Positions 1 to 64,000 of a DNA stretch of 64,000 nt are shown here, piece after piece. Under the pieces are notes generated by a model. That model was not told the DNA's origin and did no database searches. It worked only from the letters and a program-made list of their open reading frames with translations. This DNA is from an uncultured Bacteroidota bacterium. Its GTDB lineage: Bacteria; Bacteroidota; Bacteroidia; Bacteroidales; UBA12481. The translations under genes and the position numbers were made by a program. Position 1 is the stretch's first letter. Each line of letters opens with the position of its first letter. The stretch spans positions 12,573-76,572 of the forward strand of contig CAINOB010000123.1 of the NCBI GenBank assembly GCA_903851365.1, given 5' to 3'.

Positions 1-7998: not shown

Positions 7999-9357
7999 CT
8001 AGGTGCTTGAGCCAGGACTCAAAATAGCATGGGTCAATGGGTAACGGACTTCCAATCCGAAGATTTCTTCAATGACGGTAGCGTTACTCAAACGAGTTCC
8101 GGATTTAATCAGGTCAACTTCACGCAGGGCGAGGGGTTTAAATTCCTTCCTGTAGATATTGTTCATATCCAACTGTATGGCTTTTTCAGGAGCCCAGTCA
8201 TCCAATAATGGATGATAGTACACCAGTAAGGTTCCGTAGTTGGTCTGAATTCTGTCAAAGGTGACTCCGTACATTTCTTTAACCGAACCGGCATCCCTTT
8301 GACGGACAACAGTATCAGCTTTAGAAAGCCATTCCATCCAATCTCCACCAGCGAATACAAAGCGGGTTTTCGATCCGCCGTTTCCGGTGAAGATACTTTT
8401 GGTCATACCCATAAATTCAGCATTCGCATTTGCCGGGTTTTCTTGGAACTCGATGTTCTTAGTCAGAAACCGGATTACTCCAGCTGAGGTGTATTTATAG
8501 TTGTTGGCTTCATCATCGAAAGACTTACCTTTCTTCCCAAACCAACTGGTAAATTCTGAACCTCTCCGGTGATCTTCCATGGCGGCAGCTTTCAAATCGT
8601 TCATCGTCCAGGCAACCTCTTTCTTATGGTATTTCTGGTAGATTCCCTGTTCGATCTGCTTCATGTGGATCTGCATGTAGTTCCCCGTTTTATTCGGGAG
8701 AATTCCATACTGACCGGTTTGGGCGTCAAATTCGTTTTTCGCAGTACCCATTCTTACGATACGGGTAGAAATATCCATATCCGGAAGGTCGGCACCTCCT
8801 ACTATCAACACATTCAATGAATTGGTTGCATTGGTTTTAGAAGTGACAATCCCTACGAACGGACCATCTACGTCAGTATAGGCCGGAATCATGAAGGTAT
8901 CATGAACTGCCCAGTAGTGGACGTTGCTAACCGTTAAGGTGTGGGTATGAGCGGAAGAACTGTAGGTCCCGGAAGCGGAAGTATCGAAAGGAGCAGCTAA
9001 TGTATCGGCCCATCCCCGGAAATCGGTCTGGTACCAATCAAATTCCCAACTGTCTCTCGGTTCTGCGGATCCGATTCTACGGAGTAAAGTATCTAACGGA
9101 TACAAATCCGGGCGCATTATGGTAATGGCCGAGGAGATGTCGTTAAGGAGCAGGTCACTTGAGGCGGCTCGGGTTTCTTCGGATCCCAAAGGACCCTCTA
9201 CGGTAGAAGCTGCCGTGGCGATTGCCCAGGTAGTCCCTCCGCCCCCGATCAGTATACCAGGTAACTGACTGAAGTCAATGACCCCGGTCAAACCTAATAT
9301 ACCTATAATCACCACCACAAGGGTAGTGAGTAGCGATAAAATTCGAAAATTTCTCAT
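7999..9357 (-). CDS. Major capsid protein (HK97-fold, DUF5309/SU10-like) with hydrophobic N-terminal leader
   Basis: PLDTLLR, NYMQI, E...WFG, YT..G(V/I) and I.T.YG.L...YHPL motifs. Follows the scaffold gene and precedes a hairpin. Confidence 0.8.
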   Translation of the reverse strand: MRNFRILSLLTTLVVVIIGILGLTGVIDFSQLPGILIGGGGTTWAIATAASTVEGPLGSEETRAASSDLLLNDISSAITIMRPDLYPLDTLLRRIGSAEPRDSWEFDWYQTDFRGWADTLAAPFDTSASGTYSSSAHTHTLTVSNVHYWAVHDTFMIPAYTDVDGPFVGIVTSKTNATNSLNVLIVGGADLPDMDISTRIVRMGTAKNEFDAQTGQYGILPNKTGNYMQIHMKQIEQGIYQKYHKKEVAWTMNDLKAAAMEDHRRGSEFTSWFGKKGKSFDDEANNYKYTSAGVIRFLTKNIEFQENPANANAEFMGMTKSIFTGNGGSKTRFVFAGGDWMEWLSKADTVVRQRDAGSVKEMYGVTFDRIQTNYGTLLVYYHPLLDDWAPEKAIQLDMNNIYRKEFKPLALREVDLIKSGTRLSNATVIEEIFGLEVRYPLTHAILSPGSST

Positions 9358-9382
9358 CTGTTTATAAATAAGGGTTATACAA

Positions 9383-10264
9383 TTAAAATCTTTCTTTCTT
9401 TTTTACATAATCCACGATGCTTTTGGCTATCGGGTTGCCTTTAGGCGGTTCGGGTTGCCCCTGACTCGACACATGAGGAATACCATCCCCCTTGTCGTCC
9501 TTTTTGCCTTTAATCTCCTCAATCCGGACGTTTTTACCTTTGATCTCTCCTTGCTTACGACCCTCAGTTACAGCTTCATCGTATTTAAGGGCTTTGTACA
9601 TAAGATTCAGAAAATCAACGGTATAGTGTCCGTCCATGATCTCGGTCAGGGTTTTCTGCAGGGTCCCGGCAAACTCATTCATCTCCGGTTCGGAGAGTTG
9701 CTTTTCAGTCCGGAATTTTTCCACGTTTTTAACTGAAGATAACCGGTTCTGATGTAGCATGAGTTGAAACTCCTTAGCAGCTTTGATCCGGGATTTTCGG
9801 TCCTTCCGGGCCTGTTCCCATTTTTCGAGGTCCGGATCACCTTCGGCAGGTTTTAATGCTTCAACATCCACGTGTCGGGCGAGGGCTTCTTCGAAAGTTG
9901 CCCCCTTGGACATGTCTCGGATGATCTCCCCGATTTCAGGTTGATCGTTCAGAACCTCTACCACTTTCTGGTTGGCCTCGTCATTTTCCTGAACATAGAT
10001 TTCCAGGTCATTCAGGTGGCTCATGGTGGCTTCCATCATCTCTTCCTCGGAAGTGAACTCCTGTCCGGGAAAACTTTTTTTCACACGTTCAAAGAACTTT
10101 TCTTTTACATCCCCTTCCTCTTTATTCTCTTCCTTGTCTTCCGGTTTCTCAGGAATCTCTTCCGGTTCTTTAGTTTCCTCTGGTTTTTCAGAATCATCAA
10201 TAATCTCTTCCGGTTTGATTTCCTCTTCCGGTGAACCTTCTAATTCTTCGTTTTCGGTTGCCAT
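9383..10264 (-). CDS. Capsid scaffolding protein
   Basis: Likely start MATENE (10264); highly acidic helical protein immediately upstream of the capsid gene. Confidence 0.72.
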   Translation of the reverse strand: MATENEELEGSPEEEIKPEEIIDDSEKPEETKEPEEIPEKPEDKEENKEEGDVKEKFFERVKKSFPGQEFTSEEEMMEATMSHLNDLEIYVQENDEANQKVVEVLNDQPEIGEIIRDMSKGATFEEALARHVDVEALKPAEGDPDLEKWEQARKDRKSRIKAAKEFQLMLHQNRLSSVKNVEKFRTEKQLSEPEMNEFAGTLQKTLTEIMDGHYTVDFLNLMYKALKYDEAVTEGRKQGEIKGKNVRIEEIKGKKDDKGDGIPHVSSQGQPEPPKGNPIAKSIVDYVKKKERF

Positions 10265-10420
10265 AACTAGATTGTTAATAATTGTACGCTTCGCTTGTAG
10301 TTCAAGTAATACTTGATGTAAGTATAGGTACCATCCTATCATTTTAGCTGTTATATAGACTTGATGTTTGGAGAATTAGAACACTTCTCAATATATTTAG
10401 CCCAACCAAAGGAGGTTTGT

Positions 10421-10714
10421 ATGGATAAGATCCGACCCTATACCGCTCTTCGCCGGGAGCGGGCATTCGAAATCTACAAGGAGGTGATCCGGAAGGAAAT
10501 TGCCCAGGCGCAAATAGATAATAAGCCCCATCGGGCAAAATCCCTATCGAAATCTTATCTCTATCAGGAGGTGGCCGAGCAAACCGGTTACGATCCCGTG
10601 TATGTGGCCCGGTTAATTCAAAAGAAACTTAAGGAGAAGGGCATGAATCGGGAGCGGCATTCCAAGATGGCCGAGATTATGGACGAGGAAATACAATTCA
10701 TCTTATCACATTAA
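10421..10714 (+). CDS. Small basic HTH-like protein (possible late regulator)
   Basis: GGAGG precedes ATG at 10421; LYQEVAEQTGY...VARLI helix-turn-helix pattern. Confidence 0.55.
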   Translation: MDKIRPYTALRRERAFEIYKEVIRKEIAQAQIDNKPHRAKSLSKSYLYQEVAEQTGYDPVYVARLIQKKLKEKGMNRERHSKMAEIMDEEIQFILSH

Positions 10715-12708
10715 TGGATATCCCGGCCCTCATATTGGAAAATGACAGGCGTAACCGGGAGTTTTATGCCCCTTATGATCCCGAGACGGGGTTAGGGTCC
10801 CCCTTGGCACGATTCCCCTTAAAGGTTATTGGGGACCATATATTATATCTCCCGGAGGAGATGCGGGAACTGGAAGTGATTCAGGAGATACTTCGCTTTG
10901 ATTCATTATTAGACTTTGTGGCTATCACCTTCCCGCAGGGTGATATGGGAGCGAAACTGGAGGAATCATTAAAGGAGATCAATCAGAGGAGGTTTCATTA
11001 CGACTTCGAATACTGGGCTTTCAAAACGATTATCATCCAGGATAAGAAGTCCATGCAACTTATTCCCCTGAAACTTCGTCAGGCCCAAAGAAAACTATTG
11101 ATGAGTTTCGAACGGCAACGGTTGGAGGGGATTCCAATTCGTACAATCGTCTGTAAAGCAAGGCAGTGGGGAGGTTCCACCTTGAGTGAAATATACATGA
11201 TGTGGATCCAGCAGGTCCACCGGGAGAACTGGCATATCGCTGTCGTCGCTCATTTGGATGATGCTGCAAAGCATATCCGGGGAATGTATGTCCGGGCCGC
11301 AAAATACTATCCCGAAGAAGTGGGAACCATCACGCTGGCACCATACGAACGATCCTCGAAAAACTTATTGTGCAAAGAGAAGGGGTGCATATTGGGAGTT
11401 GGGTCGGTGGAGAACCCGGATCAGTTTCATAGTTACTCTTACGCCATGTGCCATCTGTCGGAACTTGGCCGTTGGTCAGAGACAACAAAGAAGTCAGCTA
11501 ACGAACTGGTTCAGGCTCTCCGACCGACCGTTCCTGATGTTCCCTACTCGATGATTGTCATGGAGAGTACCGCTAATGGACGTGGTAATCTATTCCATAA
11601 CGAATGGCAGGCAGCTGTCAGTGAGGTCTCTCGGTATGATGCAATTTTTGTAGCATGGTTCGAGATTGATCTTTATATGAGACCCGTCAAGGATTACGCT
11701 AAATTCCTTGAAAAGATAGATCATCATCCTAAACGGGAATATTATTGGACCCTATGGATGAAGGGAGCCACTCTAGAGGCCATTAATTGGTACATGTATT
11801 TTCAGGCTGGGGAGAACCTGTCAGATTTACAAATGTTCAGGCAGTATCCTTCCGATGCCGAGGAGGCTTTTTCCTCCACCGGTCACCGGGTGTTCTCTCC
11901 CCTGGTTACAGCCAGAGCGCGATTAAATTGTTATCCTCCATTATTTAAGGGTCAATTATTCGCTAAGGGACAGAAAGAAAAGGATGCATTCATTGATATT
12001 CGTTTTGATTCTACCCCAAATGGCGCTCTTTGGATATGGGACCCACCTGATACCTCAATAAAAGTCAGTAATCGATATGTGATTATCGCGGATATCGGAG
12101 GAAAGAATGATGATGCCGACTTTTCCACAATAAGAGTTCTTGACCGGTTCTTTTTAACTCAGGCCGGGATTCCGGAAGCGGTTGCTACATGGAAGTCCCA
12201 TCTTGATCAGGACCTTTTTGCGTGGGTATGTGCTCAGGTAGCTTTCTGGTACAATAAAGGATTACTTATTATCGAGAGTAACTCTATGGATACAGAAGAA
12301 TTGGAAGGTAGCGAGGGAGACCAATTCCTTACCGTATTGAATGAGATTGCCAATTACTACAGCAATCTGTATACGCGTACCGATCCGGGAAAGATCAGGG
12401 AAGGACTACCAGTTCAATGGGGATTTCATACCAACCGGCACACGAAACCACTAGTGGTTAATACCCTGAATGCAGCCTTAAGAGACGAGGACTATATCGA
12501 AAGAGATAGTAGGGTCATCGACGAATGTGATCAGTTTGAGATTAAGGCCAATGGGAAGATGGGTGCCGTGGAAAATTGCCACGATGACTTATTGATGCCT
12601 ACAGCTATCGGCGTATGGGCAAGTGAATATTACATGGATGCCCCCAAGGTCATCTCGGAAGAAAAGAAGAGACCGCCCAAACGAAGAAGAACGGAGGCCT
12701 CATTATGA
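10714..12708 (+). CDS. terL: Terminase large subunit
   Basis: Walker A KARQWGGST, Walker B HLSE, MESTANG motif III, nuclease ADIGG...D and HDDLLM. Confidence 0.95.
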   Translation: MDIPALILENDRRNREFYAPYDPETGLGSPLARFPLKVIGDHILYLPEEMRELEVIQEILRFDSLLDFVAITFPQGDMGAKLEESLKEINQRRFHYDFEYWAFKTIIIQDKKSMQLIPLKLRQAQRKLLMSFERQRLEGIPIRTIVCKARQWGGSTLSEIYMMWIQQVHRENWHIAVVAHLDDAAKHIRGMYVRAAKYYPEEVGTITLAPYERSSKNLLCKEKGCILGVGSVENPDQFHSYSYAMCHLSELGRWSETTKKSANELVQALRPTVPDVPYSMIVMESTANGRGNLFHNEWQAAVSEVSRYDAIFVAWFEIDLYMRPVKDYAKFLEKIDHHPKREYYWTLWMKGATLEAINWYMYFQAGENLSDLQMFRQYPSDAEEAFSSTGHRVFSPLVTARARLNCYPPLFKGQLFAKGQKEKDAFIDIRFDSTPNGALWIWDPPDTSIKVSNRYVIIADIGGKNDDADFSTIRVLDRFFLTQAGIPEAVATWKSHLDQDLFAWVCAQVAFWYNKGLLIIESNSMDTEELEGSEGDQFLTVLNEIANYYSNLYTRTDPGKIREGLPVQWGFHTNRHTKPLVVNTLNAALRDEDYIERDSRVIDECDQFEIKANGKMGAVENCHDDLLMPTAIGVWASEYYMDAPKVISEEKKRPPKRRRTEASL

Positions 12709-13414
12709 TCGGAATGTTCAATATCGACTGCATGGATTTTATGGCCGGAAAACCGGATAACTACTACTCATTAGCCATTGTCGACCCTCCATACGGAATC
12801 AATGCCCCAAACATGCAAATGGGGACTCATGTTAACCGGAAGGGAAAAGGCCAATATCCAGGAGAATCCACCGCTTCGAAGTTGCGCAAGGGTAGATTGA
12901 ATAAAGGTTCGGGTAAACTTAAGGATCGGATATTAAATACATCGGACTGTAATTGGGATACCGAAAAGCCAACCGATGAATATTTCAAAGAGTTGTTCCG
13001 GGTATCCGAGAATCAAATAATCTGGGGAGGGAATTACTTCCCGCTTCCACCCTGCAGGGGAATGATCTGTTGGGATAAAATGCAACCCTGGGACAACTTT
13101 AGTCAATTCGAATTAGCGTGGACCTCATTCGATAAACCGGCAAGGATGTTTCGGTATTCCAATACCGGTGGTGCCAATATTGAAAAGAAAATTCATCCTA
13201 CCCAAAAGCCGGTAAAGCTATATGAATGGTTATTAATGAATTACGGAATGGGGGGGGGGGCAAAATACTCGATACTCATGGAGGATCGGGATCTATTTGT
13301 ATTGCATGCCACAACCTCAAATACGAATTGGACTGGTGCGAAATCGACCGTGTATTTTTCTCGGATGCGAAGAAACGATTCATGGAACACAAACGACAAT
13401 TAAAATTATTCTGA
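12705..13414 (+). pseudogene. Beta-class N6A/N4C DNA methyltransferase split by a frameshift in a G11 tract
   Basis: DPPY and HPTQKP in frame 1; SAM-binding KILDTHGGSGS in the -1 frame (13226..13414) after the poly-G. Confidence 0.88.
13250..13260 (+). repeat. G11 homopolymer (slipped-strand tract)
   Basis: ...ggaat ggggggggggg caaaata... Confidence 0.9.
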
Positions 13415-13415
13415 T

Positions 13416-14180
13416 ATGAAACTCCTTCAATTTGGTCTCGGTCGTTGGGGACAACATCATAAAAGGATTCTTGAGGATCTCGGGAATATGGTAGAGACCC
13501 ATGATATCGAAGACAAATATTGGAATATCCTGGATTGTGAACATGACCAGGTGGATGCTGTTATAGTCACCACCTCATCAGAGAATCACTGGCCCATTGC
13601 TCAATATGCTATGGATCTGGGATTGCCGGTATTTGTCGAGAAACCTGTGCTATTGAAACGGTCACAGTTGGATGAGCTCCGCAAACGGGAGGATAAGAAA
13701 CTACTCATGGTCGGGCACCAACGCCTTTTCCTGCCCCGGATCGCTTCTCTGAAGGGAATCTGTCACCAAATGATCTCGACGATAAATTCCCGGAATCCAA
13801 GGACTGAAGGTGTTTTATTTACCTTAATGGTTCAGGATATCGCCATCGCCCATTATGTCTGTGGTGTAGATTGGTTCGAGTGTACAAGAGCCGAAGGGGG
13901 ACTCAATAGTCTATCGGTAGAATTGGTGCATAACCATATACGGGTAGAACTACTCGCTACTTTTAATAGTGACGGAATGGATTGCCAGTATTTTCACGAT
14001 TCCAATGGGATAACTTCAATCTATCACTATCACAATCAAGATTTACTTAAAATCGAATTGGAGGCCTTCTGCGCTTACGTAAGCAAGGGATTCCCCATAA
14101 AATTTAACGGAACTACTTCTGCCATTCAGGTAATGGAGAGTTGCTTTAAAATTCAAGACAAATTGGGGGAGAAATCATGA
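13416..14180 (+). CDS. Gfo/Idh/MocA-family oxidoreductase (nucleotide-sugar 3-dehydrogenase-like)
   Basis: GLGRWG Rossmann motif, VFVEKP, MVGH..LF.P. Confidence 0.85.
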   Translation: MKLLQFGLGRWGQHHKRILEDLGNMVETHDIEDKYWNILDCEHDQVDAVIVTTSSENHWPIAQYAMDLGLPVFVEKPVLLKRSQLDELRKREDKKLLMVGHQRLFLPRIASLKGICHQMISTINSRNPRTEGVLFTLMVQDIAIAHYVCGVDWFECTRAEGGLNSLSVELVHNHIRVELLATFNSDGMDCQYFHDSNGITSIYHYHNQDLLKIELEAFCAYVSKGFPIKFNGTTSAIQVMESCFKIQDKLGEKS

Positions 14181-14488
14181 AAATCAAGATACTGGGAATC
14201 AATTTTAAAATTAAGAAGGTCTGCCGGGGAGTTTTGGATAAAGGGGCCACGATAGGGAGAATGAACTCCGGTTCCGGAGAAATTTTCCTCCGAGACAACC
14301 TGCCGGCTGATATTGAATTATCAACTGTTATCCATGAAACCATCCATATTTTATCGGTCAACCTGGGATTGGATTTAAGCGAAGAACAAACAACTGCACT
14401 CGAGGCCGGGATTATGTCGGTGATCATGTGTAAGGAAAATGCCAAAATCTTAACAGAACTCTATTATCATGCAAGATCAGTTAAATAA
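14177..14488 (+). CDS. Small HExxH metallopeptidase-like phage protein
   Basis: KIKILG..F.I and TVIHETIH. Confidence 0.7.
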   Translation: MKIKILGINFKIKKVCRGVLDKGATIGRMNSGSGEIFLRDNLPADIELSTVIHETIHILSVNLGLDLSEEQTTALEAGIMSVIMCKENAKILTELYYHARSVK

Positions 14489-15272
14489 GATCACCGTTAA
14501 TAGTTTCAATGTCGAATTTGGTTACGAGTTGATCTCAACCGTTCCATATGCCTATTACCTTTTCACAAAGGACCAGTTGGCCGGAACAATTTCCGGAAAG
14601 GGAAGTGAGGCTCTATATTACTTTTCCCCGAACCATATAATCAATCCTGCCCCCAGGGATTGGGCCAACATACGAAAAATGACCACTCTGAATCATTGGA
14701 TACATAAACCTACCCTGGACACCTCGCAGTTCTGCCCGCCCCCCTACAAACAATTCTACGCGAACGATAAGTATCATTTTGATCTGGTAATATACAATAG
14801 GTATAACAAAGAATGGCCCGGGGTCCCCGAATTAAACCGGCCAATCAACTTCTTTTCCCTGGACCTTCTTAAATCCATCTTCGAAAAATTCAAAGGAAAG
14901 ATACTTTACTGTAATGTGGATGGGAAGCGGGAGTTACAAGATAAGGCTCATGCTATCCCATTGGGAGATTGGGATCTGATTAAGAAGTACCCAAGAGTAA
15001 CTTCTATCCATGATTTGGAAGAAGACTACAATCTGGCCCAGATGCTGGTCTTTTCGAACTGCCCGTTATTTCTTACCACGAATGGAGGGGGAGCAATTCT
15101 GGCTTCTTATTTCGGGGGGACCAATGTTATTTACACGAATCCTGTAACTGTAAAGGGAAAGGTTTACGCCCGGGAAAACGAGACGGGAGACTTTGGATAT
15201 TATCCTCTTTTCGGGGGTTCAAAAATAATCAATGTGCATGACGATAAATCAATACTCAAACTGATATGTTAG
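14469..15272 (+). CDS. Putative glycosyltransferase-like protein
   Basis: EFGYEL N-terminus and FLTTNGG..ILASYFG GT-B-like C-terminus; sugar-cluster context. Confidence 0.55.
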   Translation: MQDQLNKITVNSFNVEFGYELISTVPYAYYLFTKDQLAGTISGKGSEALYYFSPNHIINPAPRDWANIRKMTTLNHWIHKPTLDTSQFCPPPYKQFYANDKYHFDLVIYNRYNKEWPGVPELNRPINFFSLDLLKSIFEKFKGKILYCNVDGKRELQDKAHAIPLGDWDLIKKYPRVTSIHDLEEDYNLAQMLVFSNCPLFLTTNGGGAILASYFGGTNVIYTNPVTVKGKVYARENETGDFGYYPLFGGSKIINVHDDKSILKLIC

Positions 15273-15799
15273 AAAGAACCCAATTAATCAACCGGTTAAT
15301 CCGGGAAAATAAATATAAGAGTTACCTGGAAATTGGACTGGGTAGCGGAATCAATTTCCGGGAGGTGAATTGTAAACAGAAAGTTGGTGTCGATCCATTT
15401 CAACCGGCCACTTTTCAGATGACCTCTGATTATTTCTTCGCCCTGAATAAAGAAACTTTTGATATCGTCTTCGTAGATGGGCTGCATGTTGCGTATCAGG
15501 CAGAAATAGATATCCTGAATTCTTTAAAAGTCCTGCGTCCGGGAGGGGTTATTGTCATTCACGACTGTCTTCCAGCAAAAGAAGAAAGACAGTTACCCGA
15601 AAGAGTGACCAAAAACTGGCAGGGGGATGTGTGGAAAGCCATTGTAGCCATGGCCCTGAACCAATGGAAAATGAAATTATTCGAGATAGAAACCGGTATC
15701 GTATTACTGTGGCCGGAGAAAAAGGAATACACTATTCCCGAGGGAGGGTTAACATGGGATTGGTTTCAGAAACATTTTAAAAATATGTTATGTGGATAG
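15266..15799 (+). CDS. Class I SAM-dependent methyltransferase (Methyltransf_24-like)
   Basis: YLEIG, GVDP, FDIVFVDGLH, LRPGGVIVIHD. Confidence 0.9.
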   Translation: MLERTQLINRLIRENKYKSYLEIGLGSGINFREVNCKQKVGVDPFQPATFQMTSDYFFALNKETFDIVFVDGLHVAYQAEIDILNSLKVLRPGGVIVIHDCLPAKEERQLPERVTKNWQGDVWKAIVAMALNQWKMKLFEIETGIVLLWPEKKEYTIPEGGLTWDWFQKHFKNMLCG

Positions 15800-16710
15800 C
15801 CTGGTTAATCAGTAGCGGAGGAATCTTTGGATCCGTCCGGGAGATGATCGAAACTTCGAATGTTCTGGTTGACCTCGGGCATAAGGTTACCATATATACT
15901 CCTCAGGGAGTGGATGCAAAATGGTTACCCTGCAAAGCGAATTTCCGGAAGATGGGTCATCTTGATAAAGACTGCCCGGATGTATTGTTTTTGATGACCA
16001 CTCCCGAGGAACCTTACTTTTCCATCTGGAAGAATAGCAAGGCAAAGATCAAGAGTTACTGCATGATGGGGTATGCCACGGATGCGCTGCACAAAGAACC
16101 CGATAGATTCCTGAGTGAAAAACATAATTGGATTGTCAAGAATCACTGGTGTATATGCGATGGAAGTTGGCAACTACGGGACATGAAACGGTTTAACCCG
16201 GATGTTGGTCCGGCTATTGGTGGGGTCAACCTCGATCAGTTCCACCCTGTGGAGGTTCCAAAGTCAGTTGACGTGGTGTGGAGTAATGATCCCCGACCGA
16301 GAAAAGACTCTATCACGGTAGCTAAGGCCATTAACGGACTCTCCAATGATTTCTATTTCAAAAAAGGTATTCCCCAGGATAAGATCGCGGAGTTTCTCAG
16401 TAAAGGGAGGGTGTTTGCCGACAGTCACGTTCGAGGCGGTTGGTGTAATCCTGTGGCTGAGGCCATGGCCTGCGGGGTACCGGTGGTTTGTACGAACATT
16501 CCTTGCAATGAAGACTTTGCCATTCATGGGAGAACAGCTTTGTTGGTAGAACCCGGCGATTGGCAAAAAATGCGGGAGTATATCGAATTACTTCTTACGG
16601 ATATCGATTTGTATAACGATCTGCGCGACGAGGGACTTGCCCGGATAGCCAAATTTGACTACCGGCTAGTGACCCCCAAATTAGCAGATGCAATTCAGAG
16701 ACACCTATGA
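15790..16710 (+). CDS. GT4-family glycosyltransferase
   Basis: LVDLGHKVTI, EAMACGVPVV, LLVEPGD. Confidence 0.9.
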   Translation: MWIAWLISSGGIFGSVREMIETSNVLVDLGHKVTIYTPQGVDAKWLPCKANFRKMGHLDKDCPDVLFLMTTPEEPYFSIWKNSKAKIKSYCMMGYATDALHKEPDRFLSEKHNWIVKNHWCICDGSWQLRDMKRFNPDVGPAIGGVNLDQFHPVEVPKSVDVVWSNDPRPRKDSITVAKAINGLSNDFYFKKGIPQDKIAEFLSKGRVFADSHVRGGWCNPVAEAMACGVPVVCTNIPCNEDFAIHGRTALLVEPGDWQKMREYIELLLTDIDLYNDLRDEGLARIAKFDYRLVTPKLADAIQRHL

Positions 16711-17327
16711 TCAACATTATCATTCGTACCTCCGGCCGGCCACGGTACTTCAAAAGTTGCGTTGCCTCGATTGAGCGTCAGACTTACCGGGATTATCGGA
16801 TTATCGTAGGAATGGACACTCCGGAAACCTATGCGGATAAATATCATCCCTTTCGGTACCCAAGAACAAAATCCAATGGAACATTCCTTCAGTTAAAAGA
16901 AACCCGGACCCTGCACTTTCCCTATAATCTTTACCTGAATACCTTGATGACCAAGTGTGAACCGGGGTGGGTGATGTTTCTGGATGATGACGACGAGTTT
17001 TTTGGAAGCAATGCTTTAATGGATATTATTCATCATCTGAAGGTAACAACAGATGTCCCGTTCTGGAGGGTGAGAATCAATAACCGGGTGGTCCCCTCGA
17101 ATGAGAATTTTGGGAAACGTCCCGTGGTTAAGGATGTTTCGTGTATCGGGTTCGCTTTTCACACCGATTACATTCCGCTTATGCAGTTCGATCCCTATAA
17201 ACAGGCAGACTACCGCATAGCGAACCGCCTATTTTCAATTTTAAATCCTGTATGGATAGATAAGGTATTAACCCAGACTCAGCGTCGGGAAGGAATCGGC
17301 AGGGGCCTAAGACAGGACAAAATATAA
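16707..17327 (+). CDS. GT2/GT-A glycosyltransferase
   Basis: INIIIRTSGRP, SI..QTY, WVMFLDDDD. Confidence 0.88.
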   Translation: MINIIIRTSGRPRYFKSCVASIERQTYRDYRIIVGMDTPETYADKYHPFRYPRTKSNGTFLQLKETRTLHFPYNLYLNTLMTKCEPGWVMFLDDDDEFFGSNALMDIIHHLKVTTDVPFWRVRINNRVVPSNENFGKRPVVKDVSCIGFAFHTDYIPLMQFDPYKQADYRIANRLFSILNPVWIDKVLTQTQRREGIGRGLRQDKI

Positions 17328-17339
17328 AGACAATAAAAG

Positions 17340-18089
17340 ATGAAACAAGTTAAGATTTTTGGACACGGGGAAATCGGTCAATCCCTTCACGAGGTTTACG
17401 AACGTGCAGGCTGGTTTGGAATAGCATGGAGAGATCTGGACACGGGATCCGGACCGGATAAATGCGATATCTTAAATGTGTGTATACCATTCTCTGATCA
17501 ATTCGTCAGTATAGTGGCGCGTGAGATATGGTGGTCAGATGCCAGGATAGTGATCATTCATTCCACGGTGGCTCCGGGAACCACAAAAGAAATCATTGAT
17601 CTGGTCAAAGACAAAGATGTTCTCATTGTGCATTCTCCCGTAATCGGGGTACACCCGAATTTAGCCGAAGGGATCCAGACTTTCACTAAATGGATCGGAT
17701 GTGAGACTAATGCAAATGCAGAATTAGTACGGGAACACTTTAACCAAATCGGTATTCCAAATACCCGGAAGGTTACCCCAGCTATCTCGACCGAGATCGC
17801 CAAACTTATGGATACCACTTACTATGGGGCATGTCTTGCCGTGAACGCCGAAGCTACTGAGTGGTTAAATAGTCAGGGGACCCGTTCCAGTTTCTGGGTT
17901 GAATATCTGATGGAGTACAATCGGGGATATCAAACCCTTGGAATGGGAAACATAGTCCGTCCCTATTTTCCTGCCCTAAATATGCCGATCGGTGGACACT
18001 GTGTTGGAAACAATGCCAGGATACTTAAGCAAGTACATGACTTTCCGGCCCTTGATCAAATCATTAAATACCTCCCAAATGAAAATTAA
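17340..18089 (+). CDS. UDP-glucose/GDP-mannose dehydrogenase-like protein (lacks the C-terminal domain)
   Basis: GHGEIG, VCIP, IIHSTVAPGTT, HSP, E..KL, IGGHCV. Confidence 0.85.
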   Translation: MKQVKIFGHGEIGQSLHEVYERAGWFGIAWRDLDTGSGPDKCDILNVCIPFSDQFVSIVAREIWWSDARIVIIHSTVAPGTTKEIIDLVKDKDVLIVHSPVIGVHPNLAEGIQTFTKWIGCETNANAELVREHFNQIGIPNTRKVTPAISTEIAKLMDTTYYGACLAVNAEATEWLNSQGTRSSFWVEYLMEYNRGYQTLGMGNIVRPYFPALNMPIGGHCVGNNARILKQVHDFPALDQIIKYLPNEN

Positions 18090-18423
18090 CCAGTTAATTA
18101 TAGAGTGGTGGATAGCCCAGAAGAATCTGCGGAGGGCCCAACGCCGGAATAAAAAGTTGTTGCACTTCATCAAATTAGCCAATGAGCTCACCCGCGTGGA
18201 CCGGAAGAGCCGGTATGTGATCGATCTGGAGAATAGATTCAAGATCCTCAGTACGGTTGACATTGACCGGATGAAGAAATATAATGAATTGCCCAAGGGG
18301 ACTACTATCATGGATATTTATCGCAATACCGTGTATACAGCAACTTATAATCCGGATGTTAAGGATGCCTGGAAAACCATGCGTTACCGTGAAAAGAACA
18401 AAGCGGAAGGGCTGAAACAATGA
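18079..18423 (+). CDS. Hypothetical basic protein
   Basis: Likely start MKINQL; coupled to both neighbours. Confidence 0.55.
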   Translation: MKINQLIIEWWIAQKNLRRAQRRNKKLLHFIKLANELTRVDRKSRYVIDLENRFKILSTVDIDRMKKYNELPKGTTIMDIYRNTVYTATYNPDVKDAWKTMRYREKNKAEGLKQ

Positions 18424-19148
18424 CTCATTTCGTCTTTGTCTACGCAAAGTCCCCCGCTGTTTGGGAGGAATTGCACTACTCGATCCTGAGTATCCGGAAG
18501 TTCTTCCGGGGGGAATTTAAAATATTCGTCTATGGGGATGACCCCAAAGAAAAAGGAGTTGTCTGGATCAAGACTGACAAGATTCAATCGGAGAAGAATT
18601 CCAAGACCACGGATATCAACTATAAAATTCTCAGGATTGCCGGCAGTAAAGAGATTAACGAGGACTTTGTGTATATGTATGACGATATCATTCTGTTAAA
18701 ACCGTGTACGGAGGAAGACTTTAAACCTACAAGGGCCGTGGATTATGCTCCCAAACCGGGGATGTATTTCGGGCCAAATGCCAAACCCTCCCGGACCTGG
18801 ATCAACCAGTGGTTAAAAACTATGCTAACCCTGAAGCAATACCAACTCCCAACATGGAACTATGAGACCCATCTCCCGAGATGGTATAACAAAACTCGTA
18901 TCATGGAGATTATGGATCGATACCGGCCTGTGGATAACGTGCTGCTATTCGCTTCACTCTATTTCAATACTTACTGTTTGGCTCCGGATGAATCCCTGGA
19001 AAAGAATAAAAATATCAAAGCTGGCTTATATGATCCTCATGAAGCAGCATGGATACAGGCTAATGTTCCGGGGAAACTTTTTCTCAATTATGATAATGTA
19101 GGCCTGAACCAACATTTAAAAAACTTTATCAAGACTTTACTAAAATGA
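18420..19148 (+). CDS. Stealth-like / GT-A sugar-phosphotransferase-like protein
   Basis: EEL.YSI.SI.K, INEDFVYMYDDI, YETHLP. Confidence 0.65.
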   Translation: MTHFVFVYAKSPAVWEELHYSILSIRKFFRGEFKIFVYGDDPKEKGVVWIKTDKIQSEKNSKTTDINYKILRIAGSKEINEDFVYMYDDIILLKPCTEEDFKPTRAVDYAPKPGMYFGPNAKPSRTWINQWLKTMLTLKQYQLPTWNYETHLPRWYNKTRIMEIMDRYRPVDNVLLFASLYFNTYCLAPDESLEKNKNIKAGLYDPHEAAWIQANVPGKLFLNYDNVGLNQHLKNFIKTLLK

Positions 19149-20194
19149 AAACACCGAAGACCCCCGAAGAACTCGCCAAAATGGTTGAGATGGGCGTTTG
19201 GTTTAAGGATGTCCGGGAAACTCAAAGCATGAATATTTCTGAGTTTGCAAAGTTTATCGGCATCAAGGATCGGGAAGTGAGACCGATTGAAGAGGGTAAA
19301 TCAGAAATAGAACCCTTCGTTCTTAAAATCATTAAGCGAAGGACCGGCCGGGAGTTCGGGGAAAAACTTCCTGAATTCGTTCCGGATGCAGAAATAATGG
19401 ATATGACCGCTTCGCGCCCCATTGAGCAAACACCACCACATTACCCATCAGATAGACCACTAGTCAGGGTCAGGCCAGAAGCATTGGCAGCCAGGAAAAA
19501 AGTATTAAAGGAAAGAGCAAAAGAGGTACACCATCCACGGAAAGAGGAGGAACTAAAGAAAGTCAGCGAATGGCTAAAGGATGGAATGAAGTTAAGGGGC
19601 TTCTCGCATTCTGCATTGGCAGCAAAAGCGAACATTAAGGAGTCCACCATTCGAAGCCTGCTGTATTGCTACGCCAATATGAAGAGTGATGTCAGGCAAA
19701 AGATAATGAACGTCTTAATGATACCGGGCCCCAATGGCGAACCGCAGGCATACCCGAAAGGGTCAGTTGAGGAAATTGTGGACCCAATTCATGAGAAGCT
19801 ACCAGTGAAAGATAGTGGACCTGATACATTGTTGAATTCGGTCAACGCGGCAATAACAGAAAAGAATCCCCCGACGTTTGCCATGATAATTGATAAAATT
19901 ATTAAAAGAAGCGACGGGGTGATGCCGGTCATTGAGGAAGCCATAAAAAATTCCCAAATCACTTGCACTCCCTTATGTAATGAATTTCAGTTGTCGAAAG
20001 TAGTAGGTAAACGTCAATACCTAATTTTCCTTAAGGTATATCCCAAAACTAAAACATTCCGGATTGAATCATGGAAGCGAGGCAACGCATTCAATTTCTC
20101 GGCCAGCCGGGATATTACCTTGGGTTGTGCAGTGGCTGACCTGATTAAGGCAGCGGTTTTAAAGGCAGATGAAGAATTTTCACTAATACCATAA
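19145..20194 (+). CDS. Protein with two XRE-type HTH domains
   Basis: MNISEFAKFIGI..REVRPIEEG and FSHSALAAKANIKESTI. Confidence 0.7.
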   Translation: MKTPKTPEELAKMVEMGVWFKDVRETQSMNISEFAKFIGIKDREVRPIEEGKSEIEPFVLKIIKRRTGREFGEKLPEFVPDAEIMDMTASRPIEQTPPHYPSDRPLVRVRPEALAARKKVLKERAKEVHHPRKEEELKKVSEWLKDGMKLRGFSHSALAAKANIKESTIRSLLYCYANMKSDVRQKIMNVLMIPGPNGEPQAYPKGSVEEIVDPIHEKLPVKDSGPDTLLNSVNAAITEKNPPTFAMIIDKIIKRSDGVMPVIEEAIKNSQITCTPLCNEFQLSKVVGKRQYLIFLKVYPKTKTFRIESWKRGNAFNFSASRDITLGCAVADLIKAAVLKADEEFSLIP

Positions 20195-20198
20195 TCAA

Positions 20199-20864
20199 AT
20201 GACAAAGAATCAAATTATTGCGATTGCTATTATCTGCCATGAGGCAAATAAGGCTTACTGTGAATTCATTGGGGATCATTCGCAAAAGAATTGGTGTGAT
20301 GCCGAACAATGGCAGCGAGACTCCGCTATTAAGGGCGTAGAATTCAGGCTTGATAATCCGAATGCCGGAGATGACGCACAGCATAACTCCTGGATGAAGG
20401 AGAAGATTGATCAGGGTTGGGTGTACGGTCCAATAAAGGATGCTGAAAAGAAAACACACCCTTGTCTGGTTCCGTTTAACTCCCTCCCGGTCGAGCAGCA
20501 AATCAAGGATAGGCTGTTTTGCGCCATCGTTGATGCTCACATTACAAGGATAACCGTGACTTTCGGAGAGGCCGTAAAAGCCTTAAAACAGGGAAGGTTG
20601 ATCACTCGTGCCGGTTGGAATGGAAAGGGATTGTTTGTTTTCATGCAGGTTCCCTCTATGATTCCTTCTGACGTTGTTCCGAAAATGCAGTCTTTACCTC
20701 AATCGGTGAAGGATGAGTTTCAAAAAAGAACATCTGGCCCGGCCATGGCTCAAGCCATAAGATACAGTAATCAGCTGGCTATTGTTGATTTAACGAATGA
20801 AATAAAAGGATGGGCTCCGTCTGTATCGGACGCATTGGCTGAGGATTGGGTTGTACTGGACTAG
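20199..20864 (+). CDS. RyR-domain + DUF2829 fusion protein
   Basis: HNSWM..K...GWVYG..KD...KTHPCLVPF..LP; FGEAVKALK.G....R.GWNGKG; W.PS..D.LAEDW. Confidence 0.85.
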   Translation: MTKNQIIAIAIICHEANKAYCEFIGDHSQKNWCDAEQWQRDSAIKGVEFRLDNPNAGDDAQHNSWMKEKIDQGWVYGPIKDAEKKTHPCLVPFNSLPVEQQIKDRLFCAIVDAHITRITVTFGEAVKALKQGRLITRAGWNGKGLFVFMQVPSMIPSDVVPKMQSLPQSVKDEFQKRTSGPAMAQAIRYSNQLAIVDLTNEIKGWAPSVSDALAEDWVVLD

Positions 20865-20865
20865 C

Positions 20866-21078
20866 ATGAAACAACTAGTAATGAAAATCTTTGGGGGTCT
20901 CAAAATCTTTGGGGCCCCTATCCTATCCCGGTCGGAACGGTTGAAGGGTGCATTGTCAGACCCTGATATTCATCTTTTACTGATGATGGCCTATAATGAA
21001 GGCCGGGACGATGTGTTATTATGGCACACATGCAAAACAAAAGAATCATTAATTGAACTTCTGGAATCAGTAGTATGA
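20866..21078 (+). CDS. Hypothetical protein
   Basis: Small ORF overlapping the lysin start (ATGA). Confidence 0.45.
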   Translation: MKQLVMKIFGGLKIFGAPILSRSERLKGALSDPDIHLLLMMAYNEGRDDVLLWHTCKTKESLIELLESVV

Positions 21079-21623
21079 AACCATCCGACTTCGTAAAGCA
21101 ATTCTACCCCTTTGCCAGGGAGACCGAAACCAAAACCGGAATCTCTGCCCTGTTTATTCTTGCCCAGGCGGCTCATGAATCGGCGTATGGCAATGCTGCT
21201 CCTGGATTTATGTTCTTCGGAAAAAAAGATTTTGACGGGATTAATGGGAATGAACAACTCCTCAGGACCACGGAATACAGCCAAAGGATGGACTTAAAGT
21301 TTCCCGAGATCATTTCTATCACTCCATGTGTAAGAAACGGATTACCCTATTATAAGTACGTTGTGAGGGATTATTTCAGGAAGTATAATACCCCCGAAGA
21401 ATCCTTTACTGACCATGCACAGTTTTTCTTCAAAAACAAGCGGTACGTAGATTCACTTCTGGTTAAAGAAGATCCCCGGGAGTTTGCCCGAAGAATTGCT
21501 GCAGATGGCTACGCTACGGACCCCAACTATGCAACGTTGTTGATTTCCATGATTGACAAAATAGAGACATTGGTCCCCAAAGAGGTTATCAATGCAGGAA
21601 GTAGCGTGGGGTACCAGGGATGA
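21075..21623 (+). CDS. Endolysin, GH73 glucosaminidase (FlgJ-like)
   Basis: ILAQAAHES.YG, FFG.K, FRKY.T.EESF.DH, GYATDPNY. Confidence 0.92.
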   Translation: MKPSDFVKQFYPFARETETKTGISALFILAQAAHESAYGNAAPGFMFFGKKDFDGINGNEQLLRTTEYSQRMDLKFPEIISITPCVRNGLPYYKYVVRDYFRKYNTPEESFTDHAQFFFKNKRYVDSLLVKEDPREFARRIAADGYATDPNYATLLISMIDKIETLVPKEVINAGSSVGYQG

Positions 21624-21808
21624 ACGATATAAAATCAATCACAACCCAAATGGAAGAAAGCATTCAGAAGGTTGTCGAAGAAATTATAGACACTTTAACC
21701 TATGTAAATATGAGGTCCGGATGGAATATCCCCCGAAAGATTGGGAAACCTCGTAAAGGATTTGGACCCAAGAAAACAATGAGAGTCAGAAACATTTGCA
21801 AATCATAA
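21620..21808 (+). CDS. Hypothetical small protein
   Basis: ATGA overlap with the lysin; ends before the terminator. Confidence 0.5.
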   Translation: MNDIKSITTQMEESIQKVVEEIIDTLTYVNMRSGWNIPRKIGKPRKGFGPKKTMRVRNICKS

Positions 21809-21812
21809 ACAT

Positions 21813-21843
21813 GAGGCTGCCCACCAAGACAGCCTCTTTTTTT
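21813..21843 (+). terminator. Rho-independent terminator between convergent blocks
   Basis: GAGGCTG-loop-CAGCCTC followed by T7. Confidence 0.8.
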
Positions 21844-23830
21844 ATGCAAAGACTTTCGGCCCGGCCTGCGGTTGCTGTAATCCTTTCTGCATCTCCAGGG
21901 GAAGACTAGCCATCGGGTTATTAGGATCCACTCCGGCAGCCTGTGCCTGTGACATTAATTCTTCCCGCTTCTTATTCAGGTCATCGAGAATCTTATCGGC
22001 AAACGGCAAGGAAGAATTCTTTAAGAAGATTTCTCCATCGATAACCTGTTTGTCTAAGAGTTGCATTAAAGTGTCATCAATCATCTGCCGGTAGACAGGA
22101 GTATCTGCAGAAGAAGATATATTGGCGAAAAAGGCGACGTCCTTCACCGCTTCCGGATCGTAATACTTCGCTTCCTCCGAATAAGCATGACCGGATACTC
22201 CCAGATAAATCTTCTCGGTATAGAATTGAAGTATCGTTTGAAGAGCTTTATTGTCCCGTCTTTTAATCCACGAGGCGTAACTTTCGATCACATCCCGGTT
22301 GTTTAGTGAGCTATTCTGTGCCTCCATGGCATACCGGGAAGCAGGGGTACCAGAAGTTGCGGTCTGTCCCTGCATAGCCTGGTTAACTCCCGTAAGTTGA
22401 TTGGCTAGTTGCATCTGCATGGCGATCATTTCGGAAGCCCCTATACTTCGGGAATTGGAAGATATGACTGAAGGTTCAGGAATCCCAACTTTTCCTTTAT
22501 AGACAATAACACCTCCCACCTTGGTATACGCATCTGCAAAATCTTCCGGCTTCATATTTTCCGGGACAGTACTTTCTTCAATTAACAAAGTATCCTTGAT
22601 TGAGGTCCCGATAAGGTAGTCAAGCATGGACATGTTTCGGTTGATGTATCGCTGTTGATCAATCACATCTTCATGTATCCCCCAGACTTCTCCGTCGAGT
22701 AAAGGATAAAATCCAAAAACGTAAGGGTGGGACTGATGAAAGTACGGGGTTTCCCCTTCGAACAAACATTTCCCATTTGGAGTCAGATATTTTACAAACC
22801 AAAACTGTTCATACCGTTTTTCAATTTCCATACCCACAACTTCTTCCGTTGGGATTCCCGATACGGCCCCTTGAACAATCCGATTTTCCATCTCCGCTTT
22901 AAGCTGGGGTTCATCTTTTAAAGGATAGAATTTGTAAGTCCCTGTGGCATAGTCGTGGACCCAGAGTCTCCATTCACTTTTTAAAAACCATACCTCGAAC
23001 ATTCTGCATTTACCTTCGTTGGCATAGTAGAAGTTAGTAGCATCCACCGCCTTCGCTGACAATGCATCCTGACGAACGGTATTGTAACCTCTTTGCACCT
23101 GGTATTCCTCTTTGATCCATTCCTCATCTGCCTTACTTCTTGCGAAAGTGGAGACGAGTATATCATAATCGGTGTCAATAATCTCTCCGGCCAGGTTCAG
23201 GTCACGGGTGCGAATATCGAGTATCTCAGTATTAAAGAATGTCCGGTTGACGTTGACGTTCTCCAGTAAAAGATCGTTTCTATCCAACTCCTTCCAATAG
23301 GAGAAGCCCACTTTCCCCACTACCATACCCGAAAGCAGGTGTTCGTGGAATTGCTGGGCATCCAGTTCCTTTGATTCATTCAAATCCTTAGCTGCCTGCA
23401 AAGCGTTGGTCATCATCTCCGAGAGGGTGGCATCTTCACGGGTTCTGGAGTTAACCACACTCTTAACGGGATTGGATCGATATTGTCCCAAGAGGTTTTT
23501 CACCAGCTGCCGGATAACATTCTGTTTTAATGGAAGACGATTCTGCGAGAGAATAATATCCTCCTCAGTGGTGAGTTTCCCGTCTTCATCCACGGCCTCT
23601 TCGAACCACTGATCTCCCCGTTCATACTTTCGGGACCGTTGTCTCCGGGTACGGAAGTCTGACAGTGAGGACCAATACATCTGGCAAAGATCCAGAAGTT
23701 TCATATTCTCCTGAATATTCTCCTCAGTATTCAGTCTGGAAATCGCACCACCTGTGCTTCGTTTCTGCCCCCGTTGTGGCATCAGGTAGGAGGCGGAATA
23801 CAAATTCTTGTCAATTGCTTTAGTGGTCAT
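21842..23830 (-). CDS. Portal protein (P22-like)
   Basis: Y.RGDQW, LKQNVIRQLV..LLGQ, HPYV, D.IDQQRYINR, LTGVNQAMQG. Confidence 0.9.
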   Translation of the reverse strand: MTTKAIDKNLYSASYLMPQRGQKRSTGGAISRLNTEENIQENMKLLDLCQMYWSSLSDFRTRRQRSRKYERGDQWFEEAVDEDGKLTTEEDIILSQNRLPLKQNVIRQLVKNLLGQYRSNPVKSVVNSRTREDATLSEMMTNALQAAKDLNESKELDAQQFHEHLLSGMVVGKVGFSYWKELDRNDLLLENVNVNRTFFNTEILDIRTRDLNLAGEIIDTDYDILVSTFARSKADEEWIKEEYQVQRGYNTVRQDALSAKAVDATNFYYANEGKCRMFEVWFLKSEWRLWVHDYATGTYKFYPLKDEPQLKAEMENRIVQGAVSGIPTEEVVGMEIEKRYEQFWFVKYLTPNGKCLFEGETPYFHQSHPYVFGFYPLLDGEVWGIHEDVIDQQRYINRNMSMLDYLIGTSIKDTLLIEESTVPENMKPEDFADAYTKVGGVIVYKGKVGIPEPSVISSNSRSIGASEMIAMQMQLANQLTGVNQAMQGQTATSGTPASRYAMEAQNSSLNNRDVIESYASWIKRRDNKALQTILQFYTEKIYLGVSGHAYSEEAKYYDPEAVKDVAFFANISSSADTPVYRQMIDDTLMQLLDKQVIDGEIFLKNSSLPFADKILDDLNKKREELMSQAQAAGVDPNNPMASLPLEMQKGLQQPQAGPKVFA

Positions 23831-26800
23831 TATCGTGAGTTTTTCAATTCGTTATACATTGCATTCACATCGTCCCTCTCGGCTGTTGACAAAGACTTAT
23901 CTTTTCTTTTGTTCTCCATTTTGGTCTTTACGATGTTATAGAGTTGCTTTCTTTCATCAGGCATAGCCATCTTATATATGTGCCAAGCCTCATCATAACT
24001 GAAATGCTTAACGGTACTCTGGAGTCCGGTTAGCATATAATTCTCCTTTAAGTCATCATGCTCTTCCTTTGAAATCACATGGGTTCTCAACTCTTGATTT
24101 ATACGACCAAAATTTCCACCGGTTGCCCTTAATTCTATTGCTAATTCCCGCTTATGATCAGAACGTTCCTTTTGTTCAGTGGTACGACCACCGACCGGAA
24201 GTTTTCTGGCCATCATTTCATAAGCCCTCTTTTCTGCCCTGGACATATTCAGGTCATAAGGAGCCGGGGTGATACCCACAAAGGGCAGTATTTTATCCAG
24301 TGTGGATTTCCCAACCGATTTTTGAGCATTCCGGATACCAAAGGGGATTAACTGGGTACCCAGATATTTAATTACTTCGAGGCCTTTTTGGTAAAACGGA
24401 TCGTCTTCATTAAAAATCTTAACCCCGTAAAAATCTTTATTGTTTTTCATTTGGACCACAATACTATTCACCGGAGAAAGTTTATTCTTAATTGTTCCGA
24501 TAAAATTAGTCCCATAATGATATAGATCTTTCACGTAGGTAGGAAGAGAAGATCTTTCCCAGTCCCCGCTAGAGGTTATTCTTCCCGTTTTTGGGAAAAA
24601 ATAGTCTTTAAATTCATCTGGCCCTTTTCCTGTGCGAATGAATTGTAGGAGAGCATTATACAACATGGTAATCCCAAACAAGGAAATCACATAGGCAATC
24701 TTATGGGTATTCTCCGACCTCTTCCCGCTCATGGTATCTTTTAAAACCCCGAACAATTCCTTGGGGGCCCCTCCGACTTCACGGATTGTTCCCAGGTTCC
24801 AACCTACCGAACGAACCGAGGCCATGGCAACATCTTTGAAAACCTTATTCCAGAACAGGTTGTCATAAACCAATTGACCCATCCGATTGTCCACGCTATT
24901 CCACGCATATTGCAGGGCAGCCCTTCTTTCCTCTATTGTGGCATCTGGATGAACTTCCATTTCATACCGTGCCATATCCATGAACACTCCTAGTTTTTGG
25001 CGGGGAACAATGTATCCAAGAATGGGTTTAGATGTCAATTCGATCAGTTTTAACGGGAATTGCCATGCGGCTCTTATATATCTTCTGTTTTTTATGTGGT
25101 CGTGAAGTTTATCACCAAATTTCTGGGCGTAAAAGTCATCCATCTGGGCTCTTCCCCCGGCTAATTCCATATATTCAGCGATAAGTTGTAACTCCGGGGT
25201 GGCGGGGTTGCCGTACCATGCCTTCATCAACTTGTCTCCCTGAATAAAATTAGTAACCGGAGCAGCCGGGGTGATTGCAAAATGCTTCAATGCGGATCCG
25301 ATCTTTCCCTGGTACATATATTCAAGACCCAGTGCGAATTTGGATATCGAAGCATCCATAGAGGTAAATCCAAGGTGAAAGGCTGATAATCCTAATTGTA
25401 CTTGGGTGATCGTATTCCCCAATCCCCTGTAAATATCATAGAGTTGATTACCTCTTAATCCTTTCGACAGGAAGTTATTGAGTATTGTCGCAGCGTTCTC
25501 CTGTGCGTAATAGTGCCCGACAATCTGCAATCCGTCATCGGTCTTGATTTGGACGGTACTTACTTTGTCATCGATCTTAACAAAACCTTCAGGTCTGTCC
25601 TTCCCTACCCTTACATACTTGACATACCCGGCTTCTTTTAATTCATTAATTGTCCGGTGAGCCATGACATACTGCTCCATCTCCCTGATCTTCGACAAAG
25701 CGGCTTCGACCGGGTTCCATGTTATCGGGATTAACCCTTTGTCCACCCCTTCTTTGGTAGTCGGAACGGTTCTCTGCTTCAGGAATGCTTTACTTCCTTC
25801 CAATGGTCGCTTACCCGAGAATAAAACCTGTCCGGCTTTCTTTGGGTCCTCCCAGGCATGAGGGAAATAGTTTTCAATGTAACTATCCAGTTTGCCGGTT
25901 CCAAGCTCCCTGACTTTCTCTCTCGAAGTATCCAAGCCCTCCCGTAGTGCATCGGAATAGTTCTGAAGATCAATATTATCCTGCGGAATCCCACGTTCCA
26001 TATTATCGATGAAGGTCAGACTTTCGTCTTTGGTCATCTTGTCGAACTCTATCTTAGCCTCCTTCAGTCGTGCAGCCATCAGGTCCATTGTCCGTGCCTG
26101 GTGTCCCAGATTCTCGCGCATGACCTGAGACGCCATCTTGCCCCCTCCTCCTCTGGTGTAAGGAATCAAAGTGTTGAGCAGGGACTCCCGGAACTTATCA
26201 TAGAATTCCGTGGATTCTGTTACTCCGGGAACATGAGAAATTTTGTCGTTGAATCCGATTTTATCTCCGGCAAATTTATATGCCTTAGATTCATTCTCCT
26301 TACTTGACCATTGTTGGTTTCGCGGAACAATTTCCGTATCAGATATAAGTGTTTTCCCGCGTTCCTCGTCGGTCATCCGGTCCCGTACCTCAGTATTGTA
26401 GGCTTCCACCTCACCAGAACTATGGAAATAAGCAATTATCTTACGACCCTTTTCAATAACTTCCGGATTATTTTCCGAGATCCCCTTATCCAAATCAGGA
26501 TGGTATTTTCTCCAATTTGGACTAAATCTGTCCAGATTATCAATTATTTCCTGGGTAGAAAGATCTTTGAATCGAGATAAAGCCAATTCAGGTATACTAT
26601 TGTAATTAGCCCCGGATTCAAACCCTTCAATGTCCTGTATAAAATGTTGAAGTTCGTGGAGTAATCCAATCCTTAAAACCGGATACAGGTTGCTTTTTTG
26701 TGAAAGTCCTTCGGCATTTTCCCCTTTTGCAAAGGTTTGATTGACGTAGATTTTACCGTCGTAGTAAGAACATTGTTCTCCTTCGTCGGCTCCGTTGTGG

Positions 26801-29800
26801 ATGTAGACTTCGGCTTGTCTGAGTTCGTTGTATTCATTGAATCCATCCCAATTATTGTCTATTAAATCAACTAATTTATAGGTAACGTATTCCTCCGAAG
26901 GTATGGGATCTTTCAATACATAATCCCATGCATCGGTATTTAGTTTAAAACTTTTGTCATTACGGTCCGACCTCCAACGGCCATCAATCCCCCGCTGCAT
27001 ACCCGTTTCTTTGTATATCTTTAAGGCGGTATCATGATTTTCGGGAATGGAAAGATCTTTCCAATAACCTATTTTGGGGTCAGTCTTTTTCTCAACTTCT
27101 TCGGCTTTCACCTCACGGTCTGTTAATTCGGGTACCTTACCGTGACCAACCGGACCGCTGAAACGGAACATTTTAACATTGTCTCCCTCCTCTTTGGTCT
27201 CAATGGTATTAAAAAAGGTATCGAATGCCTCGTTAATTGCAGGAGTTTCCTCTTTGAATGGATATGGATAGGATTCCATGTTCAATCCCGATTCTCCCAT
27301 CCACTCAGTCCACGCCTTGAAATTGGCGAGATAATCGTTTTGCTCGCCTGTACGTCCAAGTTTTTCAATTACATAGTTCTCAAAAGATCGTGCCGACAAT
27401 TCAGTTGGTTTGGTCCAGTAAACATCACTACGGGAACTATCTAGAATCTTTCCCCTTCCGGGTAGGCCTGATTTGTTGATCGCATCCATTACTCCCTTAA
27501 AAGCATCGACCATCTCTGTTCTTATTCTCTCGTCGGGTACAACTACTCCATCCTTCATTACCACCTTCTGCCGTGGTTTTTCGGTCAACATGTTAAGTTT
27601 TTCCCCTCTCTTCCGGGAGAAATAGTTATCAAGTGCATGCCACCATTCATGGGCCAGGCTTCCCGCACCTCTTGTCTTGGTCAGATTGATGACTATTTTA
27701 TCCGGTTCGTAATGGGCTGAGAATTTTCCACTCCCTCTGGCACCAAACGCGATGCCTAATTCACCACCTAATGAAATGGCCTTGGATGGTATTCCTATTG
27801 CATTGGATAGGTCCATAAGGGCATCATAGGCATCATTCAGGGATGTTTGACGTTCTGCATTATCTACCCAATTTCCGAATTGAGTTCCGCGAAATCCAAA
27901 CGTATCGGAAAATACTTCGGGCGTTACATCCTTTCCTTTGCGGTAATCCGCTCCAACCCGATCCCTGTTGGTATCCCGGCGTTCATTGATAGCAACCTTC
28001 TTGCTATTCCAGAGTTCCTGGAGTTGTGCGTCCTGATCTTTTAAGAATTGGAATGCCTCTTTTGAGGATTCGATATTTTCCACCAAGCGGTTAACTCCGG
28101 TGGCCGTTTTCTTACCAATGAAGAATTTTTTCGTGTTACGGTCCTGATATACACTTAGTTTTACTCCCTGGGATTTATCCTTATTGTTTGCAATGATTGA
28201 TTGCAAACGGTCGGCAGCTTCCTGTACGGTCTTATGGTCAGAGATAATCGTATGTCCTTTGACTATACTCACCCGTTCACCGTCTTTCATGTGAAACTTT
28301 TTAATCTCAAAGGAGCCTAAATTGATATCCTCTTTAGGGAATCCGAGTGCTTTCTGCACTTCCTCGAACCAGGATAATTGATTGGCAAGATCAGAAGACT
28401 TAACTTCTTTTATCTTATCTATTAACCGCTTACCGTTCTCTTTATTCTCCAGCAATTCCTTAAATACATCAATACCATGCTGAACAGTACCTACCCATCG
28501 TTTAACCTTGTGGGTTGATCTCGGTTTCGGAGGGATAACATCGTAAAAGAATTTCAGAATCATCGCTCCGTCTTCAGTGAGAGTGCCGTCATTAACCATC
28601 TTAACAAAGTCTGGCCGTGGGAATGACTTGGAAAGGGGTTGACTAATCAGGTCATTCTCGGTGACTTTCTGTAATCGCTTGTACGTATCTTTCTTCGCAC
28701 CCTCTATCTTTTCTCCAAAGTCCGTGATTTTCTCACCAGGTTTATCGGGAATATTCAGTACATCTCCTGCAAACTTCGGTTTAACGGGTGTTGCTTCTTC
28801 GGGTTTTACCGGCTGTTCCATCTTCATCTGGCCGGCAGCTTCATCAGCCGCACGTTCTTTACCGGACTCCAATCGTTTTATATCTTCCTCCAATACCCTG
28901 ATCTGACCGTCATAGTCGGCTAATGCTTTCTTGACATTCTCGCGGGAAGCATTAAACTCGGTATCGAATAGAACGGCCCCCACGGGTTTAGTATCTCCGA
29001 AGAGTCCATTACGGTTGCTTAATTCTGCTGATTTCTTTTCCCTGGCCGTGCGGATGTTGGCCAGTTGATTCTTTTTGTCCGCAATTTCGGAATCGATCTT
29101 CTGGATAGCGAGATCACGCTCTGAGGGTTGGGTGTCCTCAGTCGGTACAACAGGGTTTATTTCTCCAGGGACTTCTCTTTTTCCTTGGCTTCCTGATTTT
29201 TCTCCCACTCCCGGGACTTCTTCACTAATTCCGAGATCTTTTCCATGGCTCTCATCTTTTGGAGCGTTGGAATCCCGGGCTTCGAGGTAGGCTTTAATTC
29301 TTTCATAATCTTTATCTTCATAAGGGAATCCTGTAAATAAATCTTCTTTCAGGGCCTTAAGGTCAGTAATTGTATTAATGCCGTTTTCATTAATGATCTC
29401 GGCGTGCTTCTGATCAATGGACGGGAAAGCCTGATTTTCTTCATTATCCAGGTTCTCAGATACAAATTTATGTTGTTTTATATCACTCCCGGTAACTTGT
29501 TTATATCTTTTTGCAAGGGCATTCTGCAGGTCGGTTGTCTTACGTATAGATTTATTAGGGTGATCCAGAATGAAGTCTACAATCATCTGCGGAGTCACTT
29601 CAGTACCGTGGATATCACTCAATTCCTGTGCGATCCCATCGATATCATTTTCCCGGTCATTTTTGGCATCGATCCAGTTGATGGCAATATTACGCCCAAT
29701 CTGATTATTATCTCCGAAACGAGCAAAGGAGCGGGCCGAAACCTTTGATTTCAGTAAGTCTTTTTGCCACTCCGGAAGGTTTGTTTCTGGAATATTCAAT

Positions 29801-32800
29801 AATTCCTCATTATATGCACTGGCGATATCATGTGGGTCATTGCCATATTCTGACTGCCACCTACGATTATCGTTCGCTCCTGGCGGTGGGGGAGGAGTTT
29901 CTTCAGGTTTTGAATTTACATCAGGTTTCCCGAATATTGCCTCACCGGCAGACTTTGGTTTTTGGACGGAATTTGTCTTGACAGTTTTTGTCTTGTCATT
30001 TTTTGGCAACTCAGGATAAACAATATCCACTCCATCAGGTTCCCCAAAGAGTATATCATTAAGCAAGTTTTTATCTGCTTGTGGAATATCACCCTTGGCA
30101 TTCAGGCTAATCTGATCAACCAATTGAGTTTTATGATCATCCCCGGCAACCTCCGCCTTGGCATTATTGATTAACCACCTGTTCCATTCCTTGGTCTGTT
30201 TATTGGCAGTACGGGAACTCGTGGCTTTATCAGTAGGAATAGGTGAAAGGTTACGGCCCGACTTACTAACTGGATTGGATGCGTCAAGTTTGAAGGGTTC
30301 CAACTGTTCGGATTTTCCGATTGGTTGTACCTTTTCGGGTACGTTATTCTTTAACTTCTGTATCTGGGCCTGAATTACCTTGATTGATCCACTATCTTGC
30401 GCAACTCCTTTAGCAATGAGATCCTTTATGAGTTGCTCCTTTTTTGAAATCTCCAACTCAGGAGAAGTGACAACCGGGGCAACCGTCTCCGTTTTAACTA
30501 CCGTTGCTTCCGGTTTAGTTTGCTCAATTACGGGTGGGATTACTTCTGGCGCTGCCTGTATTGGTGCGGATTCCAGCGGTTTTTTCGGATCAATAATAAG
30601 TTTATCGGAAATCTTTTCTTCTGTATTCCCCGCTACCATTGGGGCGCTCACTGATATTTGGTCAACATTTGGCTCCTTAAGATTCTCAGTGATCGGTGCC
30701 TCAACTGTAGGTTTGATGGTAGATTTCCCAATGATCACAAATTTTGCCTCTGCATCCGGATCCGTCTTGTCGATTTGGTTCTCAATCCTCCAGGTCCTTT
30801 GGGGATATTTGCTCTTTAATGCGTTTAAAGTTGTTTTGGGTTCGGAATTAAAAACCTTGTTTATCTGTACTTCTTCATTGGAAATAGGCACAGATGGAAG
30901 CGAAACGGTCTTTTGTCCCTTGGCCGGGAGGTTGTAAATCGTTCCCGTAGACTCAACCGGAGTTCCCTTACCAACTTCTTCTGGTATAACTCCCGGCGCC
31001 ACTACCTTGTCGGTTTTTTTCTGTTGTATCTCGGCTGCCTTCTGCTCTGCCTGTGCCTGTTCAGGAGGAATCAACTCGTCTGGTTTAACGAACGCCACCA
31101 AATCTTGTCCGTCCTGTTGATATCTGACTTTCAATTCACCGGTTACCGGATTGGTCTGATCAACTGTTATATCCTGTTTATCTCCGTTCTGGTCGGTCCA
31201 TATCCCCTTGCTTCCGGTATCAAATTGCTGATCACCTTGGGTTGGGGGTTGCAAGGCACCCGTTTGAATACCTTTATTAATTTGCTCGTAACCAATCCTC
31301 TGATATTGAGTCTGTCTTAACTCATCGGCAAACTGTCCGGCTGGTTTAACTTCGCTTCCTGTCAAGGTTTTGGAACTCACCTGCCATTTCTTGCCGGCTC
31401 CATCTACTACGGTTACCACCTGGTCAACGGAAGGATCCCCTCCGATCACCATTACGTCCTGTTTGGAATCGCCTTCTCCGACTGTGGCTTTAATTACACT
31501 TCCATCCGGACGGGTAACGATTCCCATGATCTGATCGATGTTCTTATCTGCCCTTTGTTTATAGAAGTCGGTCTCCAAATTGAGTGCGGCTTCCTTATTT
31601 TTAGGTGCCTCTTTAGCTATTTGATTGAATAAATCCAATGGAACGGTGACTTTTGTGGTTACCACTTCAGGGGCAACCCTCATCTTTTGACTATCACCAG
31701 TATATCCGACATAATTTCCGTCGTTGTCCTTGCCGATAATCTCAAATGGTTCATTCGTGTTCCCGTTGATCCCAATCGTAACCCCACCATTAGACTTTCT
31801 TGAGTCCATCTGTTGACGGGTAACAGCCAAAGTCTTCAATGGACCAGTAAAAGCCATTGTCAAGGCTCCCATACCATAGGATTCACCCACTTTCTTAATT
31901 GCTTCAAGGAACCCAGTCTTATCCTTGTCCTTTTTGAAACTGTTTTCGAGAGCAATATCCAATCCGGTGATTGAACCCATGATGTTTCCACCGGTAATGG
32001 CGTTGGAGGCCACATCCTTTATGATCCGTTGGGCTATTTCTGGGTTTTGTTCAGCAAATTCCACCAATACTTTTCGAGCTCCATTCTCAAAACCACCTTT
32101 TAACAGGGTTTCTGAAACAGTTTTGGTCATCAATTGTTCGGGAACAAGTTTGCCTAATCCGATCATAGAGGGGATGGCCATTGTCAGGCCACCGGCAAGC
32201 ATATAAAGATCCCTCGTCTTTGCGTCAACGGGTTGCCTGGTTTGTTTCATGTAGTCCTCGTAGGCCGTTCCCATCGATCCCGCACCCTCAAGTCCGTAAG
32301 CGATTCCTGTTGCAGCACTGATCAACGGTGCAGCAGGTGGAAGAGCTACACTTGCGGCCACCGAGGCAAAGAACGGGATGGCTCCCCCGAGTACCTGTCC
32401 GGCATCCCACCAGAAACCATCTTTACCTTTCGCCATTGCGGCAGCGGAAGTGATATTATGTATCCCATCATCCAGAACAGATTCCCCAAAAGTCTTCGTA
32501 GTTGCTGCATCTGCAATGGCATGAACAGTTTCCTGATTGGTTTTAGCCTTTAATTGTATGCCGGGGATAGGTAAGATACTTCCACCAGGAGTAATAATCT
32601 TGGCCTCAGATTCGGTCTGAAGTGCTTTGTATTGGTCGAGTTTTCCAGTTGCTTCCTTTATCTTTTTCTGGTAATCCTGGTATTCACCCATCTTGCCCCA
32701 CTGTTGAAGGGCATTTTGTTTCTGATCATCAAATGTTTTTTTAACATCCGTATCCAACATGTCGAACCCCGGAGCCAACTTAGCCATATCATACGGTCGG

Positions 32801-33249
32801 GTGACATCATTTAATTCGTTCTGTAACTTCTTTCCATATTCATTTAAGACATCAACCTGTGTTTGATAGTCCTGTGCTGATTTGCCAAAATCATTGTTGA
32901 CATCTATCTTCTTATGCTGAATATCAGTGGCCAATTGGTTGATCTTCTGTTTTCCTGTAACATCAACCATCACCTGACCCACACCCTTCTCAATATTCCC
33001 CAACTGCCCCTGTAGGTTATTCGCTATGGATCCGAAGAATGAACCCTTGGATTCAACTGGACCGGGAACAACTTTTGGTTCAACAACGGGTTCTGTTATC
33101 TCGGGTTGTGCGATTTCTGGGGGGGTATAGACGAATCCCGTATTCTTGGTGGCAGGTATATCGGGGGTACCCGTAACGGGAGTAAACCCATACTTTTTAA
33201 GCAGGTCCTCTTCCGGATTAGTGACTACCTGAACATCGGGTTCTGTCAT
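23830..33249 (-). CDS. Large polyvalent internal-virion/ejection protein (LPD5-, LPD1-, LPD23-like and two HExxH MPTase modules)
   Basis: 3139 aa. DFGEKIEGAKKD; FGFRG.QFGNW..AHEWWHALD; ARSFENYV..YPYP..INEAFDTFF; ETG..RG.DGRWR; LHELQHFIQDIEGF..GEVEA. Confidence 0.85.
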   Translation of the reverse strand: MTEPDVQVVTNPEEDLLKKYGFTPVTGTPDIPATKNTGFVYTPPEIAQPEITEPVVEPKVVPGPVESKGSFFGSIANNLQGQLGNIEKGVGQVMVDVTGKQKINQLATDIQHKKIDVNNDFGKSAQDYQTQVDVLNEYGKKLQNELNDVTRPYDMAKLAPGFDMLDTDVKKTFDDQKQNALQQWGKMGEYQDYQKKIKEATGKLDQYKALQTESEAKIITPGGSILPIPGIQLKAKTNQETVHAIADAATTKTFGESVLDDGIHNITSAAAMAKGKDGFWWDAGQVLGGAIPFFASVAASVALPPAAPLISAATGIAYGLEGAGSMGTAYEDYMKQTRQPVDAKTRDLYMLAGGLTMAIPSMIGLGKLVPEQLMTKTVSETLLKGGFENGARKVLVEFAEQNPEIAQRIIKDVASNAITGGNIMGSITGLDIALENSFKKDKDKTGFLEAIKKVGESYGMGALTMAFTGPLKTLAVTRQQMDSRKSNGGVTIGINGNTNEPFEIIGKDNDGNYVGYTGDSQKMRVAPEVVTTKVTVPLDLFNQIAKEAPKNKEAALNLETDFYKQRADKNIDQIMGIVTRPDGSVIKATVGEGDSKQDVMVIGGDPSVDQVVTVVDGAGKKWQVSSKTLTGSEVKPAGQFADELRQTQYQRIGYEQINKGIQTGALQPPTQGDQQFDTGSKGIWTDQNGDKQDITVDQTNPVTGELKVRYQQDGQDLVAFVKPDELIPPEQAQAEQKAAEIQQKKTDKVVAPGVIPEEVGKGTPVESTGTIYNLPAKGQKTVSLPSVPISNEEVQINKVFNSEPKTTLNALKSKYPQRTWRIENQIDKTDPDAEAKFVIIGKSTIKPTVEAPITENLKEPNVDQISVSAPMVAGNTEEKISDKLIIDPKKPLESAPIQAAPEVIPPVIEQTKPEATVVKTETVAPVVTSPELEISKKEQLIKDLIAKGVAQDSGSIKVIQAQIQKLKNNVPEKVQPIGKSEQLEPFKLDASNPVSKSGRNLSPIPTDKATSSRTANKQTKEWNRWLINNAKAEVAGDDHKTQLVDQISLNAKGDIPQADKNLLNDILFGEPDGVDIVYPELPKNDKTKTVKTNSVQKPKSAGEAIFGKPDVNSKPEETPPPPPGANDNRRWQSEYGNDPHDIASAYNEELLNIPETNLPEWQKDLLKSKVSARSFARFGDNNQIGRNIAINWIDAKNDRENDIDGIAQELSDIHGTEVTPQMIVDFILDHPNKSIRKTTDLQNALAKRYKQVTGSDIKQHKFVSENLDNEENQAFPSIDQKHAEIINENGINTITDLKALKEDLFTGFPYEDKDYERIKAYLEARDSNAPKDESHGKDLGISEEVPGVGEKSGSQGKREVPGEINPVVPTEDTQPSERDLAIQKIDSEIADKKNQLANIRTAREKKSAELSNRNGLFGDTKPVGAVLFDTEFNASRENVKKALADYDGQIRVLEEDIKRLESGKERAADEAAGQMKMEQPVKPEEATPVKPKFAGDVLNIPDKPGEKITDFGEKIEGAKKDTYKRLQKVTENDLISQPLSKSFPRPDFVKMVNDGTLTEDGAMILKFFYDVIPPKPRSTHKVKRWVGTVQHGIDVFKELLENKENGKRLIDKIKEVKSSDLANQLSWFEEVQKALGFPKEDINLGSFEIKKFHMKDGERVSIVKGHTIISDHKTVQEAADRLQSIIANNKDKSQGVKLSVYQDRNTKKFFIGKKTATGVNRLVENIESSKEAFQFLKDQDAQLQELWNSKKVAINERRDTNRDRVGADYRKGKDVTPEVFSDTFGFRGTQFGNWVDNAERQTSLNDAYDALMDLSNAIGIPSKAISLGGELGIAFGARGSGKFSAHYEPDKIVINLTKTRGAGSLAHEWWHALDNYFSRKRGEKLNMLTEKPRQKVVMKDGVVVPDERIRTEMVDAFKGVMDAINKSGLPGRGKILDSSRSDVYWTKPTELSARSFENYVIEKLGRTGEQNDYLANFKAWTEWMGESGLNMESYPYPFKEETPAINEAFDTFFNTIETKEEGDNVKMFRFSGPVGHGKVPELTDREVKAEEVEKKTDPKIGYWKDLSIPENHDTALKIYKETGMQRGIDGRWRSDRNDKSFKLNTDAWDYVLKDPIPSEEYVTYKLVDLIDNNWDGFNEYNELRQAEVYIHNGADEGEQCSYYDGKIYVNQTFAKGENAEGLSQKSNLYPVLRIGLLHELQHFIQDIEGFESGANYNSIPELALSRFKDLSTQEIIDNLDRFSPNWRKYHPDLDKGISENNPEVIEKGRKIIAYFHSSGEVEAYNTEVRDRMTDEERGKTLISDTEIVPRNQQWSSKENESKAYKFAGDKIGFNDKISHVPGVTESTEFYDKFRESLLNTLIPYTRGGGGKMASQVMRENLGHQARTMDLMAARLKEAKIEFDKMTKDESLTFIDNMERGIPQDNIDLQNYSDALREGLDTSREKVRELGTGKLDSYIENYFPHAWEDPKKAGQVLFSGKRPLEGSKAFLKQRTVPTTKEGVDKGLIPITWNPVEAALSKIREMEQYVMAHRTINELKEAGYVKYVRVGKDRPEGFVKIDDKVSTVQIKTDDGLQIVGHYYAQENAATILNNFLSKGLRGNQLYDIYRGLGNTITQVQLGLSAFHLGFTSMDASISKFALGLEYMYQGKIGSALKHFAITPAAPVTNFIQGDKLMKAWYGNPATPELQLIAEYMELAGGRAQMDDFYAQKFGDKLHDHIKNRRYIRAAWQFPLKLIELTSKPILGYIVPRQKLGVFMDMARYEMEVHPDATIEERRAALQYAWNSVDNRMGQLVYDNLFWNKVFKDVAMASVRSVGWNLGTIREVGGAPKELFGVLKDTMSGKRSENTHKIAYVISLFGITMLYNALLQFIRTGKGPDEFKDYFFPKTGRITSSGDWERSSLPTYVKDLYHYGTNFIGTIKNKLSPVNSIVVQMKNNKDFYGVKIFNEDDPFYQKGLEVIKYLGTQLIPFGIRNAQKSVGKSTLDKILPFVGITPAPYDLNMSRAEKRAYEMMARKLPVGGRTTEQKERSDHKRELAIELRATGGNFGRINQELRTHVISKEEHDDLKENYMLTGLQSTVKHFSYDEAWHIYKMAMPDERKQLYNIVKTKMENKRKDKSLSTAERDDVNAMYNELKNSR

Positions 33250-33253
33250 GGTA

Positions 33254-34531
33254 TTAACGGTAACTGATTTGAGCCTTCTGAAGTAATGCCTGTTGCTGTT
33301 CCTTGGTCAATGCCTTGAAAGCAGGGTCATTCTGTAATTGAATCAAACGATTGTCCTGTTTACTTTGAGTAGTGGTAGTAGATGGAGGAGTGATTAAGGG
33401 TGCGGCTTGGGTACTAGAAGTCTGCTGTGCCTTCAAATTATCCCCATGGAGATACTTGAAATATTTATTTACAGCGGTCTTCCTTCCATCCGTTGTTGTT
33501 AGATCGGCATTTTCTAATCCCTTATATCGTTCATCCAATGTCTTATACTGACCCGTTGGCTTTCCTTTTTTATCCAGAATTGGTTCCTGGTTCTTATCTT
33601 GAATGTTTTGCAGAAGATCTACAGTGGTAAGAAAATCACCCTCGTTTAAATTGTAATCTTGTCCTTTTGAATCTTTTGGAGTAAAATAGGCCTGTTTGGA
33701 AGATGGTTTCTCAGCGTTGACTTCCTTCTGCTTATCACCTCGTTGATCAATCAGGCCGCTCTGAATATTTCCCTGCTGGTCAATTTGTCCGCTCCGTATC
33801 GCTCCAGCTAATCTTGCCAGGTTCTCTTTGTCTGGTAAGGTTTCGTCCCAGAACTGAGATTTGTTTTGGGATTTCAGTTTCTCTAATTCAAGAGCCTGAT
33901 CTTTGGATAACTGCCTTTGGGTCTCCAGATATAACATTCTGTCCTTAGAATTCTCCTGGCGCGTTAACTCATTCTGTTTCCATTGTGCCTGACGATCTTT
34001 ATCGGATTCATCACTCTGCATCTTCCACCGGTTCATCCACTCTTCATTTCCCCGGTTATATTGGTAATCCTGTAACATGAGTTGCAGTTGTTCGGCATTG
34101 GCCCTTTGCTCCTGGTTCATCTGTTGGTTCCAGAGTTCATCCATCCTTGCGATGTCAAGTTGGGACGTTCCTTTAACAGGTGATATCGGGGCACCCTTTG
34201 AAGCTCCATAAGCGGAGAATAAAGATTTAACCACATTCCCAAGTCCATTAACCATTCCCTGAGCAGCTACTCTCCGCTGCTGACGGGCGAGTTCATCCTG
34301 AGTTTTTGCCTGATTGTCATGGACTAAACCCAAAAAAGGATTTGTACTCCACTGTTTAGGTTGAGGGGTCACGTCTACCGTCGAAGATACCATTCCTGAT
34401 TTCACATTGGGATTCATGCGATTGCGAAAATCCGTCGCCGGATCAATCAGGTTGAAAGGTTTCGGTCCGGGCATCTTGCTGAAAAGGGCTAATGCCTTCG
34501 CGTAGTCGGTGGTGGGATCCTGTGTGCTCAT
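33254..34531 (-). CDS. Putative ejection (DNA injection) protein
   Basis: Likely start MSTQDP; Gln-rich coiled-coil protein between ejection genes. Confidence 0.65.
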   Translation of the reverse strand: MSTQDPTTDYAKALALFSKMPGPKPFNLIDPATDFRNRMNPNVKSGMVSSTVDVTPQPKQWSTNPFLGLVHDNQAKTQDELARQQRRVAAQGMVNGLGNVVKSLFSAYGASKGAPISPVKGTSQLDIARMDELWNQQMNQEQRANAEQLQLMLQDYQYNRGNEEWMNRWKMQSDESDKDRQAQWKQNELTRQENSKDRMLYLETQRQLSKDQALELEKLKSQNKSQFWDETLPDKENLARLAGAIRSGQIDQQGNIQSGLIDQRGDKQKEVNAEKPSSKQAYFTPKDSKGQDYNLNEGDFLTTVDLLQNIQDKNQEPILDKKGKPTGQYKTLDERYKGLENADLTTTDGRKTAVNKYFKYLHGDNLKAQQTSSTQAAPLITPPSTTTTQSKQDNRLIQLQNDPAFKALTKEQQQALLQKAQISYR

Positions 34532-34541
34532 ATTGTAAGTA

Positions 34542-35198
34542 TTAACTACCTGACCAATCGCCAGCAGGATTTGTATAAGTGAACCCACCGCCTCCGCCAC
34601 CGCCTCCGATACCACCACCAGCAAACTTGGCTAATGAACCTAAGCCACTGATAGCACTATTAGCTAGCTCAAAAGGGGCTTGGATCATATTCTCCGCAGC
34701 TGTGGAATAGTTCTGAGCCCTTCCCATTTGCTGGTTCATTTTAGCCTGCAACCATTGAGCAAGTCTGGTTTGGTAACTCTGAGTAAGTTGATCCTGACGA
34801 TCGGTACCGTAACCCACCAATTTGTTGACAGCATCCCCATATTGCTGAGTTGCAACTTTCCTCCCGGATAATTGATTTTCAAAAGTGGCTCCACCGGTGA
34901 CGGCGTTATTATTCTGGCCGATCAGGGTTTCCGAGAGAGTTCTTTTGAGTTGCTCTAGGGCACTGGAAACGGCTTCGGTCTGAAGGAAGGAGGTACCGGA
35001 TTCCTTTTTATACCAACTTCCCAAGTCGGAGATCTGGTTGTTTACGGTATCCTCTGCCTTTTGATTCCACTCCCCAGCTTTATCATACTGTTTCTTAATC
35101 CCTTGCCCGTAAAATCCGGCAATTCCTCCAAGGGGACCGCCTAAAATACCACCCAATAGTGGTAAGTTATTCATTAACCATGAAGATTGATCTGCCAT
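34542..35198 (-). CDS. Putative ejection/pilot protein
   Basis: Gly-rich hydrophobic ends (LGGILGGPLGGIAG), helical core; P22 gp7-like layout. Confidence 0.65.
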   Translation of the reverse strand: MADQSSWLMNNLPLLGGILGGPLGGIAGFYGQGIKKQYDKAGEWNQKAEDTVNNQISDLGSWYKKESGTSFLQTEAVSSALEQLKRTLSETLIGQNNNAVTGGATFENQLSGRKVATQQYGDAVNKLVGYGTDRQDQLTQSYQTRLAQWLQAKMNQQMGRAQNYSTAAENMIQAPFELANSAISGLGSLAKFAGGGIGGGGGGGGFTYTNPAGDWSGS

Positions 35199-35333
35199 GA
35201 CAATTGTTGATTAATCGGGTGAAAAGTACATTCCGGAACAGATAAACGAATGTCTAATTGTAGCGAGGTTCATCGTAATACTCACTAAGATAGAAGTACT
35301 CCACTTTACCTTTACCCGGACTAATATTTCGTT

Positions 35334-35867
35334 ATGCCTAAATTGTATTTGAGTGAGGAAGAGAAGAAAGAGGCGGTTCTCTATATGTGGGGATACGGGT
35401 TATCCGTTGCCAAAACAAAGTATAACGTCAGTTGCCAGGCGTTATACAACTGGCGGGACGAATTAATTAAAAAGGGTGTACTTGAGCACATCAGCGCCGA
35501 AGAAGCAGCTGCAAAATTGGAGGTTCGTTTCGGTGCCCAGACAGCACCCATGCTGGTTGCCGAGTTGGAGGAATCCGACCATTCCCCATTGGAGTATCTG
35601 AAAGAAAGCCTGAAGACCCGGATGGAGGTTCTGAGAACTATCAACCGGTTACTACCTAAGGCAAAGAGTCTCCGCGATGTAAACGATTGTCTGAGGGCCC
35701 TGAATGAAGGTATCGAAAGTCACTCGGTAACCAATCCGCTGGCCCAACTTCCGGATAAGAAATCAATGTGGTCAGCGACGGAACTCATCCTGAAGCACAG
35801 AAGAGAATTAGAAGAGGCAAAAACAAATCAAAAAGCTATTGACATTACACACGAAGAAGTAAAATGA
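35334..35867 (+). CDS. HTH protein, candidate terminase small subunit
   Basis: N-terminal HTH (AKTKYNVSCQALYNW), helical middle, IDITHEEV tail. Confidence 0.5.
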   Translation: MPKLYLSEEEKKEAVLYMWGYGLSVAKTKYNVSCQALYNWRDELIKKGVLEHISAEEAAAKLEVRFGAQTAPMLVAELEESDHSPLEYLKESLKTRMEVLRTINRLLPKAKSLRDVNDCLRALNEGIESHSVTNPLAQLPDKKSMWSATELILKHRRELEEAKTNQKAIDITHEEVK

Positions 35868-38635
35868 AAAACTTAAAAGCTATCGAGTTAAAGGGAATCG
35901 ACCGTAGTGGGGGACGATTCACTGATATGGGTATTCTGCAGGAATCCATGAACGTGGCTAAACGTAAATCCGCTTTATATGAGGTCATCGGTAAGAAAGA
36001 AGTTAAAGCAGAATATGTCTTTGACCTGGAATCCTATGACTTCCTTTACCGGTTCCCGGCTCTTAACGATTTGATCGGGGCCCTGGATTCGGAGCACAAA
36101 GTTTATCGCATTACACCAACCGAAGAAACGGAGATCCTAACTTACGTGGGCAACATTCAATTAATCACCCACCTGGGAAATATTCTGATTGTTCATACGG
36201 ACCTGAATGGTTATAATGTTAAGTACGATCCTGACGCTGATACCTTCACGGAATTATCTTCCCTTCCTGTCCCTCAGTTTTTTTGCCGGCCGGATCTCAA
36301 TCGAAGATTGGAGAATGGAGAAACCGATCAAAAAGCTGTATTCAAAGATGCAATGGCTGAATTAACCTATAAATTATCAGGATATCGTAAAGATGGATAT
36401 ATGGAAGGTCATGTGCTATGCGTCATGGCGTGGAGGTTGTATGACAATACGTACATTAAACACTCCCAGGTAATGCATCTCCGTCTGGGGACCAATGATT
36501 TGTATATTGACGGTACCTCGACGGCATTACCGGTTATTACCGGGTACCAATTCAAGGAGCTGACTGTAGATAAGATAGCGGGTCAGTACTTCTTCAATAC
36601 CACTGATAAGGCGTTATTGAATGAATGGACCGGAATAGCAGTCAGTTTGTGTCTCTTTATTTCCCAACCGATATCGGAATTCGTATTTGATGAAGATAAA
36701 TCGAATTATGAATTCACCGCGGGAGGCAGTGGGGCAACGGCACCCATGATAATCAACAAGGATATTAAAAACTTGGATCGTTCCGTTACGGAGTTTTATA
36801 AGATTCATGAAATTGCTTTGGCTGATATCATTAAAGGGGGCGAAACTGAACTGTTTTACCCTGATGCCGGTCCAATCGATATTCTCGCAACAAAACCGCT
36901 CTTGCCTATTGATGAATCCTCCCATCACCTGTTTACCGCGCATAATTCCTACCTATATAATTCCCGTCTCCATCACTGTAATCTGAACACACACTTGAAC
37001 CTGGGGCTCAACATGAACGCATACGCTTTGGAGGATTCCGGAGGTTCAACAGGGCCAACTTACGATTATGCTGTCAATGCCTGGGGATTTGTGGGTTATA
37101 CCCCATTAGCTCCCGCTGATGTATGGACTTTGACTCAGGTAGTATTTCTAAGAACCACCGAAGGTGAGCGCGTTGTGGTGAATAGTTTTAAGCAGATCGA
37201 TGGAGACGTCACTGTGTGGGAACATGATTCTCTTCCGGACACTATTTTGTTAAATGTTGTCCTTTCCTACCCGGATCTCCGAGCTTATAAAATGAAGTTT
37301 TATTTATACAATCAATCTACTGGCAAATATTACTCGGTTCTATGTATGGATGGGGATTTTTACAGTTTGACACCAAGTTCATTTCACAATTACTCGTCTT
37401 ACATGAACTGGAATGTTATAAACAACAGACCTCAACCCAGGGAGATTGATCTATCCAATCCGGGGACGGAGATATCGGATGTGCAGTATTTGGCAGCTAC
37501 CCAAGGATTATCCAACAGAATCGTGATTGATACGAACCGGATTCAGGTTACCGGGCTCAATAACCCCTTTACGTTTCCTTCTGCGAATTCTTACCGGGTT
37601 GGAGCGCATGGAAACATAGTCTTAAAGACTTGTGCCATGGGAGAGGCGATTTCCGCGGGGCAATTTGGGCAATTTCCACTCTATGTTTTCAGTTCCCAGG
37701 GAGTCTATGCTTTGCAGGTGGGAAGTGGAGAGGTTCTATATGCCTCTATTTTGCCTTTAAATTCCGATGTGGTATCTAATATCAATTCCATTATTAATGT
37801 CGGCGCGGGGGTGGTTTACGCGACCACCAGGGGGTTATTCCTTATCAGTGGAAGTCAGGTGGTGGAACTTTCCAGCGCGGTGGAGGGGAAACTCGATAAT
37901 CCGATACTTACGAATAACGAGTACCTCGGGTACCTGAACACAGATTGCCTGGTTACCTTAAGTGGATATCTCTCAAGCGTTCCCTTTATCGATTACCTGG
38001 CGGATGCTATAATCGGATTCGACCGGAAGAACCGGGAGTTGATCGTATCAAAAAAAGAGCTTAGCAATCTGAGCGATTGGCAGGGTTCAGGGTCCGGATC
38101 TGGCGAAAGAGACTGGCCGGGAAAGGGTGTGGGGATCCCGATGCTCGATGATGCCACCCGGGCCGGATACAGTTATGTCTATTCTTTCTTAAGTAAAGAG
38201 TGGTCCAAGATCACCCAGCGGTGGTATTGTTTTCTGGATAGTTATCCCGATATCCTTGGTGTGGTTGGGAATTGCATGTACAATCTATGTGAAGAATCTA
38301 CGGAGCCGAACCAATACATGATACAGACCCGTCCAATCACCCTGGCGCAACACACTTTTAAGAAGATTTGCTCGGCCAACCTGTATGGACACTTCGAGCC
38401 GGAGAAAAACACATTGCATTCCTTTTATGTCTTCGGTAGTCAGGACGGACAAAAGTGGTATCCTCTGCAGGGACAACAGCAACCATTCCTTCCACATGAG
38501 TTCGTGACTATCCAGCGGGCGGATGGATGGTGCAAGTATTTTATATTTCTGGCTGCCGGCCAACTTTCCCTGGATTCTATTCTGGAACACATCGAGGTTG
38601 AATTCGACGAACGGTATAAGAGTAAGTTGAGATAA
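35864..38635 (+). CDS. Tail nozzle / stabilisation protein (P22 gp10 / tubular B-like)
   Basis: 923-aa beta-rich protein; NPFTFP, S.GQFGQFPLYVFS..GVYAL, QTRPI.L, FKKI. Confidence 0.75.
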   Translation: MKNLKAIELKGIDRSGGRFTDMGILQESMNVAKRKSALYEVIGKKEVKAEYVFDLESYDFLYRFPALNDLIGALDSEHKVYRITPTEETEILTYVGNIQLITHLGNILIVHTDLNGYNVKYDPDADTFTELSSLPVPQFFCRPDLNRRLENGETDQKAVFKDAMAELTYKLSGYRKDGYMEGHVLCVMAWRLYDNTYIKHSQVMHLRLGTNDLYIDGTSTALPVITGYQFKELTVDKIAGQYFFNTTDKALLNEWTGIAVSLCLFISQPISEFVFDEDKSNYEFTAGGSGATAPMIINKDIKNLDRSVTEFYKIHEIALADIIKGGETELFYPDAGPIDILATKPLLPIDESSHHLFTAHNSYLYNSRLHHCNLNTHLNLGLNMNAYALEDSGGSTGPTYDYAVNAWGFVGYTPLAPADVWTLTQVVFLRTTEGERVVVNSFKQIDGDVTVWEHDSLPDTILLNVVLSYPDLRAYKMKFYLYNQSTGKYYSVLCMDGDFYSLTPSSFHNYSSYMNWNVINNRPQPREIDLSNPGTEISDVQYLAATQGLSNRIVIDTNRIQVTGLNNPFTFPSANSYRVGAHGNIVLKTCAMGEAISAGQFGQFPLYVFSSQGVYALQVGSGEVLYASILPLNSDVVSNINSIINVGAGVVYATTRGLFLISGSQVVELSSAVEGKLDNPILTNNEYLGYLNTDCLVTLSGYLSSVPFIDYLADAIIGFDRKNRELIVSKKELSNLSDWQGSGSGSGERDWPGKGVGIPMLDDATRAGYSYVYSFLSKEWSKITQRWYCFLDSYPDILGVVGNCMYNLCEESTEPNQYMIQTRPITLAQHTFKKICSANLYGHFEPEKNTLHSFYVFGSQDGQKWYPLQGQQQPFLPHEFVTIQRADGWCKYFIFLAAGQLSLDSILEHIEVEFDERYKSKLR

Positions 38636-38955
38636 TCTTATCTTCCATGCGGAGAAAAAGTTACGAAGGGGCGATAGAAGTATCGTCCTTTCTGCATTTT
38701 TATTCAATAATTTATACAGTATTTTGGTGTCGGTCTCGAAAATTACGGGGGATAGACCAATATTCATGTATAATGTAATGTATTATTTTACATTAATTGA
38801 ATGAATCTCGGGGGATAGATTTCCGTTAAGACCAGAGGGAGTGAGAATGTTAACCAACTGGCTAAATCCTTAATTGATTGATGTACTTTGTTTTACGAAT
38901 TAACTTGAATTTTCAAGTTTAATTGAACCCCTTTTTCACCCTTCAACTTCAAGAA

Positions 38956-38991
38956 TGTAACATTTGTTACAATATTGTAACGTTTGTTACA
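38956..38991. promoter_or_regulatory. Tandem palindromic sites TGTAAC-N4-GTTACA x2
   Basis: TGTAACATTTGTTACA-ATAT-TGTAACGTTTGTTACA in an AT-rich intergenic region. Confidence 0.6.
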
Positions 38992-39119
38992 AAAACAAAC
39001 CCCGGTGGTTGGCGAGGCTTAATGCTTTGATTATGTTGTATCCGGTCGGTTTCCTCCCCGGTTACGCCAGAGGGTTATAATTCCAAGGATTATCACAACG
39101 GTAACTGCAATCTGTGCCA

Positions 39120-39341
39120 TCATTTGTTTATCGCCATATTACCGGCTTTCATGGCTTCTTTGAGGGTGTCAAAAGAACCAATCCATATCGATAACCGAAT
39201 TCCTTTGGGTCCTTTAACTTTTCGGAGCTGCCATGTGGTTTCATCAAAATTCTTCCGGGGGCACATGATGATACAGTCTCCCTTCCTCCAACCAGCACCT
39301 TCCGGTAACCATCCGATCTTATATCTTCCGAATATTTTCAT
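39120..39341 (-). CDS. Hypothetical protein
   Basis: Coupled ORF at the end of the early operon. Confidence 0.55.
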   Translation of the reverse strand: MKIFGRYKIGWLPEGAGWRKGDCIIMCPRKNFDETTWQLRKVKGPKGIRLSIWIGSFDTLKEAMKAGNMAINK

Positions 39342-39523
39342 TTTCTTCCATTGATTACATCGTTGAAAAACTTAATGAATCCCGAATCCTCTTCTTCTAT
39401 AGGATCAATCTTTAGAATATTGATTCGCTCGATGATCTTCCGGCCAGCCTCCCTTTCGCTTGGGGCATCCACATCGGTCTTCATCTTCTTGCCGAAGAAT
39501 TCAAAATAGACGGTAAATTTCAT
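39338..39523 (-). CDS. Hypothetical protein
   Basis: ATGA overlaps on both sides. Confidence 0.6.
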   Translation of the reverse strand: MKFTVYFEFFGKKMKTDVDAPSEREAGRKIIERINILKIDPIEEEDSGFIKFFNDVINGRK

Positions 39524-40587
39524 TTTAATGAGAAGTTGGTTCTGTCAAATTCCCCGTGCTTAGGATGAATGAACCAGGCAGATTGGCTGGGTCCGGCATG
39601 CCGACCGTCTTTATGGTCATAGGCATCGGTCCCCTGTACACTTCCGCTGCAGCTGTATAATGGATGATCCATGGGTTGGTGCCAATGCCCGAATATCATT
39701 TTGTGAAATCCGATCTCGTTTCTCTTTGCAAAATACTCATCCATCATCAGACCCATTCTTGCGGTTGCTTCCTTGGCAATCTTCCTTTCAATACTATACC
39801 AGGGGATCCCCATCCAGCCTCTTATATTATGGCCGTGGAGAATCAGGTATCTCCGGTTGAGAATGCCGATCACAATTTCGTAAGCAGGATAAATATTAAA
39901 CTCGATGTTTGACTGTTCCTTAGTATATATCCGGGCAATTTCCCCGACCAGGTAGTTCATGGAGTTTAATCCGGCTTCTTTAGCTTGAGGCTTCTTGGTT
40001 AATCTCGAATGATTATCCTCACATAAAAAATGAACCACCACCTTTGAGAAGTGGGGGGCAACAAACATGATTTGTCTGGCGAGCAATTCCCCGGCACGTA
40101 CCACCTGAACCGGTGAGGGGAATGCATTGGTAATCTTTAGTTCATCGTGGATATCCCCGCTGATCAGGTCTCCCGTGACCAGGATGTGTAATTCATCAAT
40201 CCGATAGGCCAATCGATGTAATTGTACCCATTTGACAACGCTCTCAGTATAATTCATGCAGCGAGCGTCACATATTTCAGGATTGTATTCATTAAAGCCT
40301 TCGATTTCATCCGGATTCTGAACACTACCCATGTGAGTGTCTGATATATGCATAACCGCGGCGCAGATACTTTTCCCAGGCATAGTCTTCCGGGGTCGGT
40401 GATAGTAGATAGGAACTTGGGGGATTGCGGATATCGCCTCCTCCACCTGGGCAAAGAACAGTTCTAATTTTCCATGTTCCTGCCGGTAGATATCCAATAC
40501 TCCTTCGAGTTTCTTAATCTGCTTGCGGAGTTCCGTGGAGACTTCTCCATGCTTCTCCTTTAGTTCATTTTCGCTGATTCCGGTCAT
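39520..40587 (-). CDS. Calcineurin-like metallophosphoesterase
   Basis: SDTHMG, GDLISG.IH, DNH.R, HGH, GHWH. Confidence 0.85.
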   Translation of the reverse strand: MTGISENELKEKHGEVSTELRKQIKKLEGVLDIYRQEHGKLELFFAQVEEAISAIPQVPIYYHRPRKTMPGKSICAAVMHISDTHMGSVQNPDEIEGFNEYNPEICDARCMNYTESVVKWVQLHRLAYRIDELHILVTGDLISGDIHDELKITNAFPSPVQVVRAGELLARQIMFVAPHFSKVVVHFLCEDNHSRLTKKPQAKEAGLNSMNYLVGEIARIYTKEQSNIEFNIYPAYEIVIGILNRRYLILHGHNIRGWMGIPWYSIERKIAKEATARMGLMMDEYFAKRNEIGFHKMIFGHWHQPMDHPLYSCSGSVQGTDAYDHKDGRHAGPSQSAWFIHPKHGEFDRTNFSLK

Positions 40588-41000
40588 CGGAGTACCCCTT
40601 CATTTTTAAGTCTTAAAATATCCTCTTTGTGTCCCCAATAGATGGTTCCACCGGCCTGTCCATGGTGATCATCGAACCGGTGGTCCTCCATAGCTTGCCG
40701 ATACCCGGTCCCCATTTTGAAATTACAGAACACGACAAAATCCCTTTCCGCGAGAAAATTGTTTTTGGTAAGTTTCCCTACCATGGTCTGGCAGATAAAG
40801 AAATTATCATGCTTACTGCGGAGTTCAGCTTCCGATATCCCCTTCACTCCGGGAACAACCGGGATGGGGGTTTCTTTAACTGTCTCTTTTGGCAAACTTT
40901 CACTAAAGAATTTATTGCAATCGTAACACCGGTAATTCTGGATTCCGGCATGGGTGCCGTTCTTACTAATACGGGAAGATCCACATTTTGGGCAAATCAT
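40584..41000 (-). CDS. Zn-ribbon protein coupled to the phosphoesterase
   Basis: CPKCGS...KNG....QNYRCYDC. Confidence 0.7.
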   Translation of the reverse strand: MICPKCGSSRISKNGTHAGIQNYRCYDCNKFFSESLPKETVKETPIPVVPGVKGISEAELRSKHDNFFICQTMVGKLTKNNFLAERDFVVFCNFKMGTGYRQAMEDHRFDDHHGQAGGTIYWGHKEDILRLKNEGVLR

Positions 41001-41211
41001 AATTTAAAGATTTAAGTTTTCATCATTGTGCGAGAGATCGCTTTCATGATGTTAAAGTACCCTGGGTCTTATCTTTATGAGGGACAATTAAATTGTAAAT
41101 ACATACAATTACTTCTAATCCATGCTAATACAATAATATTACCATGGGCTTTCCTGAATTCCTGCCGGGTTAGATCATTTATCCAACCATTCGGGGTTAA
41201 CCAATCGTATT

Positions 41212-41427
41212 TCATGAGGTAAAATGTTTACACAGTAATCCTATGAATTCGGTTTCTGTACGATGATTAATAGTGTTCTTCCATCCCCGCGGATGCTCGA
41301 GAAAAATCTCGATATAAAACTGACAGCTATTCCGGGTTAAGCAATGCTGGCAGCCATGTTGTTCCCCTGGTTGTTTCAAGGGAATCTTGATTGTATAATC
41401 AATCTCGGGTTTGTGGGTATCGCTCAT
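41212..41427 (-). CDS. Small Cys-rich hypothetical protein
   Basis: CQHC....SC...CKHF. Confidence 0.45.
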   Translation of the reverse strand: MSDTHKPEIDYTIKIPLKQPGEQHGCQHCLTRNSCQFYIEIFLEHPRGWKNTINHRTETEFIGLLCKHFTS

Positions 41428-41624
41428 CTTCTCCATCCGATCGCTTTAGAAATTTCGGATGCTTCACCTTCCGGCAAGGCATTTCGTTTCTGTGCTATAA
41501 CTTTTGCATAATATTCGCCGGCTTCTCCCTGAAAAATTGGATCACCGGTACTAGCGAACCTCCATAGCGTCAGCAAGGCATAATAATCCATGCTGTCGAT
41601 TCTTTGTTTTTGTTCTGGGGTCAT
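41424..41624 (-). CDS. Hypothetical phage protein
   Basis: MTPEQKQRIDSMDY..LL..WRFA..G.P.FQGE.G.Y...SK.IGW, a pattern recognised from phage early genes. Confidence 0.6.
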   Translation of the reverse strand: MTPEQKQRIDSMDYYALLTLWRFASTGDPIFQGEAGEYYAKVIAQKRNALPEGEASEISKAIGWRR

Positions 41625-41635
41625 TTCTTGATTTT

Positions 41636-41767
41636 TTATAGGCCAAACAACCATCCCAGAATCAGAACCAAAACTATGATGACTAGAATTCGGGATATCG
41701 GAACCATTTGCTGGTCGCGTTTGGCGGTTTTCTCTTCGTAATACAGGTCGATTTCTTCTTGTTTCAT
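41636..41767 (-). CDS. Small single-TM protein (43 aa, not in the ORF track)
   Basis: Hand translation: MKQEEIDLYYEEKTAKRDQQMVPISRILVIIVLVLILGWLFGL. Confidence 0.45.
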   Translation of the reverse strand: MKQEEIDLYYEEKTAKRDQQMVPISRILVIIVLVLILGWLFGL

Positions 41768-41792
41768 GGTGAATTGATTTAGGGGATTCATT

Positions 41793-43541
41793 TTATGCAG
41801 CGATTTTCTTATTCATTAATCCTTTAGCAGTGGCTTCCACTAATGCGGTAGCCATATGTACTTCAACGGCGTTTCCAATGAATTTTTTCTGGTCAGCCTG
41901 GGTACCGATAAGTATGTAGCTTTCCGGGAAACCCATAATCTTTTTTAACTCCGGGATACGGAGCATCCTCATTTTGATATCGATGATTCCATAAATAGCC
42001 ATGAATTCCTTGATCTTGACCAGGATTTCGCTGTCTCCTTCTATAATCTCATAGACTATTCCTTCTTCGTAAGGAATAATGAATGATGGTATATTACTTT
42101 CATCTGTGGCAACATCGATAAGGTATGGTGGCATTTTGTCCATTCGGGCAATGAGCGTAAAACATGGGCGATCGATAGATCCACCTGACGAAGTAAATTG
42201 AGGATTCATGAGATAGTGCCATTTCCTGTTGGCGGTAATCACCGGGGCCGGATTCTCAATCGAACTGCCAACATTATTAAAGTTGGTGTCCATCACCCAA
42301 GGTTTGACCGTCATTAGGTTCTGCTTGGGGACCGTGGAAATGGCAGGACACGGCTTTTCTACATCCGAGGATTGCCCACCTCCAGTATATTGGTTCATGA
42401 TGTACCTGTCAACCACAACTGGTGCAAATTTGGGATTTGCTGTCAGTGTCCCGATTGGTTTATCAATGCTGGCCGGGGTGGATTGTCCGTACTGTTGATC
42501 AATGAACCGGGTTTGAATCAATGATATCCGGTCTTTGGTTGTCACCGTTGGACTCGGCTTCTCAATTGATGAAACATTGTCACCGTTTCCGTAGTATGAA
42601 GCCAGAAATTCTGTATTAATCAGCTGGTGATGGTCCTTGCATGTGATGGTTCCTGCAGGACGATCAACTGATACTGACTTACTTTTCGGGTCCCCGGAAA
42701 ACGCTTTCGATAAAAATGCCTTCTGGCCCCCGGCCACAAACTTGATCAACCCTGCATAGATTCTTTGCAGTGTAGCCTCCACCAGCGGTTTCTTGCGATC
42801 AAAAATACTCCAGCCTTCATCGGAAAAATCAAGAACCTCTTTTACAGCTTTCCATTTTTTCAGGGGTTTCCCGAAAAGACTATTTTCTGGCTTTTCGGCG
42901 TGTGTTGGTTCCGGCCAATAGATTTCTTCTCCCAGTCCTGCAAACTGCCCGAAATACCGCTTGCGTGATGTGAACGCGCCGTAATTGGCAGCATTTAGAA
43001 TTCTGTGTTCAAACTTATACCCATAAGACTTCACAGAGTTAATCCATCGGAGATAATCAATACCGGCGTCTTTGCTTATTGGTTTTCCTTTTTCATCCAG
43101 GGGTCCCCAACTCATGAATTCTTCGACGTTCTCAATCTGGATTATTTCTGGCTGTATCGCGGTGATATATGGGAAAAGATGATCCGCTAAGGTTCGGCTG
43201 TCTGCATCTCTGGCTTGTCCACCCTTGGCTTTGCTGAAATTTGTGCATTCTAAACTGGCAAACAGTACAACCTTGGCATCCGGGTAAATAAATTGCAGGT
43301 AATTGACATGCCTGACAAGCCGTGTCATGCGCGAAGTGTTGTATAGAAGGGTAATGTCCTCAGTAAAATGTAGGGTCTGCTTATGGTTTGATTTGTGCGA
43401 TCGGATGGCGTTTTCATCGTGATTGATACAGGCAGCAACAATGGCGCACTGTTCACCACCAATCCGCGCATTGTGAACACCGGTTGTTGTACCTCCTCCA
43501 CCGCAGAACAGATCGACATAGATCAAGGTTACATTCTTCAT
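41793..43541 (-). CDS. C5-cytosine DNA methyltransferase with repeated TRD-like segments
   Basis: DLFCGGGG, SLECTNFS, ENVEEF, TSRKRYF, GNAV; repeated S.D.P..T(I/V)T units. Confidence 0.93.
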   Translation of the reverse strand: MKNVTLIYVDLFCGGGGTTTGVHNARIGGEQCAIVAACINHDENAIRSHKSNHKQTLHFTEDITLLYNTSRMTRLVRHVNYLQFIYPDAKVVLFASLECTNFSKAKGGQARDADSRTLADHLFPYITAIQPEIIQIENVEEFMSWGPLDEKGKPISKDAGIDYLRWINSVKSYGYKFEHRILNAANYGAFTSRKRYFGQFAGLGEEIYWPEPTHAEKPENSLFGKPLKKWKAVKEVLDFSDEGWSIFDRKKPLVEATLQRIYAGLIKFVAGGQKAFLSKAFSGDPKSKSVSVDRPAGTITCKDHHQLINTEFLASYYGNGDNVSSIEKPSPTVTTKDRISLIQTRFIDQQYGQSTPASIDKPIGTLTANPKFAPVVVDRYIMNQYTGGGQSSDVEKPCPAISTVPKQNLMTVKPWVMDTNFNNVGSSIENPAPVITANRKWHYLMNPQFTSSGGSIDRPCFTLIARMDKMPPYLIDVATDESNIPSFIIPYEEGIVYEIIEGDSEILVKIKEFMAIYGIIDIKMRMLRIPELKKIMGFPESYILIGTQADQKKFIGNAVEVHMATALVEATAKGLMNKKIAA

Positions 43542-43864
43542 CGGGCCCCTCCGATATTTCTTTTGTCATAGATGTTGTGGCAATGCCGGCAAAGGATTTT
43601 GATGTTTTGGGGGGCCCAGGACAATTCAGTTCTACCCGATTTCTGTGCTTCGTCCACACTGACCGTATGGGCACAATCCAGTGGGGTCCCACCGTTAATT
43701 CCGCACTCCTGGCATTTATGATATCCCAAGGTCTCCAATTGATCAGCTAATACCTGTCTCTTAGCCTTTGTAACCATACGGTTGACATAGGTTTTGCTTA
43801 CAGTTCGTCCGTCACTACAGTGGTAGTGGTTTCCTTTGCTAACAGGTTTAATTTTGGGTTTCAT
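43538..43864 (-). CDS. HNH/NinG-like endonuclease
   Basis: CQECG...LDCAH...N..ILCRHCH. Confidence 0.75.
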   Translation of the reverse strand: MKPKIKPVSKGNHYHCSDGRTVSKTYVNRMVTKAKRQVLADQLETLGYHKCQECGINGGTPLDCAHTVSVDEAQKSGRTELSWAPQNIKILCRHCHNIYDKRNIGGAR

Positions 43865-44370
43865 ACGAATTTTATTCGGTAGTATTCACTTAAAAAATTA
43901 GCCTCGACCAGTTTCGGGTCCATGCATACAACCGGTTCGTTACCGGGGATCCCGATCATTAATTCATCCCATTCCCATTGCAACATTTCAGCATCCGCCA
44001 TGTGCACTTCGCTGGAAAGTGGGTAATCAAAACCGAACTTTCCTGCAATAATCCGCATGAGTTTATCTTCAATAGCCTTGTAATTTGTCAGTTTGGGCTT
44101 GATGGGCCGGGGAATGTCGCGCAAATAGGCTTCGCTGGCATCGTGTAGAAGGGCCTGCAGTTTCAATTCTTTAGGTGCTATCCTGCTGACCATCACGCTG
44201 TGTTCAGCCACTGAATAGAAGTTGGGTAAATGCCCGGAAAACCTACACTCCATTGATAATGCATGAGCGATATCCCTGATATTTATCATTTCCGGAGTTG
44301 GCTCAAAAACATTCATGTATAGGCCGGTGAAGGTTCGGATGCAATCCTTGGTGAAAAGATTTTCGGTCAT
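43861..44370 (-). CDS. HD-domain 5'-deoxynucleotidase (YfbR-like)
   Basis: Likely start MTENLF; DIAHALS..CRF.GH, YSVAEHS, LLHDASEAY..DIP.P.K. Confidence 0.88.
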   Translation of the reverse strand: MTENLFTKDCIRTFTGLYMNVFEPTPEMINIRDIAHALSMECRFSGHLPNFYSVAEHSVMVSRIAPKELKLQALLHDASEAYLRDIPRPIKPKLTNYKAIEDKLMRIIAGKFGFDYPLSSEVHMADAEMLQWEWDELMIGIPGNEPVVCMDPKLVEANFLSEYYRIKFV

Positions 44371-44942
44371 GGTCGGGCCTCCAGTTGGAATTCGTAAATC
44401 CAAATCCAGGGGTTTAAATCCCATGATCCTTTGCCATTGATGGATTCCCATAGGCTTTCATAAGACCAAACAGCATCGATATCGGAAAATGCCGCATCTG
44501 GCTGGGTGTATAGTTTATATCCGGTAGTGCCGTAATCGCAGACTTTTTCAATGCCCTCAGCAATGGCATCCTCCTCAGTTATATCCTGTAACCGCTCACA
44601 TCTTACCTTGGTAATTCGGATAAAGAATCTAGCCTTGTCGGCTGGCATGAACATTTTGTTTTTCCAACGCAGGTTTCTATCCATTATGTCATTGGAACCA
44701 TTGTATCTGTAAAAAGTAAGGGTTCCGGCAATTCCTCCATCAATTGCGCTATACGGCTCTTTCAAGTAAACCACTTCTCCCGGAAAGTACCTAGGCTTCA
44801 TTTTCAAACCATGCCAATCTTCCGTTTGTCCATTTCTCAAACCACGGCCATCCGGTTGTGACGTAATAATTCTCCTGGTCTGCGTTTTCCGGCCTTCGAT
44901 AACAGCCAGAAACATTTCTTCTTTGAATAGGATTCCCTTCAT
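44367..44942 (-). CDS. ASCH/PUA-like phage protein
   Basis: F..EM..A..EGRKTQTRR, FMP...AR, ERLQDIT..DAIAEG, W..NPW.W. Confidence 0.8.
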   Translation of the reverse strand: MKGILFKEEMFLAVIEGRKTQTRRIITSQPDGRGLRNGQTEDWHGLKMKPRYFPGEVVYLKEPYSAIDGGIAGTLTFYRYNGSNDIMDRNLRWKNKMFMPADKARFFIRITKVRCERLQDITEEDAIAEGIEKVCDYGTTGYKLYTQPDAAFSDIDAVWSYESLWESINGKGSWDLNPWIWIYEFQLEARP

Positions 44943-45121
44943 GGCTGAATCTCCTTCTCCAAGTAATCAATCATTAATTTATGACTGGCTGCTTTTTTAA
45001 TGGTCAAATCAAAAATATCTTTCCACTTATGTTTTTCAGATAAGTAGGCAATTTGTACCAATGCTTCATACTGATCTTTATGATCTTGCAATAGTTCTGC
45101 TTGTAGGTCTTTCAGGCTCAT
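44939..45121 (-). CDS. Hypothetical protein
   Basis: Coupled ORF. Confidence 0.5.
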   Translation of the reverse strand: MSLKDLQAELLQDHKDQYEALVQIAYLSEKHKWKDIFDLTIKKAASHKLMIDYLEKEIQP

Positions 45122-45360
45122 GATCTTCTCCGTTTCTTTTTAGTTCGATTTAATACCATTCTTTTGGGGGACTTGAAGGTGTATTTCCCTCCGTCAATCT
45201 CTCTTTCAATCTCTTGCCAGCATATCCATGCCCCAAATTTGCTTTTGGGTGGGATATAGTCATCTAATGCTTTTTTTAGTTCGTAAAAGGCATCAGATAG
45301 TCCTTTATCTCCGGATTGAATTATTGCGGTTTCGAGGTTGGTTGCCACTTCTTTCCTCAT
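45118..45360 (-). CDS. Hypothetical protein
   Basis: Coupled ORF; likely start MRKEV. Confidence 0.5.
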   Translation of the reverse strand: MRKEVATNLETAIIQSGDKGLSDAFYELKKALDDYIPPKSKFGAWICWQEIEREIDGGKYTFKSPKRMVLNRTKKKRRRS

Positions 45361-45461
45361 GATTACAGGATTATGATTAGAATAATTGCCCACATGACAG
45401 CTCCCACAAATAATCCCAACAGAATTCCTTTGGGGGCATCCAGACTTTTTGATTCCATGAT

Positions 45462-46061
45462 TTACTTTTTAAAAAATTCCGCGAATGTCGAATTACCCCA
45501 TTCACCTTTAGTTAAGGTGATCACTTCACTAATGGTGTACTGCTTTTTCCTCTGGGTGAGTCTTTCGGTAACAAAGTTTTTCGTTCCGAATGAGCAGGCG
45601 CCGGTGATTACCCGATAGCATTCAATCGTCTTTTCGTAGGTTATGGCGCTCTCTCTGGTAAGATTTTCATAATCTGACTTATTACGGTCAGATATTTTGA
45701 AAATCAAATCCTGTTTGGCTTCCTTTATGGTATCACCGTGGGCATATTTTTTGTCGTTGGTGACAATGAAAAATTCTTTGGGGTCCCCGATTTTCTTAAC
45801 CCGGTAAACGTTTTTCTTCTTGGATAATACCTGGGCGAAAATGCCATCAACTTTGATGAATTTCTCGCCAAGCCACGTGAAAAGATGGTTGTCGGGATCA
45901 ATCTTTGTGTATTTAGGATCTGTAATTCCGGTGCCACTCAGGTAGAGATAGCCACCGACAGTTAAGCCCTCGGGTAATGAGGTAATTCCGGTGCCACTCA
46001 GGTAGAGGGAGCCACCATAATACGGTTTCCCGTTTTTAGTTTCGAATTGAATTTTTTTCAT
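45462..46061 (-). CDS. Protein with two 20-aa LRR-like GGxLYLSGTGIT repeats
   Basis: Repeat unit plus C-terminal YAHGDT..EA..DL.FK / YRVITGAC..G domain. Confidence 0.75.
   Translation of the reverse strand: MKKIQFETKNGKPYYGGSLYLSGTGITSLPEGLTVGGYLYLSGTGITDPKYTKIDPDNHLFTWLGEKFIKVDGIFAQVLSKKKNVYRVKKIGDPKEFFIVTNDKKYAHGDTIKEAKQDLIFKISDRNKSDYENLTRESAITYEKTIECYRVITGACSFGTKNFVTERLTQRKKQYTISEVITLTKGEWGNSTFAEFFKK
45922..46016. repeat. 60-bp-period direct repeat (35 bp, two mismatches)
   Basis: gtaattccggtgccactcaggtagagNNagccacc at 45922 and 45982. Confidence 0.85.
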
Positions 46062-46270
46062 TATTCTATTTTTAAGAGTTGGATTAACTTTTCATTGGCT
46101 CCCAGAAGGGTGTTGGCTTTTTCCTGGTTGTCTTTTATTTCGGATTTCCGTTTTTGAATGAGATTATTCACTACTTGGGATAGAAGTGCATTTTGTTCCA
46201 TTGGGGCCAGTTTTTCCAGACTGTTGGTGATATCGCTTAGATATCCGTCCATTCGATGTTTTTCCATCAA
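46061..46270 (-). CDS. Hypothetical coiled-coil protein
   Basis: Coupled ORF. Confidence 0.5.
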   Translation of the reverse strand: MMEKHRMDGYLSDITNSLEKLAPMEQNALLSQVVNNLIQKRKSEIKDNQEKANTLLGANEKLIQLLKIE

Positions 46271-46668
46271 TAAGGTAGATCGTCTCCCCCATCAGGAGTG
46301 TTATTATTTTGGGGACCCTGATTTTCAGGATTAGAATCCTGTGGCCAGGTCAACATCTTGATCACCTCGGCAACGATCTCGGTTTTTTGGCGATCATTTC
46401 CGTCTTTGTCGGTGAACTTTGGGTGGGTGGTTTTTCCTTCGATATAGCACATCAGACCTTTGCGGGCGTACTTTTCCACAAATTCAGCCTGCTGTCTCCA
46501 CACCACAATATTGTGGAACTCAGTGTTTTTAATCTGTTCTCCCGCTTTGTTTTTAAAGGTTTCGTTGGTGGCAACACTGAAGTTTGCCACGGTTACCCCA
46601 CCATCCAGGTGTTTCACTGTTGGGTCTGCGGTGATGTGACCCAGGATAATTGCTTTGTTAACTGACAT
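46267..46668 (-). CDS. ssb: Single-stranded DNA-binding protein
   Basis: VNKAIILG, ANFSVATNE, TEFHNIVVW, acidic tail DDLPY. Confidence 0.95.
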   Translation of the reverse strand: MSVNKAIILGHITADPTVKHLDGGVTVANFSVATNETFKNKAGEQIKNTEFHNIVVWRQQAEFVEKYARKGLMCYIEGKTTHPKFTDKDGNDRQKTEIVAEVIKMLTWPQDSNPENQGPQNNNTPDGGDDLPY

Positions 46669-46679
46669 ATTCTTGATTT

Positions 46680-46871
46680 TTAAATTGATTGTTCATAGTA
46701 TAATTCATTCTTTTCTGCAACCCCGGTATACCATGTTGCCCGGATTGTCTTCAGGGATCCCGGAAACTGATTCAATAACCACTGATAGTTTATTTCCAAA
46801 GGATTTTTAATCCATTTTACACAGGGGTATGATTTATCCCCGGTATTGATCTGACAGAGGATTGATGTCAT
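46680..46871 (-). CDS. Hypothetical protein
   Basis: Coupled ORF. Confidence 0.45.
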   Translation of the reverse strand: MTSILCQINTGDKSYPCVKWIKNPLEINYQWLLNQFPGSLKTIRATWYTGVAEKNELYYEQSI

Positions 46872-47509
46872 CGGAAGGATCCTCCTTTGACTTCTATCTG
46901 GTGAAACATGGGCATAAACCGGTCGGCAATACGATTATGGGAATCGTTGTACCGGTTAAGTACCTGAATAGGACTTAAGTTTGTTGAGCAAAAGGTGATG
47001 AGACCTTTTTCGTAGCGATCAAATAAAATGGTTTGAATGATGTTGGCCCCCGAAGAATAATTTAATTCCATTCCCAGGTCGTTTATGGCAATGAATCTGA
47101 AATTATGCAGCTTATACCGGATGGAGTATGTGTCCATGTCTTCATCTTTGTAATAATTCTCCCGGATGAATGGCGTAGTAAATGTTGACACGTTTCTCCC
47201 GTAGAGGGAAAGGATACACCTGGATACGCATTTTATCAGCATGGTTTTCCCGGTTCCGACAGGACCGTACAGGAGTAACCCTTTTCTGGGCAGGACCCTT
47301 ATGTAATCCTTAATTGCATTGAGAACAGGGCGGTTTTCATCGGTAATAACCAATTCTCCTACCTGAGCAAACGGATCCTCCCGAATGATATCATTCAGAT
47401 GTTTTTGCATCGTTCTGACCACGGATCTTTCGTCCAAGCTTTTTACTGAGGTATTCTTTAACATCTCGTTCTCCTTCGGTATCACAACATAGTTCTGTGG
47501 GGTTTCCAT
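46868..47509 (-). CDS. DnaC/IstB-like AAA+ helicase loader
   Basis: GPVGTGKT, INDLG.E, STNL, RIADR, GGSFR. Confidence 0.88.
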   Translation of the reverse strand: METPQNYVVIPKENEMLKNTSVKSLDERSVVRTMQKHLNDIIREDPFAQVGELVITDENRPVLNAIKDYIRVLPRKGLLLYGPVGTGKTMLIKCVSRCILSLYGRNVSTFTTPFIRENYYKDEDMDTYSIRYKLHNFRFIAINDLGMELNYSSGANIIQTILFDRYEKGLITFCSTNLSPIQVLNRYNDSHNRIADRFMPMFHQIEVKGGSFR

Positions 47510-48314
47510 CTTTGGTGGATCTTGATTTGGTTAATATTTTGGTAAAATGGTTCCGAAGATTTTCGGTGGTCTGAATTTGTTGTTTCCAGAATGAATCTTT
47601 CTTCAGAAACCGGTATGACTCACGGATATCATCGATTGAGAATTTATCAGACTCAATCATCAGGCGAATTGGAGATAGCCATTTATCAACCCGGGCCTTT
47701 TCGATATGAGGGGCCCTTATGTTAAGGGATTCTAAATTTGATTTTATGAGCTTGTAAAATTCCAGTGTGAGTTTCAAATAAAGTTCTCCCTGATCCTGGG
47801 TATTTTCTTTGATCAGACCCCAGGATTTAAACTCCGAAAAATCATGAGGGGCAACAGATACTTTAGTATCTGTTATATATATACTTTGACTTTGACTGGC
47901 ATAGGCTAAGCCATTGGGTAAGTCAATGGGTAACCCATTGGGTAAGCCATAGGCTAAGCCATCGATTTTTTTATGATTTCCCCATTTTCCCTCAGCTCCT
48001 TTCCTTCCTCCAATACTCTGTTTATCAATCTTCTGTAATACTTCAATTCTGGTTAATTCCATCTTTTCGTTATGTAAATTCCCCTCTTGATCCTTGATAA
48101 ATTTTCGAAGGACAAAAGGAGGGATCGTTACACCCCCCCCCTGGGGGTTAAGGGGTAGCCTTATGGGTAACCTATCGGTATCCGAGGTCACACTTCCGTT
48201 CTCCCATTGATAGCATAACATCCTCATATAAATGCCAACTTCTTCATTGGTCATCTCTGCGGTATCCACCAAAAACCTCTTAACATCAATGGGCCATGTA
48301 TGCAGGTTGCTCAT
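47391..48314 (-). CDS. Replication initiator (YdaU/DUF1376-like, lambda O analogue)
   Basis: FL.DT..MT.EE.G.Y..ML..QW; C-terminal D.FW...I.....LR..F; internal iterons. Confidence 0.82.
   Translation of the reverse strand: MSNLHTWPIDVKRFLVDTAEMTNEEVGIYMRMLCYQWENGSVTSDTDRLPIRLPLNPQGGGVTIPPFVLRKFIKDQEGNLHNEKMELTRIEVLQKIDKQSIGGRKGAEGKWGNHKKIDGLAYGLPNGLPIDLPNGLAYASQSQSIYITDTKVSVAPHDFSEFKSWGLIKENTQDQGELYLKLTLEFYKLIKSNLESLNIRAPHIEKARVDKWLSPIRLMIESDKFSIDDIRESYRFLKKDSFWKQQIQTTENLRNHFTKILTKSRSTKDGNPTELCCDTEGERDVKEYLSKKLGRKIRGQNDAKTSE
47901..47960. repeat. Five tandem 12-bp iterons, putative phage origin
   Basis: ataggctaagcc/attgggtaagtc/aatgggtaaccc/attgggtaagcc/ataggctaagcc beside an AT-rich tract at about 47862-47895. 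Confidence 0.8.
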
Positions 48315-48319
48315 GATAA

Positions 48320-48739
48320 TTATCCTACTAATTGTGGATTTTTCAGGTTCGTTTTCATCTCCTTAAGGGTATTATGGATATCGGTCACAACCGGACCATA
48401 CCCATACCTTTTATCATTCATCCAGACCGAATTCACTGTCTTCTGCGCGTGGATAACCGTAGCATGATCTTTACCCCCAAGTTGTTTACCGATGTATGTT
48501 AATTTCAGATAAGGCACGAATTCCCGCGTAAAAGCCATAGCCACCTGTCGGGGAACCAGGATTTCCCTTTGGCTGGTTTTGGTGATCATCGCGGTTCGGC
48601 TAATCTTCATCTTTTCACAAACCACTTTAACTACCATATCCATATTGATGGTGAGCGTTTGATCTTCCCGGTCCAAGCCGGGGATGACATAATATTCAGG
48701 CATTTCCATATCTTGGGTTTTCATAATGCGTGACGGCAT
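48320..48739 (-). CDS. Stand-alone DnaA domain IV (HTH) protein
   Basis: PRQVAM...L..IG..LGGKDHATVIHA. Confidence 0.85.
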   Translation of the reverse strand: MPSRIMKTQDMEMPEYYVIPGLDREDQTLTINMDMVVKVVCEKMKISRTAMITKTSQREILVPRQVAMAFTREFVPYLKLTYIGKQLGGKDHATVIHAQKTVNSVWMNDKRYGYGPVVTDIHNTLKEMKTNLKNPQLVG

Positions 48740-48912
48740 CTTAATCCAAACTTATCGTCACTTGAAAGACTCTCGATATCATTCAGCCACAAGGGATCCG
48801 TTCTTTTGTCATATTTCTCATAAACATCTTCATCCGTGACCTCAACGGTTTCTCGAGTGGTGGTTACCGTTAAGTCCGGATTTAGTTGATGGCAAATGAT
48901 ATCTATTAACAT
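48721..48912 (-). CDS. Hypothetical protein
   Basis: Small ORF after the tRNA. Confidence 0.45.
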   Translation of the reverse strand: MLIDIICHQLNPDLTVTTTRETVEVTDEDVYEKYDKRTDPLWLNDIESLSSDDKFGLRCRHAL

Positions 48913-48932
48913 GGTTTGAATTTTAAGTTTAG

Positions 48933-49004
48933 GTGCGGGTGAGAGAATCGAACTCCCATCTAAGGGTTATGAGCCCTTCGGCGTACCATTGGCACCAACC
49001 CGCA
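48933..49004 (-). tRNA. tRNA-Met(CAT), initiator-like
   Basis: TGCGGGT/ACCCGCA acceptor; AAGGG-CTCATAA-CCCTT anticodon arm; GGGAG-TTCGATT-CTCTC T arm. D-arm spacing slightly atypical; no encoded CCA. Confidence 0.8.
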
Positions 49005-49034
49005 GTGTTGCCCCGTTTCGTGGGGCAGACGAAC

Positions 49035-49778
49035 CTATTGCTCGATAATGGCAATAGCGGGGCAGATGGAACGGATAACCTCTAGTTGGTCATCTATTGC
49101 CTTATCCCTCACTTCTTCCATGGTTTGGTTAGCAGCGGGGGAAATAAGGATAAATCCAACCTCCCGGCCATTGATCTGAGCAAAGGTTTCCACCTCGAGG
49201 GTCTCAGCCTGCATTCCTTTGAAAATCGGGATCCTGAGCGTGAATGCTTTGGGTAGATTGGAGTTGACCACCTGTGAGAAGTTGTCGGTTCTATCTCCTG
49301 ATTCTTTAACAGATTTCTCAATCTTGTTATTGATAGTTCCGGAGAAGTTCATCAGGTCGGTAACCAGCTTCATGTTATCCGATGCACTCGGGAAGAAGGC
49401 TCTATTCATCTTGAAAAACATCCCGAGTTCGGTAGGAGTCCATACTTTCCCGTCATTGATGCCGAATTCTTCAAACTTCGGATGAACAGCCAGCAATCCT
49501 TTGATAGTACCTCTCTGGTACTCGTCGTTCTCATTGAACACCAATTCGATGCTGATTTTCTCCCTGTTGACCAGGATATGACACCGTTTTTGGTTGATCT
49601 GATCCGTCTGATCCATGCGTTGTTTCAGAAATTCAGTCACGGACCCGATGGTGCCAATAATAAAGATTTTTACCGGCGCCTTTACCGGAAGTTCGTTTAC
49701 ACTTGATACTTCCCGGATGATGAGTTCTGCTTTTTCGCTACCGGGTGCGAAATTGATTTGAAGTCTTTCGTTTTCCAT
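49035..49778 (-). CDS. Conserved Bacteroidota phage early protein
   Basis: 247 aa; FFKMNR.FF, LP..F...IPIFKG. Confidence 0.7.
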   Translation of the reverse strand: MENERLQINFAPGSEKAELIIREVSSVNELPVKAPVKIFIIGTIGSVTEFLKQRMDQTDQINQKRCHILVNREKISIELVFNENDEYQRGTIKGLLAVHPKFEEFGINDGKVWTPTELGMFFKMNRAFFPSASDNMKLVTDLMNFSGTINNKIEKSVKESGDRTDNFSQVVNSNLPKAFTLRIPIFKGMQAETLEVETFAQINGREVGFILISPAANQTMEEVRDKAIDDQLEVIRSICPAIAIIEQ

Positions 49779-49789
49779 TTTATTTGTAG

Positions 49790-50218
49790 TTAATCGTGTG
49801 TTCCGGTTCTGCCGATCTGGAATATGGTTCCCTGAAGTTCATCGGCATAGGCCGGTCGGCTTTCGATCAGGTCCCCATCCTCATTGTAGTAGCCCACCTC
49901 ACGGGTTTTGGAATCAATGAACTTGTAACACTTTTCAGTGACCAGTTCAGCCTTGTTTTTCAGGCCTTTTAACAATCTTTGTTTCCCTTCCCGAAGTGGT
50001 TTTAATGAATCATTAAATTCTTTTACCGTTTCTCTCTTCTCTACCTCAACATCGTTGATCTTGATCGCGGTGTCGGAGAGTTTGTCCTTCATCTCGGAAA
50101 GTTCTTCCGGGCTGAATCGTTTCATGTAATCTTTCTGTTCAACCTTGTCACAGTTGTCAGCGAGGAAGGCTACTCTGTTGGCCCCTGCTGAAATGTCCTT
50201 AGCTAGTTCTCTTTGCAT
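49790..50218 (-). CDS. Conserved Bacteroidota phage coiled-coil protein
   Basis: FL.DNCD.VE..Y; GYYN..GDLIESRPA...E.Q. Confidence 0.7.
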   Translation of the reverse strand: MQRELAKDISAGANRVAFLADNCDKVEQKDYMKRFSPEELSEMKDKLSDTAIKINDVEVEKRETVKEFNDSLKPLREGKQRLLKGLKNKAELVTEKCYKFIDSKTREVGYYNEDGDLIESRPAYADELQGTIFQIGRTGTHD

Positions 50219-50296
50219 AATGTTTTATTTTTTGAAAAATTAGTTTCGAAGAAAGGGGGCCAGCTCCCTACCCACGACCAGCCCCCATGAACACGC

Positions 50297-50983
50297 TTAT
50301 GCGTTTACCAGTTCCCTCTCAGCCAGTTGACGTTTGGCGTAGTTTATCGATTGTTCCATGTGCTCCTTCTGTCCGGGGGTCACCGTGAAATTCTGCTCAA
50401 GAACCTCAACCAAGGCGAATTCCCCTTTCTCGATCCGGGCAATGGCCTGGTTTAGTTGTTTAGTTGTCAGGTCCGGTTTACCTTCGGTTTGTTCGGGGGT
50501 CGGAGAATTTTGAACCTGAGGGACTACAATCACCTTCTTTCCCGGGGTCATTGCTGGAGTATCGAACTCATCTGGTTTATCTCCTACCGGAATGGTGAAT
50601 ATCCTTAGAAGAAGGTATTTATATGAGTAGGTTTGAGCCTTCCCTACCCCCTTATCAGATGAATCTTCTCCGGTACCCGAGGATACAGCATCGATATATT
50701 CTCCATCTTCGATGTTGAAGATTCTGTACTTGGTATCCACGGTACTAAAACGGCTCATTTTGGGGACCCCATCCTTATTGGCTGACAGGGTATCCGTGTG
50801 TTGGTGTACCTGTTCGATAGGAATAATGATCAGTCCGTTTGTGATCAGGCTGGCCCGGACGGTCCGAAATACCTTTTCATCCGATACGGCTTTGAATGCG
50901 TATGATCCGCTGCCTACCGTCGTGTCTTTCTTGAGGTAACTTACCTCTTCCATGACTTTGGAGATTTTTTGATAGATGTTCAT
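50297..50983 (-). CDS. ERF-family single-strand annealing protein
   Basis: NIYQKI..VM.EV.YL.KD; G.GED..DKG.GKA.TY..KY.LL..F.IP.GD. Confidence 0.85.
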   Translation of the reverse strand: MNIYQKISKVMEEVSYLKKDTTVGSGSYAFKAVSDEKVFRTVRASLITNGLIIIPIEQVHQHTDTLSANKDGVPKMSRFSTVDTKYRIFNIEDGEYIDAVSSGTGEDSSDKGVGKAQTYSYKYLLLRIFTIPVGDKPDEFDTPAMTPGKKVIVVPQVQNSPTPEQTEGKPDLTTKQLNQAIARIEKGEFALVEVLEQNFTVTPGQKEHMEQSINYAKRQLAERELVNA

Positions 50984-52032
50984 GACTTTAGTTCATTAAA
51001 TTGATTGCGTGCGTGTTCAATAAGAGAGTTAATACCATCAATCAGGGTCCCGAGAATGATATCTGTTTCCTTACTTAAGGCTGATGGTCTCTCGTAGATT
51101 TCAAGTTCAATGGCCCCAACAAATACATTGAATGACTCCTCGTCGAGGCTTTTGTCAATCACCAGGTCATTGGTGTTGGTTTCGGGGACCCCGGATAAAT
51201 CCTCTTCTAGAACATGAGTACCCTGTTGAAGATTCGCGGCCTCGGTTGCCTTTTCGATGATTATATCAAACGTGGGAGTTGCAATGATCTCAGCCTTCTC
51301 CTGCTCAATGTTGGCATTGGCTTCATCAATAATCCGCTGCGCTTCTTTAGCCTGAAATATCTCTTCGGATTTAAGGATGGCTATTTTAATATCATCGACA
51401 CTCAAATCCGGTGGGCATTCCGGGGACTCAAAATAGGTCCGGTACTCCTGGCGGGCAGTTTCCAGTTCTTCTGCTTCTTTCTGTTGAAGGACAGTGATTG
51501 AGTTTTGGGCCATGCTGATTAGCAGATCCCGTTCTTCCTTTATTTTCGGAAGGAACTCCTGATATACACCCTTCAGGAAAACATCCTTATTTAGGGCCTC
51601 GATGATCTCACCGAGCTTCTCAATAGTAGCATCGGTCATCCAGATCAGGTAGGTGTCCCGATATTTCTGAATCTTTTCGGTAAGGGCTAACTTCCGGTTT
51701 GTTTCCCGTAACAGTTTCTCAAGCCTTTCCTTTTCCTTCTGATCTTCGTAGCTTTTGATTTTCTCAATCAGGTCTATTTTTCGGGGCTCCAGTTGAGCGG
51801 TTAATTCTTTTGCCGTGGAATCGATCAGATTAGCAGCTTTCAATACAGGTGCCTTCAGTTCTTTTCTCCGGTCCTCGATATTGGTAATCAAGCGTTGTAT
51901 CCGGGTTCTTGCACTGCGGGCACCCTTGTTAGTTTTGGTGTCCACAATGACCAGGTTTTCGGTTTCCGAGAGAACGCTTTGGATCTCGGCGGATACCTCT
52001 GTGAGTTTTTGAATTTGCGTGTTCGGGTCCAT
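50980..52032 (-). CDS. Coiled-coil protein (DUF1351/Gam-like, recombination module)
   Basis: IEDRRKELKAPVL....ID; adjacent to ERF. Confidence 0.6.
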   Translation of the reverse strand: MDPNTQIQKLTEVSAEIQSVLSETENLVIVDTKTNKGARSARTRIQRLITNIEDRRKELKAPVLKAANLIDSTAKELTAQLEPRKIDLIEKIKSYEDQKEKERLEKLLRETNRKLALTEKIQKYRDTYLIWMTDATIEKLGEIIEALNKDVFLKGVYQEFLPKIKEERDLLISMAQNSITVLQQKEAEELETARQEYRTYFESPECPPDLSVDDIKIAILKSEEIFQAKEAQRIIDEANANIEQEKAEIIATPTFDIIIEKATEAANLQQGTHVLEEDLSGVPETNTNDLVIDKSLDEESFNVFVGAIELEIYERPSALSKETDIILGTLIDGINSLIEHARNQFNELKS

Positions 52033-52047
52033 GATTATTATGTTTTC

Positions 52048-52266
52048 TTAAGAATCTTTCAGGGAATAGTATTTTCTTTTGCCCCGGATTTTGGGTTCAA
52101 GTCCCAGGGCGATAAAGGTCCGGTGGTCTGCAATCCCCAATATTTTCATTGCCTGGGTGGCAGAATAAAGTTTCTCGGGGACCCTGGAGACTTCTTCCCT
52201 GACAACTTCGCGGATAATGTTCCGGAATTCTTCAGGGGTCATTTGGAGAGTGATAGATTCGGTCAT
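52048..52266 (-). CDS. Excisionase-like small HTH protein
   Basis: MT.EEFR.IIRE.V.EE...LYS..QAMKILGI...RGKRKYY. Confidence 0.6.
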   Translation of the reverse strand: MTESITLQMTPEEFRNIIREVVREEVSRVPEKLYSATQAMKILGIADHRTFIALGLEPKIRGKRKYYSLKDS

Positions 52267-52268
52267 GG

Positions 52269-53039
52269 TTAACAGGCGATTTTTTTGAATACTTCTCCCA
52301 GAAGGAATTTCCGGCCACTCTGGGTCCAATAGAGATGTTGGGTACTGACGGTTCTCCCCAATGCATCGGTGTGGTAGTGTGTTTTGTAGGCGGTATACCC
52401 CTTGTCTTTATAGGAGGAAAACAAGGTGTAAGTGCCATTTACCCCATAGATAATCTTCCTGCGTACCAATTCCCGGTTCAGTGAAACTGCCGACATACCT
52501 AATTCCTGAGCAATCACCGTGGTGGCAATCAATCCATCAGACTGTAGTACGGTATCGTGGTATTCAACTTTCGGGGCCTGAATCTGGAGTTGTTGGGTTT
52601 GTTCCTCCGTGCGAATACGAAGTTGTTCTTTTTCAGCACGTTCTGTTTTTAGTGCCGTTGCCAGACTGATAATGAAATCCGGGTTTAGAAGATCTTCCGG
52701 GTTAACAGCGGTTGCGCCGTGTTTTCCAAGTTCCTTCAGCCTATCATTACACCAGACCCTGAACTTAACACTCAACCATTGGGCATAATCCAGGGCAAGA
52801 TCTTCATGAAACCAGGAGCCACCATATCGACCTTCTTCGGTCAGAATTAAACTACGGGAAAATCCCGCAGTTAAACTTAACTCATTGATTAACTCAATGG
52901 TTGACGGAAGTCTTAAGTAATCATTTGGCTTTTTACCAAATTGCTTTGCCATCTCGGTGGCATTTACATAGACCACTCCGTTTTCGTTTCGGAATGATAC
53001 CGGCTGATCGTTGTACTGAAAAATCTTTAGTGTGTTCAC
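52269..53039 (-). CDS. Antirepressor, KilA-N + ANT (KilAC) domains
   Basis: VNATEMAKQFGK.PNDYLRL, G.W.HE.LALD.AQWLS; QAPKV.Y.D, IAQELGMSA..LN, YWT..GR. Confidence 0.92.
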   Translation of the reverse strand: MNTLKIFQYNDQPVSFRNENGVVYVNATEMAKQFGKKPNDYLRLPSTIELINELSLTAGFSRSLILTEEGRYGGSWFHEDLALDYAQWLSVKFRVWCNDRLKELGKHGATAVNPEDLLNPDFIISLATALKTERAEKEQLRIRTEEQTQQLQIQAPKVEYHDTVLQSDGLIATTVIAQELGMSAVSLNRELVRRKIIYGVNGTYTLFSSYKDKGYTAYKTHYHTDALGRTVSTQHLYWTQSGRKFLLGEVFKKIAC

Positions 53040-53095
53040 GATTTGCCTCCTATTTGTTAATACCTTTGATTGAAATTTGTTATGGCTTCCATGTT

Positions 53096-53599
53096 TTAGG
53101 ATAGCAAGTACTGCTCATACAGGGTCGTAAACGTCCGTCCTGCGTATTCGGCCAACGCCCTCGATTTAAAGCAAAGCCGAGAACCGACGTTCGTATACGC
53201 AGCCGAAGCCCCGACATCCGAGCGAACGATACCGAAACCCGCACCCGCCCCATCAGACGCATCACCACCAACGAAAAACCAGGGGTAATACTTGTACTCG
53301 TTCGAGTCATTCCAGTTTGGCTTCCATCCTTCGTTTAGAACTTCGGACAGGACCAACAACTGAAATTCAGCAATAAGTCTTTTGGTGTAATCACTTTTCA
53401 AGTCACAGATATGCTTATATTCCAACCTGATCGATGGTCTTATCTGCTCCATGATGGATAGCGCATCTTCGAAAGACTTCATTCGCTCCTTAATATCAAC
53501 GATGAAATAATCTTTCCCAAACTCAGACGCTAAAGCCTTTTTGACCTCCTTACTTCCGGTTTGGTGAACCTGGAGTAATTTTACTTTTTCGTTATTCAT
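53096..53599 (-). CDS. Small protein with C-terminal DGR-type variable region
   Basis: LNEGW.P.W....YKYYPWF...GSRLCFKS..LAEYAG..F..LY family; adenine-depleted segment. Confidence 0.8.
   Translation of the reverse strand: MNNEKVKLLQVHQTGSKEVKKALASEFGKDYFIVDIKERMKSFEDALSIMEQIRPSIRLEYKHICDLKSDYTKRLIAEFQLLVLSEVLNEGWKPNWNDSNEYKYYPWFFVGGDASDGAGAGFGIVRSDVGASAAYTNVGSRLCFKSRALAEYAGRTFTTLYEQYLLS
53168..53275 (-). repeat. Putative DGR variable repeat (VR) ending in an IMH-like GGTTCTCGGCTT
   Basis: 8 A in 108 nt on the coding strand; fits the GGNANNGANAGFxxxNSNNxxSNANTNIGSRL template pattern with NNY codons at every N. Confidence 0.75.
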
Positions 53600-53600
53600 G

Positions 53601-53753
53601 TTATTCGTTATTTGTGCCGGTTAGTAATCTCATTTTGGTCTGACGTTCATCCGGGAGAAGTTTCCGGGTCGAAACCAGTTCGCCTTCATTGTTATAAGCG
53701 GCCATTACGCCCTCGGGTTGATCGTTGTACTTGAAAATTTCTAAAGAGTTCAT
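53601..53753 (-). CDS. 50-aa chimeric ORF (not in the ORF track)
   Basis: MNSLEIFKYNDQPEGVMAAYNNEGELVSTRKLLPDERQTKMRLLTGTNNE; fills the gap between cro and the VR gene. Confidence 0.65.
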   Translation of the reverse strand: MNSLEIFKYNDQPEGVMAAYNNEGELVSTRKLLPDERQTKMRLLTGTNNE

Positions 53754-53755
53754 GA

Positions 53756-53971
53756 TTATTCTCCCCATACATCGGTTACACCATACTTTGCGAAAATGGT
53801 TACGATTGTTTCTGCCTCGCTAACTCTTGGCTCAACCTTTCCGTTGAGGCGTCCAAGCCAGGCAGCACGGGTTTTAATGCCGATAGCTGACATGATCTCG
53901 CGTTTGATCTTTGGGACATCCTGATGTTTTGCCTGTCCGAATCCCATTCTGAATGAGTATTTTCCGTTCAT
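53756..53971 (-). CDS. Cro-like regulator
   Basis: Likely start MNGKYSF; LNGKVEP.VSEAE.I..IF.KYG...VWG; divergent from the repressor. Confidence 0.75.
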   Translation of the reverse strand: MNGKYSFRMGFGQAKHQDVPKIKREIMSAIGIKTRAAWLGRLNGKVEPRVSEAETIVTIFAKYGVTDVWGE

Positions 53972-53976
53972 ATTAA

Positions 53977-54078
53977 TTTGGTTTATTGTTCTATTGTTTT
54001 GTACATTTGTATAGTGTGTGTAAACAGTATGCAATATTAGAACAATGTTCCGACTTGTGCAAGTTATTTCGGAACATT
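53977..54078. promoter_or_regulatory. Lysis/lysogeny switch: Bacteroidota sigma-A promoters and operator
   Basis: Rightward TTTG-N21-TACATTTG (53977-54009); leftward TTG-N20-TAATATTG (54062-54032); inverted repeat AATGTTCCGA...TCGGAACATT (54044-54078). Confidence 0.65.
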
Positions 54079-54108
54079 CTCGAAATTATTTTTTATTGAA
54101 TTGATTTA

Positions 54109-54807
54109 ATGGGAGTTAAGGAAAAAATTATTGAATTTATTGCTTACAAAGGATTGCCGATTAAGCAGTTTGAGGAAAGATGTGCCCTATCCAATGGCTA
54201 TGTCTCATCAATGCGCAAAGGATTCGGAACGGAAAAATTGGACAATGTCCTACGTGAATTCCCGGATTTAAATAGAGATTGGTTGCTTTATGGCGAAGGT
54301 GAGATGTTAAAGGATTTGGGGCCGGTGAGTGAGCTCAAGCCGAAGTTATATGCAGATCATCTTGAGGTTAAACTCGTAACCTTAACAGCCCGCGCCGGAT
54401 ATTCAGAATCTTATTATGCCGATGAGTATCTTGACAAAATGCCATCCGTCCTCATAGAATCCGATGCCGAATACCACGGTAAATACCTGGCTTTCGAGGT
54501 TGATGGGGATTCCATGGAACCGGAGTATCATACTGGAGATATTGTTATCTGCCGGGAAGTCAAACGCGACCTTTGGCGATATAAACTACATTATAATGAC
54601 TGGGATTTTGTTATTGCTCATGGAACCAAGGGCATCATGTTAAAGCAGATTATTGCCCATGATACAGAGACCGGGGAGATCGTTTGCCACTCGCTTAATC
54701 CGGATGGTCACCCGGATTTCATTTTGAACCTCGGAGAAGTTGCATACCTATACAATGTCGTTGAGCATAGAATTCCGGGGAAGAACGTCATGCGGCGAAG
54801 GGGATGA
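54109..54807 (+). CDS. CI-like repressor (HTH + S24 peptidase)
   Basis: FE..C.LSNGY, DLNRDWLLYGEGEM, A-G site (ARAGY), FEVDGDSMEP, MLKQI. Confidence 0.92.
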   Translation: MGVKEKIIEFIAYKGLPIKQFEERCALSNGYVSSMRKGFGTEKLDNVLREFPDLNRDWLLYGEGEMLKDLGPVSELKPKLYADHLEVKLVTLTARAGYSESYYADEYLDKMPSVLIESDAEYHGKYLAFEVDGDSMEPEYHTGDIVICREVKRDLWRYKLHYNDWDFVIAHGTKGIMLKQIIAHDTETGEIVCHSLNPDGHPDFILNLGEVAYLYNVVEHRIPGKNVMRRRG

Positions 54808-54883
54808 AAATTTTGATGAAACGATTATGCAAACGTTAACGGCATACGTTGAAAGTAGCGCAACAATTTTAAATTATTGAACA

Positions 54884-55273
54884 ATGAGTGAAGATAACGA
54901 TGCTTCGAAAGCGCAAAAACTCCTTCAAGAAATATTAGGGCTAGAACATATAACTGACAAAACAGAACTGAGGATTGAGATAAACAGGAAGATTGAAAAC
55001 ATGAACAAGGTTGAAATACTGGACTTAAAAATGAAATTAGGAACAAAGGCATCTGAACTTGAAGTAGGTCAAGGCTTTCAAGATAGAAAACCAAAATTGT
55101 TTTTAGTAACAATGCTAATTATGTCTGGAATGTCTGTTCTATCTTTTTGGCTTTTGTTCTCTTTTGACCTATTTATATTATGGAAAGTTGTTCTTTGGCC
55201 AAACGCAATCATTTGTGGAATTTTGGGATTGAGGACATTATACAATTTGGTTAAAGGAAAATATCGCGATTAA
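54884..55273 (+). CDS. Two-TM membrane protein (moron)
   Basis: C-terminal hydrophobic helices; AT-rich; downstream of cI. Confidence 0.65.
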   Translation: MSEDNDASKAQKLLQEILGLEHITDKTELRIEINRKIENMNKVEILDLKMKLGTKASELEVGQGFQDRKPKLFLVTMLIMSGMSVLSFWLLFSFDLFILWKVVLWPNAIICGILGLRTLYNLVKGKYRD

Positions 55274-55348
55274 TCTGGATTAGGTGTATGTCTTGTACAA
55301 TGTGGTGAAAATTGTGGACAGAAGTGTACGACTTTAAATATTATTACC

Positions 55349-56047
55349 ATGAAAGAAAAAATCGGAACCGGATTAACATACCTTCTCTATATACTACTGT
55401 CCGCAGCTTATGTTTTGGGTCTATTCCACTCATTTAAGAAGCATGGTGCCGGTGATGGATTTTTGGGAACTGTGCTTTTCCCCTATGCAATGTATCGAGG
55501 TGTAGAATCATTTTGGCATAATGATTTTGCCAAAGTTGATTGGAATAAGAGACTGCAAGCGGATATGAAAAACTGTGTATACTTTATTGATCAGTCAGTA
55601 AATCCTGGGGCTGACGTATATCAATTCAATAAAGACATAGAAGAATTTTCTTCACGGATAAGGAAATATCCCCAACTCAAGAAAAATTTCTTAATGGATG
55701 GTTGCCGAAAGTATATCGGTTTTTCGCGTGGCATTATTGAAGACATGAAGATATCCTCGGTAAGTTATTTCAAAACCGGTAGTTTTGAATTTACGAAAAG
55801 TAAACCTGTCTTAGATATAGAGGACGAATTAAGGAGAACGTTCAAAATTCAAGATGAAATAAACAATATTTGGACCTCACTGAATGAACAATTCGAAGCA
55901 GTTAAACAAATAGATATAAGCGTGTTATCAACAGATAAGATTTCGTCGAACATGGCCGAATATGAAAAAAAGGTTGACACTTATAAAACAGCCTATCTTG
56001 CCAATTCCGGAAAAGTATTCCAAACTCTATTTGGTCAGGATATTTGA
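55349..56047 (+). CDS. Membrane-anchored protein (moron)
   Basis: Two N-terminal hydrophobic helices, then a helical domain. Confidence 0.7.
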   Translation: MKEKIGTGLTYLLYILLSAAYVLGLFHSFKKHGAGDGFLGTVLFPYAMYRGVESFWHNDFAKVDWNKRLQADMKNCVYFIDQSVNPGADVYQFNKDIEEFSSRIRKYPQLKKNFLMDGCRKYIGFSRGIIEDMKISSVSYFKTGSFEFTKSKPVLDIEDELRRTFKIQDEINNIWTSLNEQFEAVKQIDISVLSTDKISSNMAEYEKKVDTYKTAYLANSGKVFQTLFGQDI

Positions 56048-56096
56048 TACCCATCTACCTATCAAATAATTTACAACCGTGGCAAGATTGCTTTAG

Positions 56097-57332
56097 TCAG
56101 GTGTTCTTAAAAAAAACATGCTCCTTCAGTGACTCCGCGATCTCCTTTTCTCCTACTTTGACATATTTCATAAATGATGCGATGGTTTTGTGTCCGGTTA
56201 ATGCCATAATACTGATAATGGGAATCCCGGCCAGGTAACAGTTCGTCGCAAAGGATCTTCTGGCGGTGTGTGAGGTAATCATTTCCCATTCCTTATATTC
56301 CCTGGTTATCCGGTTTCCCCCTTCAGTCCGGGTTTTGCTAATCACCTCCACCAAGTCTGCTTGTAAACCAATTACCTTCAAATCTTCATTCATATTTATA
56401 TTGGATTTGGGTTTCGGTAATATCCCCCGATATTTTTCGATGATATCCATAACTAGGGGATGCAAAGGAAGCGTTACCCGGCCACCGGTTTTCTTCTGGA
56501 TATACGAAAGGTACCCCTCTTTGAAATTTGCCATTGTTATTATCGAAACATCTGAATATCTAAGGCCAGTGAATGCCTGTATGATAAAAAGGTCCCTTGT
56601 TCGTTCATACCGGCCCAGAAGTTTGCATTCCGCTATTTTTTTGAGTTTATCTACGGAAAGATAGATATTCTCCACTTCCTCCTGAGGGGCCTTAAAACGT
56701 GAGGTAAACACGACTGAGGGGACCATCTCTCCCCGATCCTTAGCTTTTTGTAATACTCCTTTGATTATTTGAACAGATCCCCAGATATAATTCTTGCTGT
56801 AGGATTTGACCTTTGCAAATTTCCGGACCTGAAAATACTGGATCCAGTTCTCCAGAAACTCCATTCCGACTTTTGATACCAGGACTTTCCCATGTATCTT
56901 TTCATAGTTGCGAACATGAATTGCCAATGAATCATACATTCGGTAACTTTTATTGTCTCTGGCTTTTAGGTTGTCACTCTGTTGTTGGACGCATTCCAGA
57001 AGGGAGAGTTGGAGACCCGAGGTAATCCGTTTCCCATCGAACTGCAGAAGGAGGTTATTGAGCAAAACTATATCCGGGTCCTTCCCTTCCCTTTGCCAGG
57101 TACCCAGAATATCCGTTATCTTTGCCACCAGATTTTCAATACGTTCATTGATAGCCGCCTGATCCCTACACGGCCGCATCCGCTGAGATTTGGGGTTCCA
57201 ATCTTTTATGAGACACTTTTTACCGGCTGGGTAACGCAAGATACAATCCCGGGAGAAGATTACATAAACTTGAATGGTTCCGGATTCTTCCTGGGCAGAA
57301 GATTTTTTTAGGTACACACGGATACTGGCCAT
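56097..57332 (-). CDS. int: Tyrosine integrase (Bacteroidota Arm-SAM-catalytic type)
   Basis: Likely start MASIRV; RDLF....FTGLRYSD, QKKTG, ITSHTARRSFATN, LTGHKT...F.KYV. Confidence 0.95.
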   Translation of the reverse strand: MASIRVYLKKSSAQEESGTIQVYVIFSRDCILRYPAGKKCLIKDWNPKSQRMRPCRDQAAINERIENLVAKITDILGTWQREGKDPDIVLLNNLLLQFDGKRITSGLQLSLLECVQQQSDNLKARDNKSYRMYDSLAIHVRNYEKIHGKVLVSKVGMEFLENWIQYFQVRKFAKVKSYSKNYIWGSVQIIKGVLQKAKDRGEMVPSVVFTSRFKAPQEEVENIYLSVDKLKKIAECKLLGRYERTRDLFIIQAFTGLRYSDVSIITMANFKEGYLSYIQKKTGGRVTLPLHPLVMDIIEKYRGILPKPKSNINMNEDLKVIGLQADLVEVISKTRTEGGNRITREYKEWEMITSHTARRSFATNCYLAGIPIISIMALTGHKTIASFMKYVKVGEKEIAESLKEHVFFKNT

Positions 57333-57551
57333 TTTGTTGGGATTTGGTATAATGTTTCCCAGGATAAGAATTGGGAAACATTTTTCAAAGATAATGGTAA
57401 ACCAAATATAAGCAAATATCCAATAAATGACTGTTTTTAACTGTAATTGAATTATTGTAAACCTCATGAAATACCAGTATTTACAAAGATTTCCAGTAAT
57501 TCACTGTAGCGCCCGACGGAGTAGATGCATGAAATATGTCAAAATGGAAAA

Positions 57552-58577
57552 ATGGCACTGAATAAATATGCCGCTATACGCTACCGGATTATAGATGAAT
57601 GTATCCGGAGCCGGTCAAAGCCCTATCCTACAAAAGAGGAATTAAGATCTGCCTGCGAAGAAGCACTTTATGGATCCAGCAACGGATCAGATATCTCCAT
57701 GTCAACGATCGAGAAAGATATCTGGGCACTTAAAAACGAATCGGTTTTTGGTTATGCTCCGATCGCTTTCGACCATACACATAAAGGTTATTATTATACT
57801 GATTCTGCATTCAGTCTCGATCTGCCACTCACCCCTGAGGATATCGATCTGATCAGGCTTGCCCTCCATACCCTGAATCATTTCAGGCAAAGCCAGGTTT
57901 TTCATGACCTGGAGACTGCTGTCAACAAAATTCAGGGTAGAATAATCCTGGCTGATCGCTTATCGGAATCGAACCTCGAAAAAGTGATCCAGTTCGAGGC
58001 TGTCCCGGAAAGCAAAGGACATGATCTCCTGCCACTCCTGCTCGACTCCATCAGGAATAATGAAGAAATTGAATTTGATTATGTTCCGTTTGTTGATAGC
58101 CGCCAGCGCCATTACACCTACCACCCCTACCTCCTGAAAGAAAATAAAAACCGGTGGTACCTGGTTGGGAACGATATGGAAAATAACAAGGTCAGAACCC
58201 TTGGTCTCGACAGGATGTCAAATATCCGCTCCACTGGAAACACATTCATGCCAGAAAAAAGCTTTAACCCCGACCTCTTTTTCCGTTATAGCTTTGGGAT
58301 TGGAACTTATTCAGGAATACCGGAGGAGATCATTCTTAAGCTTGATGAGGTCCAGTCTCAATATATAATTTCCAATCCCCTCCATCCTTCACAGGAAATC
58401 ACTCTCGTTAAACCGGGATCATATCAGGTTAAACTCTTTGTTATCCCCTCGGATGAATTAAAAATGCAGATTCTGAGTTATGGATCAAAAGTGGAAGTCA
58501 TTAAGCCTGAGTGGCTCCGCAAAGAAATACAGACAACACTGACAAAGGCGATCGAAGGTTATTCAGACAAGAACTAA
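57552..58577 (+). CDS. WYL-domain transcriptional regulator (host)
   Basis: NK.A.IRY.IID.C, TIEKDI, HPYLLKE..NRWYLVG, LDRM. Confidence 0.92.
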   Translation: MALNKYAAIRYRIIDECIRSRSKPYPTKEELRSACEEALYGSSNGSDISMSTIEKDIWALKNESVFGYAPIAFDHTHKGYYYTDSAFSLDLPLTPEDIDLIRLALHTLNHFRQSQVFHDLETAVNKIQGRIILADRLSESNLEKVIQFEAVPESKGHDLLPLLLDSIRNNEEIEFDYVPFVDSRQRHYTYHPYLLKENKNRWYLVGNDMENNKVRTLGLDRMSNIRSTGNTFMPEKSFNPDLFFRYSFGIGTYSGIPEEIILKLDEVQSQYIISNPLHPSQEITLVKPGSYQVKLFVIPSDELKMQILSYGSKVEVIKPEWLRKEIQTTLTKAIEGYSDKN

Positions 58578-58582
58578 TCAGC

Positions 58583-60898
58583 TTATTTCCTGATATTTAT
58601 TGTCACTAAACGGACACGCGTATCAGTAAGTCCGCCACTATCTTTCACCTGCATCTTAACAATATAAGTTCCGGCCTCACTATAGGTCCGTGTTGCTATT
58701 TTTGTTGTGCTGAATTCTGTTTCATACACATTATCATTATCCCAGTCCCAGCGAACCTGCAATTGATCAAGACCATCTTCTTTGTCAGTACACAGAGAAG
58801 CATCAAAAGTTATGACATCGTCGATCAGACCGGGTGATGGACTGACGGAAAAATCAGCGGCAGGTGGTGTATTTGGATTAGACACCTTGATTTCTTGTTC
58901 GAATGTTGATCCATAACCCTCTGTATCAATAACCTCCATCACCACCGTATAAACTCCGGCAGTAGTAAATGTATGTTGTATTTTCTTAACTGTCGAGTAA
59001 TCTGTGTCATAGATTCCATCTTTCTCCCAATCCCACCTTACCCGAAGGGTGGCTGCGGAATCTTCAGGGTCGGTGCATCCTGACGCATCAAAACTAAACT
59101 TGGTTTCAGTGGTTCCCAGAAGAGGATCAACGGTGAAAATGGCCGTTGGCTTGAGGTTCACATTGGAAACATCTATTATCCGGGTGGTGGAACCAGAAAG
59201 CCCTTGAGTGTCAAGGACCTCAAGCTTTGCAATATATCTGCCAGGTTCACGGAAAACATAAACGGCAATCTTGTTAGTCGACCAACCGGTTTCCCACACA
59301 TCATCGCCATTAAAATCCCAGCGAACCTTAAGCAAAGTAGTTGCATCCTGTGCATCGTAGGAACCTAAAGCATTAAAAATAAAATAATCACTGATGCGTC
59401 CGGATTCCGGTGTTACCGTAAAATTTGCCACAGGAGCTGATGAGGATAAACCTACTTCCAGCGTAATTGTCGTTCGTGAAGTAAGTCCACCTGCATCCAT
59501 CACTTCCAAAACCGGCTTATACGTTCCGGGGGTAAGGAACTTATAATAAGTTACTTTGGTAGTACTGAATTCCGTATCAAAATGGTTATCGGCATTGAAA
59601 TCCCACCTGACCTGTAAAGCAGCCGAAGGTGTTTCCAAATCTTTGGAAGCGGAAGCATCAAACTCGAAATTCGTGTCCGTAAATCCAGCCTGAGGATTGA
59701 TAACAAAAGAAGCTGTCGGTTTCTGATTTTCAAGCACCCCAGTCTGTGATTCCAGGTATAACATGGATTCGGCAGACAATAGATTTTCCGGAACCTCGCT
59801 ACCAAAAACACTTCCGGTTCGGGACATGATCCCCTTTTCAGAAATTTTTTGCTCAGTCTGCCAGCTTGGAACATTGACAACTGAACTAAAATCAGCCGTA
59901 AATCGGTTTCCTATTAATAAAGAGGGTTCACCACAAAAATAGGGAGTAACTATTTGATTTACATAGAACTCCCCAGTGTACGAAGCAGTTCTTGGTCCAC
60001 CGTAGGTCAAAATATTGGCTGATTTTCCAGCGCTTGTCCTCACGAATTTCCAGCTATCCCAGTAGTTGTAATTTAACGACACGTTGCCACTGGTTATCCC
60101 CGAGAGTTTCATGGTTAAAACAGTATCACTTAACGTAACTACATGAAATCCCAACCAGGTATCAACCTGAAAGGTTATCGGAAACCCATTGATAATAACC
60201 GGTCCGTAAACGGCATTTTCAATGCGTATGCTATCCGTGGCATTCGCTGCGGTCGTTGTTTTAATGTTTATGGAACCGGTGAGGTCAAGGGCATACCTCA
60301 TCGACAAGCCAAACCGGTCGAACCATGGATTAACACCTTGTCCTGCAAGCATGAAATGAGTTAAGGCAGATACTGCAGATAGCTTTCCGGAATCAAATTT
60401 AACCTGCAAAAGTTTGTTCTGCCAGGTATCGTTATAAAGATATAATCCACTAAGGTCGAGGGTATCGGATTTCCAACGTTCGGGATCTAATCTTGTTTTG
60501 GTTTTCAGCACGTTGCTGCCATTATTATCCTGCACCAGAATATTCTTGAACAACTCCCCGATACCAGCCTTTTCGAGCTGAAATATCATGCGAGAACCCG
60601 CAGTAACAGATGAAGTTACCTTACCATAGAGACCATTGCCCGCAGGATAATAAATCAGATCCCCGGTTTTTATCTGGGGCGGAGTGCCAATAAGATCAAA
60701 TCTCACCTGTCCATTTGTGCGGACCGGATTAGTGAACACCAGAGTATCCAAACGAACAACATTATCCTGAAAATCAGAAACATTGACTCCGGGCGTGATA
60801 GGTTCTTCATTGGCTGGTTCTCTTTTACATCCCGCAATTGTCAATAAAACAAGCTGGAAAGCAATCAAGAAAATGATATTTGAAGAATTTCTATTCAT
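58583..60898 (-). CDS. Lipoprotein with four PKD domains (host)
   Basis: IAGC lipobox; four repeats of P.A.F.V.P..G...F.FDAS...D......VRWD. Confidence 0.9.
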   Translation of the reverse strand: MNRNSSNIIFLIAFQLVLLTIAGCKREPANEEPITPGVNVSDFQDNVVRLDTLVFTNPVRTNGQVRFDLIGTPPQIKTGDLIYYPAGNGLYGKVTSSVTAGSRMIFQLEKAGIGELFKNILVQDNNGSNVLKTKTRLDPERWKSDTLDLSGLYLYNDTWQNKLLQVKFDSGKLSAVSALTHFMLAGQGVNPWFDRFGLSMRYALDLTGSINIKTTTAANATDSIRIENAVYGPVIINGFPITFQVDTWLGFHVVTLSDTVLTMKLSGITSGNVSLNYNYWDSWKFVRTSAGKSANILTYGGPRTASYTGEFYVNQIVTPYFCGEPSLLIGNRFTADFSSVVNVPSWQTEQKISEKGIMSRTGSVFGSEVPENLLSAESMLYLESQTGVLENQKPTASFVINPQAGFTDTNFEFDASASKDLETPSAALQVRWDFNADNHFDTEFSTTKVTYYKFLTPGTYKPVLEVMDAGGLTSRTTITLEVGLSSSAPVANFTVTPESGRISDYFIFNALGSYDAQDATTLLKVRWDFNGDDVWETGWSTNKIAVYVFREPGRYIAKLEVLDTQGLSGSTTRIIDVSNVNLKPTAIFTVDPLLGTTETKFSFDASGCTDPEDSAATLRVRWDWEKDGIYDTDYSTVKKIQHTFTTAGVYTVVMEVIDTEGYGSTFEQEIKVSNPNTPPAADFSVSPSPGLIDDVITFDASLCTDKEDGLDQLQVRWDWDNDNVYETEFSTTKIATRTYSEAGTYIVKMQVKDSGGLTDTRVRLVTINIRK

Positions 60899-60909
60899 TT
60901 CACTGGCAA

Positions 60910-61278
60910 CTATCTGATATGAATTGTCATAACTTTCTTGGTATTAACCTCTAAAGCAACATCAGTCGATACCTCATCCACACTATTATCTTTCCCATCA
61001 TATCTGACGTAAACAAAATACTTTATTTCCTTAAGATCAACGAAAAGCACCTTACCACTGGTATCAGTTTGACGCCAAACCTGGACTGGATTAATTCGTT
61101 TGTTCCATTCATCAGAGCTATCAAACAAAGCCACAGAAGCTCCAGAAACGATGGCGCCAGTCTCATCAACAACCTGAATTTCAAGCTGGGGTAATGTTTC
61201 AATTTTTATGCAACCGGTATTCAGCAAGCCTGCTATCAGTGCTATCGCGACAATAATATAGAGTTTCTTTCCGCTCAT
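60910..61278 (-). CDS. Lipoprotein, carboxypeptidase-regulatory-like domain (host)
   Basis: TGC lipobox; V.D..G..VSGASV.LF, TD..G.V.F.DL. Confidence 0.75.
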   Translation of the reverse strand: MSGKKLYIIVAIALIAGLLNTGCIKIETLPQLEIQVVDETGAIVSGASVALFDSSDEWNKRINPVQVWRQTDTSGKVLFVDLKEIKYFVYVRYDGKDNSVDEVSTDVALEVNTKKVMTIHIR

Positions 61279-62525
61279 TTCTCATCCTTCCCATTTATCC
61301 GGATACTGGCACCCAGATTGATAAAAAAGGCCTGATTGATCGTCTTGCCCGGCGCTCCCCACAATGGGTTATATTGACCCTCATACCTGGTACTGAGAAA
61401 ATCGGTTCGGGAATTATTGTTGAGACCTGATATTCCCTGTCGGATTCCAAGTCCTGCGAGAATGCCAATCTGATTATTTAGCTTGTAAGCTACCCCAATA
61501 TTACCTAGCAATCCCATATTAAATCTTTTCATCTGGCTTATCCACCCTGCATCGCTTATAACATTGGTCATAGTTAATCCAGTGTTGTGATTGACGGCCG
61601 AGGATCCCATCTCTTCAAAAATTCTAAATCCAAACGAAAGGCCCAGGTCCGCCCTGAGTTCGAAACGTTTTGAAAGATTGGATCGATAGGAAAAATATAA
61701 AGGCAGTTCAGCAAACCATAATTCGTTATTGATGAGAACATTAGTCAATGAGGGATCAAATCCGGCATAGGAATCAAACTTATCGAGCGAAACCGATCCT
61801 GAATATTGTGACAACTGGATCCCGGCGCCATAACCCCAATGAATTGATGAAAAATACGTATACGAAAGGCCTCCGTTGACAACCATACCACGGTTATTAA
61901 TCAGGCGGGCATCTGTATTCAGGGTCGTATTATTGAACCCGGTATTTGCAGGACTGACCACAGCAGATATTACGCCCTGCCCCGCAGGTGGCAGCTCCAT
62001 CCCGTAAATTGTAAAGTTCCCCGGAGCGTTATCGCTGTAATAAAACGCGATAATAAAAATAATCTTCTGCTTTGAGGAGAATACCTTACCTCCTGAAATC
62101 CCACTAATAAAACGATTAAGCCTTACCCGGAGGATATAACGGTTATTTCGGTCATATTTAGGCTGATCAATCGTAGGCCTGGATAAATCGAGGGTTAAAT
62201 TCAAGCCCTCAGGAAAAAGATCGGCCAATTTGACTATGAATTCCTCGATACTAATTTTAGTAATTTTAGCAGGACCTTCTAAATCATTAACAACCTGCAC
62301 TTTAGGATTAGGGAAAAGGTGCATAAAGGACCAGACCACAGAGGAATCAGCTTGACTATTAATCTGATTATGAAGAACTTGATATTTGGTTAGAAGTGCA
62401 GTAACTGAATCCTTCAATAAGGCTTTATTCCAAACGGGAATGTCCTGAGAAAGCGCAACCTCTGTCGATAACATGAACATAATCAGAACAATAAAGCCTG
62501 ATTTAAGAATGCTGTTCAGTCTCAT
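61275..62525 (-). CDS. Outer-membrane beta-barrel protein (host)
   Basis: Signal peptide ending ALS-Q; ELPL motif; alternating beta strands. Confidence 0.7.
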   Translation of the reverse strand: MRLNSILKSGFIVLIMFMLSTEVALSQDIPVWNKALLKDSVTALLTKYQVLHNQINSQADSSVVWSFMHLFPNPKVQVVNDLEGPAKITKISIEEFIVKLADLFPEGLNLTLDLSRPTIDQPKYDRNNRYILRVRLNRFISGISGGKVFSSKQKIIFIIAFYYSDNAPGNFTIYGMELPPAGQGVISAVVSPANTGFNNTTLNTDARLINNRGMVVNGGLSYTYFSSIHWGYGAGIQLSQYSGSVSLDKFDSYAGFDPSLTNVLINNELWFAELPLYFSYRSNLSKRFELRADLGLSFGFRIFEEMGSSAVNHNTGLTMTNVISDAGWISQMKRFNMGLLGNIGVAYKLNNQIGILAGLGIRQGISGLNNNSRTDFLSTRYEGQYNPLWGAPGKTINQAFFINLGASIRINGKDEK

Positions 62526-62580
62526 GAAGTTGAGGCACATTAAAGACACCGATAAAGGTTGGTATCGCAAAAATAGAAAT

Positions 62581-63999
62581 TTACCGGGAGAGAAGACTGT
62601 TTAATTGATATTCTTCCGTTTCAATCGTGCTGTTGTTCATTTCCAGCGAATGTTTGCGCGTAAAAATGCGCAATTCACCAGTCAATGGATTCACCAGGCA
62701 GGAGAATTGAAAAGCTTCCCTGAAAATTCTTTCATGATAATCAATGGCGGTATGCAGGTAGTTGATTACATCCACATTCGACTGTCCCCACCAACCGACA
62801 AGTGTCAGTCCGGGCAAATCCCGGGGAACCAGTTCATTGGCAAGTTCAATAAATCGACTGATAAAAACGTCGTATTCATCAGGTTTACCATCCGCGACAG
62901 TCTTCGTCACCACTTTTCCATAAAGGTAGCCTACCAGCTGATAGGTATCTTTTGGAATCGCCTGATTTGCTGCGATTGCCATGATTTCAGACACTACTGC
63001 CGGATCGAAATTAACAGAAGTGACGAGCGAATCACTCCATGTATTGTTTAGCGAAATCCGGGAGTAATTCTTGCTATCATTTTCATGCTCTTCGAGATCC
63101 TTTTTGCTGCTGTTAGCCGGGTTCAGTGCAAAGCGGTAAAGTTCATCCCATTTAATAAAGGCTGCCGGATCGGGCATTGGATCAAGATATCCGCTTCTTC
63201 TTCGCAGAAAACCAGCTCCCTGAAGAACATCGGAGCCAGGATTCAGAAGTATACCCAACTGCCACTTTTCTTTAAAAAACGACCGGTGTACCTTCATTAA
63301 TCCCTCTGGTATCTCCATGCTGTTATCTGCCGTGGAAGTGAACCAGCCTATCAATCTAAGTTTCTTATTCTGCAGCATGAGTTGGTCCATCTCTTCAATT
63401 AGATCCGTTCTGGCACCGATTTCATTAGGTATGGATGATCTCAGGTATTTTGAATCACAAACTTTTTCAATGAAAATTTCGCTGCCGGACGTTCCCTTTC
63501 CGTGGAGTTTATATTGGTTGCCAAACAGGTACCCACCAAAATCATCACCCCTCTTCTCAAGCAATGCAGCTTGAACAAAGTGGTAAACCGATTTTATGGA
63601 TGAAGCATTGAAATGCACCATTCCGACGGCTGCCTCAGGGATGGTTTCCTGATAATTCAAGGTAAAATACTCATCAGGAAGTTCACTTGAAAACAGGCCG
63701 ACAGCCGGTGATTTTCCAGGTTGCGTAATTGAGTTACCCTTTTCAGGAGTATTTAAACCGGCTTCAATGATTTTTCTATTTCTGACTGAGTTCCTTATAC
63801 CGGAAATAAGAACAATAATGAGTACCACTAAAAACCCAATCCAGATAAGTTTCGTAGAAAGGTACCAGGGAGTTTCCTGATCAGCCGGGACTGCAGCCAT
63901 ACCACGTTCTAACTGATCAATAGCCGATTGAACATCAATCTGTTTGGCAACAAATGAGGCGTGAGGATTTTCAATTTCGCTGATGGGCTTTAAGCCAAT
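62581..63999 (-). CDS. Membrane protein with two degenerate JAB/MPN-like domains (5' end outside window)
   Basis: Frame stays open to the window edge; TM helix; GGYLFG...IGWFTS and VGYLYG...VGWW, lacking HxH. Confidence 0.6.
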   Translation of the reverse strand: MGLKPISEIENPHASFVAKQIDVQSAIDQLERGMAAVPADQETPWYLSTKLIWIGFLVVLIIVLISGIRNSVRNRKIIEAGLNTPEKGNSITQPGKSPAVGLFSSELPDEYFTLNYQETIPEAAVGMVHFNASSIKSVYHFVQAALLEKRGDDFGGYLFGNQYKLHGKGTSGSEIFIEKVCDSKYLRSSIPNEIGARTDLIEEMDQLMLQNKKLRLIGWFTSTADNSMEIPEGLMKVHRSFFKEKWQLGILLNPGSDVLQGAGFLRRRSGYLDPMPDPAAFIKWDELYRFALNPANSSKKDLEEHENDSKNYSRISLNNTWSDSLVTSVNFDPAVVSEIMAIAANQAIPKDTYQLVGYLYGKVVTKTVADGKPDEYDVFISRFIELANELVPRDLPGLTLVGWWGQSNVDVINYLHTAIDYHERIFREAFQFSCLVNPLTGELRIFTRKHSLEMNNSTIETEEYQLNSLLSR

Positions 64000-64000
64000 A

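What the first reader, a model, noticed from the sequence alone, without database searches (positions are those of the whole stretch)
53096..53599. Remote DGR variable repeat in a small cytoplasmic early gene beside cro and the antirepressor
Seen: the coding strand of 53168-53275 has 8 A in 108 nt. Against the recalled template pattern GGNANNGANAGFxxxNSNNxxSNANTNIGSRL, the N positions read GAT, TCT, GAT, GGT, CGC, GAT, GTC, GCT, TAT, AAC, all reachable from AAY by changing only adenines, and I reads GTC. Known: this is the footprint of adenine-specific mutagenic retrohoming. No RT or TR was seen in the window. Inference: one DGR diversifies both a fibre and, about 53 kb away, a non-structural early protein, i.e. 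a hypervariable intracellular binder (anti-defence or lysis-lysogeny sensor).
Basis: partly seen in the sequence, partly recalled or inferred. Interest (0 to 1): 0.85.

Follow-up and report, generated by a model that had tools for sequence, protein, structure and literature searches.

The report
Second DGR target in phage early gene
A small early gene of a prophage in a lake bacterium carries a real second target of the phage's mutagenic retroelement, but such distant non-structural targets have already been described in gut Bacteroides phages.

Summary
The coding strand of 53168-53275 has 8 A in 108 nt. It matches a template repeat (TR) that lies 1.2 kb left of the window. All 22 of 22 mismatches sit at TR adenines (p = 2.4e-16). 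A reverse transcriptase gene (RT) starts about 100 nt after the TR. A tail-protein repeat (VR1) lies just before the TR.

The gene, 53096-53599(-), encodes 167 aa and is the third gene of the operon that diverges from an S24 cI-like repressor. A KilA-N/ANT antirepressor follows it. A sister prophage in another assembly encodes the same protein with 13 changes. All 13 lie in the repeat, at TR codons that hold adenine. Its tail protein is rewritten too.

The protein belongs to a large phage family, phrog_11581 (2375 clusters at 50% identity). One member is the distal target in LoVEphage, which I equate with the Quimbyvirus of Benler et al. 2021. A 2025 Nature paper reports four more gut prophages with a distal second repeat. 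This is therefore a new member of a known kind.

- **Not confirmed:** a C-type lectin fold for the small protein, any function, and variation within the sampled population.
- **"53 kb":** this is the distance in the integrated prophage. Across the phage attachment junction it is about 9 kb.
- **Added here:** in 38 of 80 related loci, small targets sit directly before TR-RT.

The parts
53096..53599 (-). Gene for the 167-aa DGR target protein (family phrog_11581). No Pfam, NCBIfam or PADLOC match, and no hydrophobic N-terminus.
   Evidence: ORF. phrog_11581 at E 2.8e-31. No match. Hydropathy. Family size: 692 homologues and 2375 representative clusters.
53170..53274 (-). VR2, a 105-nt variable repeat (residues 110-143). 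It matches the TR at C123:11280-11384 except at 22 TR adenines.
   Evidence: 22 of 22 mismatches at A, p = 2.4e-16. The allele P0271 differs at 13 residues, all inside this stretch.
53168..53185 (-). 3' end of VR2, read on the coding strand as GGTTCTCGGCTTTGCTTT. It is identical in VR1 and differs from the TR at three TR adenines within this 18-mer. I read it as the IMH-like element that marks a repeat as recipient.
   Evidence: Alignments. The same VR/TR difference recurs in related phages. The function is inferred from the Bordetella phage model as described in PMC5758913.
53601..53768 (-). 55-aa ORF directly upstream of the target gene. Its start repeats the 5' end of the antirepressor gene.
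   Evidence: 13 of 27 residues, E 2e-6. phrog_12688 fragment.
53756..54034 (-). First ORF of the leftward early operon, in the position of cro. It matches no family.
54109..54807 (+). Divergent cI-like repressor with a Peptidase_S24 domain.
   Evidence: PF00717, E 2.2e-8.
52269..53039 (-). Antirepressor (KilA-N + ANT), the next gene downstream of the target gene.
   Evidence: PF04383 E 1.2e-19; PF03374 E 1.7e-22.
56097..57467 (-). Tyrosine integrase at the probable right end of the prophage. A WYL regulator and a PKD-domain protein follow it.
1..126 (-). First 42 codons of the 413-aa tail protein that carries VR1. The rest of that gene lies left of the window (C123:11457-12572), as do VR1 (C123:11471-11575), the TR (C123:11280-11384) and the RT (C123:10211-11176).
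   Evidence: phrog_5302 E 1.4e-85; phrog_1423 E 4.3e-113; P0272, 413 aa, 100% identical; the model matches TaqVP 5vf4 at E 1.4e-6.

Best explanation
Window 53096-53599(-) encodes a small protein whose residues 110-143 are a second, non-adjacent variable repeat (VR2) of the prophage's single diversity-generating retroelement.

Shown:
- The cassette runs tail-protein VR1, then the TR, then the RT, and sits at the left end of a roughly 64-kb prophage.
- VR2 lies in the early operon next to the immunity region at the right end.
- VR2 equals the TR except at TR adenines.
- Both repeats share a 3' end that the TR lacks.
- Both repeats have been rewritten between two near-identical prophages, while the rest of each protein stayed the same.

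Inferred from the Bordetella phage model: TR RNA is copied by the RT with errors opposite adenines. The cDNA then replaces either repeat, guided by the shared 3' element, and acts in trans on VR2.

Inferred function: the protein is a non-structural binder with a variable surface, made early after induction or infection inside the cell. It most likely acts on a variable host or competitor factor (counter-defence or host take-over) and is not part of the virion.

It belongs to the same family as the distal DGR target of LoVEphage/Quimbyvirus.

The confidence given (0.85) is for the claim that this is a genuine, recently rewritten DGR target of that family. For the functional reading alone I would give about 0.4.
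For: DGR membership:
- Only three copies of the repeat exist in the 5.2-Mb genome.
- VR2 against the TR: 22 of 22 mismatches at TR adenines, p = 2.4e-16. VR1: 19 of 20.
- The RT is an intact 321-aa ORF. It matches RVT_1 (E 2.4e-17) and phrog_1423 (E 4.3e-113), and starts about 100 nt after the TR.
- The VR1 host is a phrog_5302 tail protein. Its model matches the Thermus DGR variable protein 5vf4 (E 1.4e-6).

Activity on VR2:
- Allele P0271 is identical at 154 of 167 residues. All 13 differences lie at residues 113-138, each at a TR codon with adenine.
- An assembly whose longest contig has the same length (209,183 bp, so probably the same one) carries a VR1 allele with 12 of 15 differences at residues 375-404.

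Family behaviour:
- Among 35 gut 162-aa homologues (of the 40 I aligned from the 120 listed), all 8 columns with four or more residue types lie at positions 117-131.
- In 38 of 80 IMG/VR loci a homologue lies directly before a TR and an RT. Across the 39 loci with a TR-like copy, 550 of 559 mismatches are at A.
- In two complete phage records the homologue is 37 kb and 11 kb from the RT, with 18 of 19 and 16 of 18 mismatches at A.
- In LoVEphage MW660583.1 the homologue shows 19 of 19 at A.

Non-structural reading:
- The gene abuts the ORF upstream and lies 56 nt before the antirepressor, in the operon that diverges from the S24 repressor. Erf and replication genes follow.
- There is no hydrophobic N-terminus.
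- In the complete 48-kb phage G007, two tandem homologues with TR-RT lie between the integrase and the exonuclease/annealing protein/DNA polymerase. They are the only matches to that TR in the genome.
Against: - No variation was seen in VR2 in the four metagenome runs laid. Contigs of X1 and X2 bridge the repeat with no differences. These are assembled contigs at depth 2-9, which drop rare variants, and both bridging runs are flagged as possible sources of this DNA. They therefore say little.
- No Avd-type accessory gene lies on the contig. The four PF05635 genes in the genome are elsewhere. This arrangement is known: TR-RT cassettes without an accessory gene make up 75 of 372 DGRs in PMC5758913.
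- Downstream of VR2 the predicted hairpin has only a 3-bp stem, against 5 bp after VR1.
- The CLec fold expected of DGR targets was not recovered for the small protein. There was no Pfam hit in any of 80 members, no PDB sequence hit, and no Foldseek PDB hit below E = 3.7. The repeat region of the model has pLDDT of about 54.
- Nothing tested here shows that the protein is expressed, stays in the cell or binds anything. A virion role is not excluded.
Confidence: 0.85

Rival explanations
1. The small protein is structural after all: an auxiliary receptor-binding or tail-decorating protein that is diversified together with the tail protein to change host range. On this reading its place in the early region is incidental.
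For: It shares its repeat with a tail protein, and phrog_5302 'tail protein' matches residues 69-147 (E 1.8e-7). Published phage DGR targets are mostly tail proteins (PMC8144416, passages). Both repeats changed together between the two strains.
Against: - Similarity to the tail protein is confined to the repeat that the TR itself writes.
- The gene sits among immunity, antirepressor and recombination genes on the early strand.
- In G007 the whole cassette lies between the integrase and the replication genes.
- In LoVEphage the homologue lies among methyltransferases and RtcB.
- Benler et al. also read the distal target as non-structural.
Confidence: 0.15
2. VR2 is a relic. It was written by the DGR in the past but is no longer a recipient, so the protein is now fixed.
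For: The allele is identical in the contigs of four runs from two studies. The hairpin after VR2 is weak. No Avd is present.
Against: - A near-identical prophage carries a different VR2 with 0 changes in the other 140 residues, so rewriting is recent.
- The 3' recipient element is intact and identical to that of VR1.
- The RT ORF is intact.
- All 75 non-adenine positions of the core still equal the TR. A relic would have drifted at some of them.
Confidence: 0.07
3. The small proteins next to TR-RT are DGR accessory factors that happen to carry a repeat, comparable to the CH1 genes of 160-169 aa described by Wu et al. On this reading they are not effectors.
For: The sizes match (160-169 aa). 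CH1 occurs only in cassettes without avd (PMC5758913, passages). In 38 of 80 loci the homologues sit directly before TR-RT. This cassette has no avd.
Against: - CH1 proteins are acidic (pI 4.7 +/- 0.2). The 80 aligned family members average pI 6.26 +/- 1.4, and this protein is at 6.7.
- An accessory factor would not be expected to be hypervariable.
- Here and in other phages the gene lies far from the RT.
- The CH1 sequences are in supplements that I could not open.
Confidence: 0.04
4. The adenine-poor stretch is a compositional accident or an ordinary duplicated segment, with no retroelement involved.
For: None found.
Against: 22 of 22 mismatches fall on 30 adenines among 105 positions (p = 2.4e-16). 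An RT lies beside the A-rich copy. The same pattern appears in 39 related loci.
Confidence: 0.01

Closest known systems
Distal DGR target of Quimbyvirus ('Quimbyviridae', Benler et al. 2021, PMC8008677; passages read). I equate it with Bacteroides phage LoVEphage MW660583.1, CDS 33613-34197.
   Same: - One phage DGR serves two repeats, one after the tail genes and one far away in a small protein read as non-structural.
- The proteins are homologous: BLASTP E 9e-13 and 26% identity over residues 23-166. One search places this window's protein in phrog_11581; the LoVEphage protein itself was not scanned against PHROGs.
- Mismatches are adenine-only in LoVEphage as well (19 of 19).
   Different: - Here the RT is a single ORF. 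In LoVEphage it falls into three frames, as Benler describes.
- Here the neighbours are the repressor, the antirepressor and Erf, not methyltransferases and RtcB. The nearest methyltransferase is about 9.5 kb away.
- The host is a freshwater Bacteroidota genome, not a gut Bacteroides.
- The protein is 167 aa against 194 aa.
- Equating LoVEphage with Quimbyvirus is my inference from matching features, not a statement read in a paper.
[quoted passage not shown]
   Same: Bacteroidota prophages in which a BLAST search with the TR finds a second repeat far from the RT, interpreted as part of the phage-host arms race.
   Different: [quoted passage not shown] I could not compare sequences, because the figures and supplements are not held.
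Non-adjacent targets of phage-associated DGRs (Wu et al. 2017/18, PMC5758913; passages read).
   Same: The targets lie within about 50 kb of the RT inside the same prophage. Cassettes of TR-RT type without an accessory gene are also described.
   Different: That survey gives no functional class for such targets in the passages I read.
Bordetella phage BPP-1 DGR (mtd-avd-TR-brt), as summarised in PMC5758913.
   Same: Adenine-specific rewriting of a repeat near the 3' end of a gene. The recipient is marked by a 3' element that differs from the TR.
   Different: - BPP-1 has one adjacent structural target.
- Avd is essential in BPP-1 and absent here.
- BPP-1 has a GC-rich inverted repeat after IMH, which is weak at VR2 here.
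Thermus aquaticus DGR variable protein TaqVP (PDB 5vf4).
   Same: The model of the VR1 tail protein matches it (Foldseek E 1.4e-6, TM 0.42-0.47).
   Different: The small VR2 protein gives no such match.

Membership tests
DGR variable repeat / target gene | A TR-VR pair whose mismatches fall only at TR adenines | tested here: met
   22 of 22 for VR2 and 19 of 20 for VR1, with 30 A among 105 positions.
DGR variable repeat / target gene | A reverse transcriptase gene next to the TR | tested here: met
   A 321-aa ORF starts about 100 nt after the TR. RVT_1 E 2.4e-17; phrog_1423 E 4.3e-113. It is below the cut-off for the group II intron, retron and Drt models. The sequence contains IGNYLSQ. That this motif marks DGR RTs is recalled, not tested.
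DGR variable repeat / target gene | A recipient-specific 3' element (IMH in the VR against IMH* in the TR) | tested here: met
   VR1 and VR2 share an 18-nt 3' end that differs from the TR at three TR adenines within the 18-mer. The same pair occurs in relatives. Function is not tested.
DGR variable repeat / target gene | A GC-rich hairpin just downstream of the VR | tested here: inconclusive
   VR1 has a 5-bp stem with a 3-nt loop. VR2 has only a 3-bp stem with a 4-nt loop.
DGR variable repeat / target gene | An accessory gene (avd or another) in the cassette | tested here: not met
   No PF05635 match on contig C123; four lie elsewhere in the genome. Cassettes without an accessory gene are a known class.
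DGR variable repeat / target gene | The repeat lies in a C-type lectin fold | tested here: inconclusive
   The VR1 protein matches TaqVP. The small protein has no Pfam hit in 80 members, no PDB hit, and pLDDT of about 54 over the repeat.
DGR variable repeat / target gene | Differences between close strains are confined to the repeat | tested here: met
   P0001 against P0271: 13 of 13 differences lie in residues 113-138.
DGR variable repeat / target gene | Variation within a population at the read level | tested here: inconclusive
   Only assembled contigs of four runs could be laid, and they showed no differences. Raw reads were not available.
phrog_11581 small DGR-target family (includes the LoVEphage/Quimbyvirus distal target) | Sequence homology over the whole protein, not only the repeat | tested here: met
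   phrog_11581 E 2.8e-31 over residues 10-166. BLASTP to the LoVEphage protein E 9e-13 over residues 23-166. Conserved blocks on both sides of the repeat.
phrog_11581 small DGR-target family (includes the LoVEphage/Quimbyvirus distal target) | Located away from structural genes, with counter-defence neighbours (methyltransferases, tRNA ligase) | tested here: not met
   The gene is away from structural genes, but its neighbours are immunity, antirepressor and recombination genes. The methyltransferase at 41793-43541 is about 9.5 kb away.

The most novel reading that the evidence does not exclude
The phrog_11581 proteins are phage-made, DGR-diversified intracellular binders, a kind of antibody-like early protein. 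They neutralise variable host defence proteins or sense competing phages. In some phages they are the only DGR targets: in the complete 48-kb phage G007, two tandem copies sit before TR-RT between the integrase and the replication genes, and no other repeat exists in the genome. For that RT lineage, the primary use of the retroelement would then be an intracellular arms race and not tropism switching. The tail-protein repeat of this prophage would be an added second client.
Probability: 0.3. Interest if true: 0.75.

Novelty: new member of a known kind. Interest (0 to 1): 0.4.

Why it matters
What DGR-diversified proteins do when they are not receptor-binding proteins is an open question. This locus does not open that question, which Benler et al. 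2021 and the 2025 Nature paper already raised, but it sharpens it in four ways:
- The family is very large: 2375 clusters at 50% identity.
- It reaches beyond the human gut, into freshwater and soil Bacteroidota and some Clostridia MAGs.
- It sits beside the lysis-lysogeny switch in many temperate phages.
- In some complete phages it is the only client of the retroelement.

Cultured relatives exist (LoVEphage-like prophages of Bacteroides and Phocaeicola), so the function can be tested directly.

Tried and rejected
- **INPHARED phages.** tblastn of the 167-aa protein against the phage collection gave no match. A gut homologue as query was needed to reach LoVEphage.
- **Fold and family of the small protein.** Pfam found nothing at E <= 0.01, and nothing relevant at E <= 0.1 in 80 members. 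NCBIfam and PADLOC found nothing. A PDB profile search gave only chance hits at E >= 0.33. Foldseek against PDB gave a best E of 3.7. Foldseek against BFVD returned only uncharacterised phage proteins. The ESM Atlas returned only unnamed, mostly viral clusters.
- **Similarity to the VR1 tail protein.** The strong, near-identical part is the repeat (residues 110-144); the BLASTP alignment extends upstream only at low identity with 30% gaps.
- **Attachment sites.** No direct repeat of 14 nt or more, or of 10 nt or more in narrower ranges, was found between the presumed prophage ends. No tRNA lies at the right end. The prophage limits, and the 9-kb figure, are therefore estimates from gene content.
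- **Metagenome scans.** An exact 35-nt pattern found nothing. A protein scan with P0002 found two distant loci of no use. DNA of allele P0271 could not be fetched, so the strain comparison is at protein level only.
- **Genome scan with P0271.** Eleven distant relatives were found, none close.
- **Sequencing runs.** No RNA holder is listed. Only contigs could be laid, and no differences were listed. In X3 two contigs meet at 53251-53270, the 5' edge of the repeat. In X4 one contig leaves the stretch at 53275 into the sequence that flanks VR1. I read this as VR1 cross-laying on VR2 and as graph branching at the shared repeat. It is not evidence of variation.
- **CH1 lead.** The accessory gene of Wu et al. 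matches in size but not in pI. Its sequences are in supplements I could not open.
- **Tentaclin 'target2' lead.** PMC10743442 (passages) describes in-cassette targets of other phages, and nothing links them to this family.
- **Other papers.** Roux et al. 2021 (PMC8144416, passages) state that their pipeline would not detect remote targets. The LoVEphage paper (PMC8525569, passages) notes an RT after a tail collar fibre gene and says nothing of a second target. Supplements of all papers were closed, and they may list this family among unnamed target clusters.
- **Complex prediction.** No job was sent, because no binding partner is claimed.
Full report
**The observation.** The window is G000:C123:12573-76572. 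The ORF at 53096-53599 on the minus strand encodes 167 aa. On its coding strand, 53168-53275 has 8 A in 108 nt, against 32.6% A in the rest of the gene. A search of the whole 5.2-Mb genome with the 3' part of the gene finds only two further copies of this stretch. Both lie on the same contig, just left of the window, at C123:11469-11576 and 11285-11384.

Aligned in register, the lower copy is A-rich: 30 A in a 105-nt core. In the frame of the repeat it translates as VSGNANNEANAGFGNVNSNNEASDTNTNIGSQLY. It is the template repeat (TR). The window copy, VR2 (53170-53274), differs from it at 22 positions, and all 22 are TR adenines (hypergeometric p = 2.4e-16). The other copy, VR1, differs at 20 positions, 19 of them adenines. 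The 75 non-adenine positions of VR2 are identical to the TR, although the proteins around the two repeats are unrelated.

**The retroelement.** An intact 321-aa ORF (C123:10211-11176) starts about 100 nt after the TR. It matches RVT_1 (E 2.4e-17) and the PHROG reverse-transcriptase family phrog_1423 (E 4.3e-113). It stays below the curated cut-offs of the group II intron, retron and Drt models.

VR1 lies at the end of a tail protein (phrog_5302, E 1.4e-85). That protein is really 413 aa long and begins inside the window at 126. Its AlphaFold model (pLDDT 81.6) matches the Thermus aquaticus DGR variable protein 5vf4 (Foldseek E 1.4e-6).

Both repeats end in the same 18 nt, which differ from the TR at three TR adenines within those 18 nt. 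This is the pattern of a recipient-marking IMH as described for the Bordetella phage (PMC5758913, passages).

No avd-like gene lies on the contig. TR-RT cassettes without an accessory gene are a known class, 75 of 372 in that survey. The hairpin predicted after VR1 has a 5-bp stem, and the one after VR2 only 3 bp.

**Genomic setting.** To the left of C123:6356 lie host genes: a SusC-like protein, a glycoside hydrolase-like protein, a Gfo/Idh/MocA oxidoreductase and an Lnb-like protein. To the right of the integrase (window 56097-57467) lie a WYL regulator and a PKD-domain protein. Between them are the terminase, the portal, the tail protein with the DGR, replication and recombination genes, a methyltransferase and the immunity region. 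This amounts to a prophage of about 64 kb.

The target gene is the third ORF of the operon that diverges from an S24 cI-like repressor. The order is: a 92-aa ORF with no family match (the 'cro' position), a 55-aa ORF, the target gene, and then a KilA-N/ANT antirepressor, Erf and DnaD/DnaC-like loaders.

TR and VR2 are 54.4 kb apart in the integrated form. The cassette is at the left end of the prophage and the immunity region at the right end. After excision and circularisation they would therefore be only about 9 kb apart. This is inference, because I found no att repeat.

**Is VR2 really rewritten?** The cluster of this protein holds a second allele, P0271, from another assembly. It is identical at 154 of 167 residues. 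All 13 differences lie at residues 113-138, each at a TR codon that contains adenine, and 11 of them at AAY codons.

An assembly whose longest contig has the same length (209,183 bp, so probably the same one) holds a VR1 allele, P0393. Twelve of its 15 differences lie at residues 375-404. Both repeats were thus rewritten between two near-identical prophages.

Against ongoing activity, contigs of four freshwater metagenome runs from two studies show the window's allele and no differences. Contigs drop rare variants, and the two runs whose contigs bridge the repeat (X1, X2) may be the source of this DNA. This neither shows nor excludes current activity.

**The protein family.** The protein matches phrog_11581 (unknown function, E 2.8e-31). 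It matches nothing in Pfam, NCBIfam or PADLOC.
- The word-indexed search found 692 homologues among 752 candidates.
- The exhaustive search found 2375 representative clusters at E <= 0.001 and 867 at E <= 1e-10. Most are 120-170 aa, and some are 250-300 aa with two matched stretches.

Most of the 120 listed hits are 162-aa proteins on contigs of about 47-51 kb. I aligned 40 of the 120 listed, of which 35 belong to this group. All 8 columns with four or more residue types lie at positions 117-131. Thirty columns outside the repeat vary, but none has four or more types. Members occur in Bacteroidales, Ferruginibacter, Dyadobacter, Puia and Chryseobacterium, and in two Clostridia MAGs.

**Two architectures in relatives.** Of 306 IMG/VR stretches that encode a relative, 80 loci were kept. 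Several are near-duplicates of one another, so the counts are not independent.
- **Local (38 of 80).** An RT 49-58% identical to this one starts 211-616 nt after the last small gene. Thirty-six of the 38 have two or three tandem copies of the small gene. All 38 have a TR-like copy between the small gene and the RT.
- **TR-like copies.** Over the 39 loci with such a copy, 550 of 559 mismatches are at its adenines, and in 30 loci all of them are.
- **No RT or TR nearby (41 of 80).** In 25 of the 42 loci without an RT, a repressor-like or integrase gene lies 6-9 kb upstream.
- **Remote, confirmed.** I searched five such records for the RT. The two that are at least 99% complete have it, 37 kb and 11 kb from the small gene. 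Beside it lie a TR and a further VR copy, whose host gene I did not examine. The remote repeat differs from that TR at 18 of 19 and 16 of 18 adenine positions. The three records without an RT are 52-87% complete.
- **Small targets only.** In the complete 48-kb phage G007 (direct terminal repeats), two tandem small targets, the TR and the RT lie between the integrase and an exonuclease, an annealing protein and a DNA polymerase. They are the only matches to that TR in the genome.
- **Many targets.** In G006 one TR has four repeat matches.

**What is already known.** Benler et al. 2021 (PMC8008677, passages) describe Quimbyvirus. Its DGR has an RT split over three frames and two repeats. One follows the tail fibre genes. 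[quoted passage not shown]

A gut homologue of the present protein hits a 194-aa hypothetical protein of Bacteroides phage LoVEphage MW660583.1. Four features match that description:
- Its neighbours include cytosine and Dam methyltransferases and RtcB.
- The LoVEphage RT falls into three frames.
- Its repeat differs from the TR at 19 of 19 adenines.
- It aligns with the present protein over residues 23-166 (E 9e-13).

I conclude that the present gene belongs to the family of that published distal target. Equating LoVEphage with Quimbyvirus is my inference.

A 2025 Nature paper (PMC12629997, passages) reports four induced gut prophage species with a second repeat distal from the RT, near counter-defence genes. 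Wu et al. (PMC5758913, passages) noted many non-adjacent targets within 50 kb in prophages. Searches found no paper that names this small family, its tandem arrays before TR-RT, or its place beside the repressor. Supplements were closed, so unnamed target clusters may include it.

**Fold and function.** The AlphaFold model of the small protein has mean pLDDT 84.6. It is helical over residues 1-88 and 147-166. The repeat region is irregular and of low confidence, with pLDDT about 54. It matches nothing in the PDB and only uncharacterised phage proteins in BFVD. The C-type lectin fold expected of DGR targets, and reported by HHpred for the Quimbyvirus proteins, is therefore not confirmed here.

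The protein has no hydrophobic N-terminus. Together with its operon, this favours an intracellular protein made early. I take it to be a binder with a variable surface that acts on a variable host or competitor factor. This step is inference, and a virion role remains possible.

**Verdict.** This is a real, recently active, non-adjacent DGR target in an early-operon protein. It is a new member of a known kind. Its function is unknown but testable in cultured relatives.

Noticed in passing
window 53601-53768 (-) versus 52969-53039 (-): The 55-aa ORF just upstream of the target gene repeats the 5' end of the antirepressor gene just downstream of it (13 of 27 residues, with a conserved DNA block around the start codons). 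The target gene is thus bracketed by two KilA-N-type gene starts, as if inserted by recombination between such genes.
   Followed up: partly
L079 9947-12040 (IMG/VR record G007, 48,193 bp, direct terminal repeats): In this complete phage the DGR's only repeat matches are two tandem small phrog_11581 genes directly before TR-RT, between the integrase and the replication genes. No tail-protein repeat was found in the genome.
   Followed up: partly
L073 / record G006 (55,347 bp provirus): One TR has four repeat matches spread over the record, at about 0.6, 39.8, 48.9 and 52.7 kb.
   Followed up: no
window 1-126 (-) and C123:11457-12572: The VR1 tail protein is 413 aa and crosses the left edge of the window. 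The 357-aa ORF seen in the flank alone is a truncation.
   Followed up: yes
window 23830-33249 (-): A 3139-aa ORF lies next to the portal gene (21842-23830). It was not examined.
   Followed up: no
one search list (for example P0123-P0126, P0134): Some family members are 250-300 aa with two matched stretches. They look like fused tandem duplicates of the small target.
   Followed up: no
L111, L112 (Lachnospiraceae and Clostridia MAGs): The family also occurs outside Bacteroidota, at 36-37% identity.
   Followed up: no
C123:9912-10214 (-), just after the RT: A 100-aa ORF (phrog_19665, unknown function) overlaps the RT stop. It is a possible accessory gene of this avd-less cassette.
   Followed up: no
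window 53251-53275, runs X3 and X4: Assembled contigs of two runs break or leave the stretch at the 5' edge of VR2. One continues into the sequence that flanks VR1. This is most simply graph branching at the repeat shared by VR1 and VR2.
   Followed up: partly
G000 contigs C62, C46, C103, C71: Four PF05635 (23S rRNA IVP / Avd-like) genes lie elsewhere in the host genome, none on the prophage contig.
   Followed up: no
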